Shown here in pieces: positions 1 to 64,000 of a stretch of 64,000 bases of DNA. The stretch lies in the IMG/VR virus record IMGVR_UViG_3300043468_000945; one strand, 5' to 3'. A program made the translations under genes and the position numbers. Every line of letters begins with the position of its first letter. Within the stretch, counting starts at the first letter, position 1. This stretch comes from an uncultured virus (IMG/VR IMGVR_UViG_3300043468_000945). Taxonomy: Duplodnaviria; Heunggongvirae; Uroviricota; Caudoviricetes; Crassvirales. Below the pieces are notes generated by a model, which was not told where the DNA came from, made no database searches, and worked only from the letters and a program-made list of their open reading frames with translations.

Positions 1-160
1 TGTTGTATGCAGTTTCAATTCTTTCCTTCTCCATTTCTTTGGCTTCTCTGATTTCCTCTTGATGGTCTATGTAAAAAGTAATTGCTTGTGGTATGCCTAA
101 CTTCATTGCTAACTTTCCACATAGAATTTCCACTGCCGTTTGTTGTTTATTGTTTGTCAT
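1..160 (-). CDS. small hypothetical phage protein (partial, runs off the window start)
   Basis: Own translation MTNNKQQTAVEILCGKL...EAKEMEKERIETAYN; the QTAVE...AKEMEKE pattern is one I recall from small Bacteroidota-phage proteins. Confidence 0.6.
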   Translation of the reverse strand, partial: MTNNKQQTAVEILCGKLAMKLGIPQAITFYIDHQEEIREAKEMEKERIETAYN

Positions 161-311
161 TGCTGTTGTTTAAAAGGTCTCTGAACAAAATAGCATGGTT
201 GTAGTGAACGAATCGTGCTACAATCTCGCCGTCTAAATACACGCGCCATTCAATGACGCCGTTTACTGTGCCCTGCATTACGCGGGCTCTTGAAAATGGT
301 GTGTCTTTCAT
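147..311 (-). CDS. small hypothetical protein (54 aa)
   Basis: Own translation MKDTPFSRARVMQGTVNGVIEWRVYLDGEIVARF...; start overlaps the helicase stop. Confidence 0.55.
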   Translation of the reverse strand: MKDTPFSRARVMQGTVNGVIEWRVYLDGEIVARFVHYNHAILFRDLLNNSNDKQ

Positions 312-1768
312 AGGTAAAAGTCTTTCTTAAAATGGTTTACGGTATAATCTTTTTTCTTGGTAACAGCTTTGTATATCTCGTACTCAATCCCGCCCTTGCT
401 GAATACCCAATACACGTGGTTGAACGCACGCTCTTTGGTTGTCATCCTGTCCTTGCTCTGCCAATAGCTAGTCGCACTGAAGTCGATGTTGTAGTACACT
501 AGGTAGTCTGCCTTCTTGAGGCTGATGCCTTCGCGTCCTGATACAATCTGCAGGGCGATGTTCTTATCTGTGTCTTCAAAGACACTCAGCTCTGTAGTCA
601 GTTGGTCTCCGAACACTTGCTGAAGGGCATTGAACTCCTCCTTGAACTTGTAGAAGATGCCAATCTTGCACCCGGCAAACTGCTCCTTGATGAACTCCGC
701 CTTGGTGGTGTCGATGACCATGCTGTTGCCGCTCTCGAACTTGATGGTGCCACTACTGAGCTGATGCACCTTCATCATTAGCTTCACCGGTGTATCCGCA
801 AGGATGGTCTCTTCCTTCCCTTCGATTACCAAATCCCGCTGCAGCTTCTTGATGATGGCCTGTGTCGCCGGCTTCATCTCTACCTCTAGGATTTCCTCTG
901 TCACCTGCGTGATGAATCCTGCCTCCTCCTGTGAGTAGTTAATCATGTACGGCTGCATTGCCTGCATGATGCTGTCCAACCCGTTGCTGTAGTCCTTGAT
1001 GAATAACCCATTTATTTTCTTCTGCGTCACACGAACGTGCTTGTCCGCGAAGCGGTAGAAGTTCTGAAACTCCTTGAATGGGTTTCCGGGAATGCCATAC
1101 ACTTGGTGGTACATTTGAGAGTAGCTCTCAGGCGTTGGCGTCCCTGACAACAGGACCACTAGTGGGTCGCACTTGGCAATGAGTCCCTTCACCATTAGCG
1201 CCCGCTCGCTTGGCTTTGCGAATGCGCCTAGGCCATGGGCCTCGTCAAGGATAATCATGTCCCACTTGTACTCGTTCATCACGTGGTGCAGGCTCTCGTA
1301 GTTTATCACTCTGAGGATGTACCCCGGCTCAAGCATCTCGTAGTCGTCCTGAATGGAGCTCATCGCTTTCTTCTTGGTGACGAACAGAACGGTCTTACAT
1401 GTGGCGTACTCTGCTAAGCCTAAGCTCGTCAGTGTCTTCCCGGTTCTTACCTCCATTGCTAGGTACACGAAGCCATGCTCCATCAGGATGTCGTAGGATG
1501 CAACTATGATGTCATTTTGATACGGTCTAAATTCAAATTTTCTACTCATGTCTTGCTGTGTTTTGTAGAAGTCTAGGCTCTTCTCAAGTCGGGCACGGGT
1601 AGCGTCGCAGTCGCGGTACTTGTATTGGTACTCGACGGCTGACGTCTTACCCCGTCCAACTTTTACGGGCACCTGTTTATTGACTATGTTGAGCAGCAGT
1701 TGGCAGTACTCAACCATAGCCTTGTTGGTGTATCCCGGTTGGCGTTCAACTATCTCACTCTGAATCAT
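308..1768 (-). CDS. superfamily 2 (SNF2-like) helicase
   Basis: FRPYQ Q-motif, MEVRTGKT Walker A, ILDEAH, LSGTP, SGREGISL, QSKDR; ATG at 1768 preferred over the TTG at 1798. Confidence 0.85.
   Translation of the reverse strand: MIQSEIVERQPGYTNKAMVEYCQLLLNIVNKQVPVKVGRGKTSAVEYQYKYRDCDATRARLEKSLDFYKTQQDMSRKFEFRPYQNDIIVASYDILMEHGFVYLAMEVRTGKTLTSLGLAEYATCKTVLFVTKKKAMSSIQDDYEMLEPGYILRVINYESLHHVMNEYKWDMIILDEAHGLGAFAKPSERALMVKGLIAKCDPLVVLLSGTPTPESYSQMYHQVYGIPGNPFKEFQNFYRFADKHVRVTQKKINGLFIKDYSNGLDSIMQAMQPYMINYSQEEAGFITQVTEEILEVEMKPATQAIIKKLQRDLVIEGKEETILADTPVKLMMKVHQLSSGTIKFESGNSMVIDTTKAEFIKEQFAGCKIGIFYKFKEEFNALQQVFGDQLTTELSVFEDTDKNIALQIVSGREGISLKKADYLVYYNIDFSATSYWQSKDRMTTKERAFNHVYWVFSKGGIEYEIYKAVTKKKDYTVNHFKKDFYL
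570..585. repeat. 16-bp palindrome GTGTCTTCAAAGACAC, copy 1 (inside helicase CDS)
   Basis: Exact match, read as ...VFEDT... on the minus strand. Confidence 0.9.
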
Positions 1769-4175
1769 TGGCAGCCTCTTTACGTTTGTGAATAACAATC
1801 CAACGGCCTTGAATGTCGCGTCCTTCCTCAGGTGTAATGCCTTCCTTGTACAACCCGTATGCTACAAGCCATTTGTAGAATCGTGTACGGCTGATAGTAA
1901 GCTTGGCCTTCGGTCCGTAGTCGGGATACTCGTTGATGAAGTCTAGGTACAGGTCGTTCTTGTACAGCCTTTGTCCGGTGACGAGCATTTGGTTTCGCTC
2001 CTGACCTTCCACCAATCCGCACCACTCGATGAAGTCGTGTGATGTCTCTGCTGATAGTTGGCGAATCTTCAGGTTCACGAACTTGCTCTTCACCAATCCG
2101 GTTCTTAGGTAGTCCTTCAAGCATCCAATCATGTAGTTATCGAACTCGCACCAATCATCATCGTTCCAATCTCCGAACATGAGCTTACCGAACTCGTCCA
2201 ATGGCGTGTATGCCTTGGAATAGTACTGATGCAATTCAAGTTCCCACTTACGACGGGCGAATGAATTACCGCTGCCCTTGATGGCGTAGTTGGTGGTGAT
2301 GGCAATCTTGGGAGACTTGCTGAATGGAATCTTGATAGCGTCCTTGTTCTTCTTCTCAAGCGTCAGACCTTCAGTTACCACACTGAACAGGCGCTCGAAG
2401 TCGAAGTGCTTCTTCACGTCATCGAAGCAAAGAATCTGCGTGTCTGCCGATACCAACTGATAAGCGAAGCTTCGCTCGAATGTGAAACTCTTTCCGTCGA
2501 TTACCACTAGCTTCTTCATGCAGCTCAGTGCGTTCATGAATAGTCCCTTACCGGTTCCTCCCTCAGGGTTATCGCTGATAACCTCATCGTTCAGGATTAC
2601 GGCAGGACAGAAGCTCAGGTTCTTATAGCCATGGAGGAGGAACCCGATGGTGCTCTCCATTGACTGAGCTCTGCTCTCGTCTTCGCCACAGATGTTGCGA
2701 ATGAATTGTCGGTAGTTGCATCGGTCAGTTACCTCACACATGTTGAAGTTTCTGTCGATGACGTGGTCCTTCCATACGTATCCGCCTAGGTCTAGGTAGT
2801 CGATGGATACAATCTCATCCTTGCTTATTTTCACCGCGCAGTTTTTGTAGTACAGGTACGCTGCGTCCTTGGTGTCTTCGATGAAGTAGATGTCGATGGT
2901 TGATAGCATTGACAGGAACTCTTCCTTGAAGAATCGCGTGTTGTCAGCGAAGTAGTTGTAAACTGTGACGTCGTCTAGCTCGAGCAGGTGGTTGAGGACG
3001 AAGTCCTTTATCTCCTTCTCTGATGTGTGGTCGATGAGGTTATTGGTAACCTTCACGAACACGTAGTTCTTCCCACCCTCAGGGCAGTACTTGTAGAATC
3101 CTGAGTCCTCGAGGAATTGCTTGAACAGGATGTGAACAATCTTGATGATACCCTTATCGTTCTTGGTCCAAAAGGTTTGCTTCGCGTTCTCCTCCTCAAC
3201 CTTGGCGAGCACCGCATCGACGGTGTCGGGGTCTAGGTTTGACTCTGCAAGCTGAGAACGCACCTCCTTTTTTGATACACCTCTGCGTAGCTTGGCTTTG
3301 ATTTGATTTACTCGCTCCTCGTCTTCGTAGTACTTGGTCCCGAAGTTGGCTGTGTTCTTGTAGGCTGAATCAATCGTGATTTGAATCTCCTTGATTGAGA
3401 AGTCAGGGGTAGCATATTGGTTCAGTACGTAACCGGCTAGGCTCTTGTTGATGCCGTAGTCATTGAAGGCCATGGCTAGAACGTAGCAGTTCTGATTACG
3501 CTGTCCCTCTACCATGGGATACTTCTTGGTCCACCACTTTACGAGAATCTCTACAATCTTATTCTCGTCGGTGATAGGGATAGTAGGTTGGTCTCTGAAC
3601 TTACTTACCTCCCTGTACTCAGGCTCCTCGATGATGTCCCAAATTGAGGAGTTCTCGTTAACGTGGATTAGAGGGTCATAGGACTCGTAACACACGCGGC
3701 TGATGTTCTTGCTCGTCTTATCGAAATAAGGCGAATTAAAGTACTTTTCTAGGCTATTGAAGTAGTTTGTATGGTTCTCTGCATCTGCCGGGATTTTGAC
3801 TAGCACCTTTAGGCCATTCCCTGATGGACTGATGAAGACTGAATACACGTACTTGTTCTTGCATAGGTTCTCTTTGTCTTGGAGGAGTTCCTTTTGCTTC
3901 TGATACCCATCGAAGTCGAGGCATATCAATCCGCTGTGCTCAATCAATGCGCTGTCTGCTCTCTTGGTGAACGTACCGCTGAAGCATATCGCAGGCAATT
4001 GCTTCTTGAGTTCATTGCGCTCGGGCTTTCTCTTCTCTGCTCTGATTTTCTTTACAAGCTCCTTGGTTGCTCCTTCCTTAGTTCGCTCTAGGATTACGCG
4101 TACGTCTCTGTAGAACGGAGTAGATGTCTCCTTGATATTTTGGAAGATGGTTATGTTGTATGTCATTGCTGTCAT
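1755..4175 (-). CDS. primase-helicase (BT4734/VirE-N-like primase domain, PriCT-like region, P-loop helicase)
   Basis: HSGLICLDFD and FISPSGNGLK N-terminal motifs, GQRNQ PriCT-like motif, EGGTGKG Walker A, ILCFDD Walker B, ITTN. Confidence 0.85.
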   Translation of the reverse strand: MTAMTYNITIFQNIKETSTPFYRDVRVILERTKEGATKELVKKIRAEKRKPERNELKKQLPAICFSGTFTKRADSALIEHSGLICLDFDGYQKQKELLQDKENLCKNKYVYSVFISPSGNGLKVLVKIPADAENHTNYFNSLEKYFNSPYFDKTSKNISRVCYESYDPLIHVNENSSIWDIIEEPEYREVSKFRDQPTIPITDENKIVEILVKWWTKKYPMVEGQRNQNCYVLAMAFNDYGINKSLAGYVLNQYATPDFSIKEIQITIDSAYKNTANFGTKYYEDEERVNQIKAKLRRGVSKKEVRSQLAESNLDPDTVDAVLAKVEEENAKQTFWTKNDKGIIKIVHILFKQFLEDSGFYKYCPEGGKNYVFVKVTNNLIDHTSEKEIKDFVLNHLLELDDVTVYNYFADNTRFFKEEFLSMLSTIDIYFIEDTKDAAYLYYKNCAVKISKDEIVSIDYLDLGGYVWKDHVIDRNFNMCEVTDRCNYRQFIRNICGEDESRAQSMESTIGFLLHGYKNLSFCPAVILNDEVISDNPEGGTGKGLFMNALSCMKKLVVIDGKSFTFERSFAYQLVSADTQILCFDDVKKHFDFERLFSVVTEGLTLEKKNKDAIKIPFSKSPKIAITTNYAIKGSGNSFARRKWELELHQYYSKAYTPLDEFGKLMFGDWNDDDWCEFDNYMIGCLKDYLRTGLVKSKFVNLKIRQLSAETSHDFIEWCGLVEGQERNQMLVTGQRLYKNDLYLDFINEYPDYGPKAKLTISRTRFYKWLVAYGLYKEGITPEEGRDIQGRWIVIHKRKEAANDSE

Positions 4176-4320
4176 TTTGATGTCGTTTTTGTGTCGCGTA
4201 ACTCGCTGACTTTTAAATGCTTGTCGATTATGTCAATTTTAACTTCTTATTATATTCTATAGAATAATAATAATATAGAGAATATATATATATAGTATGG
4301 GAAGCACTGAATTGACACAT
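4160..4320. other. AT-rich non-coding element with TGTCG/TGTCA repeats and (TA)n tract; candidate replication origin
   Basis: Several TGTC(A/G) motifs, then an AT-rich tract and ATATATATATATAG...GGGAAG, next to the primase gene start; related element at 14230-14395. Confidence 0.4.
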
Positions 4321-4328
4321 TCAGGAGG

Positions 4329-4354
4329 AAAAAAAAGGGGGATTCCTCCCCCTT
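4329..4354 (-). terminator. Rho-independent terminator after the SSB-like gene
   Basis: Minus strand AAGGGGG-AGGAAT-CCCCCTTTTTTTT. Confidence 0.8.
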
Positions 4355-4376
4355 CATAGGTCCTCATGTTATTGGG

Positions 4377-4694
4377 TTAGAACGGGAGTTCTTCGCCCTC
4401 CTCTTCTTCTGCCGCTGCCTGTGGTGCAGGAGCTGCCGCTGTTGGAGGAGTTGCAACCTTTGGTGCACCACCTCGTTGAGGCTCGAACGTATCAAGTTCG
4501 ATGTAAGCGTTTCCACTGCGGGCATACAATGCGTTGAGGTTTACCCAACCATTCTTCTCGTGACTGCGGAGGAAGGCAATTGCTTCGTCAACTTTTACAC
4601 TGATGCGTCCGATTACGTAGTCGGGAGCATTCTCGTTGCGCTTAAATGAAAATCCTTCTGCGAAGATTTTTTCTTTCTGTTGTTGTTGTGACAT
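4377..4694 (-). CDS. putative single-stranded DNA-binding protein
   Basis: Small beta-rich protein with Pro/Ala linker and acidic EEEEGEELPF tail, downstream of the SSAP and exonuclease. Confidence 0.65.
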   Translation of the reverse strand: MSQQQQKEKIFAEGFSFKRNENAPDYVIGRISVKVDEAIAFLRSHEKNGWVNLNALYARSGNAYIELDTFEPQRGGAPKVATPPTAAAPAPQAAAEEEEGEELPF

Positions 4695-4713
4695 GATTTG
4701 TGTGTTTTAAAAA

Positions 4714-5448
4714 TTAATCTAAGGTTTCGTCGATGTAGTGGTTCTCAATATCCTCCGTAGGATTCTCCCCGAAGTACTTTTCGTAGATGGCGATTGCTCT
4801 TTCAACCTTGGCTTCCCCACCCTTCACGAAGTTCTCTGATGGGCGGAAGATTCCTAGTACGCCGGTCTCTTTGTCGATGACGTAGAAGTACAATGGCTTT
4901 CCGAAAAGTTCCTGATAGATGAAGCATTGGCTATCATAATTATAGGCTTTTGCGCTCCACTTGAATTTGTTAATGTCCGAAGTTGTCTTCAGGTCAATGA
5001 TGTAGTCAGGGGTCACGATGTCGGCCTTACCTTTCCACAACTTGCCTTTGATTTCAGCAACCATTGGTTCCTCGTAGATGTTACCCGCTTGGTAGATGTC
5101 ATCATAGAACGCGATGTTCCCTTTGATGATTCCAACTAGGCGTTTGATTTCCTCTACCTCCTTGGTAAGCATTGCGAACGGCAGCCCCATGGTCTCCAAA
5201 AAGTTCTTGTACTCTTTGGTTGTGCGTGTGCTTACGTCCACCTGCGGAACTACCTGCGCCTTGTCAGGCTCAAGGATTAACTGATGGAACAAGCGTCCCT
5301 CAGCGAGGGCTTTGTTGTCTTCCCGTGGCTTCCCATATTCCTTTGGGTTTGTCAACAGGGTTCCGATGTCTGAGTTTGAAAGGTACTGCTTACCAATACC
5401 TCCGTAGTACTCAGCATCGTTTCTGAGTGTTTCGATTACTGATTTCAT
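4714..5448 (-). CDS. PD-(D/E)XK exonuclease (RecE/ExoVIII-like)
   Basis: LSNS, G..FHQLILEP, KGKAD, IIDLKTT, YDSQ..IY motifs. Confidence 0.85.
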   Translation of the reverse strand: MKSVIETLRNDAEYYGGIGKQYLSNSDIGTLLTNPKEYGKPREDNKALAEGRLFHQLILEPDKAQVVPQVDVSTRTTKEYKNFLETMGLPFAMLTKEVEEIKRLVGIIKGNIAFYDDIYQAGNIYEEPMVAEIKGKLWKGKADIVTPDYIIDLKTTSDINKFKWSAKAYNYDSQCFIYQELFGKPLYFYVIDKETGVLGIFRPSENFVKGGEAKVERAIAIYEKYFGENPTEDIENHYIDETLD

Positions 5449-5452
5449 TAGA

Positions 5453-6160
5453 TTAAGAATTGATTAGGGTTGCGATTTCTTTCTTCAAGGCCGGGCTGAT
5501 TTTGTACTTGCGAACAAGTTGCTTACCGATTGCCTCTACTCCTTTGTCTTTGTTATCGGTCACGTACTTAACTACGTTGTCCCAATTTGGCGTGCCTTTC
5601 TTCAGTTCCTGAAGCTCAGGACCTACAGCCGGTGCGGCCGGGGCTCCTGCCGTTGGAGGCGTTGCTGCTTTTGCGGGAGCTTTCGGTGCTGTCGCTGCCT
5701 TCGGAGCCACTGCTTTAGTAGCGCCTGCGCTCTCTGATTCCGGCAAGTCTTCACCTGCATAGATGTAGATTCCCAAACCGAACATGGCTAGGTTCTTAAC
5801 TAGGCAGCGCATCATGGTCTTGTTGAGGTCAAACGATGTGGCTGCTTCCACAACCTTCTCCCCGTACTTAGTCATGTAGGTGTATGGCACCTTCTTCATG
5901 GACTTGTTCTTGCCGTCCATTACAGGAAGCCACATTTCAAGGGTCTCTCCTTCGATAGTCACTGTGGTGTGGCACATAAACCCTAGGGCCTCGTCGTAGT
6001 CAGTCTCTAGGATTTTGTACGTGGCATCGGGGCAAGCCTTCTTAACTTCGCTCCATGCCCATGCCCATGATAGGTAGGTCAGGTTGTCTTTCTTTTCGAC
6101 GCGGTCGTTTACGTTGATGGCTGACAGCTTCTCGAACGTGCTTTGTTTTTTCTGTTCCAT
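5453..6160 (-). CDS. Sak/Rad52-like single-strand annealing protein (DUF1071-like)
   Basis: LTYLSWAWAW, MWLPVMD, NKTMMRCLVKNLAMFGLGIYIYAGEDLP. Confidence 0.9.
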   Translation of the reverse strand: MEQKKQSTFEKLSAINVNDRVEKKDNLTYLSWAWAWSEVKKACPDATYKILETDYDEALGFMCHTTVTIEGETLEMWLPVMDGKNKSMKKVPYTYMTKYGEKVVEAATSFDLNKTMMRCLVKNLAMFGLGIYIYAGEDLPESESAGATKAVAPKAATAPKAPAKAATPPTAGAPAAPAVGPELQELKKGTPNWDNVVKYVTDNKDKGVEAIGKQLVRKYKISPALKKEIATLINS

Positions 6161-6188
6161 TTGATTTGATTTGATTTAAGTTTAGCGA

Positions 6189-6491
6189 TTAGATAAATAC
6201 AGATTTCTCTGTGTCCTTGATAATTTGCGCGTAGTCTGAGTCATTCTTGGCTCGCTCTACGGCTACGTTTATTCCGTAGATTACTGATGGGTGTTGGATG
6301 TCGTACCCGTTCTCCATCATGAACTTTTGGATGTAGCGCAAGGTCATTGGGCGTTTGAAGCACAGGTAGTAAAGCATGTATCGTGCATCTACAATATCCC
6401 TGCGTTTGGTCTTGGAGAAAAGCTCCTCTCTGCTTACGCCGAATAGTTCTGTAACCTTGTCAACGTACTGATTAAAAATGTCATTCTTCAT
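6189..6491 (-). CDS. DnaA C-terminal-like HTH DNA-binding protein
   Basis: FGVSREELFSKTKRRDIVDARYMLYYL...HPSVIYG resembles DnaA domain IV; ATG at 6491 follows an AAATTAAATCAA leader. Confidence 0.7.
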   Translation of the reverse strand: MKNDIFNQYVDKVTELFGVSREELFSKTKRRDIVDARYMLYYLCFKRPMTLRYIQKFMMENGYDIQHPSVIYGINVAVERAKNDSDYAQIIKDTEKSVFI

Positions 6492-6531
6492 TTGATTTAA
6501 TTTGGGTCTGCTAAGATAGTTAATTTGTTTA

Positions 6532-6798
6532 TTACTCGTCAAATTTTTTTGTAGAAATTTCTTCCCATAGCGCATTCTCTGCGTCGCTAAGTTTCTGAAA
6601 CCCCCAATATAAATTGTGCTCTGCTCCATCCTTATTGATAAGGTACTCTCCTGTCTTCAGGGCCTGAATATAGTGCCCCTCAGCGTATACTATGACGTCT
6701 GTGCAGTCTGCGTGCAACTTCACGTCAGGATTGGATTTGAGGAACGTTAGTGCCGGTGTGAAGCGGCCGGTGTTGATGAACTTTGATTTACTTTCCAT
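6532..6798 (-). CDS. hypothetical protein
   Basis: ORF directly downstream of a TATATTTG promoter element. Confidence 0.7.
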   Translation of the reverse strand: MESKSKFINTGRFTPALTFLKSNPDVKLHADCTDVIVYAEGHYIQALKTGEYLINKDGAEHNLYWGFQKLSDAENALWEEISTKKFDE

Positions 6799-6821
6799 TG
6801 TGAATATGTTTAAATTTAGTA

Positions 6822-6829
6822 CAAATATA
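6822..6829 (-). promoter_or_regulatory. Bacteroidota sigma-70 -7 element (TATATTTG)
   Basis: Matches TAnnTTTG, intergenic. Confidence 0.6.
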
Positions 6830-6842
6830 CAACAATTTTTGA

Positions 6843-7154
6843 TTAAAACAAATCATCGTACCGAATATATATGAACCCGTTGTGTAGGACCTTGTCGGCT
6901 TTGTCCCACTTGTCCGGTTTCATAGGGATGAGGTCCACTATGTCCTGCACTGATGCTATCTCAATACAGATAGACTTCTCGTACTTGTGTGCGATGTCGA
7001 TGTCCTCCTTCTCTATGATGGGGAGTCGGAAGACGTTGTCCCCCTTCTCCCACACGGCGTACATGTCGAACATATCCATGTCGAAAAGCTTTTCAGCTTT
7101 GTCTGTGATGTTCAGATAAATTCTGTTGTCACTTGTTTTGAATATTTTTTTCAT
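6843..7154 (-). CDS. hypothetical protein
   Basis: ORF in the tightly packed minus-strand operon. Confidence 0.7.
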   Translation of the reverse strand: MKKIFKTSDNRIYLNITDKAEKLFDMDMFDMYAVWEKGDNVFRLPIIEKEDIDIAHKYEKSICIEIASVQDIVDLIPMKPDKWDKADKVLHNGFIYIRYDDLF

Positions 7155-7296
7155 TAGTTCTAATTGATTGAATTTGAATAAAGACTTGCTCGATTACTTT
7201 GATTAACTCTGCTGTTGAGTACTTTATAGTAGTAGTCCCGTTGTCGTTGTCGTTAATCTCAATTTCAGTTTCGTGGTGTTTGATTATTATCTTCAT
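7129..7296 (-). CDS. small hypothetical protein (55 aa)
   Basis: Own translation MKIIIKHHETEIEINDNDNGTTTIKYSTAELIKVIEQ...; fills the gap, start overlaps the upstream stop. Confidence 0.5.
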   Translation of the reverse strand: MKIIIKHHETEIEINDNDNGTTTIKYSTAELIKVIEQVFIQIQSIRTNEKNIQNK

Positions 7297-7424
7297 TTAC
7301 TTTTTCTTTTTAGGTTGATAAAGAAGTATACTATTTCCACTCCGATGATTAGGAATATTGCGGATGGCACCGCAATAAATACTAGAAAGAATACCTCGAA
7401 TATGAATCTGAAAAATCTTTTCAT
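7293..7424 (-). CDS. small membrane protein (43 aa)
   Basis: Own translation MKRFFRFIFEVFFLVFIAVPSAIFLIIGVEIVYFFINLKRKSK. Confidence 0.55.
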   Translation of the reverse strand: MKRFFRFIFEVFFLVFIAVPSAIFLIIGVEIVYFFINLKRKSK

Positions 7425-7435
7425 TGATTATTTTT

Positions 7436-7810
7436 TTATGAGAACCAAACTTCTCCGATGACTAAATATTGAAAGATAACGTCGCTTGACTCTGCATCTC
7501 CCTCGTCGTCTAGTTCCGCGTCAAGGGCCCATGAGTAGCCATTGTCCATGGCTAGGGCGTCGAGCCTCTGCTGTATGGTCTTGGCGCTGATGGTTCCCAA
7601 CAGGTTGTCCTCGTCCTCGACGTCGTGTACGTCTACCTCTACGCCATGGTCTAGGATTGCTGATAACATGGCCATTGCGAAGTATGGCTCGAATTGTTTT
7701 GGCACCGCTTCGCGGATTTCTCGCTGTGCCTTCAGGCCGATTTGGTACCAATAGTTGCTGCCTCCCTCGAGTGCAGTCACGAATACGTTTTCTAAAAGTT
7801 GTCTGTTCAT
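7436..7810 (-). CDS. hypothetical early protein
   Basis: ORF with TALEGGSNYW and D.ESSDVIFQ...GEV motifs. Confidence 0.75.
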   Translation of the reverse strand: MNRQLLENVFVTALEGGSNYWYQIGLKAQREIREAVPKQFEPYFAMAMLSAILDHGVEVDVHDVEDEDNLLGTISAKTIQQRLDALAMDNGYSWALDAELDDEGDAESSDVIFQYLVIGEVWFS

Positions 7811-7811
7811 G

Positions 7812-8024
7812 TTAGTTAAGTTGTGCTTTATTGATTTCTTCTTGTCTTTGTTGTTCTTCGTGCATTACTAGGCCCATCATAGCCATGGTCATTACCTCGT
7901 TGAACGCTTGGTCCTCTGAGATGGCTGATGCTAGCATATTTGCAAGGGTATTCAGGTGCCCTTGAACGTGCACGGATACGCTCCCGTTCTCGTGCATTTC
8001 GATTTTTAATAGTGCTGTTTCCAT
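7812..8024 (-). CDS. hypothetical protein
   Basis: ORF in operon. Confidence 0.65.
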   Translation of the reverse strand: METALLKIEMHENGSVSVHVQGHLNTLANMLASAISEDQAFNEVMTMAMMGLVMHEEQQRQEEINKAQLN

Positions 8025-8052
8025 TGTCTTGTTTTAAGTGGGAAGTTAATAT

Positions 8053-9108
8053 TTATAGTTCTGATTTATATATCATTACCTCATTCTCTTTGAACCACTC
8101 GTCGCATCCTTTGCAGTGGTAGTTTGAGAACCCGTCGTGCTCTAGGTCATGGAAGCAATTGATGCAGATGGGCCCCTCTTCGTCGAGGATGAAGTCGCTG
8201 TCGTCTTGGTCCGGCCCGTCGTCGAACAGGTCGAACTTGGGAAACGGCTCGCGCTTGTATGTCGGCATGGGGTAGGTCTCGTGCAGTACCTCTCCCTGAC
8301 TCTTTTGCATGAGGTTGAAGTACAGCCAACATGAAAGTGTCTTGCCCTTGGATGTAACGATGTCAATCTTTTTGCGGCGGTACCACGTTGGGTGCTGCTC
8401 GAGCCTGTCAAGCTTTGCCAATACCTCTTCGCTGACTTTGAAGATGTCCACCTCCACGTTGTACCCATGTCCACGCTCCTCAATCATGTAGGGCAGGCCC
8501 TTGATGACTAGGGGGTATTTGTCCTTGGTGGTACCTGAGCCCACGCGTTTGCTAGTGGTGAGGTAGTTGTAGTAGTTGCCGTGTCCTTTCTTGAGGGTGC
8601 CGTACACAGCAACAAGGTGCTCCTGTAGTACGTTTGGTTTACTGAACCATATTCCGTCGCGTTGGGTCCACATGTCTTTGTTGTAGATTTGGTAGGTCCT
8701 GTTCCTGACGTTGATGGTAACGAACCGGCATTCGTGCTGCTCTAGTTCTTTCTTCCACGTGTGACGCGGTAAGTCTCCCAATGTCTCGGCCAATACTTTG
8801 CTGTCTGATTTCTTGGCGTTGCCCAACCCGGGGATGGTCCCGTTCATCATGAGCAACTCGTTCTGATTCTTGCCGCAGATGAAGGGGTGGGTATTTGCCC
8901 TGTTCACCGCTCCCACAGTGGCGTACCTGAAGTGCGCGATGTATGGGCGCTCGGTGATGAGCAACTTGTGCTCTGATGATTTGTGGTAGGTCACCTCGAA
9001 GGTGTCCAACCAAACGATTCCCAACCCATGTGGGTTGATTTTGCCTGACGTCTTGGCTACCTCAGCGGATAGCACTTTGCCTGATGGTTTGATGATAATT
9101 ACACACAT
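8053..9108 (-). CDS. class II glutamine amidotransferase fused to gamma-glutamylcyclotransferase (AIG2-like) and a C-terminal Zn ribbon
   Basis: Start MCVIII (N-terminal nucleophile Cys), NPHGLG, HFRYATVG, NTHPF, NG, SDS; VYGTLKKG...LDRLE...WYRR; CINC...CKGC. Confidence 0.85.
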   Translation of the reverse strand: MCVIIIKPSGKVLSAEVAKTSGKINPHGLGIVWLDTFEVTYHKSSEHKLLITERPYIAHFRYATVGAVNRANTHPFICGKNQNELLMMNGTIPGLGNAKKSDSKVLAETLGDLPRHTWKKELEQHECRFVTINVRNRTYQIYNKDMWTQRDGIWFSKPNVLQEHLVAVYGTLKKGHGNYYNYLTTSKRVGSGTTKDKYPLVIKGLPYMIEERGHGYNVEVDIFKVSEEVLAKLDRLEQHPTWYRRKKIDIVTSKGKTLSCWLYFNLMQKSQGEVLHETYPMPTYKREPFPKFDLFDDGPDQDDSDFILDEEGPICINCFHDLEHDGFSNYHCKGCDEWFKENEVMIYKSEL

Positions 9109-9135
9109 AATTTGATTTGATTTGATTTGTGGGCA

Positions 9136-9151
9136 GTGTCTTTGAAGACAC
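9136..9151. repeat. 16-bp palindrome copy 2 (GTGTCTTTGAAGACAC), in the leader of the GATase gene
   Basis: Exact match, between promoter 9170-9177 and ATG 9108. Confidence 0.9.
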
Positions 9152-9169
9152 AGAACCCTAATTATTGTA

Positions 9170-9177
9170 CAAAGATA
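9170..9177 (-). promoter_or_regulatory. Bacteroidota -7 element (TATCTTTG)
   Basis: TAnnTTTG, intergenic, upstream of the GATase gene. Confidence 0.6.
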
Positions 9178-9197
9178 ATACAGAAATTGTACATTTC

Positions 9198-9356
9198 CTA
9201 ATTTTTTCTTGCTCTGAAGTGCGCTCTGACTAGCAGGGGATTCTCCCCGATGTGCCGGTAATACACTTTGTCGATGGCCTCCCATTTGGTGCAGGCGTAG
9301 ATGGTCTCCACTAGGTGCCCCCTGTAGAATACCTTGAAGAAGTACTTACTTTCCAT
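9198..9356 (-). CDS. small hypothetical protein
   Basis: MESKYFFKVFYRGHLVETIYACTKWEAIDK... Confidence 0.6.
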   Translation of the reverse strand: MESKYFFKVFYRGHLVETIYACTKWEAIDKVYYRHIGENPLLVRAHFRARKN

Positions 9357-9951
9357 GGCCGTCGATTGTGATGTAACCCTCAGCGATTTCTTCCTCAATC
9401 TCTTCCTGACTCATGTACTCCGGCAGGTACTCCATTTCGTCCACGTTGTGCTTGAACAGGCGGGCGTCTGTGTAACCTCCGCGAACGTCGCAGCCTCCAT
9501 GGATTTGAAGTAGTACGTACTCCTCGTCGTTGATTTCAAGGTAGGAACCTTGCAGCACTTGGCTCAGGTCGCTGTCTCCGTTGTAGGTGTTGAACGTGCG
9601 GGTCACTCGCACCTCGAACCGGTCTGACAACCACTCCCACGCCTCGGCGCTCACTCCGTATACCTCAGCCTCAGCGTCCCAATTGTTGTGCTTCTTGTTG
9701 AGCTTGTTGAAGTACTCACACAGCGGGTTAATCTCTAGGCCGAAGGTGGTCAAGTAGTGGAACACACTCACGCGTCGGTCGATGTAGTCTGACTCCTTGG
9801 TGTAGGTCACCGCAGGTTCTTTCTTGAAGTCGCGCAGGGTCTTACCCGCATTGCGCTCATGGTGTCGGCCGTAGGCCCCGCCGCTGTCTAGGAAGTGGGC
9901 TCCGGTGTTCTCGGTTAACATTTGGTGGATGATTCTCTCAATTGATTTCAT
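9346..9951 (-). CDS. hypothetical early protein
   Basis: MLTENTGAHFLDSGGAYGRH...NTYNGDSDLSQVLQG...QIHGGCDVRGGYT. Confidence 0.75.
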   Translation of the reverse strand: MKSIERIIHQMLTENTGAHFLDSGGAYGRHHERNAGKTLRDFKKEPAVTYTKESDYIDRRVSVFHYLTTFGLEINPLCEYFNKLNKKHNNWDAEAEVYGVSAEAWEWLSDRFEVRVTRTFNTYNGDSDLSQVLQGSYLEINDEEYVLLQIHGGCDVRGGYTDARLFKHNVDEMEYLPEYMSQEEIEEEIAEGYITIDGHGK

Positions 9952-10162
9952 GTGATTTAATTTTAGTTGTGAATTTGATGCCACAGGCGATTACTTTAAC
10001 GTTGCGGGCCCCGATGGCGATTGTCCCGCGCCGCTCCCTCATTAGGTAGAAGGTGGTCCCGTCGGCCGATAGCGTTGCCCACTGAGGGACGCGCTGCTCA
10101 GGCGCTAGTGTCACCGGTCTCTTGATGAGAACGAGGAACTCATTGGATGGCGTTACTTGCAT
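9938..10162 (-). CDS. hypothetical protein
   Basis: ORF in operon. Confidence 0.55.
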   Translation of the reverse strand: MQVTPSNEFLVLIKRPVTLAPEQRVPQWATLSADGTTFYLMRERRGTIAIGARNVKVIACGIKFTTKIKSHEIN

Positions 10163-10353
10163 TTCTCCTCCTGTTTCTCAGCCCTCATGGCGGCAGCGCC
10201 GTAGAGGATTTTGCGAGGGATAGGATACACGCAGTACAGCGCTTCCAAAAACTCCATGAACTCCTTGAGGTCTTTCTCCTCGTCGAGGTACAGCAGGCGG
10301 TCAATCAACCCTTGGATGATGTCGAGCCTTTCTTCAAAATTTGGTCTTTCCAT
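10153..10353 (-). CDS. hypothetical protein directly downstream of hammerhead 1
   Basis: ATG 20 nt after the ribozyme, A-rich leader. Confidence 0.65.
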   Translation of the reverse strand: MERPNFEERLDIIQGLIDRLLYLDEEKDLKEFMEFLEALYCVYPIPRKILYGAAAMRAEKQEEKCK

Positions 10354-10372
10354 GTCTTTGTTTTTTTAGTTT

Positions 10373-10423
10373 CCCGTTTCGTCCTTTTGGACTCCTCAGC
10401 ACCGGCACTCACCGGTGGACGGG
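10373..10423 (-). ncRNA. type III hammerhead ribozyme 1
   Basis: Minus strand CCCGUC^CACCGG-UGAGUG-CCGGUG-CUGAGGA-GUCC-AAAA-GGAC-GAAACGGG; complete core and three perfect stems. Confidence 0.92.
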
Positions 10424-10424
10424 T

Positions 10425-10440
10425 GTGTCTTTGAAGACAC
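10425..10440. repeat. 16-bp palindrome copy 3, abutting hammerhead 1
   Basis: Exact match; arms extend to GTGTGTCTT/AAGACACAC. Confidence 0.9.
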
Positions 10441-10451
10441 ACTCCATGAAG

Positions 10452-10688
10452 TTATCGAAAATTGTGCACGGCGATTACCACGTACAACCCGATGATGTGG
10501 ATTATCCACGCTAGGCGGAACTTGTCCATGAGCCACCTTTCTTTTTCCGTATCCAACATGGATGATAGGATGACTCCGATTAGGGTCGCTAGGCCCATGA
10601 TGATGGATGCGACGATTGATGAGCAGAACAGGCTAGCATAGGATGGCATAGCGCTAAGGATTACTAGGAGGGCGATTGTCTTTTTCAT
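10452..10688 (-). CDS. small membrane protein
   Basis: Two to three hydrophobic segments. Confidence 0.65.
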   Translation of the reverse strand: MKKTIALLVILSAMPSYASLFCSSIVASIIMGLATLIGVILSSMLDTEKERWLMDKFRLAWIIHIIGLYVVIAVHNFR

Positions 10689-10689
10689 G

Positions 10690-10887
10690 TTACTTGGATT
10701 TAAAAATGATTGAAGTTAAAATGTTGTTTGTCTGTTCGTCGAAGAGGTCCTCCTCAACTGAAGCGATGATTTCGACGTCGCTGTCTTCGTCGTACCGGTA
10801 GTTGATGGTTACCTCGTTGAGGTCGATTCCCATGTCCTCAATCTCGTTGAGGAACTCCCGTAGATTGTGTGCTGTTAGTGGTTTCAT
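10690..10887 (-). CDS. small acidic hypothetical protein
   Basis: ORF in operon, D/E-rich. Confidence 0.65.
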   Translation of the reverse strand: MKPLTAHNLREFLNEIEDMGIDLNEVTINYRYDEDSDVEIIASVEEDLFDEQTNNILTSIIFKSK

Positions 10888-11102
10888 AGTTCGATGAGGA
10901 TTTGTCCTGTTTTGCTAATGTATCCGGCCTCAATAAGGGCGGCCGCGTTTCTCCCGTACCAACCCTGTAGGGTCCATGCAGCACCGCTCTCGATGAGGGC
11001 AGCCCATGCCTGTAGTTGGTCTTGCTCGCTTGGTTCGTAACCGCAGAACCCCTCGACGATTGAGCATGCGTCGTACGTTGTCATTTTTGTTGTTGCTTCC
11101 AT
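10884..11102 (-). CDS. hypothetical early protein
   Basis: LIESGAAWTLQGWYGRNAAALIEAGYI, a motif I recall from phage early genes; ATG at 11102. Confidence 0.7.
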   Translation of the reverse strand: MEATTKMTTYDACSIVEGFCGYEPSEQDQLQAWAALIESGAAWTLQGWYGRNAAALIEAGYISKTGQILIEL

Positions 11103-11115
11103 GTTCGTGTTGTTT

Positions 11116-11499
11116 TTATTGTTTCCAAATTGCGCCCATATCTGTGTACTTTTTCCATGACTCGAGGACGTTGCGGCCATAGCGTGGTTTGTTGCGGGTG
11201 ATGTTTACATAGCGCATCTCGCTTCGCTTGCATGCGTTGCGCTCGATGGTCTGTGCCTCCTCGTACGTCTCGCATACGATAATTAGTTTGTTGGTCTTGC
11301 CCTCAGCCATGCCCCAACCGCTCATGAATTTGTCGGTCATGGTCACGTACCATGGCTGCAGTTCAATTCTAATGATGGCGCTCTCCGGTGCCAACTCAGA
11401 ACTCACTAGTGCGTTGATGGCCTCGCGCTCAGTCTCACGCGTTACCCAAATAACTTGGCGGCCTCTGTCGTGTTTAAGTGTGATTTTGTAGGTCTTCAT
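11116..11499 (-). CDS. hypothetical early protein
   Basis: YVTMTDKFMSGWGMAEGKTNKLIIVC motif; downstream of promoter. Confidence 0.7.
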   Translation of the reverse strand: MKTYKITLKHDRGRQVIWVTRETEREAINALVSSELAPESAIIRIELQPWYVTMTDKFMSGWGMAEGKTNKLIIVCETYEEAQTIERNACKRSEMRYVNITRNKPRYGRNVLESWKKYTDMGAIWKQ

Positions 11500-11517
11500 G
11501 GTGCTTGTGTTTAAATG

Positions 11518-11540
11518 TTGTACAAATATAGTATAATTCT
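11518..11540 (-). promoter_or_regulatory. early promoter, 23-bp identical to 13498-13520
   Basis: Minus strand AGAATTATACTATATTTGTACAA contains TAnnTTTG. Confidence 0.75.
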
Positions 11541-11557
11541 AGTATAAAACAATACTT

Positions 11558-11743
11558 TTAAAAAAATATTTTTTTCAGGCCGAAAGGTGTGGCGCTTAGG
11601 TCGTAGTCAAAGTCGTACCCGTACGCCTGTACCTCAGCGCGTGCGTTCTCTAGGTCCGTGTACTCAGCGTCCTCGGGGAGGCTCAACAGGATGGCCGCCA
11701 CCTCAGCGGGCCATGTCTCGGGGTGATTGAATAAGTCTTGCAT
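11558..11743 (-). CDS. small acidic hypothetical protein downstream of hammerhead 2
   Basis: MQDLFNHPE...GYDFDYDLSATPFGL; ATG 20 nt after the ribozyme. Confidence 0.7.
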   Translation of the reverse strand: MQDLFNHPETWPAEVAAILLSLPEDAEYTDLENARAEVQAYGYDFDYDLSATPFGLKKIFF

Positions 11744-11762
11744 GTCGTTATTTTTTTGGTTT

Positions 11763-11813
11763 GCCGTTTCGTTCTTTGGAACTCATCAGGCGGAGCACTC
11801 ACTCCGCGACGGC
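11763..11813 (-). ncRNA. type III hammerhead ribozyme 2
   Basis: Minus strand GCCGUC^GCGGAG-UGAGUG-CUCCGC-CUGAUGA-GUUC-CAAA-GAAC-GAAACGGC. Confidence 0.93.
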
Positions 11814-11826
11814 CGGAGCCCCTCCC

Positions 11827-12747
11827 TTATTGGAGGAACTCGGCTATACTCGGGTCGATTTTGTTTTTGAGGATGAACGCTCTAAAGTGTCGGGCGTACT
11901 CGGTGATTTCGTCAACCTTTGCGGCGTCCTGTTCGTACATGCTCAACAGGATAGGGCGGAGGGTTTTGAGCAGCGCCTCGTGGCTCCCGTTCGGGCTCTG
12001 AATTGTGAAGCGCACCACCTCATAAAATAGTTCGTATCGGCGCATCATTTGCTTCACTGACTGAACGCGCGACGGAACGCGGAACTCAAGGCAGTTGCCC
12101 TTAACTAGGGCCGTTTGGTATTTGCGGTGGTTCCCTGTGCTGCTGTACTCGTACGAACCGCCCCATGAATTGAACACGCTGTCGCTGTTTGATTGCATGC
12201 GGCGATTTGCTCCGCAGTATTTCGTGTTTAGTCTTTTGCGCCACAGGGCCAAAACAATACCGCAATTTTTGCGGACCGCTTCGCGCAGTTGGTCTCCGTC
12301 CATGCCTTGCACCGCTATGGTGATATGGCCGCCGCAGCGCTTGTCGCTAGGGCTGAACCTATCGTCGACGATTTTCTCCGCCTTGTGCATCATGTCGAAT
12401 ACTTTGGTGCGCCATGTGCTCGCCGGAAGCAGCGGCAAAATGTGCGTAACCGCTTCATAACCGCATGAGCCGTCCGTCTCGAACCCACAAAAAAGTTCGT
12501 ACTCGTGCACCGCGTTCCTGTGCAGTTGGTTCTTCTCAACCTCGAAACCGATTGTGTATTTCGCGGCGTAGTCCATGCCGTCGAACGTTAGTTCTTCGCG
12601 GACCTTTGAGGCCTTGAGGCCCGCCACGTCGACGTGCTTCGCGCCTCTTGCATGGTTCAATGGGTCCGGCTTCCTGTGGTACCCCTGTACTTGACCGCGC
12701 ACCCTTTGGCCGGTCACTTTGTATTCAATTCCTTTTGCTGTATTCAT
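11827..12747 (-). CDS. putative COOH-NH2 ligase (amidoligase)
   Basis: TIGFEVE, ETDGSCGYE, CGGHITI, KY, LEFR motifs of the amidoligase family. Confidence 0.8.
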   Translation of the reverse strand: MNTAKGIEYKVTGQRVRGQVQGYHRKPDPLNHARGAKHVDVAGLKASKVREELTFDGMDYAAKYTIGFEVEKNQLHRNAVHEYELFCGFETDGSCGYEAVTHILPLLPASTWRTKVFDMMHKAEKIVDDRFSPSDKRCGGHITIAVQGMDGDQLREAVRKNCGIVLALWRKRLNTKYCGANRRMQSNSDSVFNSWGGSYEYSSTGNHRKYQTALVKGNCLEFRVPSRVQSVKQMMRRYELFYEVVRFTIQSPNGSHEALLKTLRPILLSMYEQDAAKVDEITEYARHFRAFILKNKIDPSIAEFLQ

Positions 12748-12764
12748 GGCGTTTATTTTTTAGT

Positions 12765-12780
12765 GTGTCTTCAAAGACAC
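12765..12780. repeat. 16-bp palindrome copy 4, 18 nt upstream of the amidoligase ATG
   Basis: Exact match. Confidence 0.9.
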
Positions 12781-12784
12781 AAGG

Positions 12785-13441
12785 TTATTGATTTGTATTA
12801 TTTGCCTCAAGCATGGCCGTAGTCAAGAACGTGATGGCCTCCATAATTTGCTCCGGTGTGTTGGTGGTCTTCAATTCGCCGGCGTCGCTTATCCTCACTG
12901 AGATATTGCCGTCGGGGTGCTTTAGAGTCATTGTGAAGATGGTTTGAGGTCTTGCCTCCGGCTGTGCATCTTCGTTACCCTCCGCACCCTCTTCGTCGGT
13001 GCCCTCTTGTCCACCGGCAGCGGCCGTCTCTTCCACCACCTTTGCGAATTTCAACAGGCCGGCCAATGAGCGGTCCGGCTCCGCTCCCTCGCGCTCCATG
13101 GCGTCGCACTTTGTGCGGAACTCGTCCACCACTGAGGCCTCAAGTTTACCGGCCTTAACTACTTTGTAGAAATAAGACCTTTGCCACCCGAATACCTTTG
13201 CGGCAAAGTCCTCCGTGCTCCATGTGATGCCCTCCTCGCGAAGTATGGCAGCGCCGGCCTCACTTTGGAACCACTCGAACCCCCGAACCACAACAGCGCT
13301 AAGCGCTAAGGTTTGCTCGAATTTTTTCTTTTTGGCGTTCGTGATTGTGCGCTGAATTGAGCGCAGTTCTTGCAATTGCAAGGCCTCGGCTACCTGTGGC
13401 AAGCGGAGGAAGTTTTGTTCGATTTGCAGTAATTGTGTCAT
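12785..13441 (-). CDS. first early gene, hypothetical (possible HTH)
   Basis: Downstream of the early promoter; FAAKVFGWQRSYFYKVVK is HTH-like. Confidence 0.7.
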   Translation of the reverse strand: MTQLLQIEQNFLRLPQVAEALQLQELRSIQRTITNAKKKKFEQTLALSAVVVRGFEWFQSEAGAAILREEGITWSTEDFAAKVFGWQRSYFYKVVKAGKLEASVVDEFRTKCDAMEREGAEPDRSLAGLLKFAKVVEETAAAGGQEGTDEEGAEGNEDAQPEARPQTIFTMTLKHPDGNISVRISDAGELKTTNTPEQIMEAITFLTTAMLEANNTNQ

Positions 13442-13497
13442 AACTCGTTGAATTTTAAGGTTTTACGTTGTTTTGGGGTTCATTCCCCGTTCAATTC

Positions 13498-13520
13498 TTG
13501 TACAAATATAGTATAATTCT
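13498..13520 (-). promoter_or_regulatory. early promoter of the left arm
   Basis: Identical 23-mer to 11518-11540, contains TATATTTG. Confidence 0.75.
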
Positions 13521-13555
13521 TTAAACTACAACACAACAGCAAAAAAATTTTTTCG

Positions 13556-13813
13556 TCCCTGTGTTCAATTCTAGTTCATGCGCTGTTTACTAGGTGTTTA
13601 TAGTTGGTTCAATTCGGGTGCAATTGTTTGGGCATGTTTACAGGGAGGAGGAGGCAGCCCCCTCTCTCTGTGTCTTTGAAGACACAAACAGGGAGCAAGG
13701 AGGGAGGGACGGAGGCAAAGGAGGGAGCACAGGGAGGAGGAGCGGACGCACAACAGGGAGGGGACGGCGTCGCTGCACAGGCAGCGGCACCGGTCCCAAT
13801 GATGCACAGGGAA
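13556..13813. repeat. ACAGGGA(G) repeats in the purine-rich divergent junction
   Basis: Copies at 13640, 13688, 13729, 13753 and 13806, plus an inverted copy at 13556. Confidence 0.65.
13670..13685. repeat. 16-bp palindrome copy 5 (divergent junction)
   Basis: Exact match. Confidence 0.9.
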
Positions 13814-13942
13814 AAGCCAAAAAATCGGACGGAAGCGGACCAAATCGGACCCCCACCCCTCGAAAAAAAATCCGTTTCCCGGCGCGGGCCCAACGCGCCA
13901 ACCGGGTATATAGCCTCGAACCCCTATGTATCTAGAAATGAT

Positions 13943-13950
13943 TATCTTTG
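13943..13950 (+). promoter_or_regulatory. Bacteroidota -7 element (TATCTTTG)
   Basis: First plus-strand promoter element. Confidence 0.6.
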
Positions 13951-13965
13951 AAAAAACTTATCACC

Positions 13966-14160
13966 ATGAAGAAATACAATGGATTAACGGTAGAGGGTGG
14001 TCGATTGATTAATCGACGTCCTAATGGAATGACAGGCATCCAACAGGCTGCTCAGATTAAGAAGGAGATGAAGCGTCAGGATAAAATTCAGATGATGTCT
14101 GAAGCAATGTATCAGGCGGAGATTCGAGCTGACTTAACTGAGAAGTTAATGGAGCGCTAG
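13966..14160 (+). CDS. small hypothetical protein
   Basis: MKKYNGLTVEGGRLINRRPNGMTGIQQAAQIKK; flanked by promoter and terminator. Confidence 0.7.
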   Translation: MKKYNGLTVEGGRLINRRPNGMTGIQQAAQIKKEMKRQDKIQMMSEAMYQAEIRADLTEKLMER

Positions 14161-14179
14161 TCTTTTTTTTGGTTGGTAG

Positions 14180-14213
14180 AAGAGGGGGTCTTTTTAGGTC
14201 TCCTCTTTTTTTT
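14180..14213 (+). terminator. Rho-independent terminator
   Basis: AAGAGGGGGTCT-TTTT-AGGTCTCCTCTT (with G-U pairs) followed by a T tract. Confidence 0.7.
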
Positions 14214-14229
14214 GTTCTTACTACTAGAT

Positions 14230-14395
14230 AATCGACATAGTACTGTACTATTTTATGACATTTATATTATTCATTTTCAATTAGTTGTCGAAAATGTCGA
14301 TTTATAAAAAGGTTTCTAATGGGAAAAATATAATAAAAGGGAGGAAAATATATATATATATAGGGAAGGATGAAAAAGTGTGATTTCGTCAATTG
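14230..14395. other. second AT-rich origin-like element
   Basis: TTGTCGAAAATGTCGATTT followed ~60 bp later by (TA)n-GGGAAG, as at 4221-4304. Confidence 0.4.
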
Positions 14396-14407
14396 AACAA
14401 AAGTTAT

Positions 14408-14415
14408 TAAATTTG
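14408..14415 (+). promoter_or_regulatory. -7 element (TAAATTTG) upstream of groEL
   Basis: TAnnTTTG. Confidence 0.6.
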
Positions 14416-14433
14416 TGTACTAAATCAAATTAA

Positions 14434-16029
14434 ATGGAATATTCACCTAAGGATTTGGTCTTTGCAGAGCAAGGCCGCCTAAAACTTATCTCAGGAATTG
14501 AGAAAATTGCCGGTGCTGTTAAAAGTACCCTCGGGCCTAACGGCAACACTGTATTGATTGAGAGCCCACACCACACACATGGTATTACTGTAACGAAGGA
14601 CGGTGTCACTGTCGCTAAGGCTGTGGACCTGATTGACCCTGTCGAGAACCTTGCGGTTAAGATGATGAAGGAAGCGGCTGACCGTACTGCTACGAATGCG
14701 GGTGACGGTACGACTACTGCCATTGTCTTGACTGAGGCATTGGTCAAGAGTGGTCTTGAGATGATTAGGCCAACCGACAACCGCACAGCGGTGTTACGTC
14801 ACATGGTGGACTTGAGCAATGGTGTGGTGGACAAGCTACGTCGCCGTAGCAAGAAGGTGTCGAGCAGCATGCTAGTAGACATCGCGACCATCTCGGCGAA
14901 CAATGACCGTGAGACGGGGCGTATTATTGCTGACGTGTACCGTGCTGTAGGGCGTCAGGGTATTGTGACCGTTGAGCGTAGTCAGACTGCTGAGACGTAT
15001 GCTGAGACAACTAGGGGATTGAAAATTGACAGGGGGTATCTGAGCCCGTTGTTCATCAACGACCAAAAGCGTGACGAGTGCGTGCTTGAGGACGTGATGA
15101 TTTTGGTTGCCGACATTGAGATTGGCAACATTCTGCAGATTGAGAACGTGTTGAAGCCAATAATTTCCGAAGGAAAAAAGTTGCTCATTATTGCTCCGTG
15201 CCACAATAACGTTGTGAACACGTTGGCGGCGAACGTTCTGAAGAACAACCTGAAGATTTGTGCTGTGCCTCCACCTAGTTTTGGGTATAAGCAGCATGAG
15301 CTGATGCACGACATTGCGGTGAGCGTCGGTGCTACCTACTTCTCTGAGAAGACGGGTGACGACTTGAGCCATATTACATACGCGGACCTAGGCCATGCAC
15401 ACAAGGTGGTGGTGAGCCGCGACAAGACCATCATCTTAAAGAGCGACTTGAAGGTCAATCACCAATTGGTTGCTGAGCGTGTGTCACAGCTGTGGGCATC
15501 ACATGCTGAGGCGAAGAAGAAGGCTGACAAGGACCACTTGCTTGAGCGCATTGCGTCGCTGACAGGTGGCATTGGTGTCATCTTCGTTGGTGGCAACACT
15601 GACCTAGAGCAGAAGGAGCTGTACGACCGTGTCGATGATGCGGTGCATGCCGTTCGCTCAGCACTTGAGGAGGGTATTCTTCCCGGAGCGGGCAAAGCGT
15701 TATACGAGGCTAGCCAATTCAATTTGGGCTTGGAGCATTCTGACGAGAGGTTCGTAGCTAGTTCGATTCTAAACCACGCACTGCAGGCTCCGCTCAAGCA
15801 GATTTTGACCAACGCAGGTCTTGACGTGATGGATTACTACTACGAAGAGGTGCCTGAGGGTCATGGTCTGAACGTAAAGACCCGTGAGATGGGTGACCTG
15901 ATTAAGATGGGTGTGATTGACCCGCTGAAGGTTACTCGTTCTGCGCTGCAAAATGCGGTGAGTGTGGCTACAACTATCCTTTCAACCAACGCCATCATCA
16001 CTATGGCGCGTTCATACGAGACCAAATGA
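14434..16029 (+). CDS. groEL: phage chaperonin GroEL
   Basis: STLGPNG, VTKDGVTVAK, AGDGTTTA, DRGYLSPLF, ALEEGILPGAG, GVIDPLKVTRSALQNA; no GGM tail. Confidence 0.97.
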   Translation: MEYSPKDLVFAEQGRLKLISGIEKIAGAVKSTLGPNGNTVLIESPHHTHGITVTKDGVTVAKAVDLIDPVENLAVKMMKEAADRTATNAGDGTTTAIVLTEALVKSGLEMIRPTDNRTAVLRHMVDLSNGVVDKLRRRSKKVSSSMLVDIATISANNDRETGRIIADVYRAVGRQGIVTVERSQTAETYAETTRGLKIDRGYLSPLFINDQKRDECVLEDVMILVADIEIGNILQIENVLKPIISEGKKLLIIAPCHNNVVNTLAANVLKNNLKICAVPPPSFGYKQHELMHDIAVSVGATYFSEKTGDDLSHITYADLGHAHKVVVSRDKTIILKSDLKVNHQLVAERVSQLWASHAEAKKKADKDHLLERIASLTGGIGVIFVGGNTDLEQKELYDRVDDAVHAVRSALEEGILPGAGKALYEASQFNLGLEHSDERFVASSILNHALQAPLKQILTNAGLDVMDYYYEEVPEGHGLNVKTREMGDLIKMGVIDPLKVTRSALQNAVSVATTILSTNAIITMARSYETK

Positions 16030-16274
16030 CAGTACTAGAGAGAATTATTGAGGACTACCCGGAGGCGGAGTTCTTGAAAGCAGACGGTTTTGACGCCGCG
16101 ATTGTAGGATTTGACGTAGAAGAAGAGCGATTAGTGTACGATTCGATGTCAGTTGTGCAGGTTCTCATCAACGAGGGCATGGATGACGAGGACGCATGGG
16201 ACTATTTTTTCTACAACATCGCAGGTGCATACGTCGGGAAGCATACTCCGCTGTTCATCAAGATGTATGTTTAA
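16026..16274 (+). CDS. hypothetical protein
   Basis: ADGFDAAIVG...YFFYNIAGAYVGKHTP, a motif I recall from phage proteins. Confidence 0.75.
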   Translation: MTVLERIIEDYPEAEFLKADGFDAAIVGFDVEEERLVYDSMSVVQVLINEGMDDEDAWDYFFYNIAGAYVGKHTPLFIKMYV

Positions 16275-16476
16275 AAAATTCGTGAGATTTACATTGGTGT
16301 GGGTTGCATGTAACCTGTCGATTCCGTTTTGGATGGTGGGTCACGTGCATCTCACGCTCAATATCTACGAAGATATGACCGAAATCATGTCATCCATGGG
16401 GATGAACATCGTGGTAGCGGTAGGATTTTGGTTAAATTGGAAAGAAGAAATCAATAAAAATGAAAGCAATAGGTAA
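16267..16476 (+). CDS. small membrane protein
   Basis: MFKKFVRFTLVWVACNLSIPFWMVGHVHL...; ATG at 16267. Confidence 0.6.
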   Translation: MFKKFVRFTLVWVACNLSIPFWMVGHVHLTLNIYEDMTEIMSSMGMNIVVAVGFWLNWKEEINKNESNR

Positions 16477-16717
16477 AAACATCGTCATCAAACACATTGA
16501 CGAAGAGGTAAAGACAGCATCAGGCTTAGTCCTGTCAGGCGAGGACACCAATCAGCTACGTTACAAGCGTGGTGTAGTGGTAGAGCCGGGGACTGACGTG
16601 GCCGTAATCAAGGCCGGAGACGAGATTTACTACGATAAGAACAACACGTACACCATGATTATCCATGATGAGCAGTACAGCATCATTCAGGAACGTGACG
16701 TGGTGCTTGTCCTGTAA
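16460..16717 (+). CDS. groES: co-chaperonin GroES
   Basis: KTASGLVL mobile loop, GVVVEPG, KAGDEIYY, IIQERDVV. Confidence 0.9.
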   Translation: MKAIGKNIVIKHIDEEVKTASGLVLSGEDTNQLRYKRGVVVEPGTDVAVIKAGDEIYYDKNNTYTMIIHDEQYSIIQERDVVLVL

Positions 16718-17135
16718 TTCTACTCTTACGAGTTTCCTCGTTGATTCCTTTGATGAAGTTGCGATAGACTTTGTCTGAGTAGTCGACTTTCTTTTTGAAC
16801 ATGGGGTTGTTGCACATGGTCATGGGGATGTCTTCTCCGTCTAGTTTTTTGTAGATGGAGCCAATCATCCTGTTGGCTTTGTAGCTGAGCGCGTACAACC
16901 CCTTCTGTCCTACGCGGCGTTCCCGGAAGTTTTGAATCCATCCGTCGGCGAGGAGTCGGTCAAAGCGCTTGACGTCCCATGATAAGATTTCGTTGAACTC
17001 TTGAAACTTGTCTTTCCCAAAATATTTTTCAGAGTAAAGGAACAGCAGCATATCTAAGTCTGCTTGGTTGAGTCCGTATCGGACTTTGACGTATTGGCGT
17101 ATTACTCTCCAATATTTTAGGTAATTTGATTTCAT
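16683..17135 (-). CDS. putative winged-helix (MarR-like) DNA-binding protein
   Basis: YGLNQADLDMLLFLY...FDRLLADGWI...LYALSYKA resembles a wHTH; the only minus-strand gene I accept in the right arm. Confidence 0.55.
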   Translation of the reverse strand: MKSNYLKYWRVIRQYVKVRYGLNQADLDMLLFLYSEKYFGKDKFQEFNEILSWDVKRFDRLLADGWIQNFRERRVGQKGLYALSYKANRMIGSIYKKLDGEDIPMTMCNNPMFKKKVDYSDKVYRNFIKGINEETRKSRITGQAPRHVPE

Positions 17136-17145
17136 TGAATTTTAA

Positions 17146-17153
17146 TATATTTG
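17146..17153 (+). promoter_or_regulatory. -7 element (TATATTTG)
   Basis: TAnnTTTG, divergent from and 10 bp off the wHTH gene start. Confidence 0.6.
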
Positions 17154-17237
17154 TACGTAACAAAATTACAAAATTATGGGACCTTGTACTCAAATTGTTA
17201 AAGCGGCAACTATGCCAAAACCTAAAAAACCAAAGAA

Positions 17238-17372
17238 ATGAAAAAAGCAAAACCATCTCTCCCCGCGTCTTCTATGTTGAAGGCTCCTATGGCTGCTGCT
17301 CCTGTAGCAAAAAAGGCTGTAGCAAAGAAAGTCGTAAAGGCTGTAATGAAGAAAGCTGCTAAGAAAAAGTAA
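17238..17372 (+). CDS. histone H1-like Lys/Ala-rich protein (44 aa)
   Basis: Own translation MKKAKPSLPASSMLKAPMAAAPVAKKAVAKKVVKAVMKKAAKKK; stop overlaps the next ATG. Confidence 0.65.
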   Translation: MKKAKPSLPASSMLKAPMAAAPVAKKAVAKKVVKAVMKKAAKKK

Positions 17373-17662
17373 TGGCAGACAAATCGAAAATGAAGTGTAA
17401 CCGCGTCGTGGCCTCAGACAGGCCCGGCAAGAAGCGGATGGTGAAAGCCTGTTCAAACGGACAGGAGAAGCTTATCCATTTCGGTGCTGAAGGGTATGGT
17501 CACAACTACTCATCAGCGGCGCGGTCTTCTTTTCGAGCTCGTCACAAATGCGACAGCGCAGGTGACAAACTAAGTGCCCGCTATTGGGCGTGTAAAAATC
17601 TTTGGGCAGGGCCCGGTGGGTCCACAAAGTCTTCTCCCAAAGGGAAGAAAGGAAAGTACTGA
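17372..17662 (+). CDS. small basic protein
   Basis: IHFGAEGY...SFRARHKC...LSARYWACKNLW. Confidence 0.75.
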   Translation: MADKSKMKCNRVVASDRPGKKRMVKACSNGQEKLIHFGAEGYGHNYSSAARSSFRARHKCDSAGDKLSARYWACKNLWAGPGGSTKSSPKGKKGKY

Positions 17663-17997
17663 TGAAGGACGCATGCTACAAAAAAGTCAAAGCATCGTAT
17701 GATGTGTTCCCTTCTGCAAGAGCGTCGCAAGCGATTGCCAAATGCAGGAAGGCTTCAGGTAGCGTGACCAAGTCTGAGAAAGGTGCTAGCCTCAAACGTT
17801 GGGAGAAAGAGAAGTGGGTTGACACCAAAAGTGGTAAGGCCTGTGGTGCCGGTGGTAAGAATGAATACTGCCGACCAACAAATCGTGTGTCTTCAAAGAC
17901 ACCAAAAACCAAAAGCGAGTTATCGCCATCTAAACTTGCTGCGAAGAAAGCAGAAAAGTCTAGAGTTGGAATGGGAAAAAAAGTTTCTAAAGTTTAG
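17662..17997 (+). CDS. small basic protein
   Basis: MKDACYKKVKASYDVFPSARAS...LKRWEKEKWVD...CRP. Confidence 0.75.
   Translation: MKDACYKKVKASYDVFPSARASQAIAKCRKASGSVTKSEKGASLKRWEKEKWVDTKSGKACGAGGKNEYCRPTNRVSSKTPKTKSELSPSKLAAKKAEKSRVGMGKKVSKV
17887..17902. repeat. 16-bp palindrome copy 6 (in CDS, read as VSSKT)
   Basis: Exact match. Confidence 0.9.
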
Positions 17998-18030
17998 TAT
18001 ATTTGTTTCACAATCATAAAATCAAATCAA

Positions 18031-18435
18031 ATGAGTAAAAAAATCACAAAATCGTACGCCGAACTTTTGGATTTAGTTCGCGGACTGAACACAACCCCTG
18101 CCGAAAAAGGCAGCAAGAAAGAAGCCAAGCTCAAAAAGATTGCTGAGAAAATCAAGCCAATCTTTGAAGAGTACAATGAAAAACGCGAAGACATTCGTCT
18201 TGACCACGCATTCGAGGACAAGAGCGGAGTGTTGGAGTTGAACGACAAAGGCGAGTACAAGTTTACGAAAGAAGGTATCAAGGCTATGGCCAAGGATATG
18301 AAAGCGTTGCTTGACGAGACTTTCGAGTTCTACGCATTCACATTCTCAACAGAGGGAATCGACGACTTGAAGTTCCTAGCGGAATGGGTAGAGGGAATCG
18401 AGCCCGAGCAACCTAACGAAGATGAGCAAGTTTAG
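18031..18435 (+). CDS. hypothetical protein
   Basis: ORF after TATATTTG (17998-18005) and an AAATCAAATCAA leader. Confidence 0.75.
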   Translation: MSKKITKSYAELLDLVRGLNTTPAEKGSKKEAKLKKIAEKIKPIFEEYNEKREDIRLDHAFEDKSGVLELNDKGEYKFTKEGIKAMAKDMKALLDETFEFYAFTFSTEGIDDLKFLAEWVEGIEPEQPNEDEQV

Positions 18436-18574
18436 CAAACTTTCTAAAACCATACAAGAGAAGCAAGGCATCAGTTCCAAAAGAGCTGATGCCGTTGCTG
18501 CTTTTATAGGTCGCAATAAGTACGGTAAAAAAAAGTTTCAACAAATGGCTACGGCCGGTAAAAAGAAGAAGTGA
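18422..18574 (+). CDS. small basic protein (50 aa)
   Basis: Own translation MSKFSKLSKTIQEKQGISSKRADAVAAFIGRNKYGKKKFQQMATAGKKKK. Confidence 0.65.
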   Translation: MSKFSKLSKTIQEKQGISSKRADAVAAFIGRNKYGKKKFQQMATAGKKKK

Positions 18575-18747
18575 TGAAGAAAGAAGTAGTATTGGGTATC
18601 GTTCGTCACGTGTTGACTTTCGTTGGTGGTGTTCTCATCACTAAAGGTTTGGTTGACGAGTCTACCGCACAAGAATTGGTTGGGTCTCTCGTTACGACGA
18701 TTGGACTTATTTGGTCAGTAATCCAAAAACAAAACAATGAAAAGTAA
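18574..18747 (+). CDS. putative holin (57 aa, two TM segments)
   Basis: Own translation MKKEVVLGIVRHVLTFVGGVLITKG...VGSLVTTIGLIWSV. Confidence 0.6.
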   Translation: MKKEVVLGIVRHVLTFVGGVLITKGLVDESTAQELVGSLVTTIGLIWSVIQKQNNEK

Positions 18748-18904
18748 AGGTCTAGGCGATACTATTGAGAAGCTCACTACTGCAACCGGAATCAAGAAGG
18801 TTGTAGAGAAAGTTAGTCAAGCTACAGGAAAAGAATGTGGCTGTGCTAAGCGTCGTGAGAAACTCAATCAAGTGTTTCCTTATAACAACAATAAAAAACC
18901 ATAA
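18737..18904 (+). CDS. small conserved-looking phage protein (55 aa)
   Basis: Own translation MKSKGLGDTIEKLTTATGIKKVV...CGCAKRREKLN. Confidence 0.7.
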   Translation: MKSKGLGDTIEKLTTATGIKKVVEKVSQATGKECGCAKRREKLNQVFPYNNNKKP

Positions 18905-18906
18905 AC

Positions 18907-19164
18907 ATGGCATATCAAAAATTACAACCGGCACGCGCTACAGCTGTCACTCCTAGTGACACAGTAGACATTCCAAACCCCGGCAATGGACAGGTAGAAG
19001 GTTGCGTTCTGTACGTTGGTACAGGTGGGCTCCTTCGTGTTCTTACCGCAGGAGGAGACGATATTACCTTCAATAACGTTCCTAACGGGACGTTTATTCC
19101 CGTACAGGTAATTCGTGTATTTGATTCGACAACAACAGCAGAACATATTGTAGCACTATGGTAA
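18907..19164 (+). CDS. putative head spike-base/decoration protein (RcGTA Rcc01079-like)
   Basis: AVTPSD...LYVGTGG.LRV...FNNVPNGTFIPVQVIRV..TTTA..IVALW. Confidence 0.6.
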   Translation: MAYQKLQPARATAVTPSDTVDIPNPGNGQVEGCVLYVGTGGLLRVLTAGGDDITFNNVPNGTFIPVQVIRVFDSTTTAEHIVALW

Positions 19165-19183
19165 TTGCCATCACTATACAAGT

Positions 19184-19471
19184 ATGATGAACCACCAAGA
19201 AAACAACAGACTTGATTATATGGCAGTGGAATTGGATGCCCTAAAAGCCGATGTGGCTGAGGTAAAGGCTATGGTAAAAGATATGCACAATTTGCTTGCG
19301 GGGAATCCCATTGACAAAGACTCAAGCGGTTTGATTGGTGATTTCAAGCAAGTAAAGCGTGAGGTATACGCGCTCAAAAGCGACATCAAGAAATACAAAG
19401 CGTATTTCTACGCCCTTGTCACTTTAGTGGGCATGGGGATTTTGAAAACAATAATTGATTTGTTAAAATAA
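19184..19471 (+). CDS. coiled-coil protein with C-terminal TM segment
   Basis: Heptad pattern and hydrophobic C-terminus, near lysis genes. Confidence 0.65.
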   Translation: MMNHQENNRLDYMAVELDALKADVAEVKAMVKDMHNLLAGNPIDKDSSGLIGDFKQVKREVYALKSDIKKYKAYFYALVTLVGMGILKTIIDLLK

Positions 19472-19596
19472 TGGCAAAGGGAAAAGCAACCGGCAGCGCA
19501 AAAGTTGTGCTCAATACTAAGAAGAAGGGTAAAGCAAAGAAATCCTTTAGTAAGCACGAGCAGAAACCTAAGCCATATAGAGGACAAGGACGATGA
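19471..19596 (+). CDS. small basic protein (41 aa)
   Basis: Own translation MAKGKATGSAKVVLNTKKKGKAKKSFSKHEQKPKPYRGQGR. Confidence 0.6.
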   Translation: MAKGKATGSAKVVLNTKKKGKAKKSFSKHEQKPKPYRGQGR

Positions 19597-20102
19597 AAAA
19601 AGACGCAGTAACACTAGAACGAATTAAGAAGTTGCATCCTAAGGTGGTTAAGGAAGCCGAGACTATCTATGATGAAATTTGCACAGCCCTTCAAGGAAAG
19701 GCCATGTGTCGTTTCTCGTACACACTGCGTACGTTCAAAGAGCAAGCTGACCTTTTTGCAAAGGGTCGCACCGCTCCGGGACCTAGAGTAACTCAGGCAG
19801 GCCCCGGCCTATCTATGCACAACTATGGATTAGCCATAGACATTGTTCTTATCGTTGATAAGGATGGAAACGGAACTTACGAATCAGCATCATGGGATGT
19901 GAAAGCTGATTTTGATGGGGACCGCAAGTCTGATTGGATGGAGGTAGTTACCATATTCAAGCAGCACGGTTGGACTTGGGGAGGAGATTGGAAGTTTTAC
20001 GACGCTCCTCACTTTGAAAAATCGTTCGGATATTCAGTAAGGCAACTTCTCGACTTGCATAACAAGAAGAAGGTTGACGCAAACAATTACGTGTTAATCT
20101 AA
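19593..20102 (+). CDS. endolysin, M15-family L-Ala-D-Glu peptidase
   Basis: RTFKEQADLFAKGRT, SMHNYGLAID, WGGDW, DAPHFE. Confidence 0.92.
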   Translation: MKKDAVTLERIKKLHPKVVKEAETIYDEICTALQGKAMCRFSYTLRTFKEQADLFAKGRTAPGPRVTQAGPGLSMHNYGLAIDIVLIVDKDGNGTYESASWDVKADFDGDRKSDWMEVVTIFKQHGWTWGGDWKFYDAPHFEKSFGYSVRQLLDLHNKKKVDANNYVLI

Positions 20103-20106
20103 TGAG

Positions 20107-20568
20107 ATGCCTGAAGAAAAAAAGAAATTTAGAGATACCAAAGTTGGTAAGTTCTTAAAGGACAAGGCTCCGTCTATACTAGACAAAGTGGGAGACTTGT
20201 TGCCTGACGCAGGTGTGTTGGGGATAGTTAAAAATTTAATTGACAATGACGCCAAACTAAGCCCGGCAGATAAGGCTTTGGCTCAGCAGCATCTGAAAGA
20301 GATGTATGAGCTTGAGGTTCGCGACCGCGAGTCTGCTAGAATTAGGGAGGTTGAAATTGCGAAAACAGGCAAGTTCGACTTGCTATTTACACTCACGGGT
20401 TTAATTGGCTTGGGGGTTTTTGTTTTTATCGTATACGCCATTGTCTATCTACAGATACCGGAAGAAAACAAAGAGCTTTTTATACATTTGATAGGTATTG
20501 CTGAGGGAGTTGTTCTTTCTATTTTCGGATATTATTTTGGTAGTGCAGTGAAGAAAAATATTCAGTAA
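20107..20568 (+). CDS. holin-like membrane protein
   Basis: DRESARIRE motif, two TM helices, YYFGS end; follows the endolysin. Confidence 0.6.
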   Translation: MPEEKKKFRDTKVGKFLKDKAPSILDKVGDLLPDAGVLGIVKNLIDNDAKLSPADKALAQQHLKEMYELEVRDRESARIREVEIAKTGKFDLLFTLTGLIGLGVFVFIVYAIVYLQIPEENKELFIHLIGIAEGVVLSIFGYYFGSAVKKNIQ

Positions 20569-23500
20569 TGCCAAGAATAAGTTCATATCCCATACTATCT
20601 ACTCCTACAATAAATGACTTATTGATAGGTACCGATGTAGAGAATTTTAATGATACCAAAAACTTTTCGATTGGTGACATTGGAGACCTCTTCTTCAACT
20701 ACTATGTTCCCTATGTAGGGGCCAACGGAAACGTTGATTTAGGAATTTACGGGATAACGGGTGGTTATTTCGCGGTTCAAGGAGGTACTGAGTTTCAGTT
20801 TTTAAAGGCTGACGGTACCCTAGACCCTACTTTATATACTCCTGAGACGCGTACGCTCACCATCAATGGTGTTACGTACAACCTCAGCGAGGATAGAACG
20901 TGGACAATCCCATTGATTGACACGCTAACCACCATCGGTACGGGTGGCCCGGCTACTCTAGAGGGAAGTGTTATAAACATTCCCGTGTATCAGGAGCAGG
21001 GCGACTACATTACCGCCCTTACAGGTGAAGCTTCGGCTTCAGGACCGGGCTCAGCAAGTGTAACCCTGCTAAATTCTGCTGTCATTGCCAAGGTTTTGAC
21101 GGGACTGAACATCACAGGTGGGTCAGTTGTAGCAACTGACAGCATTTTGACTGCGTTTGGCAAGGTTCAAAATCAAATAAACGGCCTTATTGGTGGTGTT
21201 CAGTACAAGGGGACGTGGAACGCAGAGACCAATACGCCTACTTTGACTAGCTCAGTAGGTGAACAGGGTAATTACTACATAGTAAGCGTAGCCGGTAACA
21301 CAAACTTGAACGGTATTACGTCATGGAACGTTGGTGATTGGGCCATTTTTGATGGTGAATCATGGAGCAAGGTTGATAACACGGACGCTGTTGTAAGTGT
21401 AAACGGGTATACCGGAGCTGTAGAGCTGACGTATGCTGACGTTGACGCGGTACCTACGTTCAGGACCATCGAAATTAACGGTACTTCTTATGATTTAACC
21501 GCAAACCGGTCATGGACTGTAGGTAACGTACGTACTGATGCGTTTTATAACAACCCTACGTGGATTACGGGGCTAGCTTGGTCCAAGATTTTAAGCACTC
21601 CTACCACCTTAGCGGGTTATGGCATCACTGATGCGGTTGAAGACACTACTACGCTGACCATAAACGGGACGTCATACGACCTCTCTGCGAACAGAACGTG
21701 GAACGTTGGTACAATTACATCAATTAGCACAATTGCGCCGCTTACAGGCGGCACTATTACCTCAACAGGGACCATAGGCATCACCCAAGCGGGGAGTGTC
21801 ATGGACGGATACCTAAGCAGTACCGATTGGAACACCTTTAATGCGAAGCAAAACTTTATGACGGCCAATGCGCCACTGTCAATCTTGGCAGATGTCATTA
21901 GTATCTCGCAATCAGGGGCTTCTTCCAACGGTTACCTCAGCTCGACTGATTGGAACACGTTCAATAATAAGCAAAATGCTTTAGTGAATCCCGTTACCGG
22001 TACAGGTACGGTGTATTATATCCCTATGTGGACAGGTGTTACTGCACTTAGCAATAGTATCATCTCATACGCTGCAGGCTTGATGAACTTCGGGTTCAAC
22101 AACGCAGAGGGAGCGTCTGTTGTGTTCACGAATACCGCAACTACTGAGTATACGTATTCAATTTCTATGAATAACGTGACTCGTACTACGTTCCATACGT
22201 ACACTGACGGGAATATCGCTAATTTCATTGGTGCTACGCAGACAATGCGTGTATTCAGCAACGGGAATACCATTATTGGGACAGGCGTTGTCAACAATGG
22301 GTACAAACTTGAGGTAGGTGGGAACACCAACATCATCGGAGACCTTACTTCTAGCAATTCTCCTGAGTGGGATGCAGCTTACGACGCAAAAATCAACAGC
22401 GCTGCTGTAACCGGAACGACCACAAAGACGCTTACCATGTACCGTCAAGACGGTGGCACCGTAACCGCGTCATGGTCTGACTATGACACGGCTCCTGTTA
22501 CTTCTGTGTTCGGTAGATTGGGAGCTGTAGTTGCTGAAGCAGGTGATTATAGCACTACTCTTGTAACAGAGGGAACAAATCTTTACTACTTAGACTCAAG
22601 AGCAAGAGCTGCTATCAGTTCTTCAGCTACAGGTCTTACTTATACTACGCTTACAGGGGTTCTTAGTTTGACTGCGGGGTATTCAATCCCGACAAACGCA
22701 AGTCAGTTAACTTGGGACTCTGCGTACAACAACATGATTGTGTCTGCCGCAGTTACGGGGACAACAACAAAGACATTAACGCTTAATCAGCAGGATGGTG
22801 GAACTATTACTGCTACATGGAGTGATTATGATACAGCTCCTGTTACTAGCGTATTTGGTCGCACCGGAGACATCATTGCTCAGTCGGGAGATTACTCTAC
22901 TACCTTAGTAACTGAAGGGACTAATCTATATTTTACTGAGTCGCGAGCACGCGCTTCGATTAGCTCATCGGCTACGGGTCTTACATACACCACATCTACG
23001 GGTGTTCTTAGCTTGACATCAGGCTATGCCATTCCGACTACAGCATCTCAAGTAACTTGGGACAACGCCTACGACAACATGATTGTGTCGGCTGCTGTAA
23101 CAGGTACCACAACCAAAACTCTTACGCTTAACCAACAGGATGGTGGTAGCATTACTGCATCTTGGAGCGATTACGATACGGCTCCTGTAACTAGTGTCTT
23201 TGGTAGACTAGGAGCAATTGTTGCTGAGGCAGGAGACTACTCAACAACTCTTGTTACTGAAGGAACCAACTTATACTACACCAATGCTAGGGCTCGTCAG
23301 GCTATTAGCTTGACAACTACAGGCACTAGTGGTGTTGCTACGTATGACAACGGAACAGGAGTATTGAACATCCCTAATTATGGGTCTGTGCTTGTGGGGT
23401 ATGTCCCATACACCGGGGCTACGCAAAGTGTAAACCTTGGCGAGTGGGGATTGTCTTCAGGGTTTTTAAAACTTGACACGACACCTATTGGTACCCCTAC

Positions 23501-25646
23501 CACAGCGGGGACAATGTATTGGGACGCGTCTCATTCAACTGTTGCTCTCATAATGGGAGCTGTAACACAGCACGTCGGTCAAGACACATACTACTACGTA
23601 AAAAACTCGTCAGGTTCTGCCATCCCAAAAGGTACTGCGGTTCGTTTCGCCGGTACTGATGGAGCAAGTGGGCATCTTCTTATTGCTCCATTCCTTGCTG
23701 ATGGGACATACCCATCTAATTACTTCATGGGGGTTACGGCTGAGGATATTGCAAATGGTAGCTTTGGTCAGGTTACTCACTTTGGGGAAATCGAAGGCAT
23801 TAATACTAGTGCATACGGAGCGGGCTCATTATTGTATGCGTCCACAACCGTGCCCGGTGGATTCCAAACTACAGTACCATCAGCACCAAACAATATTGTT
23901 CTCGTTGCCTCAGCGCTAAACTCAAAGAATAACGGAATAATACTCGTTCGTCCGACCTATGGGTCAAACATTAACGATGATGAGGGGGTTCTTATCACTG
24001 CTCCTATAAATAACCAAGGACTATTCTTTGATAGTGGCTCGGGTATTTGGGTAAATAAAACAATTGCTCAGGCATTGGGCTATACGCCTGTGCCTACTAC
24101 GCGTACGCTTACCATCAATGGTACATCGTACGACTTGAGTGCAAATAGAACGTGGTCTGTCGGTACTGTTACAAGCGTTGACTTGACGGTTCCTACCGGA
24201 TTCTCTGTATCAGGAAATCCAATTACAACTGCGGGAACGTTTGCTTTAACTTTTGCTTCAGGCTATAGCCTTCCTACGAATGCAGCTCAAGCAAATTGGG
24301 ACACAGCGTACACAAACAGAATTACTTCACTTACGACTACAGGGACTAGCGGTGCAGCTACGTTGATAAGCAACGTGCTTAATATACCTCAGTACCAAGC
24401 ACAAGGGAACTATATAACATCACTCACAGGAGAAGCCACAGCGAGTGGGCCGGGCGCAGCAAGTGTCACGCTCAGCAACTCTGCTGTTACAGGCAAAGTC
24501 CTCACAGGCCTTACAGTTACAGGGGCTGTAATATCATCTACTGATAGCATTCTTACAGCCTTTGGTAAACTACAAGGACAGGTGAATGGCTTGATGGGTG
24601 GATTACAGTACCAAGGAACTTGGAACGCTGCTACAAACACACCAACTATCACATCAGGTGTTGGGGTTGACGGTCACTTTTACATTGTAAGTGTAGCCGG
24701 AACCACAACTATTGATGGAATTACTGATTGGCAAGTAGGGGATTGGATTGTGTTCCATGATACTGCATGGCAGAAGGTGGACAACACTGACTCTGTTACT
24801 TCTGTAAACGGATTCACAGGAGCTGTTACTCTTACTACGAGCAACATCTCTGAGGGAACTAATTTATATTTCACTACTTCGCGTGCTCGTCAATCAATAA
24901 GCTTGACTACGTCAGGGAATAGCGGTGCTTCAACTTACGACAACGGGACCGGCGTTCTCAACGTGCCTCAGTATACTATTTCGGGTATTGGTGGCGTACC
25001 GACTACTCGTTCTCTTACCATCAATGGTACTGCGTATGACTTGTCAGCTGATAGGTCTTGGAGCGTAGGAACAGTTACCTCAATTACTGCAGGCACAGGG
25101 CTTACAGGTGGTACAATTACTTCAACAGGAACGATTGCATTTGACACCACGTTTGGTGACGGTCGTTACTTGCGTTTGACCGGTGGCACAATGACCGGAG
25201 ACATCACATTTATTGATGATGCAGAGGGGCTTGTTTGGTCAAGAAATACTGATGGAGGGTACATTAAATTTTTCAATGCAGGAGACGGTGATACTAACTC
25301 ACGACTTGAGTTCAATACCTCTGACAACAATAATGAATACTTCCGTTGGACTCACACTCCTTCGGGTGGTAGCTTGTACGAGTTGATGCGATTGGTTGGC
25401 AACAGTGCAGATAATTCTATTCTATCAGTTAGTGGAGGCATTGGAATTAATGTACTAAATTTGAATCAATCAGCACTGTTCCAAATGGACAGTACTACAA
25501 AGGGATTTTTACCTCCTCGTATGACGTTGGCGCAAAGATTAGCTATCGTATTACCTGCTGAAGGGTTGATAGTTTATCAGACGAATGGTGTGGTGGGTTT
25601 GTATATTTACGCAAGCGGCACGTGGAGAACTCTTGGAATGATATAA
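20568..25646 (+). CDS. giant tail fibre-like structural protein with internal repeats (1692 aa)
   Basis: Thr/Gly-rich; repeated TRTLTINGTSYDLSANR.W, VTSVFGR, EGTNLY and YxGTWNA modules. Confidence 0.8.
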   Translation: MPRISSYPILSTPTINDLLIGTDVENFNDTKNFSIGDIGDLFFNYYVPYVGANGNVDLGIYGITGGYFAVQGGTEFQFLKADGTLDPTLYTPETRTLTINGVTYNLSEDRTWTIPLIDTLTTIGTGGPATLEGSVINIPVYQEQGDYITALTGEASASGPGSASVTLLNSAVIAKVLTGLNITGGSVVATDSILTAFGKVQNQINGLIGGVQYKGTWNAETNTPTLTSSVGEQGNYYIVSVAGNTNLNGITSWNVGDWAIFDGESWSKVDNTDAVVSVNGYTGAVELTYADVDAVPTFRTIEINGTSYDLTANRSWTVGNVRTDAFYNNPTWITGLAWSKILSTPTTLAGYGITDAVEDTTTLTINGTSYDLSANRTWNVGTITSISTIAPLTGGTITSTGTIGITQAGSVMDGYLSSTDWNTFNAKQNFMTANAPLSILADVISISQSGASSNGYLSSTDWNTFNNKQNALVNPVTGTGTVYYIPMWTGVTALSNSIISYAAGLMNFGFNNAEGASVVFTNTATTEYTYSISMNNVTRTTFHTYTDGNIANFIGATQTMRVFSNGNTIIGTGVVNNGYKLEVGGNTNIIGDLTSSNSPEWDAAYDAKINSAAVTGTTTKTLTMYRQDGGTVTASWSDYDTAPVTSVFGRLGAVVAEAGDYSTTLVTEGTNLYYLDSRARAAISSSATGLTYTTLTGVLSLTAGYSIPTNASQLTWDSAYNNMIVSAAVTGTTTKTLTLNQQDGGTITATWSDYDTAPVTSVFGRTGDIIAQSGDYSTTLVTEGTNLYFTESRARASISSSATGLTYTTSTGVLSLTSGYAIPTTASQVTWDNAYDNMIVSAAVTGTTTKTLTLNQQDGGSITASWSDYDTAPVTSVFGRLGAIVAEAGDYSTTLVTEGTNLYYTNARARQAISLTTTGTSGVATYDNGTGVLNIPNYGSVLVGYVPYTGATQSVNLGEWGLSSGFLKLDTTPIGTPTTAGTMYWDASHSTVALIMGAVTQHVGQDTYYYVKNSSGSAIPKGTAVRFAGTDGASGHLLIAPFLADGTYPSNYFMGVTAEDIANGSFGQVTHFGEIEGINTSAYGAGSLLYASTTVPGGFQTTVPSAPNNIVLVASALNSKNNGIILVRPTYGSNINDDEGVLITAPINNQGLFFDSGSGIWVNKTIAQALGYTPVPTTRTLTINGTSYDLSANRTWSVGTVTSVDLTVPTGFSVSGNPITTAGTFALTFASGYSLPTNAAQANWDTAYTNRITSLTTTGTSGAATLISNVLNIPQYQAQGNYITSLTGEATASGPGAASVTLSNSAVTGKVLTGLTVTGAVISSTDSILTAFGKLQGQVNGLMGGLQYQGTWNAATNTPTITSGVGVDGHFYIVSVAGTTTIDGITDWQVGDWIVFHDTAWQKVDNTDSVTSVNGFTGAVTLTTSNISEGTNLYFTTSRARQSISLTTSGNSGASTYDNGTGVLNVPQYTISGIGGVPTTRSLTINGTAYDLSADRSWSVGTVTSITAGTGLTGGTITSTGTIAFDTTFGDGRYLRLTGGTMTGDITFIDDAEGLVWSRNTDGGYIKFFNAGDGDTNSRLEFNTSDNNNEYFRWTHTPSGGSLYELMRLVGNSADNSILSVSGGIGINVLNLNQSALFQMDSTTKGFLPPRMTLAQRLAIVLPAEGLIVYQTNGVVGLYIYASGTWRTLGMI

Positions 25647-25661
25647 AAAGAAAAATAAGAC

Positions 25662-28600
25662 ATGGCAAATTTAGCTACGATAAGCAATAACATATTAGCA
25701 GACAGCGGGATAGACCCGATTGATTTGATTGTTGGAACAGGTACTGTCAATTATGTACCCAAGTTTACCGCTGAAGGCACGATAGCTAATTCGCAGATAT
25801 TTGACAATGGAACAACTGTAGCAATTGGGACCACAGCTACTAATGGCTCTAGGCTTCAAGTTCAAGGTAATACTGACATTTGGCACAGTTTAAATACTTT
25901 GCTTAGATTGTATCATGACGGTACAAGAGCCGTTCTGCAATCTTACACAGGAGGAGCATATTCTAATATTTCATTAAATGCTGAGGGGGGCAACGTCGGA
26001 ATTGGAACTTTTTCTCCTACTCAAAAGCTTGAGGTAGCAGGAAATCTCAGAGTAACAGGAGTTGTCTATACAGATGTTGTAGCTACAAATAGCGGAATAT
26101 CAATTGATTTTCGTGACCAAGCTGCTGCAAGTATTATGTACTTGGATGCCCCTAATAAACGTGTAGGAATTGGAACTACTGCGCCTTCATCGTCTTTAGA
26201 AGTAATAGGTTCAATTAGGAATAAAAACGCTAGTTCAAACGCTAATTATAGTCAGCTATCTACTACTGAAGCAATACTAAACATATCTACTTATTCTATT
26301 AATACAGGCGGGTATCCTGCTCATATTATTTTTTCTCCTGCATCTGCTGAGCGCATGCGCATTACTGATGCAGGTAATGTAGGGATAGGCACAAGTAATC
26401 CATTTGCTAAGCTTCAAGTAAATAATGGGGATATAGCGGCATACAATAATATATCCACTAATGGAGCTCAATTATATCTTGGAGACACAAACTTTTCTAA
26501 TTCATCATATTTTAATTCTGCCCCCGGTATTGGAGCTGTATATAGTCCTGACAGTAATGTTGCAGGGGATTTAGCATTTTATGTTTATACAGGCGTAGCT
26601 TCAAGTAGAACTGAGAGAATGAGAATATTGACCTTAGGGCAAATTCGTCTCAATTCTTACGGCTCAGGTTCATTTATAGGTACGCCAACTTACAACCTTG
26701 CTGTTGACGCAAATGGTAACGTCATTGAGACAGCAGGTGGAGTTGTAGACGGAAGCGGAACAGCGAACTATGTAACCAAGTGGATTGATGCCAACACTGT
26801 TGGCAATAGTCAGATATTTGACAATGGTACCAACGTAGGTATCGGTACTGTAAGCCCTTCTTATAAGCTTGACGTTCTTGGTTCATTTAGTTTTACAACA
26901 GGGGGGAACTACTTGCAATACAGTAGTGGTATTCTTTATCATGGAAACTACTATCAATTCCCAAGTGGTAACAACTACTTATTATTTGCAAGAGCAAGTG
27001 GTGATTTAATATTTGGCGCAAACGATGTTGAAAGAATGCGTATCACAAGCGCAGGCAACGTGGGGGTTAATACTTCAGCTCCTGATAGGAATCTAACTAT
27101 TGTTGGGACTACTCGCCATGAGCGTGTTTATGGATATGGTAACTATTCTTTTAACTTTTCAAATGTAGGAATAGGCGAAACTTTTACTTGGTTTAAACTA
27201 GGTAATGCTACTCCGTTCAGTCAAACAAAATTGTACTACAGAGCGGGGACAAGTACTTCGGAGGAAGAAGGAGAAATTAAAATATCAAATACTTGTGCAG
27301 CTCCTTTTATTGAGTGGACTAGAAATACATACAACTACCACATAAGAGAAGTTAGGGGAGTAATGACAGGGAGCTGTGGATTTTGCGAGATATGGGTATT
27401 AGTTAGACACGGCAATTACAATCTTGGCGCAAACACTAACTTCCAATGGCAAATACACAATGGTACTGACTCAAGTTTTGTAGTAGCGAATGCTACAGGC
27501 ACCCCCGGTACAGGCACTAGCCAAAAGTCTATTAATTCTACTGACCTATATTTTTATGCCAACTCAGACAACATGTCTGTTGCGGGCTTCGTAGGTATTG
27601 GCACTACAAATCCTACTGTAAAACTTCAAGTTGAAAACAATTCTCATAACTACATACAAGTAAACAGTAGTGTTGCGAATGTTCAAACAGCAATAAACGT
27701 AACAAACTCTGCTTCAACTAGCAGAGCGTCATTATCTTGGGAAGATGGTACTAGAGGAGCTTATGCTGACTTGTACTCATCTACTTACTTGACATTAACT
27801 ACGCAGTCTTCTGAGAAGATGCGCATCACTGCCGCAGGCAATGTCGGCATTGGGACTTCTACTCCGAGTTATAAACTTGAGGTAAATGGTAATGTGTACG
27901 GTTCTACTACTGCTCAGTTTGGGACAGGGTACATTGATGGTACACAGTCAGGATGGGCAATATTTGGTAGTAACTCTTCATCAAATGGAATTAAAATTGT
28001 TCTTGACGGAAGTATATTAAGGAATGATATTGTTATCGCGACAAGTGGGCTTATTGGAATCGGCACAGGTGCGCCTACTGAAAGACTTCACGTATCAGGC
28101 AACCTTCGTGTAACAGGGGCATACTACGACTCAAACAACTCAGCAGGTACATCAGGTCAAGTGTTGTCATCAACAGCAACAGGGACTGATTGGGTAAGCC
28201 TTTCTGAGATTACAGGCGTTGACGGTACAGGTACAACGAACTACGTGCCTAAGTGGCTTGATGCTAATACCATTACTGATAGTTTGCTGTATGACAATGG
28301 TACAACTGTATCAATAGGTCTTGGAGCAACTACTCCGAGTTATACTAGCGCCTATGGGTACCCTCAGTTTGCTATCGAAAGCAATGCTTTTGCAAGCTCT
28401 CACGTGTTTACTCACAATAGCACTAATGGAAACTATTCATTCTTTGCATTAGGAAAGAGTAAAGGAACAGCTGCAGCTCCAACAATCGTTGAGAATAGCG
28501 AAACAATTGGAGATTTTCAGTTTTGGGCTTATGATGGCGCAGCATATAGAAACACCGCCTTTATTAGAAATCAAATTGATGGTACTCCCGGGGCAGGGGA

Positions 28601-31600
28601 TACTCCGGGTAGATTAGTTTTTGGAACTACTAATGATGGCTCTTCTTCGGCTACTGAAAAAATGCGTATCACTAGCGGGGGGGACGTAGGTATAGGGACA
28701 TCTAGCCCTCAAACTAAATTGCATGTAAATGGAGACTTAACTATTAATACTACGCTTTTATTTAGCGGGACAAACTTATATCCTAGAGTTTCAAGGTCTT
28801 CAAATGATTTGTATTTCTCTACTAATGCAAGTAGTGAGGTAATGAGAATTGTAGATGCAGGCAATGTCGGCATTGGGACAAGTGCTCCCGGATATAAACT
28901 ACATGTTGTTACTAGCGCTGTAGCAGGAAGACAGAACATGTCTGACATTAATAGGACATCTGCGAATTGGGTTCGTTTTACAAACCCTCAATATTCAGCT
29001 GATGCCTCAATGGGACTTATACTTCGTGTATTCCCTGACTCAGATGCTAGACAAGGCGCAGGCATTATTGCAAGTGGGGGGAACAACAACGCTTGTACAA
29101 ACTTAGACTTGTTTGTCACTAGCTCTCCTGATGGATTAGGAGGCACATCATACAGTGCAATAAACATAAATGGCCTTAGTGGGAATGTTGGAATTGGTAC
29201 AACTAGTCCTATAGGTAAGCTTGATATATATCAATCAGCAAACCCTGCACTTTTTATTCGAGATGATAGTTCTGTAATTAGAATTTTGCCTTTTGGAGGT
29301 ATAACTTATTTTCAAACGGCAACATCATTAACCACCGGCTCAACTACTGACCTGTACTTCTCGGGGATGTATGGTACCAATGTTAACATGGTTATCAAAG
29401 CGGGAGGTAATGTCCTCTTGGGAACAACTGTTGACGAAGGGTATAAACTTGATGTTCGCGGTGATATTAGGGCATATACTGCAAGTACAGGAGACAATAA
29501 TAGTATATTTGAAGGCAATGGTTCTTTTTTAAAGATAAAGGGTAGGGCTTCTTATGCAGCATTAATAATAGATGCTACAGGAACAAATAATTGGGAATGG
29601 GGCGTAAGAGGAGAAACTGTATTACGATTAAAACGGAATGGCAGTGATATTTTATCAATATCACCCGGCGGTGAATCTACCTTTAGTTCATCTGTTACTT
29701 CAACAGGTCTTATTGTAAATGGACAAGAGATTTACATGGCTCCTGCAAACTACGCAAGTGGTGGATTTGCAAGACTATTAGGAAGAAACTCAAGCACAGG
29801 TAGAATAGAGGGCATGAGTGCTGCTGATGTCCAAGCATTTATTGGATTGTCAGGTTACATAAGTGGTAGTGGTACAACCAACTACGTCCCTAAATTCACA
29901 GGTGCTAGCTCAATTGGGGATAGCACAATATATGATGATGGTACTAACGTAGGTATTGGTACTACGACACCGAATCCATTCAGTTGGGCGTCAAAAACTC
30001 TTACTGTTGCTTCTAGCGTTACTAATTCATACGCTGCATTAGAGGCTTATGGTAATGGCACAGGAGCCGGCGCCGTATTACTTGGTAACACGAGTATACT
30101 TAGAGCATCTATTGTTGCAAATGACGGGTCTAATTTGGTATTTGCTGTAAATGCAAGTAATACAGGGTCTTCTCAAACTGAGCGGATGCGCATTACTGCC
30201 TCAGGGTATATTGGTGTTGCTTCATCATCTCCTGTTACTAGGTTTACTGTTAACTCATACGCAGGTTCAAGGTTACCATATATCAATGGAACAGCAAACA
30301 CGTTTGATGCTAATGGTATTACAGTAACTTCTTCAAACACTGCGAACGCAAACATTGGTGGAGGTCTTGATTTGACTAATAACGTTCACTCTATTGGTTC
30401 GTACTCTCCATTGATTAGTTTCAGTGCTTTAACTCAGAGCGGGACTTACAATAACAACTACGCTGCTATCTATGGTGTCCTTGCCGGTGACTCAGGTGAT
30501 GGTAATTGGAACACAGGTCATATAGCATTTGCTACTACTACAGCTTATGGAACTAGCGAAAAGGTTCGTATCACTAGCGCGGGTAACGTAGGGATTGGTA
30601 CTACTAATCCTTCATACAAGTTGGTGGTCAATGGAGCGGAAGCCGGCTTGTATGTAAATGGAGCAGAAGTAGCTCCTTATACACAAAAAATAGCCGTGTT
30701 TAGATATGGCGGTAATGGCAATTCCGTAAACATTGAGAACCAAGCGGGCAAAGCAGCTATACAAGGTAGGGTTGATAGTGGTGCTGTTATGGACCTTATT
30801 CTTAACGCAGCGGGGGGTAGCGTCGGTATTGGGACAGGAAGTCCTGCATATAAACTAACTGTAAACGAGTCAGCTACAGATGCTATTGCATATTTTGGGA
30901 CAGCTCCTTTAAATGCTTCATCAAGAAATGCTTTAATTATTCTTCAGAGTGGAACTATCCCTCAAAGTGGAAGTGACACCACAGGCGAAGTGGGGTTCTT
31001 GTTTAAGCACTCATACGGGACCGGTGGAGTAAATGGGACAGCAAATGGAGGATATATTGAATCTATAAGAGAGAGTGTATTTGGCATAACGTCTCAAGTT
31101 AACACCGCATTAGTTTTCGGAACATCATCTGCAAATATTGATGGTGAAAGAATGCGCATTACTTCTACGGGAAATGTAGGTATCGGCACAAGTGCTCCTG
31201 CGGTTAAGCTTGACGTTGTTGGTACCATTAATGGTGTTGGTGAAATCGCGGTAAAACAAAGCGGTAGCTCGGCTCTTTCTCTATACAGAGCTAACTCAGG
31301 CTATCAGGCTGTTACACACTATTGGGAAGGCGCGGGTCTATATTGGGCAGCGGGAATGGGATATAGCACCTATAATTGGGTTATCAATGATACCAACTAT
31401 GGTGTTAACAATAAATTTGTAGTTACCCAAGGCACTACTTGGGGTGTAGGTATTGGAGCTAGCGAACCTCTAGCAAGGCTTCACGTAGGAGCAAATCTAT
31501 CTGACCTTTCAAGTCATATATTCCCAAATACGGGAGCTATTATTGCCTCTATTGGAGTTGACCAAACTGCAGCAAGGACCAACGTATTGTCATTATTACG

Positions 31601-34214
31601 TGATGGTACAAGTGGAGTAGTGTATGGAGGCTTAGCAGCATTTGACATGTCTCGTTGGCAAGCTGATGGAGTGAACACTAGAGTTCAGCTTGACCTTCGT
31701 TTGTCAAATACAGATACCGCAGATATTGTAGACGTTATGTCTTGGCGTAGCAATGGTTATGTAGGTATTGGAACAACTGCCCCTGCATACAAATTAGATG
31801 TAAATGGTGATGCTAGATTTATCTTTAGAAATAGTTCAAATGAGATAATGGATTTGCTTCTGTCAACAGAGGTAGCTGCATCTAAATCAAAGCTTTCATT
31901 ACTATGGTATGGAAATGAAACTGCTTCTTTAAAGTTCACTCGTGGTGCTAATTCGACAGGGGGTAGTTTGGAGTTTTGGACTCAACCTGAATTTGGGTCT
32001 ATAGCACAAAGAATGACCGTTGCGAGTTCAGGGAATGTGGGTATTAACACAACTGCTCCTGTATACAGACTTCACGTAGAAGGCTCAGTAGGTATTAACG
32101 GAACAACTATTCCAATCACAAATAATACGTACGCCCTTGGTGGAGGAAGCAATAAATGGAGTCAAATTTGGGGAGCAAGATATTTTGCTGACGATGGTTC
32201 AGCAGGTGCGCCATCGTACAGTTTTGCAGGAGACCAAGACACAGGATTTTGGAAACCCGGTGACGGTGCTTTAGCGACATCTGTAAACGGAGTAGAGCGC
32301 ATGCGGATTGATGGCTCAGGCTATGTTGGCATTGGGACATCTGCGCCAAGCAGGACGTTGACTCTTGTAGGTACTAGCAGGCATGAAAGAGTTTATGGAT
32401 ATGGCAACAATGTAATAAGCGTACCAAACTCTACTTCATTTGGAACCGTATGGATTCATTTGGGAACTTGCTCTCCATTTACTACAGATAAGATTTATTA
32501 CCGTGTAAATACCAATACTTCTGAAGAAGAGGGAGAAATCACGATTTCTAATACTTGTGCTCTTCCGTTTATCCAATGGCAGCGTAACACATACAATCCA
32601 AATATTGTTCAAGTAAGAGCAAGAATGCAATATGGATGTGGACCATGTGAGATATGGGTCGAGATGCGTTATGGTACTGCATTTGGGGGGGCGAATACAA
32701 CTCTTCAATGGCAATCCTATAACGGTACTGATTATAACTTTACAACTGTAAACGCTATAGGCACCCCGGGAACAGGAACTAACGAGAAGTCTATTGTAGG
32801 TTCTGAAGGATATTTCTATGCCAACTCAGGCAGCATAACTGTTGCTGATAGAATTGGTATTGGAACTACTACTCCATCATATTTGCTAGATGTTGTAGCT
32901 CCTAGTGGAGGTAGTCTTGCTACAATACGGGCAAACAACGGTTATACCGGCGCAGCTGATGGCTCTCAATTGCTGCTTGGGAACTCTGCAAACTTTGTAA
33001 ATGCTTACTTCAGATTAAATGGTGGAGGAAATACTTCTCAAGCCGGGATTGGTTCATTAAATATTGGAGTTTATGAAGCTGTGCCAATGGCTTTTTATAC
33101 GTTCGATGTTGAGCGCATGCGTATTGCTGCAAACGGCAACGTTGGTATCGGCACAAGTGCTCCCGGATATAAGTTAGAAGTTAATGGTGGAGCTACAGGA
33201 AACAATATTGCTCGATTCACTACAGGCGGAGGCGGAGGAGGAACGAGAGGTATGACCATATACTCAAACGATTCCTACGTAAAACTACAGGTTACTGACA
33301 ACGCAGGCAGCGCATCAACATGGGCTCACTTAGTACTTAATCCTGATGGAGGCTATGTGGGGATTGGGACTACTGCTCCTGCGTACAGTTTAGATGTTAA
33401 TGGCATAGGGAGAGTTCTTAGTTCTTCAATTGTTCAGGCATCAAGTAATTCAGATACTCCGAATGTTACATTCACAAATAATGGAGGTTCATTTACTTGG
33501 GGTACAATAGGAGGATTACTTCAAGGTGATGGAGATGGAGCTTTATACTTCAATACAAAACTTGGAGCTTCTGTTACCGAGAAGATGCGTATCACTTCTA
33601 CAGGGAACGTAGGTATTGGAATCAGCAATCCATCTTATCTACTTCATGTTGGAGGAAGAGGATATTTCTTCGCGACAAACCAAGATGCGGGATGGGGTAT
33701 GTTGACATTAGATTATGGTAACGGGACCAACAGTAACATATATGCTATTCAGTTTAAAGAAGGAGGCTCAGTAAATGCTGCTTTAGGATTTGCTTCTTAT
33801 GGTAGCACTTCCGCTGCTGATTTGAAATTCTACGTTAATAATGGAAGTAGCCTAAACGTTGCTATGATTATTAATTCTGCGAGTGCTACAACATTCAGTT
33901 CTTCAGTTACTGCAACAGGATTCTTTGAAAGCTCTGACGCTAGACTCAAGACCATTGTCAACGAAAACTACCGACTTGATTCAATTGTTTCAATTAAACC
34001 CAAGTTTTACGAAAAGAATGGTAAATTTGAAGTGGGATATATCGCCCAAGAAGTTGAACAGCTGTATCCACATGCTGTCACTGTTGGGGCCGATGGATAC
34101 CTGTCTCTTTCTTATAGTCAAGTTCATACACTGAAGCTTGCTTATTTGGAGGATTCAATAGAGGAAATTAAACGCAAAATAGCATATCTTGAACAACAAT
34201 TAAACAACAAATAA
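25662..34214 (+). CDS. giant tail fibre with C-terminal intramolecular chaperone (peptidase S74-like), 2850 aa
   Basis: Many ERMRIxxxGNVGIGT repeats; C-terminal SSDARLK...GYIAQEVE...coiled coil. Confidence 0.88.
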   Translation: MANLATISNNILADSGIDPIDLIVGTGTVNYVPKFTAEGTIANSQIFDNGTTVAIGTTATNGSRLQVQGNTDIWHSLNTLLRLYHDGTRAVLQSYTGGAYSNISLNAEGGNVGIGTFSPTQKLEVAGNLRVTGVVYTDVVATNSGISIDFRDQAAASIMYLDAPNKRVGIGTTAPSSSLEVIGSIRNKNASSNANYSQLSTTEAILNISTYSINTGGYPAHIIFSPASAERMRITDAGNVGIGTSNPFAKLQVNNGDIAAYNNISTNGAQLYLGDTNFSNSSYFNSAPGIGAVYSPDSNVAGDLAFYVYTGVASSRTERMRILTLGQIRLNSYGSGSFIGTPTYNLAVDANGNVIETAGGVVDGSGTANYVTKWIDANTVGNSQIFDNGTNVGIGTVSPSYKLDVLGSFSFTTGGNYLQYSSGILYHGNYYQFPSGNNYLLFARASGDLIFGANDVERMRITSAGNVGVNTSAPDRNLTIVGTTRHERVYGYGNYSFNFSNVGIGETFTWFKLGNATPFSQTKLYYRAGTSTSEEEGEIKISNTCAAPFIEWTRNTYNYHIREVRGVMTGSCGFCEIWVLVRHGNYNLGANTNFQWQIHNGTDSSFVVANATGTPGTGTSQKSINSTDLYFYANSDNMSVAGFVGIGTTNPTVKLQVENNSHNYIQVNSSVANVQTAINVTNSASTSRASLSWEDGTRGAYADLYSSTYLTLTTQSSEKMRITAAGNVGIGTSTPSYKLEVNGNVYGSTTAQFGTGYIDGTQSGWAIFGSNSSSNGIKIVLDGSILRNDIVIATSGLIGIGTGAPTERLHVSGNLRVTGAYYDSNNSAGTSGQVLSSTATGTDWVSLSEITGVDGTGTTNYVPKWLDANTITDSLLYDNGTTVSIGLGATTPSYTSAYGYPQFAIESNAFASSHVFTHNSTNGNYSFFALGKSKGTAAAPTIVENSETIGDFQFWAYDGAAYRNTAFIRNQIDGTPGAGDTPGRLVFGTTNDGSSSATEKMRITSGGDVGIGTSSPQTKLHVNGDLTINTTLLFSGTNLYPRVSRSSNDLYFSTNASSEVMRIVDAGNVGIGTSAPGYKLHVVTSAVAGRQNMSDINRTSANWVRFTNPQYSADASMGLILRVFPDSDARQGAGIIASGGNNNACTNLDLFVTSSPDGLGGTSYSAININGLSGNVGIGTTSPIGKLDIYQSANPALFIRDDSSVIRILPFGGITYFQTATSLTTGSTTDLYFSGMYGTNVNMVIKAGGNVLLGTTVDEGYKLDVRGDIRAYTASTGDNNSIFEGNGSFLKIKGRASYAALIIDATGTNNWEWGVRGETVLRLKRNGSDILSISPGGESTFSSSVTSTGLIVNGQEIYMAPANYASGGFARLLGRNSSTGRIEGMSAADVQAFIGLSGYISGSGTTNYVPKFTGASSIGDSTIYDDGTNVGIGTTTPNPFSWASKTLTVASSVTNSYAALEAYGNGTGAGAVLLGNTSILRASIVANDGSNLVFAVNASNTGSSQTERMRITASGYIGVASSSPVTRFTVNSYAGSRLPYINGTANTFDANGITVTSSNTANANIGGGLDLTNNVHSIGSYSPLISFSALTQSGTYNNNYAAIYGVLAGDSGDGNWNTGHIAFATTTAYGTSEKVRITSAGNVGIGTTNPSYKLVVNGAEAGLYVNGAEVAPYTQKIAVFRYGGNGNSVNIENQAGKAAIQGRVDSGAVMDLILNAAGGSVGIGTGSPAYKLTVNESATDAIAYFGTAPLNASSRNALIILQSGTIPQSGSDTTGEVGFLFKHSYGTGGVNGTANGGYIESIRESVFGITSQVNTALVFGTSSANIDGERMRITSTGNVGIGTSAPAVKLDVVGTINGVGEIAVKQSGSSALSLYRANSGYQAVTHYWEGAGLYWAAGMGYSTYNWVINDTNYGVNNKFVVTQGTTWGVGIGASEPLARLHVGANLSDLSSHIFPNTGAIIASIGVDQTAARTNVLSLLRDGTSGVVYGGLAAFDMSRWQADGVNTRVQLDLRLSNTDTADIVDVMSWRSNGYVGIGTTAPAYKLDVNGDARFIFRNSSNEIMDLLLSTEVAASKSKLSLLWYGNETASLKFTRGANSTGGSLEFWTQPEFGSIAQRMTVASSGNVGINTTAPVYRLHVEGSVGINGTTIPITNNTYALGGGSNKWSQIWGARYFADDGSAGAPSYSFAGDQDTGFWKPGDGALATSVNGVERMRIDGSGYVGIGTSAPSRTLTLVGTSRHERVYGYGNNVISVPNSTSFGTVWIHLGTCSPFTTDKIYYRVNTNTSEEEGEITISNTCALPFIQWQRNTYNPNIVQVRARMQYGCGPCEIWVEMRYGTAFGGANTTLQWQSYNGTDYNFTTVNAIGTPGTGTNEKSIVGSEGYFYANSGSITVADRIGIGTTTPSYLLDVVAPSGGSLATIRANNGYTGAADGSQLLLGNSANFVNAYFRLNGGGNTSQAGIGSLNIGVYEAVPMAFYTFDVERMRIAANGNVGIGTSAPGYKLEVNGGATGNNIARFTTGGGGGGTRGMTIYSNDSYVKLQVTDNAGSASTWAHLVLNPDGGYVGIGTTAPAYSLDVNGIGRVLSSSIVQASSNSDTPNVTFTNNGGSFTWGTIGGLLQGDGDGALYFNTKLGASVTEKMRITSTGNVGIGISNPSYLLHVGGRGYFFATNQDAGWGMLTLDYGNGTNSNIYAIQFKEGGSVNAALGFASYGSTSAADLKFYVNNGSSLNVAMIINSASATTFSSSVTATGFFESSDARLKTIVNENYRLDSIVSIKPKFYEKNGKFEVGYIAQEVEQLYPHAVTVGADGYLSLSYSQVHTLKLAYLEDSIEEIKRKIAYLEQQLNNK

Positions 34215-34215
34215 A

Positions 34216-34614
34216 ATGGCAATTATCTACAATTGGGTAGTGTCTGCAATGGACGAATACCCTACAACTCCCGACGATTTGACCGATGTAGTTTTCAACG
34301 TACATTGGCGCAGAAATGCAACCGACATCGTTGGTGACATTACCTATTTCGCTGACGTATACGGCTCTCTTTCAGTGCCTGCACCGTCACCTGAAGACTT
34401 CACTCCCTACCCTGACTTGACTTTCGAGCAAGTATGTGGATGGCTTGAAGCAGGTCTTGACACCGCTGCTATCGACGCAGGTCTTGCAGTTCAGATTGAG
34501 AACTTGATTAACCCTCCTGTGGTATCATTGCCGCTTCCTTGGGTTACTCCTGAGCCTACGCCGATTCCTCCTACTGAGACTGTTATCACAGAAGAAGACG
34601 AACCTGAAGCATAA
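34216..34614 (+). CDS. tail-fibre-associated protein
   Basis: VFNVHWRR...FTPYPDLTFEQVCGWLE...LPW; directly after the fibre gene. Confidence 0.7.
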   Translation: MAIIYNWVVSAMDEYPTTPDDLTDVVFNVHWRRNATDIVGDITYFADVYGSLSVPAPSPEDFTPYPDLTFEQVCGWLEAGLDTAAIDAGLAVQIENLINPPVVSLPLPWVTPEPTPIPPTETVITEEDEPEA

Positions 34615-35498
34615 TGTCGTGGGCGGGAATAGTATCGAATCAGACTGTATCGTTTAATAACTTACAGGACGCCGTGAACACCAATGTGTTTACGCTGAAG
34701 AATGCTATTCCCGCAAGCAACGAGCAGATTACCAAAGCTGACGCTGACTTTTATGTAAACATCAATACGAGCTACGGCCCGTATGCAGCCAAAGCTTCCA
34801 ATCAGCTCGTTGTAAAATCCGACCTTCAAGCATCTACTCCGGTGGTATCGTACCCACATACAGTTTGGTACGACCAACCTTGCTATTGGGATGGATTCTA
34901 TGTTGAGGGTGGCGCAGCATCGGACCCTGACGCGTGTCTCCTAAATACAAACTATATCGTTTTGTACTCAAGTACCCCTGTCCTAGCGAATGGGGTTTAC
35001 TTATTTTACGATAGCGCTCTCTCTAATCCATGGTATGGTAACCAAGGCGGATGTGGGAATTGGTATAGGAATGATTCAAATGTATTTGTATACTTAGACG
35101 TTCTTGGTCCAATTGACAACTTTACTGATTGCTGTACGGCAGACCTTAACATTTCTGCCATATACACAGGACTGACAACAGTTCAGATGGTAATGATGCT
35201 ATCTGCTCCACAACTAACCAACGTTATTCTATCTTTTACTTGGTGTACAGATAGTGGAGCTAGTGGATGGACAAGTATTTTTATTCTTGCAGGTCAGTCA
35301 GGTCCTCTATACGGAATACCATTTGACGTTAGCAGAACAGGGCCTACTACAGGGGGGACATCGTGGGGCTCTCAAGAAGTAGATGTTTATGTAGCAAGCA
35401 GTGGAGTTGTGAATGACTTCTTTATTTGCGCAACATCTGTTTCAATTACAGGAATGTACCCATCGTGTTTGACTTATAATCCCGGATGCGGATGCTAG
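34614..35498 (+). CDS. Cys-rich structural/fibre protein
   Basis: SNQLVVKSDL N-terminal module and Cys-rich domains. Confidence 0.65.
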   Translation: MSWAGIVSNQTVSFNNLQDAVNTNVFTLKNAIPASNEQITKADADFYVNINTSYGPYAAKASNQLVVKSDLQASTPVVSYPHTVWYDQPCYWDGFYVEGGAASDPDACLLNTNYIVLYSSTPVLANGVYLFYDSALSNPWYGNQGGCGNWYRNDSNVFVYLDVLGPIDNFTDCCTADLNISAIYTGLTTVQMVMMLSAPQLTNVILSFTWCTDSGASGWTSIFILAGQSGPLYGIPFDVSRTGPTTGGTSWGSQEVDVYVASSGVVNDFFICATSVSITGMYPSCLTYNPGCGC

Positions 35499-35519
35499 AA
35501 AATAGACTATATTTGTACT

Positions 35520-35753
35520 ATGGCACTACAACTTACAATAGAGGAATTAGAAACAATTCAAGAGCTTCAGAAATCATTCACCAAAGCAAAGATTGCATTG
35601 GGTGATATTGAGCTTACCAAGCAGGATTTATTGCATGAAATTGGTAACCTCAAACAGGAGTTCATTGCTAACGAAAAGAAGCTCATAGAAAAGTATGGAG
35701 CTGACGCAGTTATAAACGTAAAAACAGGAGAAATAACAAATGGGAAAAATTAG
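35520..35753 (+). CDS. coiled-coil hypothetical protein
   Basis: ...LIEKYG..INVKTGEI; TATATTTG at 35508-35515. Confidence 0.7.
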   Translation: MALQLTIEELETIQELQKSFTKAKIALGDIELTKQDLLHEIGNLKQEFIANEKKLIEKYGADAVINVKTGEITNGKN

Positions 35754-35976
35754 CACTTACGCTACCGACAGTAACGTAACCTTCGCAGACAAACTTATCG
35801 GCACTGACGCTGAGAACTCAGACGAGACAAAGAACTTCACAGTTGGAAGTGTTCTAGCTATGCCTTTGACAAACATCCAAGAGTTCCCCAATAATGCAGC
35901 AGCTGTTGCAGCAGGTTTACCTGTCGGCAAGGTTTACCGTATCACAGGTACAGACCACGCAGGAATCGTGTGGTAA
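35740..35976 (+). CDS. small structural protein sharing its N-terminal module with the 1692-aa fibre
   Basis: KISTY...DKLIGTDAENSDETKNF versus RISSY...DLLIGTDVENFNDTKNF. Confidence 0.7.
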   Translation: MGKISTYATDSNVTFADKLIGTDAENSDETKNFTVGSVLAMPLTNIQEFPNNAAAVAAGLPVGKVYRITGTDHAGIVW

Positions 35977-36008
35977 TCTAATCACAATGAAATTAAATTT
36001 AATCAAAT

Positions 36009-36236
36009 ATGGACATCAGGAAAATATCAATAGGACCGGACTACAAAAGTGGTGCGATGCACTACATTGTAGGGCAGAAAGTCCTTGGTGACACCTACGA
36101 GATACACCTCATCAAGTTTGACGACGAATCAAACTCAATCAAGATTTATATCATCAATGACAAGCAGGAGGTGGTATTGTGGAAGGAGTTCAACAATAAC
36201 GTTCCTATCTCCATTGAACATAATATAAACTACTGA
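36009..36236 (+). CDS. hypothetical protein
   Basis: IRKISIGPDYK.AMHYIVGQ. Confidence 0.75.
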   Translation: MDIRKISIGPDYKSGAMHYIVGQKVLGDTYEIHLIKFDDESNSIKIYIINDKQEVVLWKEFNNNVPISIEHNINY

Positions 36237-36799
36237 TGCAATCTCCATTCGACTTCATAGTGAAGCCCCTGAATGGAAAGCGATATGACAACACAAAAGA
36301 GGTAGGCGGAATAGAACTTATCGTCAGCACTTCAGAGGAAGAGCACAAGTTCTCAAACAGATACGGTGAAGTCATAGAAGTTCCATTGCGGTATGAGGGG
36401 CCGATAGCCAAAGGGGACATCCTGTTGGTGCACCACAACGCGTTCAAGTTTTACAACGACATGAAGGGCCGCCAAAAGAGCGGTCGTAGCTTTTTCAGGG
36501 ATGACCTGTTTTTTATAGAGCCTGACCAATTTTTTATGTACAAGCGCGATGGTGTGTGGCACACGTACAGCCGCTATTGCTTTGTTCGCCCTATTGCGGC
36601 GATTGACTCGTACGTCAAGAAGCCATTCACGCATGAGCCCCTGATGGGAGAGATGGTATATCCAAACGAATACCTCATCAGCAAAGGCGTCAAGGCCGGA
36701 GACAAAGTGTGCTTCAAGCCTGACAGTGAATACGAGTTTAATGTGGATGGAGAAGAACTTTACAGAATATTTGACCACCAAATAACTATGGTTTTATGA
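36236..36799 (+). CDS. tandem GroES-like domain protein
   Basis: Two GroES-like units: FIVKP...GGIEL...GEVIEVP...KGDILLV and FVRP...GEMVY...VKAGDKVCF...DGEELY. Confidence 0.6.
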   Translation: MQSPFDFIVKPLNGKRYDNTKEVGGIELIVSTSEEEHKFSNRYGEVIEVPLRYEGPIAKGDILLVHHNAFKFYNDMKGRQKSGRSFFRDDLFFIEPDQFFMYKRDGVWHTYSRYCFVRPIAAIDSYVKKPFTHEPLMGEMVYPNEYLISKGVKAGDKVCFKPDSEYEFNVDGEELYRIFDHQITMVL

Positions 36800-37095
36800 G
36801 CGACACAAAAGAAATAAAGCTTAGGATTATCGAGGCGGGACAGAAGGCTGTCGAGCAGTTAATCAAGGTTGCCAAGGAAGACATCATCAAGCGTGAAGAA
36901 GGCGATGAGTCAGCTCTTGCTGCGGACCGATTGAAGAATGCAGCAGCCACGAAAAAGATTGCGATATTTGATGCGTTCGAGATTCTTGCTCGCATTGATG
37001 CGGAGAAAGAAAACCTCGAGATGCTCGAGAAGGGAGTAAGTAAAACTGATACAAAACAAGGATTTGCAGAACGAAGGGTTATATCGAATCGTTAA
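36796..37095 (+). CDS. putative terminase small subunit
   Basis: Helical protein overlapping the terminase large-subunit start; positional inference. Confidence 0.45.
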   Translation: MSDTKEIKLRIIEAGQKAVEQLIKVAKEDIIKREEGDESALAADRLKNAAATKKIAIFDAFEILARIDAEKENLEMLEKGVSKTDTKQGFAERRVISNR

Positions 37096-39301
37096 AGACT
37101 ATGTGCCTCAGAATGCTATTAGCAAGAAGAACACAATTAAGTCTTGGCAGTACGGCTACAATGAGCAGTACGACATGGTCGTCATTTCTAAGACGGGCCA
37201 AATAGGAGATATTATCTGCATATCAGGGCTGTACATCGCCCTACCGGCTGTGCCGAAAGAGTGTCTTCAAAGACACGAAAAACCATCTGAGCAATATTGG
37301 GAGCGAGAGGATTTGCCTAAGGAGCTAGCTCGCATTCAGTCAATCTTCCAATGGAACGATATGCCCACCGAGTTCAAGGACCGATGGGTAGACTACATTG
37401 AGAGCGAGTTTGACCGCAGGGAGAATGGCGTGTGGTTTATGAACAACGGCACCCCGACTTACATAACCGGTTCTCACTACATGTACCTTCAGTGGTCTAG
37501 TATTGACATTGGGTATCCCGACTTCCGGGAAGCAAACCGTATCTATTGGATTTTTTGGGAAGCATGCCGAGCAGATAACCGCTCTTTTGGCATGGTATAC
37601 CTCAAGATTCGTCGTTCGGGATTCTCGTTTATGTCGTCCTCAGAGTGTGTCAACATTGCCACGCTAGCAAAGGACTCACGTGTTGGTATCCTGTCTAAGA
37701 CGGGTAGTGATGCCAAGAAGATGTTCACCGATAAGGTGGTTCCAATCAACAGCAGGCTGCCATTCTTTTTCCGACCTATCATGGACGGTATGGATAAGCC
37801 AAAGACGGAATTAGCCTACCGCGTCCCTGCCGCTAAGATTACCAAGAAGAATATGCACGACGTCGAGGGCGAGACCATTGAAGGTCTTGACACCACGATA
37901 GATTGGAAGAATACGGAAGAGAACTCGTATGACGGGGAGAAGCTGTTGTTCCTTGCGCACGACGAGAGCGCCAAGTGGGTGAAGCCAAACAACATCCTGA
38001 ACAATTGGCGAGTTACCAAAACGTGTTTGCGTTTGGGTAGCAAGATTATCGGCAAGTGTATGATGGGCTCTACCTCCAACGCACTGAGCAAGGGTGGTGA
38101 CAACTACAAGAAACTGTACGAGGACTCAAGAGTTGCTGAGCGCAACGCCAACGGGCAGACCAAAAGCGGGCTGTACGCATTGTTCATTCCTATGGAGTGG
38201 AACATGGAAGGCTTCATAGACATCTATGGCATGCCTGTGTTCCGCAAGCCTGATGCACCCGTACGTGGTGTTGATGGCGGATGGATTAAGAACGGGGCCA
38301 TTGACTATTGGGAGGCGGAGGTTGATTCGCTCAAGAGTGACGCTGACGCACTGAACGAGTTTTACCGTCAGTTCCCACGCACGGAGAGCCACGCCTTCCG
38401 TGACGAGAGCAAGTCGTCGCTGTTCAACCTTACCAAGATTTATCAGCAGATTGACTACAACGACTCGCAGATAGAGGCGCACAGTGTGACACGTGGAACA
38501 TTCCATTGGAAGGACGGAGAGAAAGACACCAAGGTGGTGTGGTCTCCTGACTCAAGGGGAAGGTTCCTTATCAGTTGGGTTCCTCCCGGACACATGCAAA
38601 ACAACGTGGCTACTCGTGGTGGCCTCAAGTATCCCGGCAATGAGCATCTTGGCTCATTCGGGTGTGACTCCTATGACATCTCAGCGGTGGTCGGGGGACG
38701 AGGCTCAAACGGGTCACTACACGGGATGACCAAATACCACATGGAGGATGCACCTGCCAATCAGTTCTTCTTAGAGTATATCGCTCGTCCTCAGACGGCT
38801 GAGATATTCTTTGAGGAGGTGCTGATGGCTTGTGTGTTTTACGGCATGCCTATCCTTGTGGAGAACAATAAGCCGAGGTTGCTGTATCATTTCAAGAATA
38901 GGGGCTATCGCCACTTCTGTATGAACAGGCCTGACAGGCACATGAACAAACTCAGCAAGACTGAGCGTGAGCTAGGTGGTATACCGAACTCATCCGAGGA
39001 CGTGAAGCAATCGCACGCCTCAGCAATTGAATCGTACATTGAGAAATACGTAGGCTTTGATGTCTCAGGGACCTATCGCTCTTCTGATGAAATAGGCGCA
39101 ATGCCGTTCACTAGGACGCTTGAGGATTGGGCTAAGTTCGACATTAACGACCGAACTAAGTTCGACGCATCTATTAGTTCAGGTTTAGCGATTATGGCTA
39201 ACCAAAAACACATATATTTACCTGAGAAAAAAGAGTCGAAAATTAGTATTAATTTCGCAAGGTACACTAATAGTGGAAATATAAGTGAACTCATTAGATG
39301 A
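37064..39301 (+). CDS. terminase large subunit
   Basis: LKIRRSGFS Walker A-like, AHDESAK Walker B, GST motif, GCDSYD nuclease, VENN. Confidence 0.9.
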   Translation: MQNEGLYRIVKDYVPQNAISKKNTIKSWQYGYNEQYDMVVISKTGQIGDIICISGLYIALPAVPKECLQRHEKPSEQYWEREDLPKELARIQSIFQWNDMPTEFKDRWVDYIESEFDRRENGVWFMNNGTPTYITGSHYMYLQWSSIDIGYPDFREANRIYWIFWEACRADNRSFGMVYLKIRRSGFSFMSSSECVNIATLAKDSRVGILSKTGSDAKKMFTDKVVPINSRLPFFFRPIMDGMDKPKTELAYRVPAAKITKKNMHDVEGETIEGLDTTIDWKNTEENSYDGEKLLFLAHDESAKWVKPNNILNNWRVTKTCLRLGSKIIGKCMMGSTSNALSKGGDNYKKLYEDSRVAERNANGQTKSGLYALFIPMEWNMEGFIDIYGMPVFRKPDAPVRGVDGGWIKNGAIDYWEAEVDSLKSDADALNEFYRQFPRTESHAFRDESKSSLFNLTKIYQQIDYNDSQIEAHSVTRGTFHWKDGEKDTKVVWSPDSRGRFLISWVPPGHMQNNVATRGGLKYPGNEHLGSFGCDSYDISAVVGGRGSNGSLHGMTKYHMEDAPANQFFLEYIARPQTAEIFFEEVLMACVFYGMPILVENNKPRLLYHFKNRGYRHFCMNRPDRHMNKLSKTERELGGIPNSSEDVKQSHASAIESYIEKYVGFDVSGTYRSSDEIGAMPFTRTLEDWAKFDINDRTKFDASISSGLAIMANQKHIYLPEKKESKISINFARYTNSGNISELIR
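37261..37276. repeat. 16-bp palindrome copy 7 (in terminase CDS, read as CLQRH)
   Basis: Exact match. Confidence 0.9.
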
Positions 39302-41733
39302 AAGAAGTAATAGTAAGCATATCAACAACAAGCTTTCCGAGTCAGCTAGTATCTGACGCGCAGAAAGCTACTGTCGAATTTGGACTCCAAGTTGGGCAGG
39401 CCATTCAATATGAGTGGTTCCGCAAAGACGGAAATCAATGTCGTTACTATAGCCAATGGCGCGACTTTCATCGTCTTCGCCTATATGCTCGTGGAGAGCA
39501 ACCCGTACAGAAGTACAAAAATGAACTAGCAATAGACGGGGATTTGTCATATCTGAATTTGGATTGGACTCCCGTACCTATTTTGCCTAAGTTCGTAGAC
39601 ATCGTCGTCAATGGGATGTCTGACCGCCTATTCAAAGTAAAGGCGTATGCGCAAGACGCATTGTCTCAGGCCAAGCGCAGCAAATACCAAGACATGCTAG
39701 AAGGACAGATGGCAGGTAAAGATGTCCTCACAAAGATTCAAGAGTCGACGGGTATCAATCCATTCATGATGGACCCCGAGGAGCTTCCTGAGACTGACGA
39801 GGAACTGTCACTCTACATGCAGCTTAATTACAAACCGGCCATTGAAATTGCAGAAGAAGAAGCTATTAATACTCTTTTTGACGAGAATCATTACCAAGAT
39901 ACACGCAAGCGTGTGGATTACGACATTACTGTTGTTGGTATTGGTGTGGCCAAGCACGAGTTTCTTCCGGGAGCAGGCGTACAAATTTCGTACGTTGACC
40001 CCGCGAATATTGTTTACAGTTACACGGAGGACCCGTATTTTAAAGATTGTTTTTATTGGGGAGAAATTAAAACTCTTCCTATTACGGAGTTACTGAAGAT
40101 TGACCCGACTCTTACGCACGAGCAGCTTCAGGAAATCTCTACGTACAGTCAGAGTTGGTATGACTACTACAACGTAGCTCAGTTCTACGAGAACAGTTTG
40201 TTCTACCGCGACACCGCCACTCTGTTGTACTTCAATTATAAGACCACCAAGAAGATTGTCTACAAGAAGAAAGTTCTTGAAGGCGGTGGCTCTCGCATGA
40301 TTCAAAAGGACGACCAATTCAATCCTCCTGTGGAGATGATGGAAGAGGGTAAGTTCGAGAAGATAGAAAAGACCATTGACGTGTGGTATGAAGGTGTCAT
40401 GGTTATGGGGACCAACATTATGTTGAAGTGGAAGATGATGGAGAACATGGTTCGCCCTAAGTCTTCAACTCAGCACGCTATTCCAAACTATGTTGCTGTA
40501 GCCCCAAGGATGTACAAAGGGGTGATAGAGTCGCTCGTTCGGAGAATGGTGCCCTTCGCTGACTTGATTCAAATCACCCACTTGAAATTACAGCAAGTCA
40601 TTGCCCGTGTTGTACCTGATGGTGTCTTCATTGACGCTGATGGGTTGAACGAGGTTGACTTGGGAACCGGTAACGCATACAACCCTGAGGATGCACTTAG
40701 ATTGTACTTCCAAACAGGTAGCGTTATTGGCCGTAGTTATACGCAGGACGGCGAGTTTAACAACGCTCGTATTCCTATTCAGCAGCTTACTTCAAACTCA
40801 GGGGCAAGCAAGACGCAGATGCTGATTGCTAACTACAACCACTACCTAGACATGATTCGGTCTGTGACCGGACTCAACGAGGCTCGTGATGGCTCAATGC
40901 CTGACCCGAACTCTTTGGTTGGTGTACAGAAGTTGGCGGCACTAAACTCAAACACAGCTACCCGTCATATCCTTGAAGGTGGTTTATATATCTACCGCTC
41001 ATTGGCTGAAGCCTTGACGTATCGTGTTGCTGATATTCTAGAGTATGCGGACTTTAAGGATGGATTTGCTAACCGTATTGGTAAGTACAATGTATCTATC
41101 CTCGATGAGGTAAAAGACCTATACATCTACGACTTTGGTATCTTCATTGAGATTTCTCCTGACGAAGAGCAGAAAGCTCAGCTTGAGGCCAACATTCAGA
41201 TGGCATTGTCTAAGGGTGACATCAATCTTGAGGATGCAATTGACATCCGTGAGATTAAGAACCTGAAGCTAGCCAATCAGTTGCTGAAGGTTAAACGTAT
41301 CCGTAAAGAGGAAAGAGAAGAGAAGATGCTGATGCAGAAGCAAGCTATGCAGGCGCAGCAACAACTCAAGTCTCAGGAGATGGCAGGCATGATGGCCTTG
41401 GAGAAAATCAAACTCGAGACCCAATCTAAGATGCAAGTAAAGCAGGCTGAGGTTGCGTTCGAGATTGAGAAGCTAAAGGCCGAAGCTCAGATGAAGCAGA
41501 TGCTTATGAGCGAAGAGTTCAAGTACAACATGCAGATTGCGGGAATAAAAGAAGAGTCTTTGAATGCCCGTGATGATATGAAGGAGCAGGCTAAAGCTAA
41601 GCGCATTAGTCAGCAAAGCACAGAACAATCAAAGCTTATTAATCAGCGCAAGAACAACTTGCCGCCAATGAACTTTGAATCCAACGAGGATACCCTTGAT
41701 GGTTTCGATTTGGCTGAGTTTGAACCTCGCTGA
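39298..41733 (+). CDS. portal protein
   Basis: 811 aa after the terminase, long C-terminal Q/K/E coiled coil, TGLNEARDG. Confidence 0.85.
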   Translation: MKEVIVSISTTSFPSQLVSDAQKATVEFGLQVGQAIQYEWFRKDGNQCRYYSQWRDFHRLRLYARGEQPVQKYKNELAIDGDLSYLNLDWTPVPILPKFVDIVVNGMSDRLFKVKAYAQDALSQAKRSKYQDMLEGQMAGKDVLTKIQESTGINPFMMDPEELPETDEELSLYMQLNYKPAIEIAEEEAINTLFDENHYQDTRKRVDYDITVVGIGVAKHEFLPGAGVQISYVDPANIVYSYTEDPYFKDCFYWGEIKTLPITELLKIDPTLTHEQLQEISTYSQSWYDYYNVAQFYENSLFYRDTATLLYFNYKTTKKIVYKKKVLEGGGSRMIQKDDQFNPPVEMMEEGKFEKIEKTIDVWYEGVMVMGTNIMLKWKMMENMVRPKSSTQHAIPNYVAVAPRMYKGVIESLVRRMVPFADLIQITHLKLQQVIARVVPDGVFIDADGLNEVDLGTGNAYNPEDALRLYFQTGSVIGRSYTQDGEFNNARIPIQQLTSNSGASKTQMLIANYNHYLDMIRSVTGLNEARDGSMPDPNSLVGVQKLAALNSNTATRHILEGGLYIYRSLAEALTYRVADILEYADFKDGFANRIGKYNVSILDEVKDLYIYDFGIFIEISPDEEQKAQLEANIQMALSKGDINLEDAIDIREIKNLKLANQLLKVKRIRKEEREEKMLMQKQAMQAQQQLKSQEMAGMMALEKIKLETQSKMQVKQAEVAFEIEKLKAEAQMKQMLMSEEFKYNMQIAGIKEESLNARDDMKEQAKAKRISQQSTEQSKLINQRKNNLPPMNFESNEDTLDGFDLAEFEPR

Positions 41734-41781
41734 TAAATAATATATTTTTTGTATAAATTTGTAACAATTAAATCGAATCTA

Positions 41782-42903
41782 ATGGAAATCAAAGTAAGAG
41801 CCATCGGCGAAGCAGAACAAAAGAGCGTAGCGGAAGTTGAACAAGAACTTCTTGAAAAGCACGCTAGGGAACAACAAGCAGCGGACGAAGCAGCAGCAGT
41901 TGCAGCAGCCGCTCAAAATCAGGACCCACCTGCGGGCGGAGAAGGCGAAGGGGACCAAGGCGGCGAACCCGCTGAGTTAACCGAAGAACAAGTTCTTTCA
42001 TATATTGGAAAACGCTACAATAAGCAAATCAGCTCATTCGATGAGTTGGTGGCTGAACGTCAAGACAGCGAACCGCTGCCTGAAGACGTGGCTGCTTATA
42101 TGAAGTATAAAAAGGAGACAGGCCGTGGCTTTGAAGACTTCCTTCAACTGAAGAAGGATTTTGATGCCATGAATCCTGACCAACTCCTAAAAGAATACCT
42201 TGCGGCGACGCAGCATGGCTTGGACGCTGAGGACATTGAAACCCTCATGGAAGAGTACAGCTACGACGAGACCCTTGATGATGACTCAAAAATCAAGAGG
42301 GTTAAAATCGCAAGGAAGAAAGCTATTGCCGAGGCCAAGTCCTACTTCAATGAACAGAAGGAGAAATACAAGCTGCCACTTGAGTCAAGTGGCTCAGGCT
42401 TATCTCCGGAAGAGAAAGAAGAGTACGAGGCGTATCGTCAGTATACAAAGCAGGCGAAGACCCTGCAGGAGGAAAACGACCGAAAGCGTCAATGGTTTGA
42501 CCAAAAGTCCGATGATGTCTTTAGTAAAGACTTCAAAGGTTTTGAGTTCGAGTTGAACGACAAGAAGTTTACCTTTTCTCCCGGTGCAGCTGCTGAATTG
42601 AGAAAGGCTCAGTCAACTCCAATGAACTTTGTTTCAAAGTACTTGGATGAGAGTGGTCTTATTAAGGATGCCGCAGGATACCATAGGGCTTTGTCAATCG
42701 CAATGAACCCCGACAAATTTGCTAAGTTCTTCTATGAGCAGGGCTTGGCAGACGCCACGGAGGATGTAACGCGTCAGATAAAAAACATCAACATGTCTGA
42801 CCGCAAAGCACCTGAAGTGATGAATAAGGGGGGAATGCAGGTAAAGGCGGTGAACCAAGATTCCGGAAGGAACCTGAAAATCCGCAGCATCAAAAAAATC
42901 TAA
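41782..42903 (+). CDS. putative capsid scaffolding protein
   Basis: Acidic helical protein between portal and capsid; TAAATTTG at 41754-41761. Confidence 0.65.
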   Translation: MEIKVRAIGEAEQKSVAEVEQELLEKHAREQQAADEAAAVAAAAQNQDPPAGGEGEGDQGGEPAELTEEQVLSYIGKRYNKQISSFDELVAERQDSEPLPEDVAAYMKYKKETGRGFEDFLQLKKDFDAMNPDQLLKEYLAATQHGLDAEDIETLMEEYSYDETLDDDSKIKRVKIARKKAIAEAKSYFNEQKEKYKLPLESSGSGLSPEEKEEYEAYRQYTKQAKTLQEENDRKRQWFDQKSDDVFSKDFKGFEFELNDKKFTFSPGAAAELRKAQSTPMNFVSKYLDESGLIKDAAGYHRALSIAMNPDKFAKFFYEQGLADATEDVTRQIKNINMSDRKAPEVMNKGGMQVKAVNQDSGRNLKIRSIKKI

Positions 42904-42921
42904 AAATAAAAACTTAAAAAA

Positions 42922-44343
42922 ATGGCTGTATTAAACACCCCCGGGTATCAGCTTCAGCCGAGTGCTGAGCAGGTACCATTGTCAACTAACTACATTACCA
43001 ACTTCGACTTCTTGAATCAGTATCTTCCTGATACCTACGAGAAAGAATTTGAGCGTTACGGTAATCGTACTGTCGCATCTTTCCTCCGTATGGTAGGTGC
43101 TGAAATGCCTTCTAACTCAGACATGATTAAATGGGCTGAACAAGGTCGTTTGCATACTAAGTATGTAAACTGTGATTCTTCTGCTGCTGCAGCTGCTGAC
43201 TCCGCGACTATCACCGTGAATGATGCAAACGTAACTGCAATTGCAATCCGTGCCGGTCAGACTGTATTCATCTCTGACAACGCTACAGGCCTTTCTAACA
43301 AAGGTATCGTTACTGTAGTAGACGTTCCTAACAACACTTTCGACGTAGCTTACTACGAAGGTGGTGGTCAAGCTTTCTCAGGAACTGCCGTACTTTCTGT
43401 ATGGATTTATGGTTCTGAATTTAAGAAAGGAACTGTTGGAATGATTGGCTCTTTGGAAAGCGAAGACGAGTTCTTCGAGAACTCTCCAATCATCATTAAG
43501 GACAAATACGCTGTAAGCGGTTCTGACATGGCTCAGATTGGATGGGTTGAAGTTACCACTGAGAACGGTGCTACCGGTTACTTGTGGTACTTGAAGAGCG
43601 AGCACGAAACTCGTTTGCGTTTCGAGGATTACCTTGAGACTGCAATGATTGAAGCCGTTCCTGCTGAAACAGGTTCAGGTGTTGCTAACGCTTCTTTAAA
43701 CCCAATCTACGGTAACAAAGGTTCAGAAGGTATCTTCTACGTTGTTAACAACCGTGGTAACGTTTGGGGCGGTGGTAACCCAACTACCTTGGCTGATTTC
43801 GATAGCATCATCTCTCGTTTGGACAAGCAAGGCTCTATCGAAGAAAACGTAATCTTCGTAAACCGTGCCTTCAGCTTCGACATCGACGACATGTTGGCTG
43901 CTCAGAACAGCTACGGTGCAAACGGTACCTCTTACGGTCTGTTTGACAACGACAAGGACATGGCTTTGAACTTGGGCTTCACCGGGTTCCGTCGTGGTTA
44001 CGACTTCTACAAGTCTGATTGGAAGTACTTGAACGACCCAACCATGCGTGGTGGTCTTCCTACTGCTTCTACAGCTGTGGGTACCGTAACAGGTCTTTTG
44101 GTTCCTGCAGGTTCTACGAACGTGTACGACCAAATCATGGGTAAAAACGCTAAGCGTCCTTTCTTGCACGTACGTTACCGTGCGTCTGAGACTGAAGACC
44201 GTCGTTACAAAACTTGGATTACAGGTTCTGCCGGTGGTGCTCAGACAAGCGACCTTGATGCAATGGAGGTGAACTTCCTCTCTGAGCGTTGCGTTTGTAC
44301 CTTGGGTGCTAACAACTTCGTATTGTTCCGCTACGGCGCATAA
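42922..44343 (+). CDS. major capsid protein
   Basis: 473 aa, strongly biased codon usage, position after the scaffold, followed by a strong terminator. Confidence 0.85.
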   Translation: MAVLNTPGYQLQPSAEQVPLSTNYITNFDFLNQYLPDTYEKEFERYGNRTVASFLRMVGAEMPSNSDMIKWAEQGRLHTKYVNCDSSAAAAADSATITVNDANVTAIAIRAGQTVFISDNATGLSNKGIVTVVDVPNNTFDVAYYEGGGQAFSGTAVLSVWIYGSEFKKGTVGMIGSLESEDEFFENSPIIIKDKYAVSGSDMAQIGWVEVTTENGATGYLWYLKSEHETRLRFEDYLETAMIEAVPAETGSGVANASLNPIYGNKGSEGIFYVVNNRGNVWGGGNPTTLADFDSIISRLDKQGSIEENVIFVNRAFSFDIDDMLAAQNSYGANGTSYGLFDNDKDMALNLGFTGFRRGYDFYKSDWKYLNDPTMRGGLPTASTAVGTVTGLLVPAGSTNVYDQIMGKNAKRPFLHVRYRASETEDRRYKTWITGSAGGAQTSDLDAMEVNFLSERCVCTLGANNFVLFRYGA

Positions 44344-44356
44344 TCGAAGAAGAAAT

Positions 44357-44394
44357 AGGGGTGGTGTGTCTTCAAAGACACACCCCCTTTTTTT
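44357..44394 (+). terminator. terminator after the capsid gene, built around 16-bp palindrome copy 8 (44366-44381)
   Basis: GGGGTGGTGTGTCTTCAAAGACACACCCCC followed by T7. Confidence 0.85.
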
Positions 44395-44417
44395 AAAATT
44401 TTATCAAATCATATCAA

Positions 44418-45161
44418 ATGAAAAAGACAATCATTCCCGTAGATAAATTCTACAAGCTAAAAGGAAAGGCAGCTCCGCTGTCATACACACTCCCATCTAG
44501 AAACACAAAGCGCTACCCGCTATTGTGGTTTGATGAAGAGAATAATGTTAACCGCCCTTTGCGTTATGCAATCAATCAGAAGACTCCTTTTGAAGATGAG
44601 CAGGACGGAAATGCAATCGTAGAACCAATTATTTTTGAGAACGGATTCTTGAGTGTTCCCAAGAATAACCCTGTTTTGCAGCAATTCTTACACTATCATC
44701 CTTTGAATGGAATCTCTTTTGCAGAGGTTGATTACGAAAAGGATGCAACACAAGAAGTTGAAAGCTTATCCGCAGAGGTGGATGCTTTGATTGAAGCTCG
44801 TCAATTAAGTCTTGAGCAGCTTGAGACAGTTTGCCGAGTTTTGTTTGGTAAGGACCCTGCTCGTTATACGTCTGCTGAATTGAAGCGTGACGTCTTGATT
44901 TATGCCAAGCGTGACCCCCGTGGTTTCTTGAACATCTTATCAGACCCAATGTTGAAATTGCAGTCAAACGTGCATGTGTTCTTTGAGAGCAAGCTGTTGA
45001 CTTTTAGGAATGGCCGCAAGGAAGTTTGGTTTAATACCAACTCCAACAAGAAGAAAATGTTGACCGTGCCTTACGGCGAGGACCCATACTTTTCTGTTGC
45101 CAATTTCTTTAAGAGCGATGAAGGAATTGACGCCCTAAAAATGCTTGAAAATAGCTTGTAG
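44418..45161 (+). CDS. conserved-looking protein downstream of the capsid gene
   Basis: Long ORF at a position typical of crAss-like head modules. Confidence 0.75.
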   Translation: MKKTIIPVDKFYKLKGKAAPLSYTLPSRNTKRYPLLWFDEENNVNRPLRYAINQKTPFEDEQDGNAIVEPIIFENGFLSVPKNNPVLQQFLHYHPLNGISFAEVDYEKDATQEVESLSAEVDALIEARQLSLEQLETVCRVLFGKDPARYTSAELKRDVLIYAKRDPRGFLNILSDPMLKLQSNVHVFFESKLLTFRNGRKEVWFNTNSNKKKMLTVPYGEDPYFSVANFFKSDEGIDALKMLENSL

Positions 45162-45190
45162 AGATTTCTATATAAGCTAGCAATCGTTAG

Positions 45191-45220
45191 AGAGGGTATT
45201 TCTATACCCTCTTTTTTTTT
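45191..45220 (+). terminator. Rho-independent terminator
   Basis: AGAGGGTAT-TTCT-ATACCCTCT followed by a T tract. Confidence 0.85.
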
Positions 45221-45244
45221 GTATATCTTTGTAAAAACAGTATA

Positions 45245-45985
45245 ATGATTAATTCTGTAAGAAATACCGTATTGGCTGTTCTCAATAAGAACAATTACGG
45301 ATATGTATCTCCGTCTGATTTTAACCTGTACGCCAAACAGTCTCAGCTTGAGGTATTTGAAGAGTATTTTTCTCTGTACAATAAGACCATAAATCAGGAG
45401 AACGCCCGTGTTTCAGGGACATCTTATGCTGATGCTCGTAAGGCTATTGAAGAGTGCATTGAACTTTTCTCTCAAACATCAACGCTCACTCAGGTAGCTC
45501 CGGGTTCAAATAGATTTTTCTTGCCATCATTGACCACGACCGGTTTTGATTATTTCCTGATTAATAAAGTGCTATGCTATGACGCATCAGGAACTAGCCG
45601 TGTGTTTAAAGGAGAGGCAGAGAAGGTAAACCACAGTCAGATTACCATGTTGGTGAACTCATTGTTGACCACTCCGACCGAACAATACCCTGCATACGTG
45701 CAGGAAGGTGGTATAATGACGGTATATCCTTCGACTATTAACTTACCATCTGAAGTAGATGCTCAATATTTTAGGTACCCAAAAGACCCAAAATGGACGT
45801 ATATTACATTGGCAAGTGGAGAGCCTGTGTTTGACCAATCACAGCCGGACTATCAAGACTTTGAGGTTCCATTAGAGGATGAGTACAAACTCGTATCTAA
45901 GATTCTTCAGTACTGTGGTATGTCTATCCGTGAGATTCAAGTTCAACAGTTTGGTGCTGTTGAAGAACAAAAACAATCGTTATAA
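45245..45985 (+). CDS. tail ring/adaptor protein
   Basis: LNKNNYGYVSPSDFN, YFRYPKDPKW; position; TATCTTTG at 45224-45231. Confidence 0.65.
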   Translation: MINSVRNTVLAVLNKNNYGYVSPSDFNLYAKQSQLEVFEEYFSLYNKTINQENARVSGTSYADARKAIEECIELFSQTSTLTQVAPGSNRFFLPSLTTTGFDYFLINKVLCYDASGTSRVFKGEAEKVNHSQITMLVNSLLTTPTEQYPAYVQEGGIMTVYPSTINLPSEVDAQYFRYPKDPKWTYITLASGEPVFDQSQPDYQDFEVPLEDEYKLVSKILQYCGMSIREIQVQQFGAVEEQKQSL

Positions 45986-45987
45986 TC

Positions 45988-46911
45988 ATGGCATATATAA
46001 GTCAATATCAGTACTACGCCAACGGAGGTAACCAACCTGCAGATGCCAATTGGGGCTCATATCAGTACGTAAGCCTATTCGACATCGTCAACAATTTCTT
46101 GTTGATGTATTCAGGGAACCACTCCTTGGTAAATAACGAGGAGCGATTCAAGATATTGTTCCACGCAAAGCGTGCAATCCAAGAGTTGAACTACGACGCG
46201 TTCAAGGAAATCAAAGTACTTGAGCTTACTGTAGATGACTCATTGCGATATATCCTCCCGTCTGACTACGTCAATTGGGTAAGGGTAAACCTGTATAAGG
46301 ATGGGTACTTACGCCCACTTACAGAGAACATTCAAATCCTGTCGGCTCAGGCATACTTGCAGGACCAACAGGGAGTAATTCTTTTCGACCAAAACGGTAA
46401 CGTGTTGCAGCCTCAGTTCTCTGAAATTGACTACGACCGTTTGCATGGAACCAAGAAAAGTATCTACCTCAATCCCGGAGCTCCATACGATGGTCAGTAC
46501 GGATGGGAGGTAGACGGCAATTGGTATTTTGAGTATGGCCTAGGACAGCGCTATGGTCTGAATACCGAGACCGCAAACTTCAACCCAACGTTTGCGATTG
46601 ATAAGAAGTATGGGGTTATCAACTTTAACTCTGACATGTATGGTCAGTCGGTTATCCTTGAGTACATATCTGATGGTATGGAGAACGGGAACGACTCATC
46701 TGTGACAGTAAACAAGTTGTTTGAAAAATACATTTACGCATACATTCAGTATGAGATTCTGAACTCTAAACTTGGAGTGCAGGAATACATCGTTGCTCGT
46801 GCCCGCAAGGAGAAGACGGCATTGTTGCGTAATGCTAAAATTAGAATCAGTAACATACATCCCGGCAGGTTGTTGATGAACTTGCGTGGAATGGACAAGA
46901 TTATAAAGTAA
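45988..46911 (+). CDS. tail tubular/ring protein
   Basis: LPSDYVNWVRV, ILEYISDG; position before the stabilisation protein. Confidence 0.65.
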   Translation: MAYISQYQYYANGGNQPADANWGSYQYVSLFDIVNNFLLMYSGNHSLVNNEERFKILFHAKRAIQELNYDAFKEIKVLELTVDDSLRYILPSDYVNWVRVNLYKDGYLRPLTENIQILSAQAYLQDQQGVILFDQNGNVLQPQFSEIDYDRLHGTKKSIYLNPGAPYDGQYGWEVDGNWYFEYGLGQRYGLNTETANFNPTFAIDKKYGVINFNSDMYGQSVILEYISDGMENGNDSSVTVNKLFEKYIYAYIQYEILNSKLGVQEYIVARARKEKTALLRNAKIRISNIHPGRLLMNLRGMDKIIK

Positions 46912-46912
46912 T

Positions 46913-49900
46913 ATGGCAAATCTCACTAGGAATTTCATGGCGGGTAGGATGAACAAGGTTGTCGATGAACGCCTTGTTCCGGATGGCGAATACATTGACG
47001 CACTTAATATTCGCATGGGGTCTACCGAGAATGCTGAAATCGGTGTGATTGAAAACGTCAAAGGAAATGTTCAGCTGACGTCGTTAAAGTACATTGACGG
47101 GACGCCATTAAGTAGTGATGCTCGTTGTATTGGAGCTATCGACGATAGTGCAAACGAGACTATCTATTGGTTTATTCATGACAGCAATTTTTCTGTGGGA
47201 GCCACAGGCAAGCTTGACATGATTGTGTCGTTCAACGTATACACCAACGTGCTTACGTATCACGTTATAAGTATTGACGATGGTGGTGGTGTAGATACCA
47301 CGTTGAACTTCAATCCTCAATATCTTATCACAGGCGTAGACATTGTCGACCGCCTTATTTTCTTTACTGACGATTATAATCCCCCTCGCTTTCTCAATAG
47401 GGCGCGTAACTACGCTGACCCTGTTGGGAATGTTGACCAATTTACTGCAGAGTCGTTGCTTGTAATTAAACGACCACCGATTCAGTCTCCTGCAGTTCAG
47501 CCAATCATTACGGCTAATCAGGATAATTTTATGCAAAATCGGTATATCTGTTTTGCATACAGATATAGGTATGAGGACGGAGAGTACTCTGCTACGTCTC
47601 AGTTTTCTCCACCGGCATTTATCCCTAAACCATTTCAGTTCAGCATTAACAGCTTCCTGAATGAGGGGATGACCAACATGGCCAATGCTGCTATTATCAC
47701 TTATAATACAGGTGGTCCATTAGTAAAGAGCATTGACCTACTATTCAAACAGGCCGGCAACAATGAAATCAAGGTTATAGAAAGCCTTGACAAAGCTGTG
47801 CTTGGTCTTCCCAACAATACAAACCTAACCTATACATTTAGCAACAGCAAAATCTTTACGGTATTGCCGCTGTCTGAATTACTTCGTTTGTACGACAACG
47901 TTCCTCGCCTTGCAAAGGCTCAGACCATTATGGGCAACCGCCTTATGTATGGCAACTACGTTGAGGGATATAATATGGTTGACGAGGATAACAACCCTGT
48001 CAGACTCGATTACTCTACAGCACTTATCATAGAGCAGATTGACGCTACTAGTCTTTCTGACACCACTACTTCAGGTAATTATAATTACAATGGAGCGCAA
48101 ACTATTCCGAATGCGGTATTGTCTGTGGACCTTACAGGCGTTGACTTAATTCAAGGAGCAGCGATTACCATTGAGGTACGTATCAGTCACGAAGAATTTA
48201 GTGGAGACACTCCTTTCCCATCTGAACAATCAGAGAATATCAACGCTACGTTCTCATTTGTATTGCCAACGTCTTACACTTCTGTGTTTGCAATGGCTAC
48301 GAGTATTGAGTTCCAAGAAGCAGTAGGAACAGTAGCCAATATCCAACCAATTGCTACGGCATGTGACGGGACGACATTTACTGACTTCATCAACTGTGCT
48401 ATTCCAAACAACTTAGATGCGCTCATCAAGTTTGCAAGTGGTATCAGTGCAGGAGGTCAGCCAATTTCTATTATCACATCACCTGCTAGCCAATCAATCG
48501 GGTTTCAATTTCCGGCGATGCGCTTCGTCAACAACACCACAACTCCAACGTTTGATGTTTATGAGTATTATTCTGTTGTATTTGCTGAAGCTACTTATCA
48601 AAAGATTGACTCTCCGAAAAGCTTGCACAGCAACAGGGGTTACGAGATTGGCATTGTCTACATGGACGAGTTCAATCGTGCGTCTACTGCGTTAGTTAGT
48701 AGAAACAATACGGTTCAAATTCCATGTTCGGCGTCTGATACAAAGAATAGTATTCAAGTAACAATACCTATTTCTCAAAGGGCTCCATATTGGGCGAGTC
48801 GTTACAAGTTTGTAATCAAGCCTGACGAAGAGAACTACGATACCATATACAGCAGTATCTTCTTTAATGACCCGCTAAGTAACAACGCATACTTCTTGCT
48901 AGAAGGCGAGAATGCTCGTAAGGTTGAGCAGGGGGATAGGCTGATTGTAAAGGCTGACACTAGTGGGCCAACAAACAATTGCGTATACGCAACAGTGTTG
49001 GAGAAAGAAGCTAAGCAAGCAGGGTTTATTGAGATTCCTAGTGAGCTAGACCCAACTGTAAATATTCCTGTTCCTTCAGGGGTATACATGAAGATTAATC
49101 CAAACAGCTTCTCGGTTGTTCAAGATGAGCTTTCTGTAATTGCTCCCGGTAATGTACAGGTAGACCAAGATACTAGCGGTGAATGTGCAGTTCTTGCATA
49201 TCCTATGAACCGTTTTGATACTGTTACATCTGCGTGGGTAGACTATGATGTTCCTGCAGGTAGCCGTATCAAGCTAAGCTTTAAGTTTCAGCGTGCAGGC
49301 ACAGGAGACGGAAACAACTCCTGTGAAAAGCGTAACTATACTCTAGAGAAAACTCTTATTGCGTCAAACAACTATTCCAACATGAAAGATTGGTGGGATG
49401 GTGACAACGTAGAGTTGATTCTTAACTCAGGTATTCAAGATATTGGTGGTAATCAGTGTGATGCAGACAACGTATATGACCCAACACTTGCTGCCACCAT
49501 AACTGATATTGATTGCGACCTTTGTACCAACCACTATCGCTTCTTCAGAAATGGAAGTAACAACCAATTGTCTTTGTTGGTAAGTGGAACAATTAGCTGT
49601 AGCGGACTTTTCGCTAAGAAGAAGCGTCGCTCTACAGTGATTGTAAATATCGAGGTGTTCCGTGCTGATACCACAATGATATTCGAGACTGAACCATCAG
49701 ACGCATTGCCTGACGTGTTCTTTGAAAACAACTTGTCATTTGGTATTGATGCTGACGGGAACCATTTAGGAAACGTGCAGGACCAAGACATTGCACTTGG
49801 TATACCCGGAGTGGTAAATACCGAGTTCTTTAACTGCTTTGCATTTGGTAATGGAGCGGAAAGCTACAAAATACTAGATTCAATTGTTGGTAGAACCTTT

Positions 49901-51322
49901 AGCTTGGGCAACCGAGTTACTAGTGTTTCTGCTCAAGAATATAAAGAAGCTGACCGATTTGCGGACATGACCTACAGTGGCGTGTACAATGACGAGTCTA
50001 ATATTAATAAGTTAAACGAGTTCAATTTGGGCTTGGTCAACTTCAAACCATTAGAAGATTCGTTTGGTCCAATCTACAGGATGGACGGTCGAGAGACTGA
50101 CGTGCTTGTTTTGCAAGAAGATAAAATCTCATACGTACTTGCAGGAAAGAACTTACTTTCTGATGCAGCCGCAGGAGGTGCGATTACATCTGTGCCTGAG
50201 GTATTGGGTACGCAGATTGCTCGTGTTGAAAAGTACGGAATCAGCTTTAATCCTGAGAGCTATGTCAATTGGGGATTTGATAGATATTTTACTGACGTAA
50301 AACGCGGAGCTGTTCTTCAGCTAAAAGGTGGTTCATATAACAGTGACCAATTGAAAGTAGTCTCAGAAACAGGTATGCGTACTTGGTTCCGTGACAACTT
50401 TATTGAGACATTTAGTAATCAAAAACTAGGCGGATATGACCCTTACTTAGGAGAGTATGTGCTTTGTACTAATGAGGAGCCGCTACCTCAACCACAAGAG
50501 TGTATCTCATGTGGCGTATCTCAGACGTTCAGTCTTGCTCCGGGAGAAACCCTTGAGTACTGTGTTGAACTTGGACCTAATATTGGAGAGACTGAAATCG
50601 CTTATAACGTACCTGCGGGCTCAACAGGCGTATTCCAAGTAGTAGCAAACTACAATGGGGTAATAGTAAACTCAGGAGCTACGAGCACTAGCGGTACTCT
50701 TGAAATCAATAAAAACCAAATTACAGTAACAACAGTATCGGTTACGATTACTGCTGTAAATACAGTAGAACTAAGCGTTATTATTAGATGCCCGCTATCT
50801 GAGTTCATGTCTATCGTAAACATTTGTTTGACTAGCAATCCTGAAGTAGGCTTCTTTATTCACAACGAATACAGATATACTAGTGGTACATTTACAGGAC
50901 CGCTTCAACAAACTCTAGTATCGTTTGGTTCTAGCATCGGGGGGACTGTAGTGTCTGAATACCAAGTACTCACAGGCCTTCCGGGGACAGCAGGATTTCC
51001 TCCTCCGGGTAGCTTAATGAATATGGCTTCTCATAAATTCGGGTTTGATACTTTCAACTTTAATCCCGAAAACGATAAGTTTATGTTCTTTAGGTCTAAC
51101 ACACTTTATGCGAATACTCCTGAGGATATAGCAGAGTTGATTAGCGAGGCTTCTGTTGTTGAAGGTGTTACAGGTTCAAACGGATATTATTCAGGAGACT
51201 TCTCTGTGCCTAGTGTCGGAGAATACTTATATATGATTTGGGACTACAGGCAATCATTGCCGTTGACGCTTTGCTACTCTGAGGAGAACGAAGCTGATGC
51301 GTGCTGTAACTGTGGAGGATAG
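46913..51322 (+). CDS. tail stabilisation (muzzle-like) protein
   Basis: F..GRMNK..DERLVPDGEYIDALN, FAYRYRYEDGEYS, GNRLMYGNY, YFTD.KRG, GGYDPY. Confidence 0.75.
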   Translation: MANLTRNFMAGRMNKVVDERLVPDGEYIDALNIRMGSTENAEIGVIENVKGNVQLTSLKYIDGTPLSSDARCIGAIDDSANETIYWFIHDSNFSVGATGKLDMIVSFNVYTNVLTYHVISIDDGGGVDTTLNFNPQYLITGVDIVDRLIFFTDDYNPPRFLNRARNYADPVGNVDQFTAESLLVIKRPPIQSPAVQPIITANQDNFMQNRYICFAYRYRYEDGEYSATSQFSPPAFIPKPFQFSINSFLNEGMTNMANAAIITYNTGGPLVKSIDLLFKQAGNNEIKVIESLDKAVLGLPNNTNLTYTFSNSKIFTVLPLSELLRLYDNVPRLAKAQTIMGNRLMYGNYVEGYNMVDEDNNPVRLDYSTALIIEQIDATSLSDTTTSGNYNYNGAQTIPNAVLSVDLTGVDLIQGAAITIEVRISHEEFSGDTPFPSEQSENINATFSFVLPTSYTSVFAMATSIEFQEAVGTVANIQPIATACDGTTFTDFINCAIPNNLDALIKFASGISAGGQPISIITSPASQSIGFQFPAMRFVNNTTTPTFDVYEYYSVVFAEATYQKIDSPKSLHSNRGYEIGIVYMDEFNRASTALVSRNNTVQIPCSASDTKNSIQVTIPISQRAPYWASRYKFVIKPDEENYDTIYSSIFFNDPLSNNAYFLLEGENARKVEQGDRLIVKADTSGPTNNCVYATVLEKEAKQAGFIEIPSELDPTVNIPVPSGVYMKINPNSFSVVQDELSVIAPGNVQVDQDTSGECAVLAYPMNRFDTVTSAWVDYDVPAGSRIKLSFKFQRAGTGDGNNSCEKRNYTLEKTLIASNNYSNMKDWWDGDNVELILNSGIQDIGGNQCDADNVYDPTLAATITDIDCDLCTNHYRFFRNGSNNQLSLLVSGTISCSGLFAKKKRRSTVIVNIEVFRADTTMIFETEPSDALPDVFFENNLSFGIDADGNHLGNVQDQDIALGIPGVVNTEFFNCFAFGNGAESYKILDSIVGRTFSLGNRVTSVSAQEYKEADRFADMTYSGVYNDESNINKLNEFNLGLVNFKPLEDSFGPIYRMDGRETDVLVLQEDKISYVLAGKNLLSDAAAGGAITSVPEVLGTQIARVEKYGISFNPESYVNWGFDRYFTDVKRGAVLQLKGGSYNSDQLKVVSETGMRTWFRDNFIETFSNQKLGGYDPYLGEYVLCTNEEPLPQPQECISCGVSQTFSLAPGETLEYCVELGPNIGETEIAYNVPAGSTGVFQVVANYNGVIVNSGATSTSGTLEINKNQITVTTVSVTITAVNTVELSVIIRCPLSEFMSIVNICLTSNPEVGFFIHNEYRYTSGTFTGPLQQTLVSFGSSIGGTVVSEYQVLTGLPGTAGFPPPGSLMNMASHKFGFDTFNFNPENDKFMFFRSNTLYANTPEDIAELISEASVVEGVTGSNGYYSGDFSVPSVGEYLYMIWDYRQSLPLTLCYSEENEADACCNCGG

Positions 51323-51339
51323 TCTTTAAAATAAAAGAA

Positions 51340-52830
51340 ATGGCAACACAAGCAACATACTACTTAGACGCCCCATCGCTTGCATCGGCTTCAGTAATTT
51401 ATACTGACAGCGAACTTACTACTATAGCTCCTGACGGATTTTATTCTGATGGTACTTTAGTTCGTGAGCAAGCTAGTGGCATTCTGTTACCACAGACTAC
51501 GTGCCCTACTTGCGCTACACCATGTGGAGGCGATATATCAGCTACAGGACAGCAAGGCGTTTATTACCTTGACATTGACTTAGGCACTGACGTTGGAGCT
51601 GTAGAGATTAGCTTTAACCCATTCAGTGTTCCTGATGGTATTCAAGCAACATTTAATAGCGTAACGTACAACGGTCTATCATCGCCTTCATTTGGATGGT
51701 TGCAAGGGTCTCCGGGGTTGCCTACGTACATTGGAGACTCAGGGTCTAACTGTGGATTACCCGGGACATCTCCCCTTAACTTGCCTGTATTCAACTATGA
51801 AAATGGAGCATTTGTAAATTCCGGGGTTGGAGAAACAGTTACCGTTCTTTCAGGTCAATTAGATTTCACCACAGGTGGTCCGGGGAACTCAAAGATGGTA
51901 ATTGCAAAGACTGCCCCAACACCATCTATCCTGTCACTAAAAATGATTGGGCCATGCTCAGGAACTGCGTTCGACATATTAGTAGCTTGCCCTGCCGGGC
52001 TTACCGCATTTGACGCAAGTTTACCATTCGTATCAAGCACGCTTGCATGTGCTGCGCCTATAAGTCAAGTTTATTATGTATCCCACGTAACGGGGGCTGC
52101 AGGTGTCCTTGGGTTGAATGACTTGGTATTTGATGATTCATTTGGCCAATACAAGCTAGCCGCAGGATACTACAGAACTAATGACGCAGGAGCAAACACT
52201 TGGTTTCAAGTAGATATTTATGGCGTAGTAAGAGCGTTTGGGGTTTGCTCAAGTGGAGGAACTACATTTAACGCTTCAGTAGGAAGTGATGCTTCTTCAG
52301 CGTGTGAAGGCGGTATGCCATTAGAGGTTGTTGGTAATAATGCAGTCTTCTGTTCTTGCACTCAGTTTACATCAGCAGCATTTGAAGAGTATGCCACAGG
52401 CGTATACTACCTGTCTTACGGTGGGTACTCGATGGCTATTTCGGTAACAGCAGGAAGCAGTGTTGCTATTGTCGAAGGGCCATGCGTAGCGTGTGCGGAG
52501 GTATCTTCAGTTACCGGAGTAAACGGTTACATGGAGCCTTGTATTGGAGGAACTGTTGACGACCACATGGGAGCTGCAGTATTCTTGGATGCCCCTGTTG
52601 CAGTTGATACCGAGTTTGAAGTTCAAGTATCTTATGTATTCCCGGGGAACAGTTGTGGTTTTGGGAACAATACTCAGACGTTTTTTGTAACTGTTCTAGC
52701 AGGCGAAACGGTTTCAAACTTTAATGCTTGTAGTTCAGGATATTACATATCAGGTGGTGCAAATATTTGTAGCGCTTGCATAGTTTCATGCGACAACTCT
52801 GACGTAGACCTTACAGGATTTACTTGTTAA
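51340..52830 (+). CDS. Cys-rich virion protein
   Basis: APDGFYSDG, CPTC, many Cys. Confidence 0.7.
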   Translation: MATQATYYLDAPSLASASVIYTDSELTTIAPDGFYSDGTLVREQASGILLPQTTCPTCATPCGGDISATGQQGVYYLDIDLGTDVGAVEISFNPFSVPDGIQATFNSVTYNGLSSPSFGWLQGSPGLPTYIGDSGSNCGLPGTSPLNLPVFNYENGAFVNSGVGETVTVLSGQLDFTTGGPGNSKMVIAKTAPTPSILSLKMIGPCSGTAFDILVACPAGLTAFDASLPFVSSTLACAAPISQVYYVSHVTGAAGVLGLNDLVFDDSFGQYKLAAGYYRTNDAGANTWFQVDIYGVVRAFGVCSSGGTTFNASVGSDASSACEGGMPLEVVGNNAVFCSCTQFTSAAFEEYATGVYYLSYGGYSMAISVTAGSSVAIVEGPCVACAEVSSVTGVNGYMEPCIGGTVDDHMGAAVFLDAPVAVDTEFEVQVSYVFPGNSCGFGNNTQTFFVTVLAGETVSNFNACSSGYYISGGANICSACIVSCDNSDVDLTGFTC

Positions 52831-52840
52831 AAATATATAG

Positions 52841-53647
52841 ATGGCAACATATACACTGACATATAGCGAAATGGTCCAAGGATGGCCATCATTTTATTCC
52901 TTTCATCCTGATTGGATGATTGGGATGAATAATTATTTCTATACGTTTAAGGGAGGGAATCTTTACAGACATAACGTAAATAATACCCGCAATAACTTCT
53001 ATGGCGTTCAGTACAACTCAAAGCTGATAAGCGTTCTCAACACCTCGCCATTGGAGAACAAGTTGTTCAAGACCATGAACCTTGAAGGGGATGCTGCTTG
53101 GGATGCTTTGATGGAGACAGACCTTCAGTACTCAGGCTTCATTGAGCTAGGGTGGTTTGAAAAGAAAGAAGCTGCGTGGTTTGCGTTCGTACGTAACTCA
53201 GGGACTGTGCCTGCGACACCGGCGGAATACCCGCTGCGTTCGGTGAATGGTATCGGTAGAAGCAATGTGATTACAGGCCCTGCATCTGCCACTGAGGTAC
53301 GTTTTGTTATTGGCACATCTCCGATTGAGATTGGCAGCATTCTTAGCATTGGAGACTATGTTTACTACAGCTTGCCTCCTAACTTCAACGCCCCTCTTTT
53401 GTTTGGTCAGGTTACGAATATTATTGTAAACTACCCTGCGGGTAATAACAAGATTGTTGTTAATGCTACCATCCCGGGAGCTACAATTCCGTCTATTCAG
53501 AACCCGTATATTTTCTACATTAAAAACTCAGTGGCTGAATCTCATGGAGTATTGGGCCATTACTGTCTCTTTACTCTTGAAAACAATAGAACCAACAAGG
53601 TAGAGTTGTTTGCAGTTGAGTCAGAAGTGATGAAAAGTTATCCTTAA
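52841..53647 (+). CDS. tail protein, possibly a detached C-terminal part of the stabilisation protein
   Basis: TLTYSE..GWPSFYSF, NNFYG, FKTMNLEG, FEKKE, ELFAV.SEV.KS. Confidence 0.65.
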   Translation: MATYTLTYSEMVQGWPSFYSFHPDWMIGMNNYFYTFKGGNLYRHNVNNTRNNFYGVQYNSKLISVLNTSPLENKLFKTMNLEGDAAWDALMETDLQYSGFIELGWFEKKEAAWFAFVRNSGTVPATPAEYPLRSVNGIGRSNVITGPASATEVRFVIGTSPIEIGSILSIGDYVYYSLPPNFNAPLLFGQVTNIIVNYPAGNNKIVVNATIPGATIPSIQNPYIFYIKNSVAESHGVLGHYCLFTLENNRTNKVELFAVESEVMKSYP

Positions 53648-53669
53648 AATTTCAATATCTTTGTAAGAG

Positions 53670-54080
53670 ATGGTATTTAATATACGACCACTGAACGAAA
53701 ATGATTACGAGTCCACATTAACAGGGTGGTGGAAGGATTGGGGATGGGAATCTCCAACAAAAGACTTTCTTCCTGACGATGGGAAAGGGGGCATCATGGT
53801 CCTCGATGGAGACGTGCCCGTTTGTGCAGGTTTTATATACACTACCAACTCTAAAGTGGCTTGGGTGGATTGGATTATTTCTAATAAACAATACCGCAAA
53901 AAACCACAAAGAACTGAAGCAATCAAACTGTTAGTCGAAACCTTGACTAATATTTGTAAAAATACAGGGCATAAATATACCTATGCCTTAATTAAACATC
54001 CTAGCCTAATAAATACCTATGAGCAATTTGGGTATGTAAAGGGGGACGGATACACAGGAGAAATGATAAAAGTATTATAA
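53670..54080 (+). CDS. GNAT-fold-like protein
   Basis: IRPL..NDY, PVCAGF, WIISNKQYR, YEQFGY; TATCTTTG at 53656-53663. Confidence 0.5.
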   Translation: MVFNIRPLNENDYESTLTGWWKDWGWESPTKDFLPDDGKGGIMVLDGDVPVCAGFIYTTNSKVAWVDWIISNKQYRKKPQRTEAIKLLVETLTNICKNTGHKYTYALIKHPSLINTYEQFGYVKGDGYTGEMIKVL

Positions 54081-54081
54081 C

Positions 54082-54915
54082 ATGGCAGTAGCAACAGCAA
54101 CAGCAATAGCAGTAGGAGGGTTGGCAGTATCTGCCGCCACTTCAGGTGCATCTTTCGCCCAAGCTTCAAAGCAGAAAAAAATGCAACGTCAAGCCGAAGC
54201 AGAGGCAGACAAAGCACTACAAGAGGCGCGTCAAAAACTTGACGTGAATTTCTATGAGCAGCTAGGCATTAACAAGGAAGTTTACGAACTAGAGCGTGAA
54301 GCACTATTGTCTTCAGGCGCTCAAGCCATTGAAGCCGGTGTCGAGAGTGAGCGTGGTGCTGCTGCGGTAGCAGGACGTGTACAGATGGCACAGCAACAAG
54401 GTCAAGGAGGAGTTCGTTCAGCAATGAGTCAAGAGCTTCAGAACCTTGACAAACTAGTGGCATCAGAGGACGCACGTCTTAGAGATGCTCAAGCCAATCT
54501 TGATTTAGCAGAAGCCCAAGGTGCGCAGCTTGCAGCTCGTGATGCTCAGGAAGCAGCCGCTGCTGCTACAGCTCAAGGTATGGCAGGTCTTCAAAGCTTA
54601 GGTCAGCAAGCCATTCAGATGGCTCCTCTGTACGATAAGTCGGCAGGTGCTAAGGAATTTCAAAAGCTACAAAAACAGGCTACTGAAGCAGGTATGACGC
54701 AGCAGCAGTTCCAAACTAATTTAGTTGGTCTATCTCAGGCCAATCCACAATTTGCAAATCTATCAGGCGTAGGTTATACACCAACAGGATACGATGCGCA
54801 AGGCAAGCCATTACAAGGCATGATGACTCCTTACGCAATGCAAGATTACATGTCAGGACTAGGAGCAGACTACTTGAAATTACTTAGTCAAACAATGTTT
54901 CCTCAGAAAAAATAA
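54082..54915 (+). CDS. putative ejection/pilot protein
   Basis: Hydrophobic Ala/Gly N-terminus, Q/A-rich coiled coil. Confidence 0.6.
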   Translation: MAVATATAIAVGGLAVSAATSGASFAQASKQKKMQRQAEAEADKALQEARQKLDVNFYEQLGINKEVYELEREALLSSGAQAIEAGVESERGAAAVAGRVQMAQQQGQGGVRSAMSQELQNLDKLVASEDARLRDAQANLDLAEAQGAQLAARDAQEAAAAATAQGMAGLQSLGQQAIQMAPLYDKSAGAKEFQKLQKQATEAGMTQQQFQTNLVGLSQANPQFANLSGVGYTPTGYDAQGKPLQGMMTPYAMQDYMSGLGADYLKLLSQTMFPQKK

Positions 54916-54922
54916 ATAGCAG

Positions 54923-56803
54923 ATGGCCTCATATTATAAATACGCGGAGCGGCAAGCAGATAGTTACGTAGATTGGTCGGAAATCGGTAAGAACATTACC
55001 GATATGCTCAAGACCGAGAATCAAATCCGTGAGGATAAGAAGGCCGCTATTGACAAAGCCTCTCGTGAATTTGGAGAGCAGTTATCTAACTCACCAACAG
55101 GAGAACACCAAGGTCTAAACGAATGGACACTTAGCTATGCAAACGATGCACAGCAAGCTCGATTAATGCAAGACCGTTTATTGAAGTCAGGGCAGTTAAA
55201 GTTGAAAGACTATAACGTCATGCGTCAGAATATCAACGATGGTACTACTCAAGTATTCAACCTGTCAAAAGAATATCAGGAAGAGTACAAGGTTAAGATG
55301 GAGCGCATGAAAGCTCAAGACCCAAACATGTCTTCACAAGAGTTGGAGTCATGGCTTATGGGTACCGTTGAGGGATTCGCAAACTTCACTAAGTCTAAGA
55401 TTCTAATCAACCCTACTGACTTTCAGATTAGCGTTGGTATGATGGAGCCTGACCCCGACAATAAAGGGGTTATGAAACTAACCAACAATGTAGCTACGGT
55501 AAACGAATTGCGTAACCGTATCAAAGCCAAGTTCGATAAGTTTAATACTCAACAGGCCACACAGGAAGTATCAGGTAAGCTTGCTGAGTATATTACTGCT
55601 GACATCAAGCGTGGGTCTGCAACTCGCGCAGGATATGTAGAGACTCTTGAAGACGCAATGCAACGTCCCGGCTATCAGAAAGCATTAGACGAAGCAATCA
55701 ACTCTTACCTAACAAACCCATACAACGTGTCTTCAGTATTGACTGAAGATATTGGCGTTGACAAGAATGGTCAGGCGTATACATTTACGTTTAACGAAGA
55801 GGAGGCAAAGGGTAAGTCAAATGTGATTTTCCTAGAGCGTGACCAATCAGGGATGCCTAAACCTAAGTTCACTAAAGAACAAGAGGATGCGGTACGTGGG
55901 TACATGAAGGGTCAGATTGAGCAGCAGATTAAACATAAGGAAGAGATTCGTCCGTTCCAAGAGCCTCAGAAACCACAGCCACAGCAATGGCAGTACGAAG
56001 CAGGGCGTGGTGTACAAACCGCTAAAACTGAAGGTAACATGCTTGCCAAGTTGTATAGTGGTGACTCAGGAGAAATCCAAGCAGCCGTTGACCACTTCAA
56101 TGGTTTGGGAACTGTAAGGGCTGTCAACAGGACCACTGAGGGTGTTGATGTAACTCTTAATGATGGCACAACCAAGACCATTCGATTCAAGAATCCTGAC
56201 GGTACAGTAATGAGTCAAAACGATTTCGTTCGTGCTGCAACTAAATTGTTGGTAGGAGATAATGCTGATGTGAATGCAGTGCTTCAAGGTGCTGTTGCCA
56301 CAGGTAGAACTGCATTTAATGCAACAGGTACAGCATCTGCTGCAGCTCAAAGAAATAACCCAAGTGAAATGTACGCATCTACCGTAGGTTCAACTATCAG
56401 TACTGCTCTTAAACCTACTGTATTCCAAGATAAGTCAGCAGGATTTAAGGGGTCTGATGGTAAAAAACTTACTGAAGAACAAGTGGCTACAAAGCTAAAT
56501 GCAAGCTTGAGTAGTCTTGGGTTCTCTGCTCGTGTCCCATGGACTGCCGGAAACTACATCGTTATTAAAAATAAAGATGGAGTTGAGTCTGAAGAGATTT
56601 CATTAGATAATCCAAATGATGCGATGAAAGCGATTGAAGGATTTATGATTAGCAACGTTCCCGGAAAAGATGAGGAGGCTCAAATGTTGTACTTGAATAG
56701 TTTGAAATCTAAGGGAATAATAAAAGCTCCGGGGCAACAGCCTGCTGCAAAACCTGCAGTAAAAGCTGATGCTACTACACAACAAAGAATTGGTGGCTAT
56801 TAA
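54923..56803 (+). CDS. putative internal virion protein
   Basis: 626-aa helical protein between the pilot-like and giant proteins. Confidence 0.6.
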   Translation: MASYYKYAERQADSYVDWSEIGKNITDMLKTENQIREDKKAAIDKASREFGEQLSNSPTGEHQGLNEWTLSYANDAQQARLMQDRLLKSGQLKLKDYNVMRQNINDGTTQVFNLSKEYQEEYKVKMERMKAQDPNMSSQELESWLMGTVEGFANFTKSKILINPTDFQISVGMMEPDPDNKGVMKLTNNVATVNELRNRIKAKFDKFNTQQATQEVSGKLAEYITADIKRGSATRAGYVETLEDAMQRPGYQKALDEAINSYLTNPYNVSSVLTEDIGVDKNGQAYTFTFNEEEAKGKSNVIFLERDQSGMPKPKFTKEQEDAVRGYMKGQIEQQIKHKEEIRPFQEPQKPQPQQWQYEAGRGVQTAKTEGNMLAKLYSGDSGEIQAAVDHFNGLGTVRAVNRTTEGVDVTLNDGTTKTIRFKNPDGTVMSQNDFVRAATKLLVGDNADVNAVLQGAVATGRTAFNATGTASAAAQRNNPSEMYASTVGSTISTALKPTVFQDKSAGFKGSDGKKLTEEQVATKLNASLSSLGFSARVPWTAGNYIVIKNKDGVESEEISLDNPNDAMKAIEGFMISNVPGKDEEAQMLYLNSLKSKGIIKAPGQQPAAKPAVKADATTQQRIGGY

Positions 56804-56820
56804 TTGATTAAATTTGAATA

Positions 56821-59800
56821 ATGAACGAACAGGCAATACAAGACGCGTACAATCTTTTCGTTAGCAATGGATACAAAAAATCATTGGCTGACTTCAAGAA
56901 GCTTATAGCTACCAATCCTACAGCCTTACAAGATTCATACAATCTTTTTGTAAGCAACGGATACGGCAAAGACATAAACGAGTATAAGACCTTGATGGGT
57001 GTAGGTGCGCCTGCTCCTGTAAAAAAAAAAGAAGCTACGGAATTGTCTTCGGAAGGTGGTTCTTCGGTTTCACTTATCTCGGATAGGTACCGTCAGCCAC
57101 AGCAGATTCAGCGAGATGCGACTTATGTCAAGCCGCCTGTCATGCCTATGGGCGGACCTAAGCCTGTCAATCTAAGCACGACTCCACAGAAACCATCTAC
57201 TCCTGTTAAGCCACAACCCGCACAGCAAGAGCAAGGATATGGGGATTACGTATTTAATAGTCTTGCATTAGGGGCAGCAGCTTTCAATGAAGCTGTATTT
57301 TCAATTCCTGAAACAGTCTTAAACATATTTGCAATACCTCAAAATCTTGTAGCAGAAGCGACAGGATGGGACATTGGTACCAATGCTGAACAGTTTAAAG
57401 ATTACATAGGTGTCAAAAACCCTTTGTTAGATTGGGTTAAAGAAGACAAAAAGATATTAAGTGGAGAAGTATCTAATTATGTAGCTAAAAACTACAAAGA
57501 ATCAGGCATTGTAAACAACTTTGCAAACGGGAATTACCAAGATGGATTCGAGCAACTTGGTGCATCTATTGCTCAATCAGTACCTATTAGCGTAGGTATA
57601 ATGATGGGCGGTGCTTATGCTGCTCCTGAAGCCCTTGCTGCAGCAACGACTGTTGGTCTTACAGAAGGCCAAAGAGAGGAGCTTAGGCAAATGAACCCCA
57701 ATATGAAAGAGTCTGAACTTATGATGAAGGCTCTAGGTATGTCTGCTGCTGAGTCTGTATTCTCGGCTATTGGTACAGGAACTATCGGTCAGGTGTATCG
57801 TGACATCGCCGCAAGAGAAGGGAAAGAAGCTGCTGCAGGAATCCTAAAAGATGGATTGGTTCAGACATATAAGAAAGCCTTGGAAAAAGGGGGGATGGCC
57901 GTGGGTTTTGCCGGAGAAGGAATTGAAGAAGCGGCCACACAGATAACTCAAAACGTAATTTCAGGGAAGCCTGCATTTGAAAATGTTGCTGATGCTTTTG
58001 TAACAGGCGCAGGGTCAGGTGTTGTATTCACTGCCCCAATCTCTGCAGCTAACGCAAAGAACTACATTAAGAATAAGGCCGAGACTTATGCCACAAAGGA
58101 TAAGGTTGGGCAGATTCTTAAAGAGAATGCCAACAACTTTGACAACCTTTACAATGTTCCTGTTGGTACTTCAATAACCCCTGAGCAATTAGAGATTGCA
58201 AACCTAAATAAGTCACGAGACCTATTGGTAAATAACCTAAAGAAGGGTGTTGAGGAAAACAAGATTACTCCTGATGATGCTAAGCAATCTTTGTATGTGT
58301 TCGATAAAATCCAACAGGTATCTAATGCCGTTAAGGATTTGGATGTAAGCGCAGAAGACAAAGCTAAGATTGCTACATTGCTCAGTCAGCGTAATGATTT
58401 AAAAGCTAAGATTGAAAACCAAGACGATGTATTGGTAGTACAAGAAAAGCAGCAAATCGAACAGATTAATAAACAGATTCAAGAAATAATTCTAAAACCT
58501 AAAGAAGATGCCGTTCAAAAGCAAAGCACAGATGAAGGCCTGTTACGCAGCGAAGGACCCCAAGTGGGACTGCAAGAAATGGGCGAAGGAAACAAAGGAC
58601 CTCAAGTCACTACCGAAGCGCTTAAAAAAGAAGAAGTAGGACCTAAGTACGTCAAGGACATTTCGGTTCTCATTACTCCCGCCACAGTGCGTGGGTTCGA
58701 TGAGAACACCAAGCGTATGCAGGAGATGTCTTTGAAGTATGATGAGCTTGTCAAGAAGTACAACGAGACAAAAGACGAGGCGCTTATCGCTGACATCCGT
58801 GGGCTTGAAGAACAGATACTCAACGACACCAAGCAGGAAATCATCGACAAGGTGGCTACTGTTCCGGGAACCAAGGTTGCGTTCAAGGACCACAAGATGG
58901 GGTCTTGGGAAGGCAAGTTTGAGCCTGCGTTCAACATGACACTAAGCATTACTCCTCAGGCCAACACAAAAGCGCTGAGCGATATGCTATTTGATTTCTC
59001 TGAGAAGTATTCTCAGGACGCGTTTATCCTTGAGTCTGATTCGGACAACCAAGAAAGTGTCTTCAATGACACAATGGACCTGCCGCTTACTGAAGAGAAG
59101 AACGGTTTGCTGTACTATCCACAGATTGGATACACATTCGCAGCTCCTGTGTCTCGTGAGAAACAAGCGGAGCTATCAAACAAACTTAGAGAGAATGGCA
59201 TTGATGCGTTCAACATGAACGACAATGAAGTTAAGGTTTCAGTAATAACATTTGGTGATACAAATCTATCACCTGACGAACAATACAATCAAAAATATGA
59301 TGAATACAAACGACAATCAGAAGCAATCGCAACCGCGGTCAAGGAAGTTCTCGGACCTGATGCGTTGGGAGGAAGAAATGTTAAAATCCGTCGGTCTAAA
59401 TATACCGGCGCAACAAACGAAGGCACAGCCGACCAAACAAGAACCTACGATAGAGGTGATGTTTTTGAAGCGTTCCAAGCAGCCCCAACAGAAGTAGAGA
59501 ATCTAGCGAAGGATTACAACGCCTTGCGCCAAAAACAAATCGAACTGTCTAAAGAGCAGAAGCAGTTGACAGCTGAAGAGCAAGACCGACTTGATGAGTT
59601 GGCTGCATTGGTTCAGCCTACTGTGGAGAAGACATTCGAGGTGAATAAGAAGTTGTATGAGGACGCTAAGGTTGAGGCCGAAGGAATTGCAGCTGATGCA
59701 ACCAAAGGACTTGACGCATTTATCTCAGGCTTCCCAATCAAGCGCCCGTCTCGTGCGTCAATTAAGACGATGCGGTGGTATGGTGGCTTTACCGAGAAGC

Positions 59801-62800
59801 TTGGAGATGGCGCTCGCCTGAATATCATCGTCAAGAATCCTGCTGATGTAGACAAGGTCTACAATGAAATCAATAAGAAGTATCCGACGACTGACCCTGA
59901 CTTACGCAGACTCAATGAGAATACTGAGCTAGGGTATCCCAAGCGATTGATTGAAGTTCGTACGTCAAACGGTGTCATTGCAGAGATGCAGGTCATGACG
60001 CCACAAGCATACCTCGCTAAAGATGGTATCAATGGTTTCCAAGGGCAAAAAGAATTTGCTCAGACAGAACTGAAGAATATCCAACAGAACTTAGGATGGG
60101 CTATCCCTGATGGGCTAGGCCATTACTTCTATGAGATACAACGTGACTTCAACGTTGACAATGCGCTTCGTGAAGAGGCCACTGCATTGAGTAATAAATA
60201 CTATGAAGCGTTCACCAACCCTGAGTCAAAGCTTACTGAATCATTTATGGATGAGGTGGCTGCATTCAAGGACAAGGTTGATGCAGCTGATAAAACAAAT
60301 TGGGATAGAGGTAACGAAGGCATTGCCCCTGAATCATTAGAGGCATACTTAGAGAGTCGTCCCGAAGTGCAGGTCGCTACAGAAGATGTACTGACTGCAG
60401 ACAATACTGATAAGACTACGCTAGAAAAAACGCTAGCTTTCTTGGATAAAGTAGAAAAAGACCTTGACGCATTTGGACGTGGTAACCTCAGTATGGGCGT
60501 TGCCATTCCTGTAATGAAGGCCATCATCAAAACGATGAAGGTATTGGTCAAGACCGGTATCACTTTGCAGGAAGCTATTGCACGTGCTGCTGCTGAGAAC
60601 AATGTCAGCGAGCAGGATGTAGTCGATACCATCAAGGCGGTAGCTGAGATGCGTGTGCGTGAAGGTAAAGCTGAGGCAGCCACAGAGATGGAGTTGCCCG
60701 GGTACAACCGCATGCAAAAAGAATTGGAAGGCATCATCGAGAAGTCTCGTGCGCGTGGAACCACTGAAGAGAAGGCCATGCAGAATGCCATTGACTACTT
60801 GCAGAAGTCTCGTGTCTACCAAGATGCCACAGATGTACAGCGCGAGCAGATGGTTCGTGATGTGCGTAAGACATTTGGCAAGCGTGAGAAGGCAGCGCCT
60901 AAGCCCGAGAAGTTATTCGGAGACATCAAGGATGTGAAGAACATTACCATGTCGGAGAAAGAGTTGCTCAAGAAGCAGCTCATGGATAAAGCTCGTGGTG
61001 CTAAGGACGCCAAGAAAGCGTGGATGCAAACTAGCGCAGCGTTGGCCAAGGCCATCAAGTCAATGATTGGTCCCGGTAAGATTACCACCAAGCAGGCAGC
61101 TGTTGCATTGCGTAAGTTCAGTGGTGTCAACATGTTTGACGAGAACTCTATCAGTCGCTTTGTTGATTACATGGCGAAGGTGTTCAAGAACGCCGAGTAC
61201 GCTGAGCAGATTAGCGCCATCTCAAAAGCTTTACCTATTGCTCGTAAGAATGTTCAGAGCAAGATTGGTATTGCTGAAGCCGTAGCGCCTCAGATGATGC
61301 GCCTGTTCAGCATCAAGCCATCGCTCATCCCTGACGCGGTGTTTGATAAGTATGCTGAGTTGGTAGCGATGATGGGCGAGCGCAAGACTGTACTCAAGCT
61401 AGATGAGATTACAAAGATTGCCAAAGACGTTGATGATATTCTGACTGCCGTAAACGAAGAAGTATCGCTTGCTGAAGAGCTAGCCGATATGTTTGAGTCT
61501 TACGACGGTAAGGTTGTTGACGAAGACGGTAAGCTTGACTATGCTGCTACTATCAAGAAGATGGTAGAAGAGGAAGTCATTACTGAAGAGGAGGCCGCCA
61601 TCATGAAGAAGTACAAGTCAAAGGTGCTTCCAATGGTAGAACGTGTCGCTAAGACTGAAGAAGAGAATGCAGAAGAGAAGGAGATTCTCGTTAAGGCTGC
61701 ACAGCAGGCTGAGGTTACTACTACTGAGCTTCCCACTCAAGATGAACGCAAGGTTGCACGTGACTTGGCTAGGTTGGCAAAGACCGATGCTGTTAAAGAA
61801 CTTGACAATTCTCAACTGAAGAACTTGCTCAGGGTGATTGACAATATCAACAATGGTTTCTTGCCTCACTTCGCAGAACTAATGGTTGAAAGATTGAATG
61901 CAATCAACAACGCAAAAGACCTTACAAATGCTGTCAAGACCGCTAAGCCACTAAAGTTATCGGCCGTTTACTCAAAATTAAAGTCTTTAGTTACGAAGAA
62001 GGATGCCATTTCTGAACTCATCAGAAGGAACCCATTGTACTACATTGACCAAGTGTTTGGCAACTTCAAGACAAAGGCTATATTCAACTCATTGTTTGAG
62101 AAAGCTGCTGATGCACAGGCTCGCTATAGCTCTGCTGTTACTGAGCTTCAGAACAGATTAGACAAAGCTGAGGAGGCTGTTTCTGCGTCGTTCAATAAGG
62201 ATGCGAACAAGACCTTGATGTCTAAGTTTAAGATGATGACCTACATGGTTCAGCTTGAAAAGAACTCAAACCCTGACAGCAAGCAAGTGAATCCTGCTGC
62301 TGAATACTTGAAGGCAACAATAGACCATATTGAATCCGGGAAGTCTAGCTTCGGGAAGCGTGATGCTGAGATGCTTCAGAAAATCCTTGATGACTACTCT
62401 GTAGATGGAGAGATTGATGCAGACAAACTGTACGAATCTTTCAATCCTGCTGAGAAGAAAGCCATCAAGACTATTCAAGACATCAACGAATCAATGCGAG
62501 ACAAGGCTGTGTTCACTGCAGCCATCATCCGTGGTGACAAGATTAACCCGCTGAATAATTACGTTCACTTGAATACGCTACATGAGCACAGGCCCGACGA
62601 GGCTATCTCAGGAGTGGCATTCGTGGACAGCTACAACAACTCGATGCGTCCTTCTACCAAAGCAAAGTCTTTGATTGAGCGTACCGGTAAAGTAGCCCCA
62701 TTAAACTTTGATGTGTTTGCTTCTGCGAATCGTGGTGCCAAGTTCACACTGATGGATTACTACCTGACTGAGCCAATACGCACAGCTCGTAAGACCATCA

Positions 62801-64000
62801 ACGAGACTTCCAAGATGTTGAAGGAAGGCGGAAAGCCTACCGAGCAACAGCGTGACATCTTCAATGCCATTGACCGTGCATTTGAGGAGTCAGTAGAGAA
62901 CCTGTTGACTCAGAACTTTACTGCTACTTCATTTGGTGACGACGTCGTTAACTTCATATCAAGACAGGGATACCGTGCTATGCTCGCTAGCTTGCCTAGG
63001 TTTGCTGCGGAATTGACGTCCAACTTAGGGTTCGCCCTTGTGATGGCGCCGAAAGACTTTGCTACGGGAGTAAAGAACCGTGACATTGTTCTGTCTGCTG
63101 ACGCGGTAAAGGTTCTCAACAACGTAGAGAGCAAACAGACCAACCGCCTGTTCCCGAACGATACGTTGAGCGGCAAATTAGTTGACACGTCAATCCTGAA
63201 CCAAGCGAGTGGTATCAAAGGGGGCCGAGCACAGAATGATGTAGCCAATAAAATTCAACAGATTTACAACCTGTCCGGTAAAAAGTACACCAACTTGGTT
63301 GAGCTAGGAGCTGATGCTCTTATTGCTACGCCTGATAAAGTGGTGATGCGGCCATTGTGGTTTGGTACGTTTGCCAATGAGTTCAAGAAAGCTACCGGCA
63401 AGGATGTGGACTTCAATAAAATTGCAAGCAATGACGAAACTTACATGGCTAATAACCGTGATGCTATTGAAGCTTCGCGCATGGCTGCTGATGAGAAATC
63501 GGTAGCGGCAGGTGCTAGTGATAACGCCTTCATGGGAATCCTCAAGGGAAGCGCCAAGCCAAATCAAAGCGCTATGCTTCGTGGCTTCAACATGTTCAAC
63601 AGTTTCATGACGCGGTTCCTTATCTATGAATACGTGACGGCCCGCACAGGCATCATGGCTGCCATCGGTAACGGCTCAGTGTCTAAGAAGCAAGGAGCGG
63701 CAATGCTTGCTGCTGTGGCTACTCGTATGACCATGTACACATTGTTGTCATCTACTCTAGCGGCTGCTCTAACAGGCTTGTTTGTTGATGATGAGGACGA
63801 AGAGAATGAAAAGTCTTTGCTTCAGAAGACGGGGCAAGCTATGGCTTCGTCTGCCACTTCGCTGCTACTAGGTCGTGACTTCGGTAACGCCACCAAAGGG
63901 TTGATTAACTATGGTGTTGAGCGTGCCAACGAAGAGTACCTTGACTTCCTGAGAGAAGGAGAGTACGACCCATACAAGGATGCGATTCAGTACACCATTG
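56821..64000 (+). CDS. giant polyvalent/ejection protein (>2390 aa, truncated by the window) with a RelA/SpoT-like domain
   Basis: Starts MNEQAIQDAYNLFVSNGY; no stop in the stretches I translated; its absence from the ORF track is consistent with no stop before the edge; TAAATTTG at 56809-56816. Confidence 0.85.
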   Translation, partial: MNEQAIQDAYNLFVSNGYKKSLADFKKLIATNPTALQDSYNLFVSNGYGKDINEYKTLMGVGAPAPVKKKEATELSSEGGSSVSLISDRYRQPQQIQRDATYVKPPVMPMGGPKPVNLSTTPQKPSTPVKPQPAQQEQGYGDYVFNSLALGAAAFNEAVFSIPETVLNIFAIPQNLVAEATGWDIGTNAEQFKDYIGVKNPLLDWVKEDKKILSGEVSNYVAKNYKESGIVNNFANGNYQDGFEQLGASIAQSVPISVGIMMGGAYAAPEALAAATTVGLTEGQREELRQMNPNMKESELMMKALGMSAAESVFSAIGTGTIGQVYRDIAAREGKEAAAGILKDGLVQTYKKALEKGGMAVGFAGEGIEEAATQITQNVISGKPAFENVADAFVTGAGSGVVFTAPISAANAKNYIKNKAETYATKDKVGQILKENANNFDNLYNVPVGTSITPEQLEIANLNKSRDLLVNNLKKGVEENKITPDDAKQSLYVFDKIQQVSNAVKDLDVSAEDKAKIATLLSQRNDLKAKIENQDDVLVVQEKQQIEQINKQIQEIILKPKEDAVQKQSTDEGLLRSEGPQVGLQEMGEGNKGPQVTTEALKKEEVGPKYVKDISVLITPATVRGFDENTKRMQEMSLKYDELVKKYNETKDEALIADIRGLEEQILNDTKQEIIDKVATVPGTKVAFKDHKMGSWEGKFEPAFNMTLSITPQANTKALSDMLFDFSEKYSQDAFILESDSDNQESVFNDTMDLPLTEEKNGLLYYPQIGYTFAAPVSREKQAELSNKLRENGIDAFNMNDNEVKVSVITFGDTNLSPDEQYNQKYDEYKRQSEAIATAVKEVLGPDALGGRNVKIRRSKYTGATNEGTADQTRTYDRGDVFEAFQAAPTEVENLAKDYNALRQKQIELSKEQKQLTAEEQDRLDELAALVQPTVEKTFEVNKKLYEDAKVEAEGIAADATKGLDAFISGFPIKRPSRASIKTMRWYGGFTEKLGDGARLNIIVKNPADVDKVYNEINKKYPTTDPDLRRLNENTELGYPKRLIEVRTSNGVIAEMQVMTPQAYLAKDGINGFQGQKEFAQTELKNIQQNLGWAIPDGLGHYFYEIQRDFNVDNALREEATALSNKYYEAFTNPESKLTESFMDEVAAFKDKVDAADKTNWDRGNEGIAPESLEAYLESRPEVQVATEDVLTADNTDKTTLEKTLAFLDKVEKDLDAFGRGNLSMGVAIPVMKAIIKTMKVLVKTGITLQEAIARAAAENNVSEQDVVDTIKAVAEMRVREGKAEAATEMELPGYNRMQKELEGIIEKSRARGTTEEKAMQNAIDYLQKSRVYQDATDVQREQMVRDVRKTFGKREKAAPKPEKLFGDIKDVKNITMSEKELLKKQLMDKARGAKDAKKAWMQTSAALAKAIKSMIGPGKITTKQAAVALRKFSGVNMFDENSISRFVDYMAKVFKNAEYAEQISAISKALPIARKNVQSKIGIAEAVAPQMMRLFSIKPSLIPDAVFDKYAELVAMMGERKTVLKLDEITKIAKDVDDILTAVNEEVSLAEELADMFESYDGKVVDEDGKLDYAATIKKMVEEEVITEEEAAIMKKYKSKVLPMVERVAKTEEENAEEKEILVKAAQQAEVTTTELPTQDERKVARDLARLAKTDAVKELDNSQLKNLLRVIDNINNGFLPHFAELMVERLNAINNAKDLTNAVKTAKPLKLSAVYSKLKSLVTKKDAISELIRRNPLYYIDQVFGNFKTKAIFNSLFEKAADAQARYSSAVTELQNRLDKAEEAVSASFNKDANKTLMSKFKMMTYMVQLEKNSNPDSKQVNPAAEYLKATIDHIESGKSSFGKRDAEMLQKILDDYSVDGEIDADKLYESFNPAEKKAIKTIQDINESMRDKAVFTAAIIRGDKINPLNNYVHLNTLHEHRPDEAISGVAFVDSYNNSMRPSTKAKSLIERTGKVAPLNFDVFASANRGAKFTLMDYYLTEPIRTARKTINETSKMLKEGGKPTEQQRDIFNAIDRAFEESVENLLTQNFTATSFGDDVVNFISRQGYRAMLASLPRFAAELTSNLGFALVMAPKDFATGVKNRDIVLSADAVKVLNNVESKQTNRLFPNDTLSGKLVDTSILNQASGIKGGRAQNDVANKIQQIYNLSGKKYTNLVELGADALIATPDKVVMRPLWFGTFANEFKKATGKDVDFNKIASNDETYMANNRDAIEASRMAADEKSVAAGASDNAFMGILKGSAKPNQSAMLRGFNMFNSFMTRFLIYEYVTARTGIMAAIGNGSVSKKQGAAMLAAVATRMTMYTLLSSTLAAALTGLFVDDEDEENEKSLLQKTGQAMASSATSLLLGRDFGNATKGLINYGVERANEEYLDFLREGEYDPYKDAIQYTI
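58508..58639 (+). CDS. nested +1-frame small basic protein (43 aa)
   Basis: MPFKSKAQMKACYAAKDPKWDCKKWAKETKDLKSLPKRLKKKK with an A-rich leader. Confidence 0.65.
   Translation: MPFKSKAQMKACYAAKDPKWDCKKWAKETKDLKSLPKRLKKKK
59057..59072. repeat. 1-mismatch copy of the 16-bp palindrome (GTGTCTTCAATGACAC)
   Basis: 15/16 match. Confidence 0.6.

Follow-up and report, generated by a model that had tools for sequence, protein, structure and literature searches.

Sequence analysis confirmed that the minus strand of the window (the whole 64,000-nt stretch of viral DNA analysed here) carries at 10423..10373 a genuine and complete type III hammerhead ribozyme, HH-B, which is predicted to cleave. The element stands in a conserved cassette whose parts follow one another in a fixed order: an upstream hairpin, the hammerhead, a leader poor in G and rich in A, and the ATG of a small ORF. 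We consider it probable that HH-B is the cis-acting ribozyme of this intercistronic cassette and that its cleavage would uncouple the neighbouring cistrons. The most likely outcome would be a phage mRNA cut into separate pieces just before the next gene.

Anatomy of the two hammerheads

HH-B was found just as the first-pass annotation had quoted it, with a length of 51 nt by direct reading of the sequence, and it is also recognized by the Rfam model RF00008, by a covariance model built from its relatives (R1) and in the minimum free energy (MFE) fold. Stem III is open and pairs CCCGU (10423-10419) with ACGGG (10377-10373) over 5 bp. The cleavage triplet is GUC, in which C17 corresponds to C10418, and this places the predicted cut at 10418/10417. 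Stem I (CACCGG/CCGGUG, 6 bp) is closed by loop 1, UGAGUG, and stem II (GUCC/GGAC, 4 bp) by loop 2, AAAA. The core consists of CUGAGGA and GAAA together with the U10419-A10377 pair, and all the positions that define a hammerhead core are present (C3 U4 G5 A6 N7 G8 A9, G12 A13 A14, A15.1-U16.1 and H17). The topology is that of type III, with loops closing stems I and II, an open stem III and a cleavage site lying 5' of stem I. When the 51-mer is folded in isolation, its MFE structure is the three-way junction (-21.2 kcal/mol).

The other type III hammerhead of the window, HH-A, occupies 11813..11763 on the same strand; it is also 51 nt long by direct reading, and its cut is predicted after C11808 (11808/11807). 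Both copies have the G10.1-C11.1 pair and a GUC site. They differ at 16 of 51 positions, 14 of which make up seven base pairs changed on both sides (five in stem I, one in stem II and one in stem III), and no pair is broken. The two remaining differences affect N7 and the base that opens loop 2. The copies are therefore equal in length and in loop 1, as had been claimed, and the compensatory changes reported for all three stems are real and complete.

A scan of the window against Rfam at the gathering threshold returned no matches. With an E-value threshold instead, HH-A and HH-B were the sole two matches in the 64 kb with E up to 1. Both aligned with RF00008 (Hammerhead_3) over model positions 1-54, HH-A with 42.1 bits and HH-B with 35.5 bits (whole-window E-values of 9e-6 and 6.5e-4, respectively), and neither reached the gathering threshold of 48.5 bits. 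The low score of this subtype is due to the Rfam consensus having different loops. With model R1, HH-B and HH-A scored 76.1 and 76.3 bits, compared with 9.7 bits at the next best place in the window.

A score under the gathering threshold might be taken as a sign of chance resemblance, or of an inactive relic, and the bare core pattern is indeed not rare: it had 3 matches in the window against 0.97 expected, and at least 3 were obtained in 9 of 100 shuffles. The case therefore depends on the full structure. Here the match to RF00008 is full-length, the family model singles out the two copies from the rest of the window, all core positions are intact and the seven changed pairs between the copies are all compensated. 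Added to the strong covariation across the family described below, these features make chance or decay extremely improbable as an explanation of HH-B.

Relatives of HH-B and their distribution

Relatives were collected by a motif scan of viral contigs with a pattern that fixed only loop 1 (UGAGUG), CUGANGAG and CGAAAC; the 5' strand of stem III and the cleavage site were left out of the pattern, and loop 2 was free. The scan gave 78 loci, two of which were false positives and were removed before alignment. After the removal of duplicates, the alignment comprised 71 distinct sequences, 69 from viral contigs and the two of the window. One-base-longer variants of the motif also occur; a separate pattern scan matched only two of them.

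In this alignment, whose sequences are not phylogenetically independent, 97.6% of the 1065 stem cells are paired compared with 70.9% in shuffles, and pairing falls to 33-44% when the partners are slid by 1-3 columns. Twelve of the 15 pairs change on both sides, and two of the three invariant pairs are partly fixed by the scan pattern. The covariation score was 0.753 against 0.216 in shuffled alignments, a value attained by 0 of 500 shuffles. The cleavage region reads GU followed by C (45 sequences) or A (26) in 71/71, and loop 2 is NAAA or AAGA, again in 71/71. The G found at N7 of HH-B is rare, being present in 2 of the 71 sequences.

The model built from this alignment was run over the collected loci and gave 133 matches, 113 of them distinct. 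The GU is present in 113/113, all of which have C, A or U at H17; GAAA is present in 112/113, the remaining match being truncated. Loop 1 is UGAGUG in 80 of these distinct matches, a set seeded from a pattern in which that loop was fixed, and most of the others fit UGNGUR, with UGUGUG and UGAGUA among the variants found by the model. The conservation of loop 1 and loop 2 is consistent with a tertiary contact between them. Together, the seven compensated pairs of the window and the covariation of the family support selection on the structure, as the first-pass annotation had proposed.

Forty IMG/VR records were selected for carrying the motif, the fortieth of which proved to be a false positive. 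The other 39 have between one and five copies: 14 have one, nine have two, eight have three, seven have four and a single record has five. One of the records counted as three has one strong match and two weak ones (E about 0.003). Copies within a record always lie on one strand, and the measured multi-copy clusters span at most about 6 kb. Such an arrangement in related contigs of ~60 kb agrees with the description of the region as a ribozyme-punctuated early arm.

In a sample chosen by terminase similarity (77-87% identity, contigs of at least 34 kb), the hammerhead was present in 6 of 18 contigs, and in 4 of the 6 that were at least 90% complete. No hammerhead was found in the closest GenBank relative, MW202828 (82.6% terminase identity), in the Cellulophaga phages phi13:2 and phi38:1, in Maribacter phage Panino or in Tenacibaculum phage Gundel_1. 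The nearest record also has no hammerhead, and only a 22-nt palindrome is common to it and to this region. Among sequencing runs searched for the stretch, no RNA run contained it, and one run had 5% of the sampled words, in the form of contigs. The element is thus dispensable among close relatives.

One hammerhead was found in a cultured phage, Flavobacterium phage vB_FspP_elemoE_6-9C (NC_055854, 18097-18152). It precedes by 13 nt the start codon of gp59, with which the leftward arm of that phage begins, at a site that bears no annotation. The same subtype is also present in eight contigs of a collection of prokaryote genomes, six of them labelled as Patescibacteria-type MAGs, one as an unclassified uncultured bacterium and one belonging to the Bacteroidota isolate Daejeonella rubra. 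Within the literature searched, no prior description of these elements was found for phages of Flavobacteriia or for Caudoviricetes.

The cassette and the transcripts that reach it

The window is a podophage-like genome of a lytic-looking group with genomes of ~60 kb. It encodes a large terminase, a portal, homologues of crAss-type muzzle proteins and GroEL/GroES-like genes, as well as a Sak-type annealing protein, an exonuclease, a primase and a helicase. The terminase shares 46% identity with that of Flavobacterium phage elemo and 36-43% with those of phages of Cellulophaga and Maribacter, and from this similarity, together with the six promoter-like motifs described below, we infer a host of the Flavobacteriia type. 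Genes from position 1 to ~13.5 kb point leftward and those of the remainder rightward. The leftward arm is probably early, because it carries the replication genes and small ORFs of unknown function.

HH-B lies between two small genes of this arm. The ORF upstream (10452..10688, minus strand, 78 aa) stops 27 nt before the start of the ribozyme model, and the ORF downstream (10153..10353, minus strand) encodes 66 aa with no family match. A leader of 19 nt, A-rich and G-poor, separates stem III from the start codon (10372-10354, ATG at 10353). HH-A is likewise followed by 19 nt (11762-11744) and by the ATG, at 11743, of a 61-aa ORF (11558..11743, minus strand) that has a weak PHROG match (phrog_37263, E 6.6e-5). 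The two leaders have 15 of 19 bases in common. The A-rich leader claimed earlier is therefore present, but its length is 19 nt in both copies and not the 20 nt given. The 66-aa ORF has homologues in 5 other viral contigs, each behind a hammerhead (a cluster of 6), and one homologue of the 61-aa ORF also lies behind a hammerhead in another locus of the collection.

The same order of parts recurs in the relatives, where a search for the cassette had been suggested as a check. We compared 119 distinct matches with enough flanking sequence, which are not phylogenetically independent, with 2380 random positions on the same strands. An ATG-ORF of at least 30 codons starts 12-51 nt past stem III in 118/119 matches, compared with 566/2380 random positions, and a hairpin of -10 kcal/mol or lower is found in the 47 nt before the ribozyme in 108/119, compared with 445/2380. 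The gap between this hairpin and stem III is 0-1 nt in 100 of the 119. The median leader in the family is 23 nt long, and leader composition is 51% A, 27% T, 17% C and 4.7% G. Next to the ribozymes on their downstream side, 121 ORF instances, mostly of 34-130 aa, fall into 61 sequence clusters, so that the ribozyme does not go with one particular gene.

Such a variety of downstream genes, mostly small ORFs of unknown function, raises the possibility that hairpin, hammerhead, leader and small ORF form an exchangeable module among these phages, in which the ribozyme would mainly let an inserted gene be expressed from whatever transcript reads through it, and gain and loss of modules would account for presence or absence. 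The patchy distribution in close relatives, the match of the two leaders of the window at 15 of 19 bases and the occurrence of the same subtype in unrelated MAG contigs and in Daejeonella rubra all point in this direction. We nevertheless hold a mobile junction to be quite unlikely as the explanation of HH-B: it overlaps with the intercistronic role that we favour, the molecular act being identical, and orthologous downstream genes retain the ribozyme in 6 contigs, which fits vertical retention equally well.

The hairpin upstream of HH-B (10424..10441, minus strand) is one of nine copies in the window of the GTGTCTTCAAAGACAC palindrome (repeat family D7). The palindrome does stand next to the ribozyme, as the first-pass annotation noted, but it does more than abut it, since in its extended form it overlaps the first base of stem III. 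Upstream of HH-A there is a different hairpin (11816..11841, minus strand), with the stop codon of a 306-aa ORF in its loop. The copy at 10441-10424 does not have the features of an intrinsic terminator: it ends at stem III and is followed by CCCGUCC, with no U-tract. The copy at 44366-44381, after a capsid-like gene, is extended and followed by seven T, making a textbook intrinsic terminator. Two others (9151-9136 and 12780-12765) are each followed by an A-rich leader and a start codon, without a ribozyme. In relatives the hairpin often has an identical sequence, sometimes a covarying version of it and sometimes is an unrelated GC hairpin. Given copies with and without a ribozyme and this variation among relatives, the palindrome is a general intercistronic hairpin.

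Between the two ribozymes there is a promoter-like repeat (family D10; 11509..11540, minus strand) that includes TATATTTG, a -7-type box. The motif TATATTTGTAC has six copies in the window, five exact and one with a mismatch, all oriented with the local genes, and this number was attained by 0 of 100 shuffles. The -7 box of flavobacterial sigma-A is TAnnTTTG, and TATATTTGTAC fits it (PMC9723704). Copies in the leftward arm lie at 13510, 11530, 9177 and 6829. No hairpin was found between the stop codon at 11558 and the copy at 11530. Many of the transcripts that reach HH-B may therefore start at ~11.5 kb, without HH-A; RNA arriving at HH-B can come from read-through, from an internal start at 11530 or from both. 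In those parts of the large ORFs that lie inside the window, a search found no DFDxD motif of the crAss-type virion RNA polymerase.

These transcripts bear on the earlier suggestion that cutting at both sites would free a piece of ~1.39 kb. The arithmetic is correct (11807-10418 = 1390 nt), but the picture is incomplete, since TATATTTGTAC at 11530-11520 falls inside this interval. The suggestion had been carried further, to circularization by an RtcB-type ligase. The ends left by hammerheads, a 5'-OH and a cyclic phosphate, do suit RtcB as substrates, and a hybrid stem III of the HH-B 5' strand and the HH-A 3' strand would form 4 of 5 pairs. Circular RNAs flanked by type III hammerheads are known from viroids and plant retrozymes (PMC4918200). 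Against this, a Pfam scan of 56 ORFs of the window gave neither an RtcB nor an RNA ligase domain, and the promoter-like motif lies within the supposed circle. Over 51 pairs of neighbouring hammerheads, hybrid stem III pairing averages 4.16, which is near that of random pairings (4.00) and below that of the ribozymes' own stem III (4.63), and the intervals between neighbours are not repeats and range from 219 to 2458 nt. Moreover, a single hammerhead is all that 14 of the 39 motif-bearing records have, and for clustered prophage hammerheads circular or spliced products were sought and none was detected, according to PMC3088659. The proposal of an RtcB ligation is not supported by these comparisons. 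Whether RtcB or a reversal of the hammerhead reaction were to close the ring, excision of the 1390-nt RNA and its ligation into a stable and translatable circular mRNA seem to us very unlikely.

Proposed consequences of cleavage and comparison with known systems

As the leftward early arm is transcribed, HH-B would fold and cut the RNA after C10418. The upstream RNA would then end in the GTGTCTTCAAAGACAC hairpin, a tail of about 6 nt and a 2',3'-cyclic phosphate. On the other side of the cut, the RNA would begin with a 5'-OH on a base already paired in stem I, followed by stem II, by the unstructured 19-nt A-rich leader and by the ATG of the 66-aa ORF. The likely effect is that the fates of the neighbouring cistrons would be uncoupled, with the small downstream gene gaining a defined, context-independent 5' UTR that would withstand nucleases yet remain open to translation. 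In this the cassette would resemble a ribozyme insulator, here of natural origin, and it would be well matched to a host that makes no use of Shine-Dalgarno sequences. In Bacteroidetes, mRNAs are without Shine-Dalgarno sequences and mRNA structure tunes initiation (PMC6847099).

Folding in context gives some room to a different outcome. In 121 nt of surrounding sequence, the MFE structure draws the CCGU of stem III into a longer upstream hairpin; the hammerhead fold is less stable than this MFE by 1.4 kcal/mol for HH-B and by 3.6 kcal/mol for HH-A, in a nearest-neighbour energy model that leaves out tertiary contacts. A 5'-OH can moreover target an RNA for degradation, as with the product of the glmS ribozyme and RNase J1 in Bacillus. 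Cleavage could accordingly be conditional, partial or timed, either through competition between the upstream hairpin and stem III or through a factor that modulates folding, and the 5'-OH product could be degraded, so that expression of the downstream gene would be lowered or timed. The palindrome, present nine times in the window and kept in sequence across diverged phages, hints at recognition by a factor, and the subclass with a U.U or A.A mismatch at 10.1/11.1 (16/113 relatives) may represent slower ribozymes. Regulated cutting of phage hammerheads was also raised by Perreault et al. (2011; PMC3088659). On the other side, the energy gap for HH-B is small for a model that omits tertiary contacts, both copies of the window are canonical (G10.1-C11.1 and GUC), and the open, G-poor leader and tight spacing to the ATG look made for expression. 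We therefore regard down-regulation by conditional cleavage as unlikely, and continue to favour a cut that would separate the two cistrons.

A more specific version of the intercistronic role concerns translation itself. In hosts with ribosomes that ignore Shine-Dalgarno sequences, internal cistrons may owe their translation to the cassette as a dedicated device, an idea that we advance tentatively and with low confidence. Self-cleavage may make an internal start codon 5'-proximal, and efficient loading of the 30S subunit on these small early genes may depend on the cut. The new 5' end may then combine a 5'-OH, a compact structured cap and an open leader poor in G. If true, there would be a bacterial equivalent of the ribozyme-dependent translation recently reported in RNA viruses of fungi and plants. 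In those viruses, ribozymes in the 5' UTR lie just upstream of the ORF and self-cleavage is tied to translation initiation; unlike the phage elements, they are eukaryotic, cap-independent and mostly hammerheads of type I (PMC13725137).

Clustered hammerheads that flank small phage genes are a known phenomenon, described in 2011 (PMC3088659). For such clusters in prophages, Perreault et al. (2011) proposed that they process long transcripts into gene-length mRNAs, and several of the prophage and phage hammerheads were shown to cleave, both in vitro and in vivo (PMC3088659). The function of hammerheads in phage genomes was still called an open question some years later (de la Pena et al. 2017; PMC6155905). 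The elements studied here resemble the clusters described in 2011 in that several hammerheads on one strand flank single genes or blocks of small, non-conserved phage ORFs. They appear to differ from them in belonging throughout to one type III subtype, with UGAGUG in loop 1 and NAAA in loop 2, and in being part of a fixed cassette in lytic-looking podophages of ~60 kb whose hosts would be of the Flavobacteriia type.

The HHphage ribozyme of the haloarchaeal viruses HF1 and HF2 lies likewise close to a start codon, 13 nt before that of an early gene, and a transcript 5' end was mapped within 3 nt of its cleavage site (PMC3088659). That ribozyme has a variant core, needs high Mg2+, belongs to an archaeal virus and stands at the start of an operon (PMC3088659). 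The copies in the present phages, in contrast, have a canonical core and lie between cistrons.

RiboJ comes from the ribozyme of a plant satellite RNA. As an insulator in E. coli, it increased protein levels 2-10 fold and transcript levels about 2 fold; the likeness to our cassette is that of a self-cleaving, hammerhead-type ribozyme in a 5' UTR that strips away the upstream context (PMC6206723). RiboJ is engineered, however, and is followed by a Shine-Dalgarno site, whereas the phage cassette is natural, with a hairpin before the ribozyme and a leader without a Shine-Dalgarno sequence after it. The hammerheads of viroids and plant retrozymes have the same type III topology with an open stem III, and flank repeated units that give rise to circular RNAs (PMC4918200). 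The phage intervals differ from these in being protein-coding and of variable length and in holding a promoter-like motif, and the comparison of hybrid halves across neighbouring pairs revealed no selection for them.

What is added here to the known phenomenon is a well-populated type III subtype under the Rfam threshold, a fixed cassette design and a cultured, testable relative. The default threshold of Rfam misses the subtype, and such elements thus stay unannotated in phage records. Since one copy is carried by the cultured Flavobacterium phage, and since the design recurs one to five times per genome, its function is directly testable. The family represents an unusually regular natural design, in which a hairpin, a ribozyme, a leader devoid of Shine-Dalgarno sequences and a small gene follow one another.

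The hammerhead beyond uncultured viral contigs

We found one hammerhead of this family, unannotated and scoring 37.7 bits, in the cultured Flavobacterium phage vB_FspP_elemoE_6-9C (minus strand, 18097-18152 of NC_055854, corresponding to 6098-6153 of our collected locus L087). The start codon of gp59 lies 13 nt downstream of this ribozyme, which stands at the head of the phage's leftward gene arm.

The same subtype was also found in eight contigs of the prokaryote genome collection (loci L090, L093, L094, L095, L098, L099, L100 and L102), with scores of 66-79 bits against R1, the covariance model built from the family alignment. Six of these contigs belong to Patescibacteria-type MAGs, one to an unclassified uncultured bacterium and one to the Bacteroidota isolate Daejeonella rubra. 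The context of A-rich leader and ATG is missing at some of the eight hammerheads, and the contigs could represent phage DNA that was mis-binned, or else prophages.

In a subclass of the ribozymes, the 10.1/11.1 pair adjoining the core is mismatched, being U.U in 14 and A.A in 2 of the 113 distinct family members matched by R1 (for example L030:767-820, L051:4162-4215, L064:4685-4738 and L073:587-640). A mispair at this position is a ground for rejection in standard hammerhead screens, by the criteria given in PMC3088659. Such ribozymes may be slow or conditional variants.

Large ORFs and chaperonin genes of the window

Two giant ORFs on the plus strand, of 2850 aa (25662-34214) and 1692 aa (20568-25646), contain many internal repeats (families D1-D8) and are probably tail fibres or spikes; the larger one carries an endosialidase-chaperone domain at its C-terminus. 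Another plus-strand ORF, of at least 2393 aa (56821-63999), matches no known family and continues past the end of the window. This ORF may be a virion RNA polymerase of the crAss-like-phage type; the DFDxD motif was not found in its within-window part. Phage GroEL-like (531 aa, 14434-16029) and GroES-like (85 aa, 16460-16717) chaperonin genes are also encoded on the plus strand.

Palindrome and promoter-like motif

The 16-nt palindrome GTGTCTTCAAAGACAC is present in nine copies in the window, most of them intergenic (568-586, 9134-9152, 10423-10441, 12763-12781, 13668-13686, 17885-17903, 37259-37277, 44364-44382 and 59055-59073). At 44366-44381 the palindrome is followed by a T7 tail, which makes this copy a complete intrinsic terminator; the U-tract is absent at all the others. 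In many diverged viral contigs, hammerheads are preceded by the identical sequence; such conservation, which extends beyond the hairpin alone, could reflect a site recognised by a protein or nuclease.

The promoter-like motif TATATTTGTAC, which matches the flavobacterial sigma-A -7 box, has six copies in the window (five exact, one with a mismatch), a number reached in 0 of 100 shuffles. Each is co-oriented with the local genes, four on the minus strand (13510-13500, 11530-11520, 9177-9167 and 6829-6819) and two on the plus strand (17146-17156 and 35508-35518). Both this motif and a palindrome copy fall within the listed 5' part of a minus-strand ORF (8053-9285) with a glutamine amidotransferase-like region and a gamma-glutamyl cyclotransferase domain, and its true start is therefore probably the ATG near 9098. 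The TATATTTGTAC copies suggest that the leftward arm comprises several transcription units.

Follow-up and report, generated by a model that had tools for sequence, protein, structure and literature searches.

A type III hammerhead ribozyme in a predicted early operon of an uncultured tailed phage, and the elements found at the same gene junction in its relatives

Hammerheads and tRNA-like elements in known systems

Hammerheads that occur in clusters and flank genes have been described in prophages by Perreault et al. 2011 (PMC3088659), with cleavage both in vitro and in E. coli and with a proposed role in the processing of long phage transcripts. The U10.1-U11.1 variant was already described in that work. 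Two reviews supply a wider setting. One of them (PMC6155905) presents a reverse Hoogsteen pair as a conserved part of the contact between loop 1 and loop 2, the other (PMC6765202) presents gene neighbourhoods shared by twister ribozymes and bacterial hammerheads, and in both the role of hammerheads in bacteria and phages is treated as still open. Apart from ribozymes, tRNA punctuation is exemplified by the t-elements of plant mitochondria, as treated in Forner et al. 2007 (PMC1920247).

The hammerheads considered here were found in a window of 64,000 nucleotides (the whole stretch of DNA that was analysed, IMG/VR record IMGVR_UViG_3300043468_000945) and in related phage genomes. They are like the prophage clusters in class and core, in their phage context, and in lying between genes on the sense strand. 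As in those clusters, several copies can occur within a few kb and bracket single genes or short blocks (two to four copies in 41 of the 67 sources that contain them), and the same role is proposed, the conversion of long phage transcripts into gene-length mRNAs. They differ from the prophage clusters in clade, since they belong to podophage-like genomes of about 60 kb from uncultured phages of freshwater and the sea. They also differ in position, which is fixed with respect to a hairpin on the upstream side and a leader without a Shine-Dalgarno match, and in that most copies score below the Rfam cut-off. What is new here is a further phage clade with an already known kind of clustered hammerhead.

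RiboJ-type insulators are engineered parts derived from a satellite-RNA ribozyme. With these the phage elements share the placement of a type III hammerhead just upstream of a coding sequence, where the cut gives, or in the phage would give, a defined 5' end and uncouples the gene. Unlike RiboJ, the phage hammerhead is natural and is repeated along an operon.

Literature searches for hammerheads in phages of Flavobacterium or Cellulophaga returned no paper. One cultured phage of each of these hosts was found to carry a copy. In Flavobacterium phage vB_FspP_elemoA (locus L084, MT497065.1) a type III copy at 18488-18546 on the minus strand scores 39.9 bits and lies 12 nt before a coding sequence, and in Cellulophaga phage phi18:3 (locus L083, KC821620.1) a type I copy is located at about 1490-1550, between gp050 and gp049. 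The latter stands about 1 kb upstream of the anti-restriction gene ardA. A blastn search with the 57-nt hammerhead also gave intergenic matches in six Streptomyces phage genomes (Yara, Wentworth, Lizz and others), at 2-3 places in some of them; judged by sequence, these may be hammerheads of another phage group.

The window and its two hammerheads

The window comprises most of the genome of a tailed phage from lake water. From 14.4 kb on, the plus strand encodes a GroEL-like chaperonin, an endolysin, giant tail proteins, the terminase, the portal and virion proteins. The minus strand carries, from 1 to 13.4 kb, genes for a helicase, a primase, an exonuclease and a Sak-like annealing protein along with many small ORFs. 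Between these divergent leftward and rightward blocks lies a gap of almost 1 kb (13442-14433) with a palindrome at 13670 and G/A-rich runs, and this gap is likely a control region. No tRNA gene was found within the window. The terminase shares 80.7% identity with that of an uncultured podovirus record (MW202828) and 45% with that of Flavobacterium phage vB_FspP_elemo; the remaining matches fall below 60% identity and include Cellulophaga and Tenacibaculum phages. Because the terminase relatives are phages of Flavobacterium, Cellulophaga and Tenacibaculum, the host is likely a member of the Bacteroidota. A-rich leaders without a Shine-Dalgarno match fit such a host.

The first hammerhead, HH1, occupies 11763..11813 on the minus strand and is identified by its sequence, by Rfam RF00008, by its minimum-energy fold, by R1 (a covariance model built from the alignment of relatives) and by covariation. 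Read from 11813 to 11763, it begins with the 5' strand of stem III and the GUC triplet (GCCGUC, 11813-11808). The stem I hairpin (GCGGAG UGAGUG CUCCGC, 11807-11790), the core CUGAUGA (11789-11783), the stem II hairpin (GUUC CAAA GAAC, 11782-11771), the GAAA (11770-11767) and the 3' strand of stem III (CGGC, 11766-11763) follow, letter for letter as a first-pass annotation had read them. The core is complete (C3 U4 G5 A6 N7 G8 A9 ... G12 A13 A14). The N-U-H triplet is GUC at 11810-11808, and its U11809 pairs with A11767 to give the A15.1-U16.1 pair. C17 is base 11808, and the predicted cut falls between 11808 and 11807, where the first pass had placed it. The helices have 7, 4 and 5 pairs; loops close stems I and II, and stem III is open, in the Rfam structure alignment as well as in the minimum-energy fold.

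When 351 nt were searched, HH1 matched RF00008 (Hammerhead_3) over its full length (1-54 of 54) with E 4.9e-8. The score, 42.1 bits, is under the curated gathering cut-off of 48.5 bits, which is an annotation threshold and no structural feature. A scan of the whole window at Rfam gathering thresholds returned no entries, in the case of HH1 because its score is below that cut-off. The minimum-energy fold is the three-stem hammerhead, with -20.5 kcal/mol, 49% of the ensemble and a z of -2.15, and with the R1 model HH1, itself a member of the R1 seed, scores 77.6 bits. The type III identity assigned at first pass is borne out by the core, the GUC triplet, the three stems, the Rfam match and covariation across 82 relatives, and HH1 is almost certainly a real hammerhead.

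HH1 is separated from the TAA (11829-11827) of the upstream gene, a 306-aa ORF at 11827..12747 on the minus strand, by a spacer of 13 nt (11814..11826, minus strand), as the earlier reading had it. This spacer contains a GC-rich inverted repeat, GGAG GGG CUCC, that was read by eye; a strong hairpin occupies the place in relatives, and the one upstream of HH1 itself is weak. On the other side, an A-rich leader without a Shine-Dalgarno match (11744..11762, minus strand) leads to the next ATG at 11743-11741. It measures 19 nt, one fewer than the 20 nt first counted. The ATG opens an ORF of 61 aa (11558..11743, minus strand) with a weak match to PHROG 37263.

The upstream gene had been named an amidoligase. 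Its 306-aa product has relatives at 45-65% identity on 80 viral contigs and found no family match in Pfam (E up to 10), PHROGs or NCBIfam. What speaks for the name is the ESM Atlas, where one family set takes 26 of 30 feature hits and, in the cluster shown for that set, 12% of the members carry PF12224 (Amidoligase_2). Amidoligase identity is a weak lead on this basis, made plausible by a fusion of glutamine amidotransferase and gamma-glutamyl cyclotransferase encoded at 8053..9285 on the minus strand. Within the latter ORF, an ATG-TGT (Met-Cys) near 9103 comes after a palindrome and an A-rich leader (window 9090-9151, minus strand). The ORF has probably been called too long, with its true start near 9103, and a Met-Cys start there suits a class II glutamine amidotransferase because such an enzyme has an N-terminal cysteine.

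Further along the same predicted operon, 1390 nt downstream of HH1, is another type III hammerhead, HH2 (10373..10423, minus strand). It was picked up by a descriptor scan, has the core CUGAGGA and scores 73.9 bits with R1, of whose seed it is also a member. The predicted cut is between 10418 and 10417, and a 19-nt A-rich leader again follows, with the ATG at 10353. Immediately 5' of HH2 is a conserved palindromic hairpin, GUGUCUUCAAAGACAC (10425..10440, minus strand), which would form the 3'-terminal structure of the upstream fragment once HH2 had cut.

This palindrome, GTGTCTTCAAAGACAC, is 16 nt long and recurs throughout these genomes. The window holds 9 copies (starting at 570, 9136, 10425, 12765, 13670, 17887, 37261, 44366 and 59057) versus 0.04 expected, and 336 copies are spread over 78 of the 81 related sources. 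Most of them are intergenic and stand ahead of leaders. The palindrome is conserved in sequence, with a few compensatory variants, and could be either a hairpin that protects RNA ends or a protein-binding site. The copy at 12765..12780, assigned to neither strand, is inside the 37-nt gap upstream of the 306-aa gene. The copy at 44366 is extended by extra G/C pairs and followed by a T run (window 44358-44395, plus strand), directly past a capsid-like gene at 42922..44343, and from its sequence it looks like an intrinsic terminator.

The family in related phages and the elements that share its gaps

The comparison set consisted of the 80 viral contigs with a homolog of the 306-aa protein and the window itself, 81 sources in total, with about 6.9 kb fetched per locus. 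In the resulting 575 kb a hammerhead descriptor gave 103 matches, all on the gene-sense strand, compared to 0.2 per mononucleotide-shuffled replicate. Covariation was evaluated on 82 distinct aligned sequences. In these, 97.9% of the cells pair, both partners have changed in 12 of 16 pairs, and the covariation score reaches 0.692, versus 0.230 for shuffled alignments and at most 0.135 when the partners are slid. None of 500 shuffles reached the observed percent paired, the number of cells with both-side changes or the covariation score. Because pairing was a requirement of the descriptor with which the 82 copies were chosen, the percent paired is partly circular; this does not apply to the number of pair types or to the chance expectation, which is close to zero.

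With the R1 model, 125 full-length copies were detected in 67 of the 81 sources (2 in the window and 123 in the loci), every one of them gene-sense. Within the roughly 6.9 kb fetched, 26 sources have one copy, 25 have two, 15 have three and 1 has four. Across the 103 distinct copies the core is invariant except for one A9U, and U16.1 and A15.1 are invariant in all 103. The cut triplet is GUC in 70, GUA in 32 and GUU in 1. The U10.1-U11.1 variant accounts for 15 distinct copies, 14 of which have A17. The 5' U of loop 1 and the 3' A of loop 2, which the first-pass annotation took for the two sides of the tertiary contact of natural type III hammerheads, are found in 103 of 103 distinct relatives. 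Such invariance fits a conserved loop-loop contact, of the kind by which type III hammerheads cleave fast at low Mg2+, though it does not single out which bases are partners. Only 4 of 55 copies in 20 loci reach the RF00008 cut-off; with most copies below it, the family escapes routine annotation. A narrow exact pattern retrieved 92 stretches from IMG/VR, mostly on contigs of 40-66 kb.

The median distances of the copies are 33 nt from the previous stop and 26.5 nt to the next start, and A/C-rich leaders like that of HH1 follow most family members. Copies are mostly intergenic; under permissive ORF calling, sense ORFs of 100 aa or more enclose 15 of the 125, and antisense ORFs of that size overlap 5. 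Of the 79 loci that could be evaluated, 63 have a type III hammerhead within 60 nt past the stop of the homolog. Three complete relatives have 3-4 copies within 3-4 kb and no others in the genome. Consecutive copies are 219-2681 nt apart, a distance that corresponds to one gene or a small block. For 77 of the 125 hammerheads the 16-nt palindrome ends no more than 40 nt upstream. More generally, the 28 nt upstream of hammerheads have a median folding energy of -13.4 kcal/mol versus -1.7 for random 28-mers, and 80% fold at -6 kcal/mol or better versus 12.5% of random ones. The usual order of elements in relatives is hairpin, cutter, A-rich leader and ATG.

A type III copy is missing from the roughly 3 kb around the homolog in 14 of the 80 loci, and none was found in MW202828, the closest GenBank record by terminase. 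The type III element is therefore dispensable. The record nearest to the window, a 28-kb fragment, gave no hammerhead match either, but this result is uninformative. Another kind of RNA, a tRNA mimic, fills the place in 11 of the 16 loci that lack a type III hammerhead after the homolog. In the slot after the homolog, 63 of 79 loci have a hammerhead, 11 a tRNA mimic, 3 the palindrome alone and 2 none of these. Hammerhead and mimic never occur together in that slot, and some cutter is present in 74 of the 79. One of the two loci counted as having none (L001) contains a tRNA-like fold with a long linker. The slot before the homolog is different in composition: palindrome alone in 40, nothing in 26, a mimic in 6, a type III hammerhead in 5, and a type I hammerhead and a twister-P3 in 1 each.

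The tRNA mimics are about 42 nt in length and consist of a 7-bp acceptor stem, a linker of 10-12 nt with an invariant GG, and a 5-bp T stem with a GUUCGANUC T-loop. They have no anticodon or D arm, and they are found on the sense strand between early genes (e.g., L027:3318-3360; L042:2000-2042 and 3865-3906; L064:2936-2977 and 3920-3960). In complete genomes they are clustered in the same early region. The model built for them, R2, shows 95.2% pairing and double changes in 11 of 12 pairs. Its 32 matches are all on the sense strand, with none in the window, and one of the 32 belongs to a real tRNA. Neither ARAGORN nor Rfam called a canonical tRNA at the mimic sites; a real tRNA-Arg in L078 lies elsewhere. 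The closest analogue is the plant-mitochondrial t-element, likewise a tRNA-like fold between coding regions and a proposed site for RNase P/Z in making mRNA ends. Unlike t-elements, the phage mimics are reduced to acceptor stem, GG-bearing linker and T arm, and they alternate with self-cleaving ribozymes at one junction. Literature searches returned no description of tRNA mimics that alternate with ribozymes in phages.

A descriptor scan also picked up full-length tRNA-shaped genes in the same operon of many relatives, 1-3 per locus, sense-oriented and at a distance of about 1-2.5 kb upstream from the homolog (L041, L046, L051, L055, L058-L060, L063, L065, L068-L070, L078 and L079). Those of L078 are the ones confirmed by ARAGORN and Rfam.

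Type I hammerheads occupy other gaps of the same operon. There are 14 in 11 loci, all on the sense strand (e.g., L011:4159-4210 and L029:4443-4500). The twister-P3 is located in the gap before the homolog at L057:2889-2966 and scores 61.8 bits, above its cut-off. It agrees with the published sharing of gene context between twisters and hammerheads, and it is the only twister in the 36 of 80 loci covered by the Rfam scan. Two further loci (L052:3987-4040 and L078:3969-4022) have, in the hammerhead slot, a conserved hairpin with the loop UCAGAAACG followed by AUUUGGUGGUAGAAAC. This hairpin has no Rfam match and was found in these two copies only.

On a FastTree tree of the neighbouring gene, at least 7 swaps between hammerhead and mimic are required, a rough figure given the many weak branches. 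The rows nearest the window on that tree (L001, L073 and L006), placed there with weak support, carry a mimic.

Proposed separation of cistrons and competing readings

The proposal for HH1 starts from the observed motif, its conservation, strand, position and covariation. A role in mRNA processing is plausible because HH1 is on the sense strand, between genes, and within a run of leftward-oriented replication genes and small ORFs. That the genes on either side share one transcript is an assumption taken from their order. Among the sequencing runs listed as containing this DNA, none is recorded as RNA; contigs of one run labelled RNA-Seq cover 10665-10927 and are probably derived from DNA. On this genomic evidence, self-cleavage probably serves to separate the cistrons of an early operon in a Bacteroidota phage.

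We infer from these data that the HH1 strand is transcribed, that it is cut in vivo and that stability and translation are affected, in the following form. HH1 would be transcribed within the leftward (minus-strand) early operon of a tailed phage of roughly 60 kb and, being predicted to be competent, would fold during transcription and cut after C11808. A 2',3'-cyclic phosphate a few bases past the stop codon would then mark the end of the upstream message, and at HH2 and in most relatives this end would fall just behind a stable hairpin. The downstream message would start with a 5'-OH and consist of the folded ribozyme body, the 19-nt A-rich leader and the ATG, that of the 61-aa ORF in the case of HH1. 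Neighbouring cistrons would in this way be uncoupled, each with its own ends, stability and translation.

The same RNA could also act as a conditional switch, with a cleavage rate set by Mg2+ or temperature, or by a protein or competing folds, so that the downstream small genes are turned up or down during infection. Regulated cleavage is raised for phage hammerheads in Perreault et al. 2011 (PMC3088659), the weaker U10.1-U11.1 variant is present in 15 of 103 distinct relatives (with A17 in 14 of them), and the hairpin that abuts stem III could compete with folding. HH1 and HH2, however, are canonical throughout the core, and their stems are short and closed. The minimum-energy fold of HH1 is the active secondary structure and already makes up 49% of the ensemble, and no ligand-binding or alternative conserved structure is seen in the alignment. 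A switch is an unlikely reading of this locus.

It is still harder to view the elements as selfish or decaying passengers, remnants of a mobile RNA or DNA element that settled in intergenic gaps and have no role for the phage. Presence and copy number do differ among close relatives, and cassettes have been swapped at one site (the minimum of 7 changes comes from the weakly supported FastTree tree). But decay is difficult to reconcile with a core that is invariant in 102 of 103 distinct copies next to a protein only 45-65% identical, with strictly sense orientation (125 of 125) at a fixed distance to the next ATG, or with the presence of some cutter in 74 of 79 slots after the homolog. An origin of this kind without function is improbable.

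Ligation is an established part of hammerhead chemistry. The 1.39-kb block between HH1 and HH2 might be excised and circularised, joined by the reverse reaction or by a host ligase of the RtcB type. A same-strand pair of hammerheads does bracket this block of small ORFs, stem III is similar enough between copies within a genome that a hybrid hammerhead could form, and 5'-OH and cyclic-phosphate ends suit ligation. Against this, 26 of 67 sources have a single copy in the roughly 6.9 kb fetched, and a tRNA mimic, which would leave different ends, can replace the hammerhead. In Perreault et al. 2011 (PMC3088659), spliced or circular products of the clustered prophage hammerheads were sought and none was found. 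Circle formation is improbable. A chance match to a short motif, which a score under the Rfam gathering cut-off might suggest, has next to no probability and is refuted by the E value of 4.9e-8, the shuffle control (0.2 descriptor matches per replicate versus 103 observed), covariation and the shared gene junction, with orthologous copies at that place in 63 of 79 loci.

Because different cutters substitute for one another at one junction, it is suggested that cutting itself, and not one particular RNA, is what has been kept, and this substitution argues that the cut is the selected function. The first-pass annotation had supposed that the phage processes its early message without host RNases. 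Independence from host enzymes would be no rule of the clade, because 11 of 79 relatives hold in the slot a tRNA mimic, which from its structure would need host RNase P or Z. A broader, tentative reading, to which somewhat less than even chances are given, is that the early operon of this clade offers swap sites in its gaps, where one RNA-cutting cassette can stand in for another, be it self-cutting (type III hammerhead, type I hammerhead or twister) or a tRNA mimic of roughly 42 nt that would recruit host RNase P or Z. Under this swap-site reading the usual place of a cassette would be about 20 nt ahead of a start codon without a Shine-Dalgarno match, with a protective hairpin on its upstream side.

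The junction amounts to a natural experiment. It is conserved in at least 80 phage genomes, most of which have the hammerhead, some the tRNA mimic and a few neither, and phage vB_FspP_elemoA is a cultured relative with a family member that is amenable to bench work. If the swap-site reading is true, these phages would provide a natural counterpart of the ribozyme- and tRNA-based polycistron designs of synthetic biology. If the cassettes are true functional equivalents, the separation of cistrons would be a requirement of gene expression in these phages.
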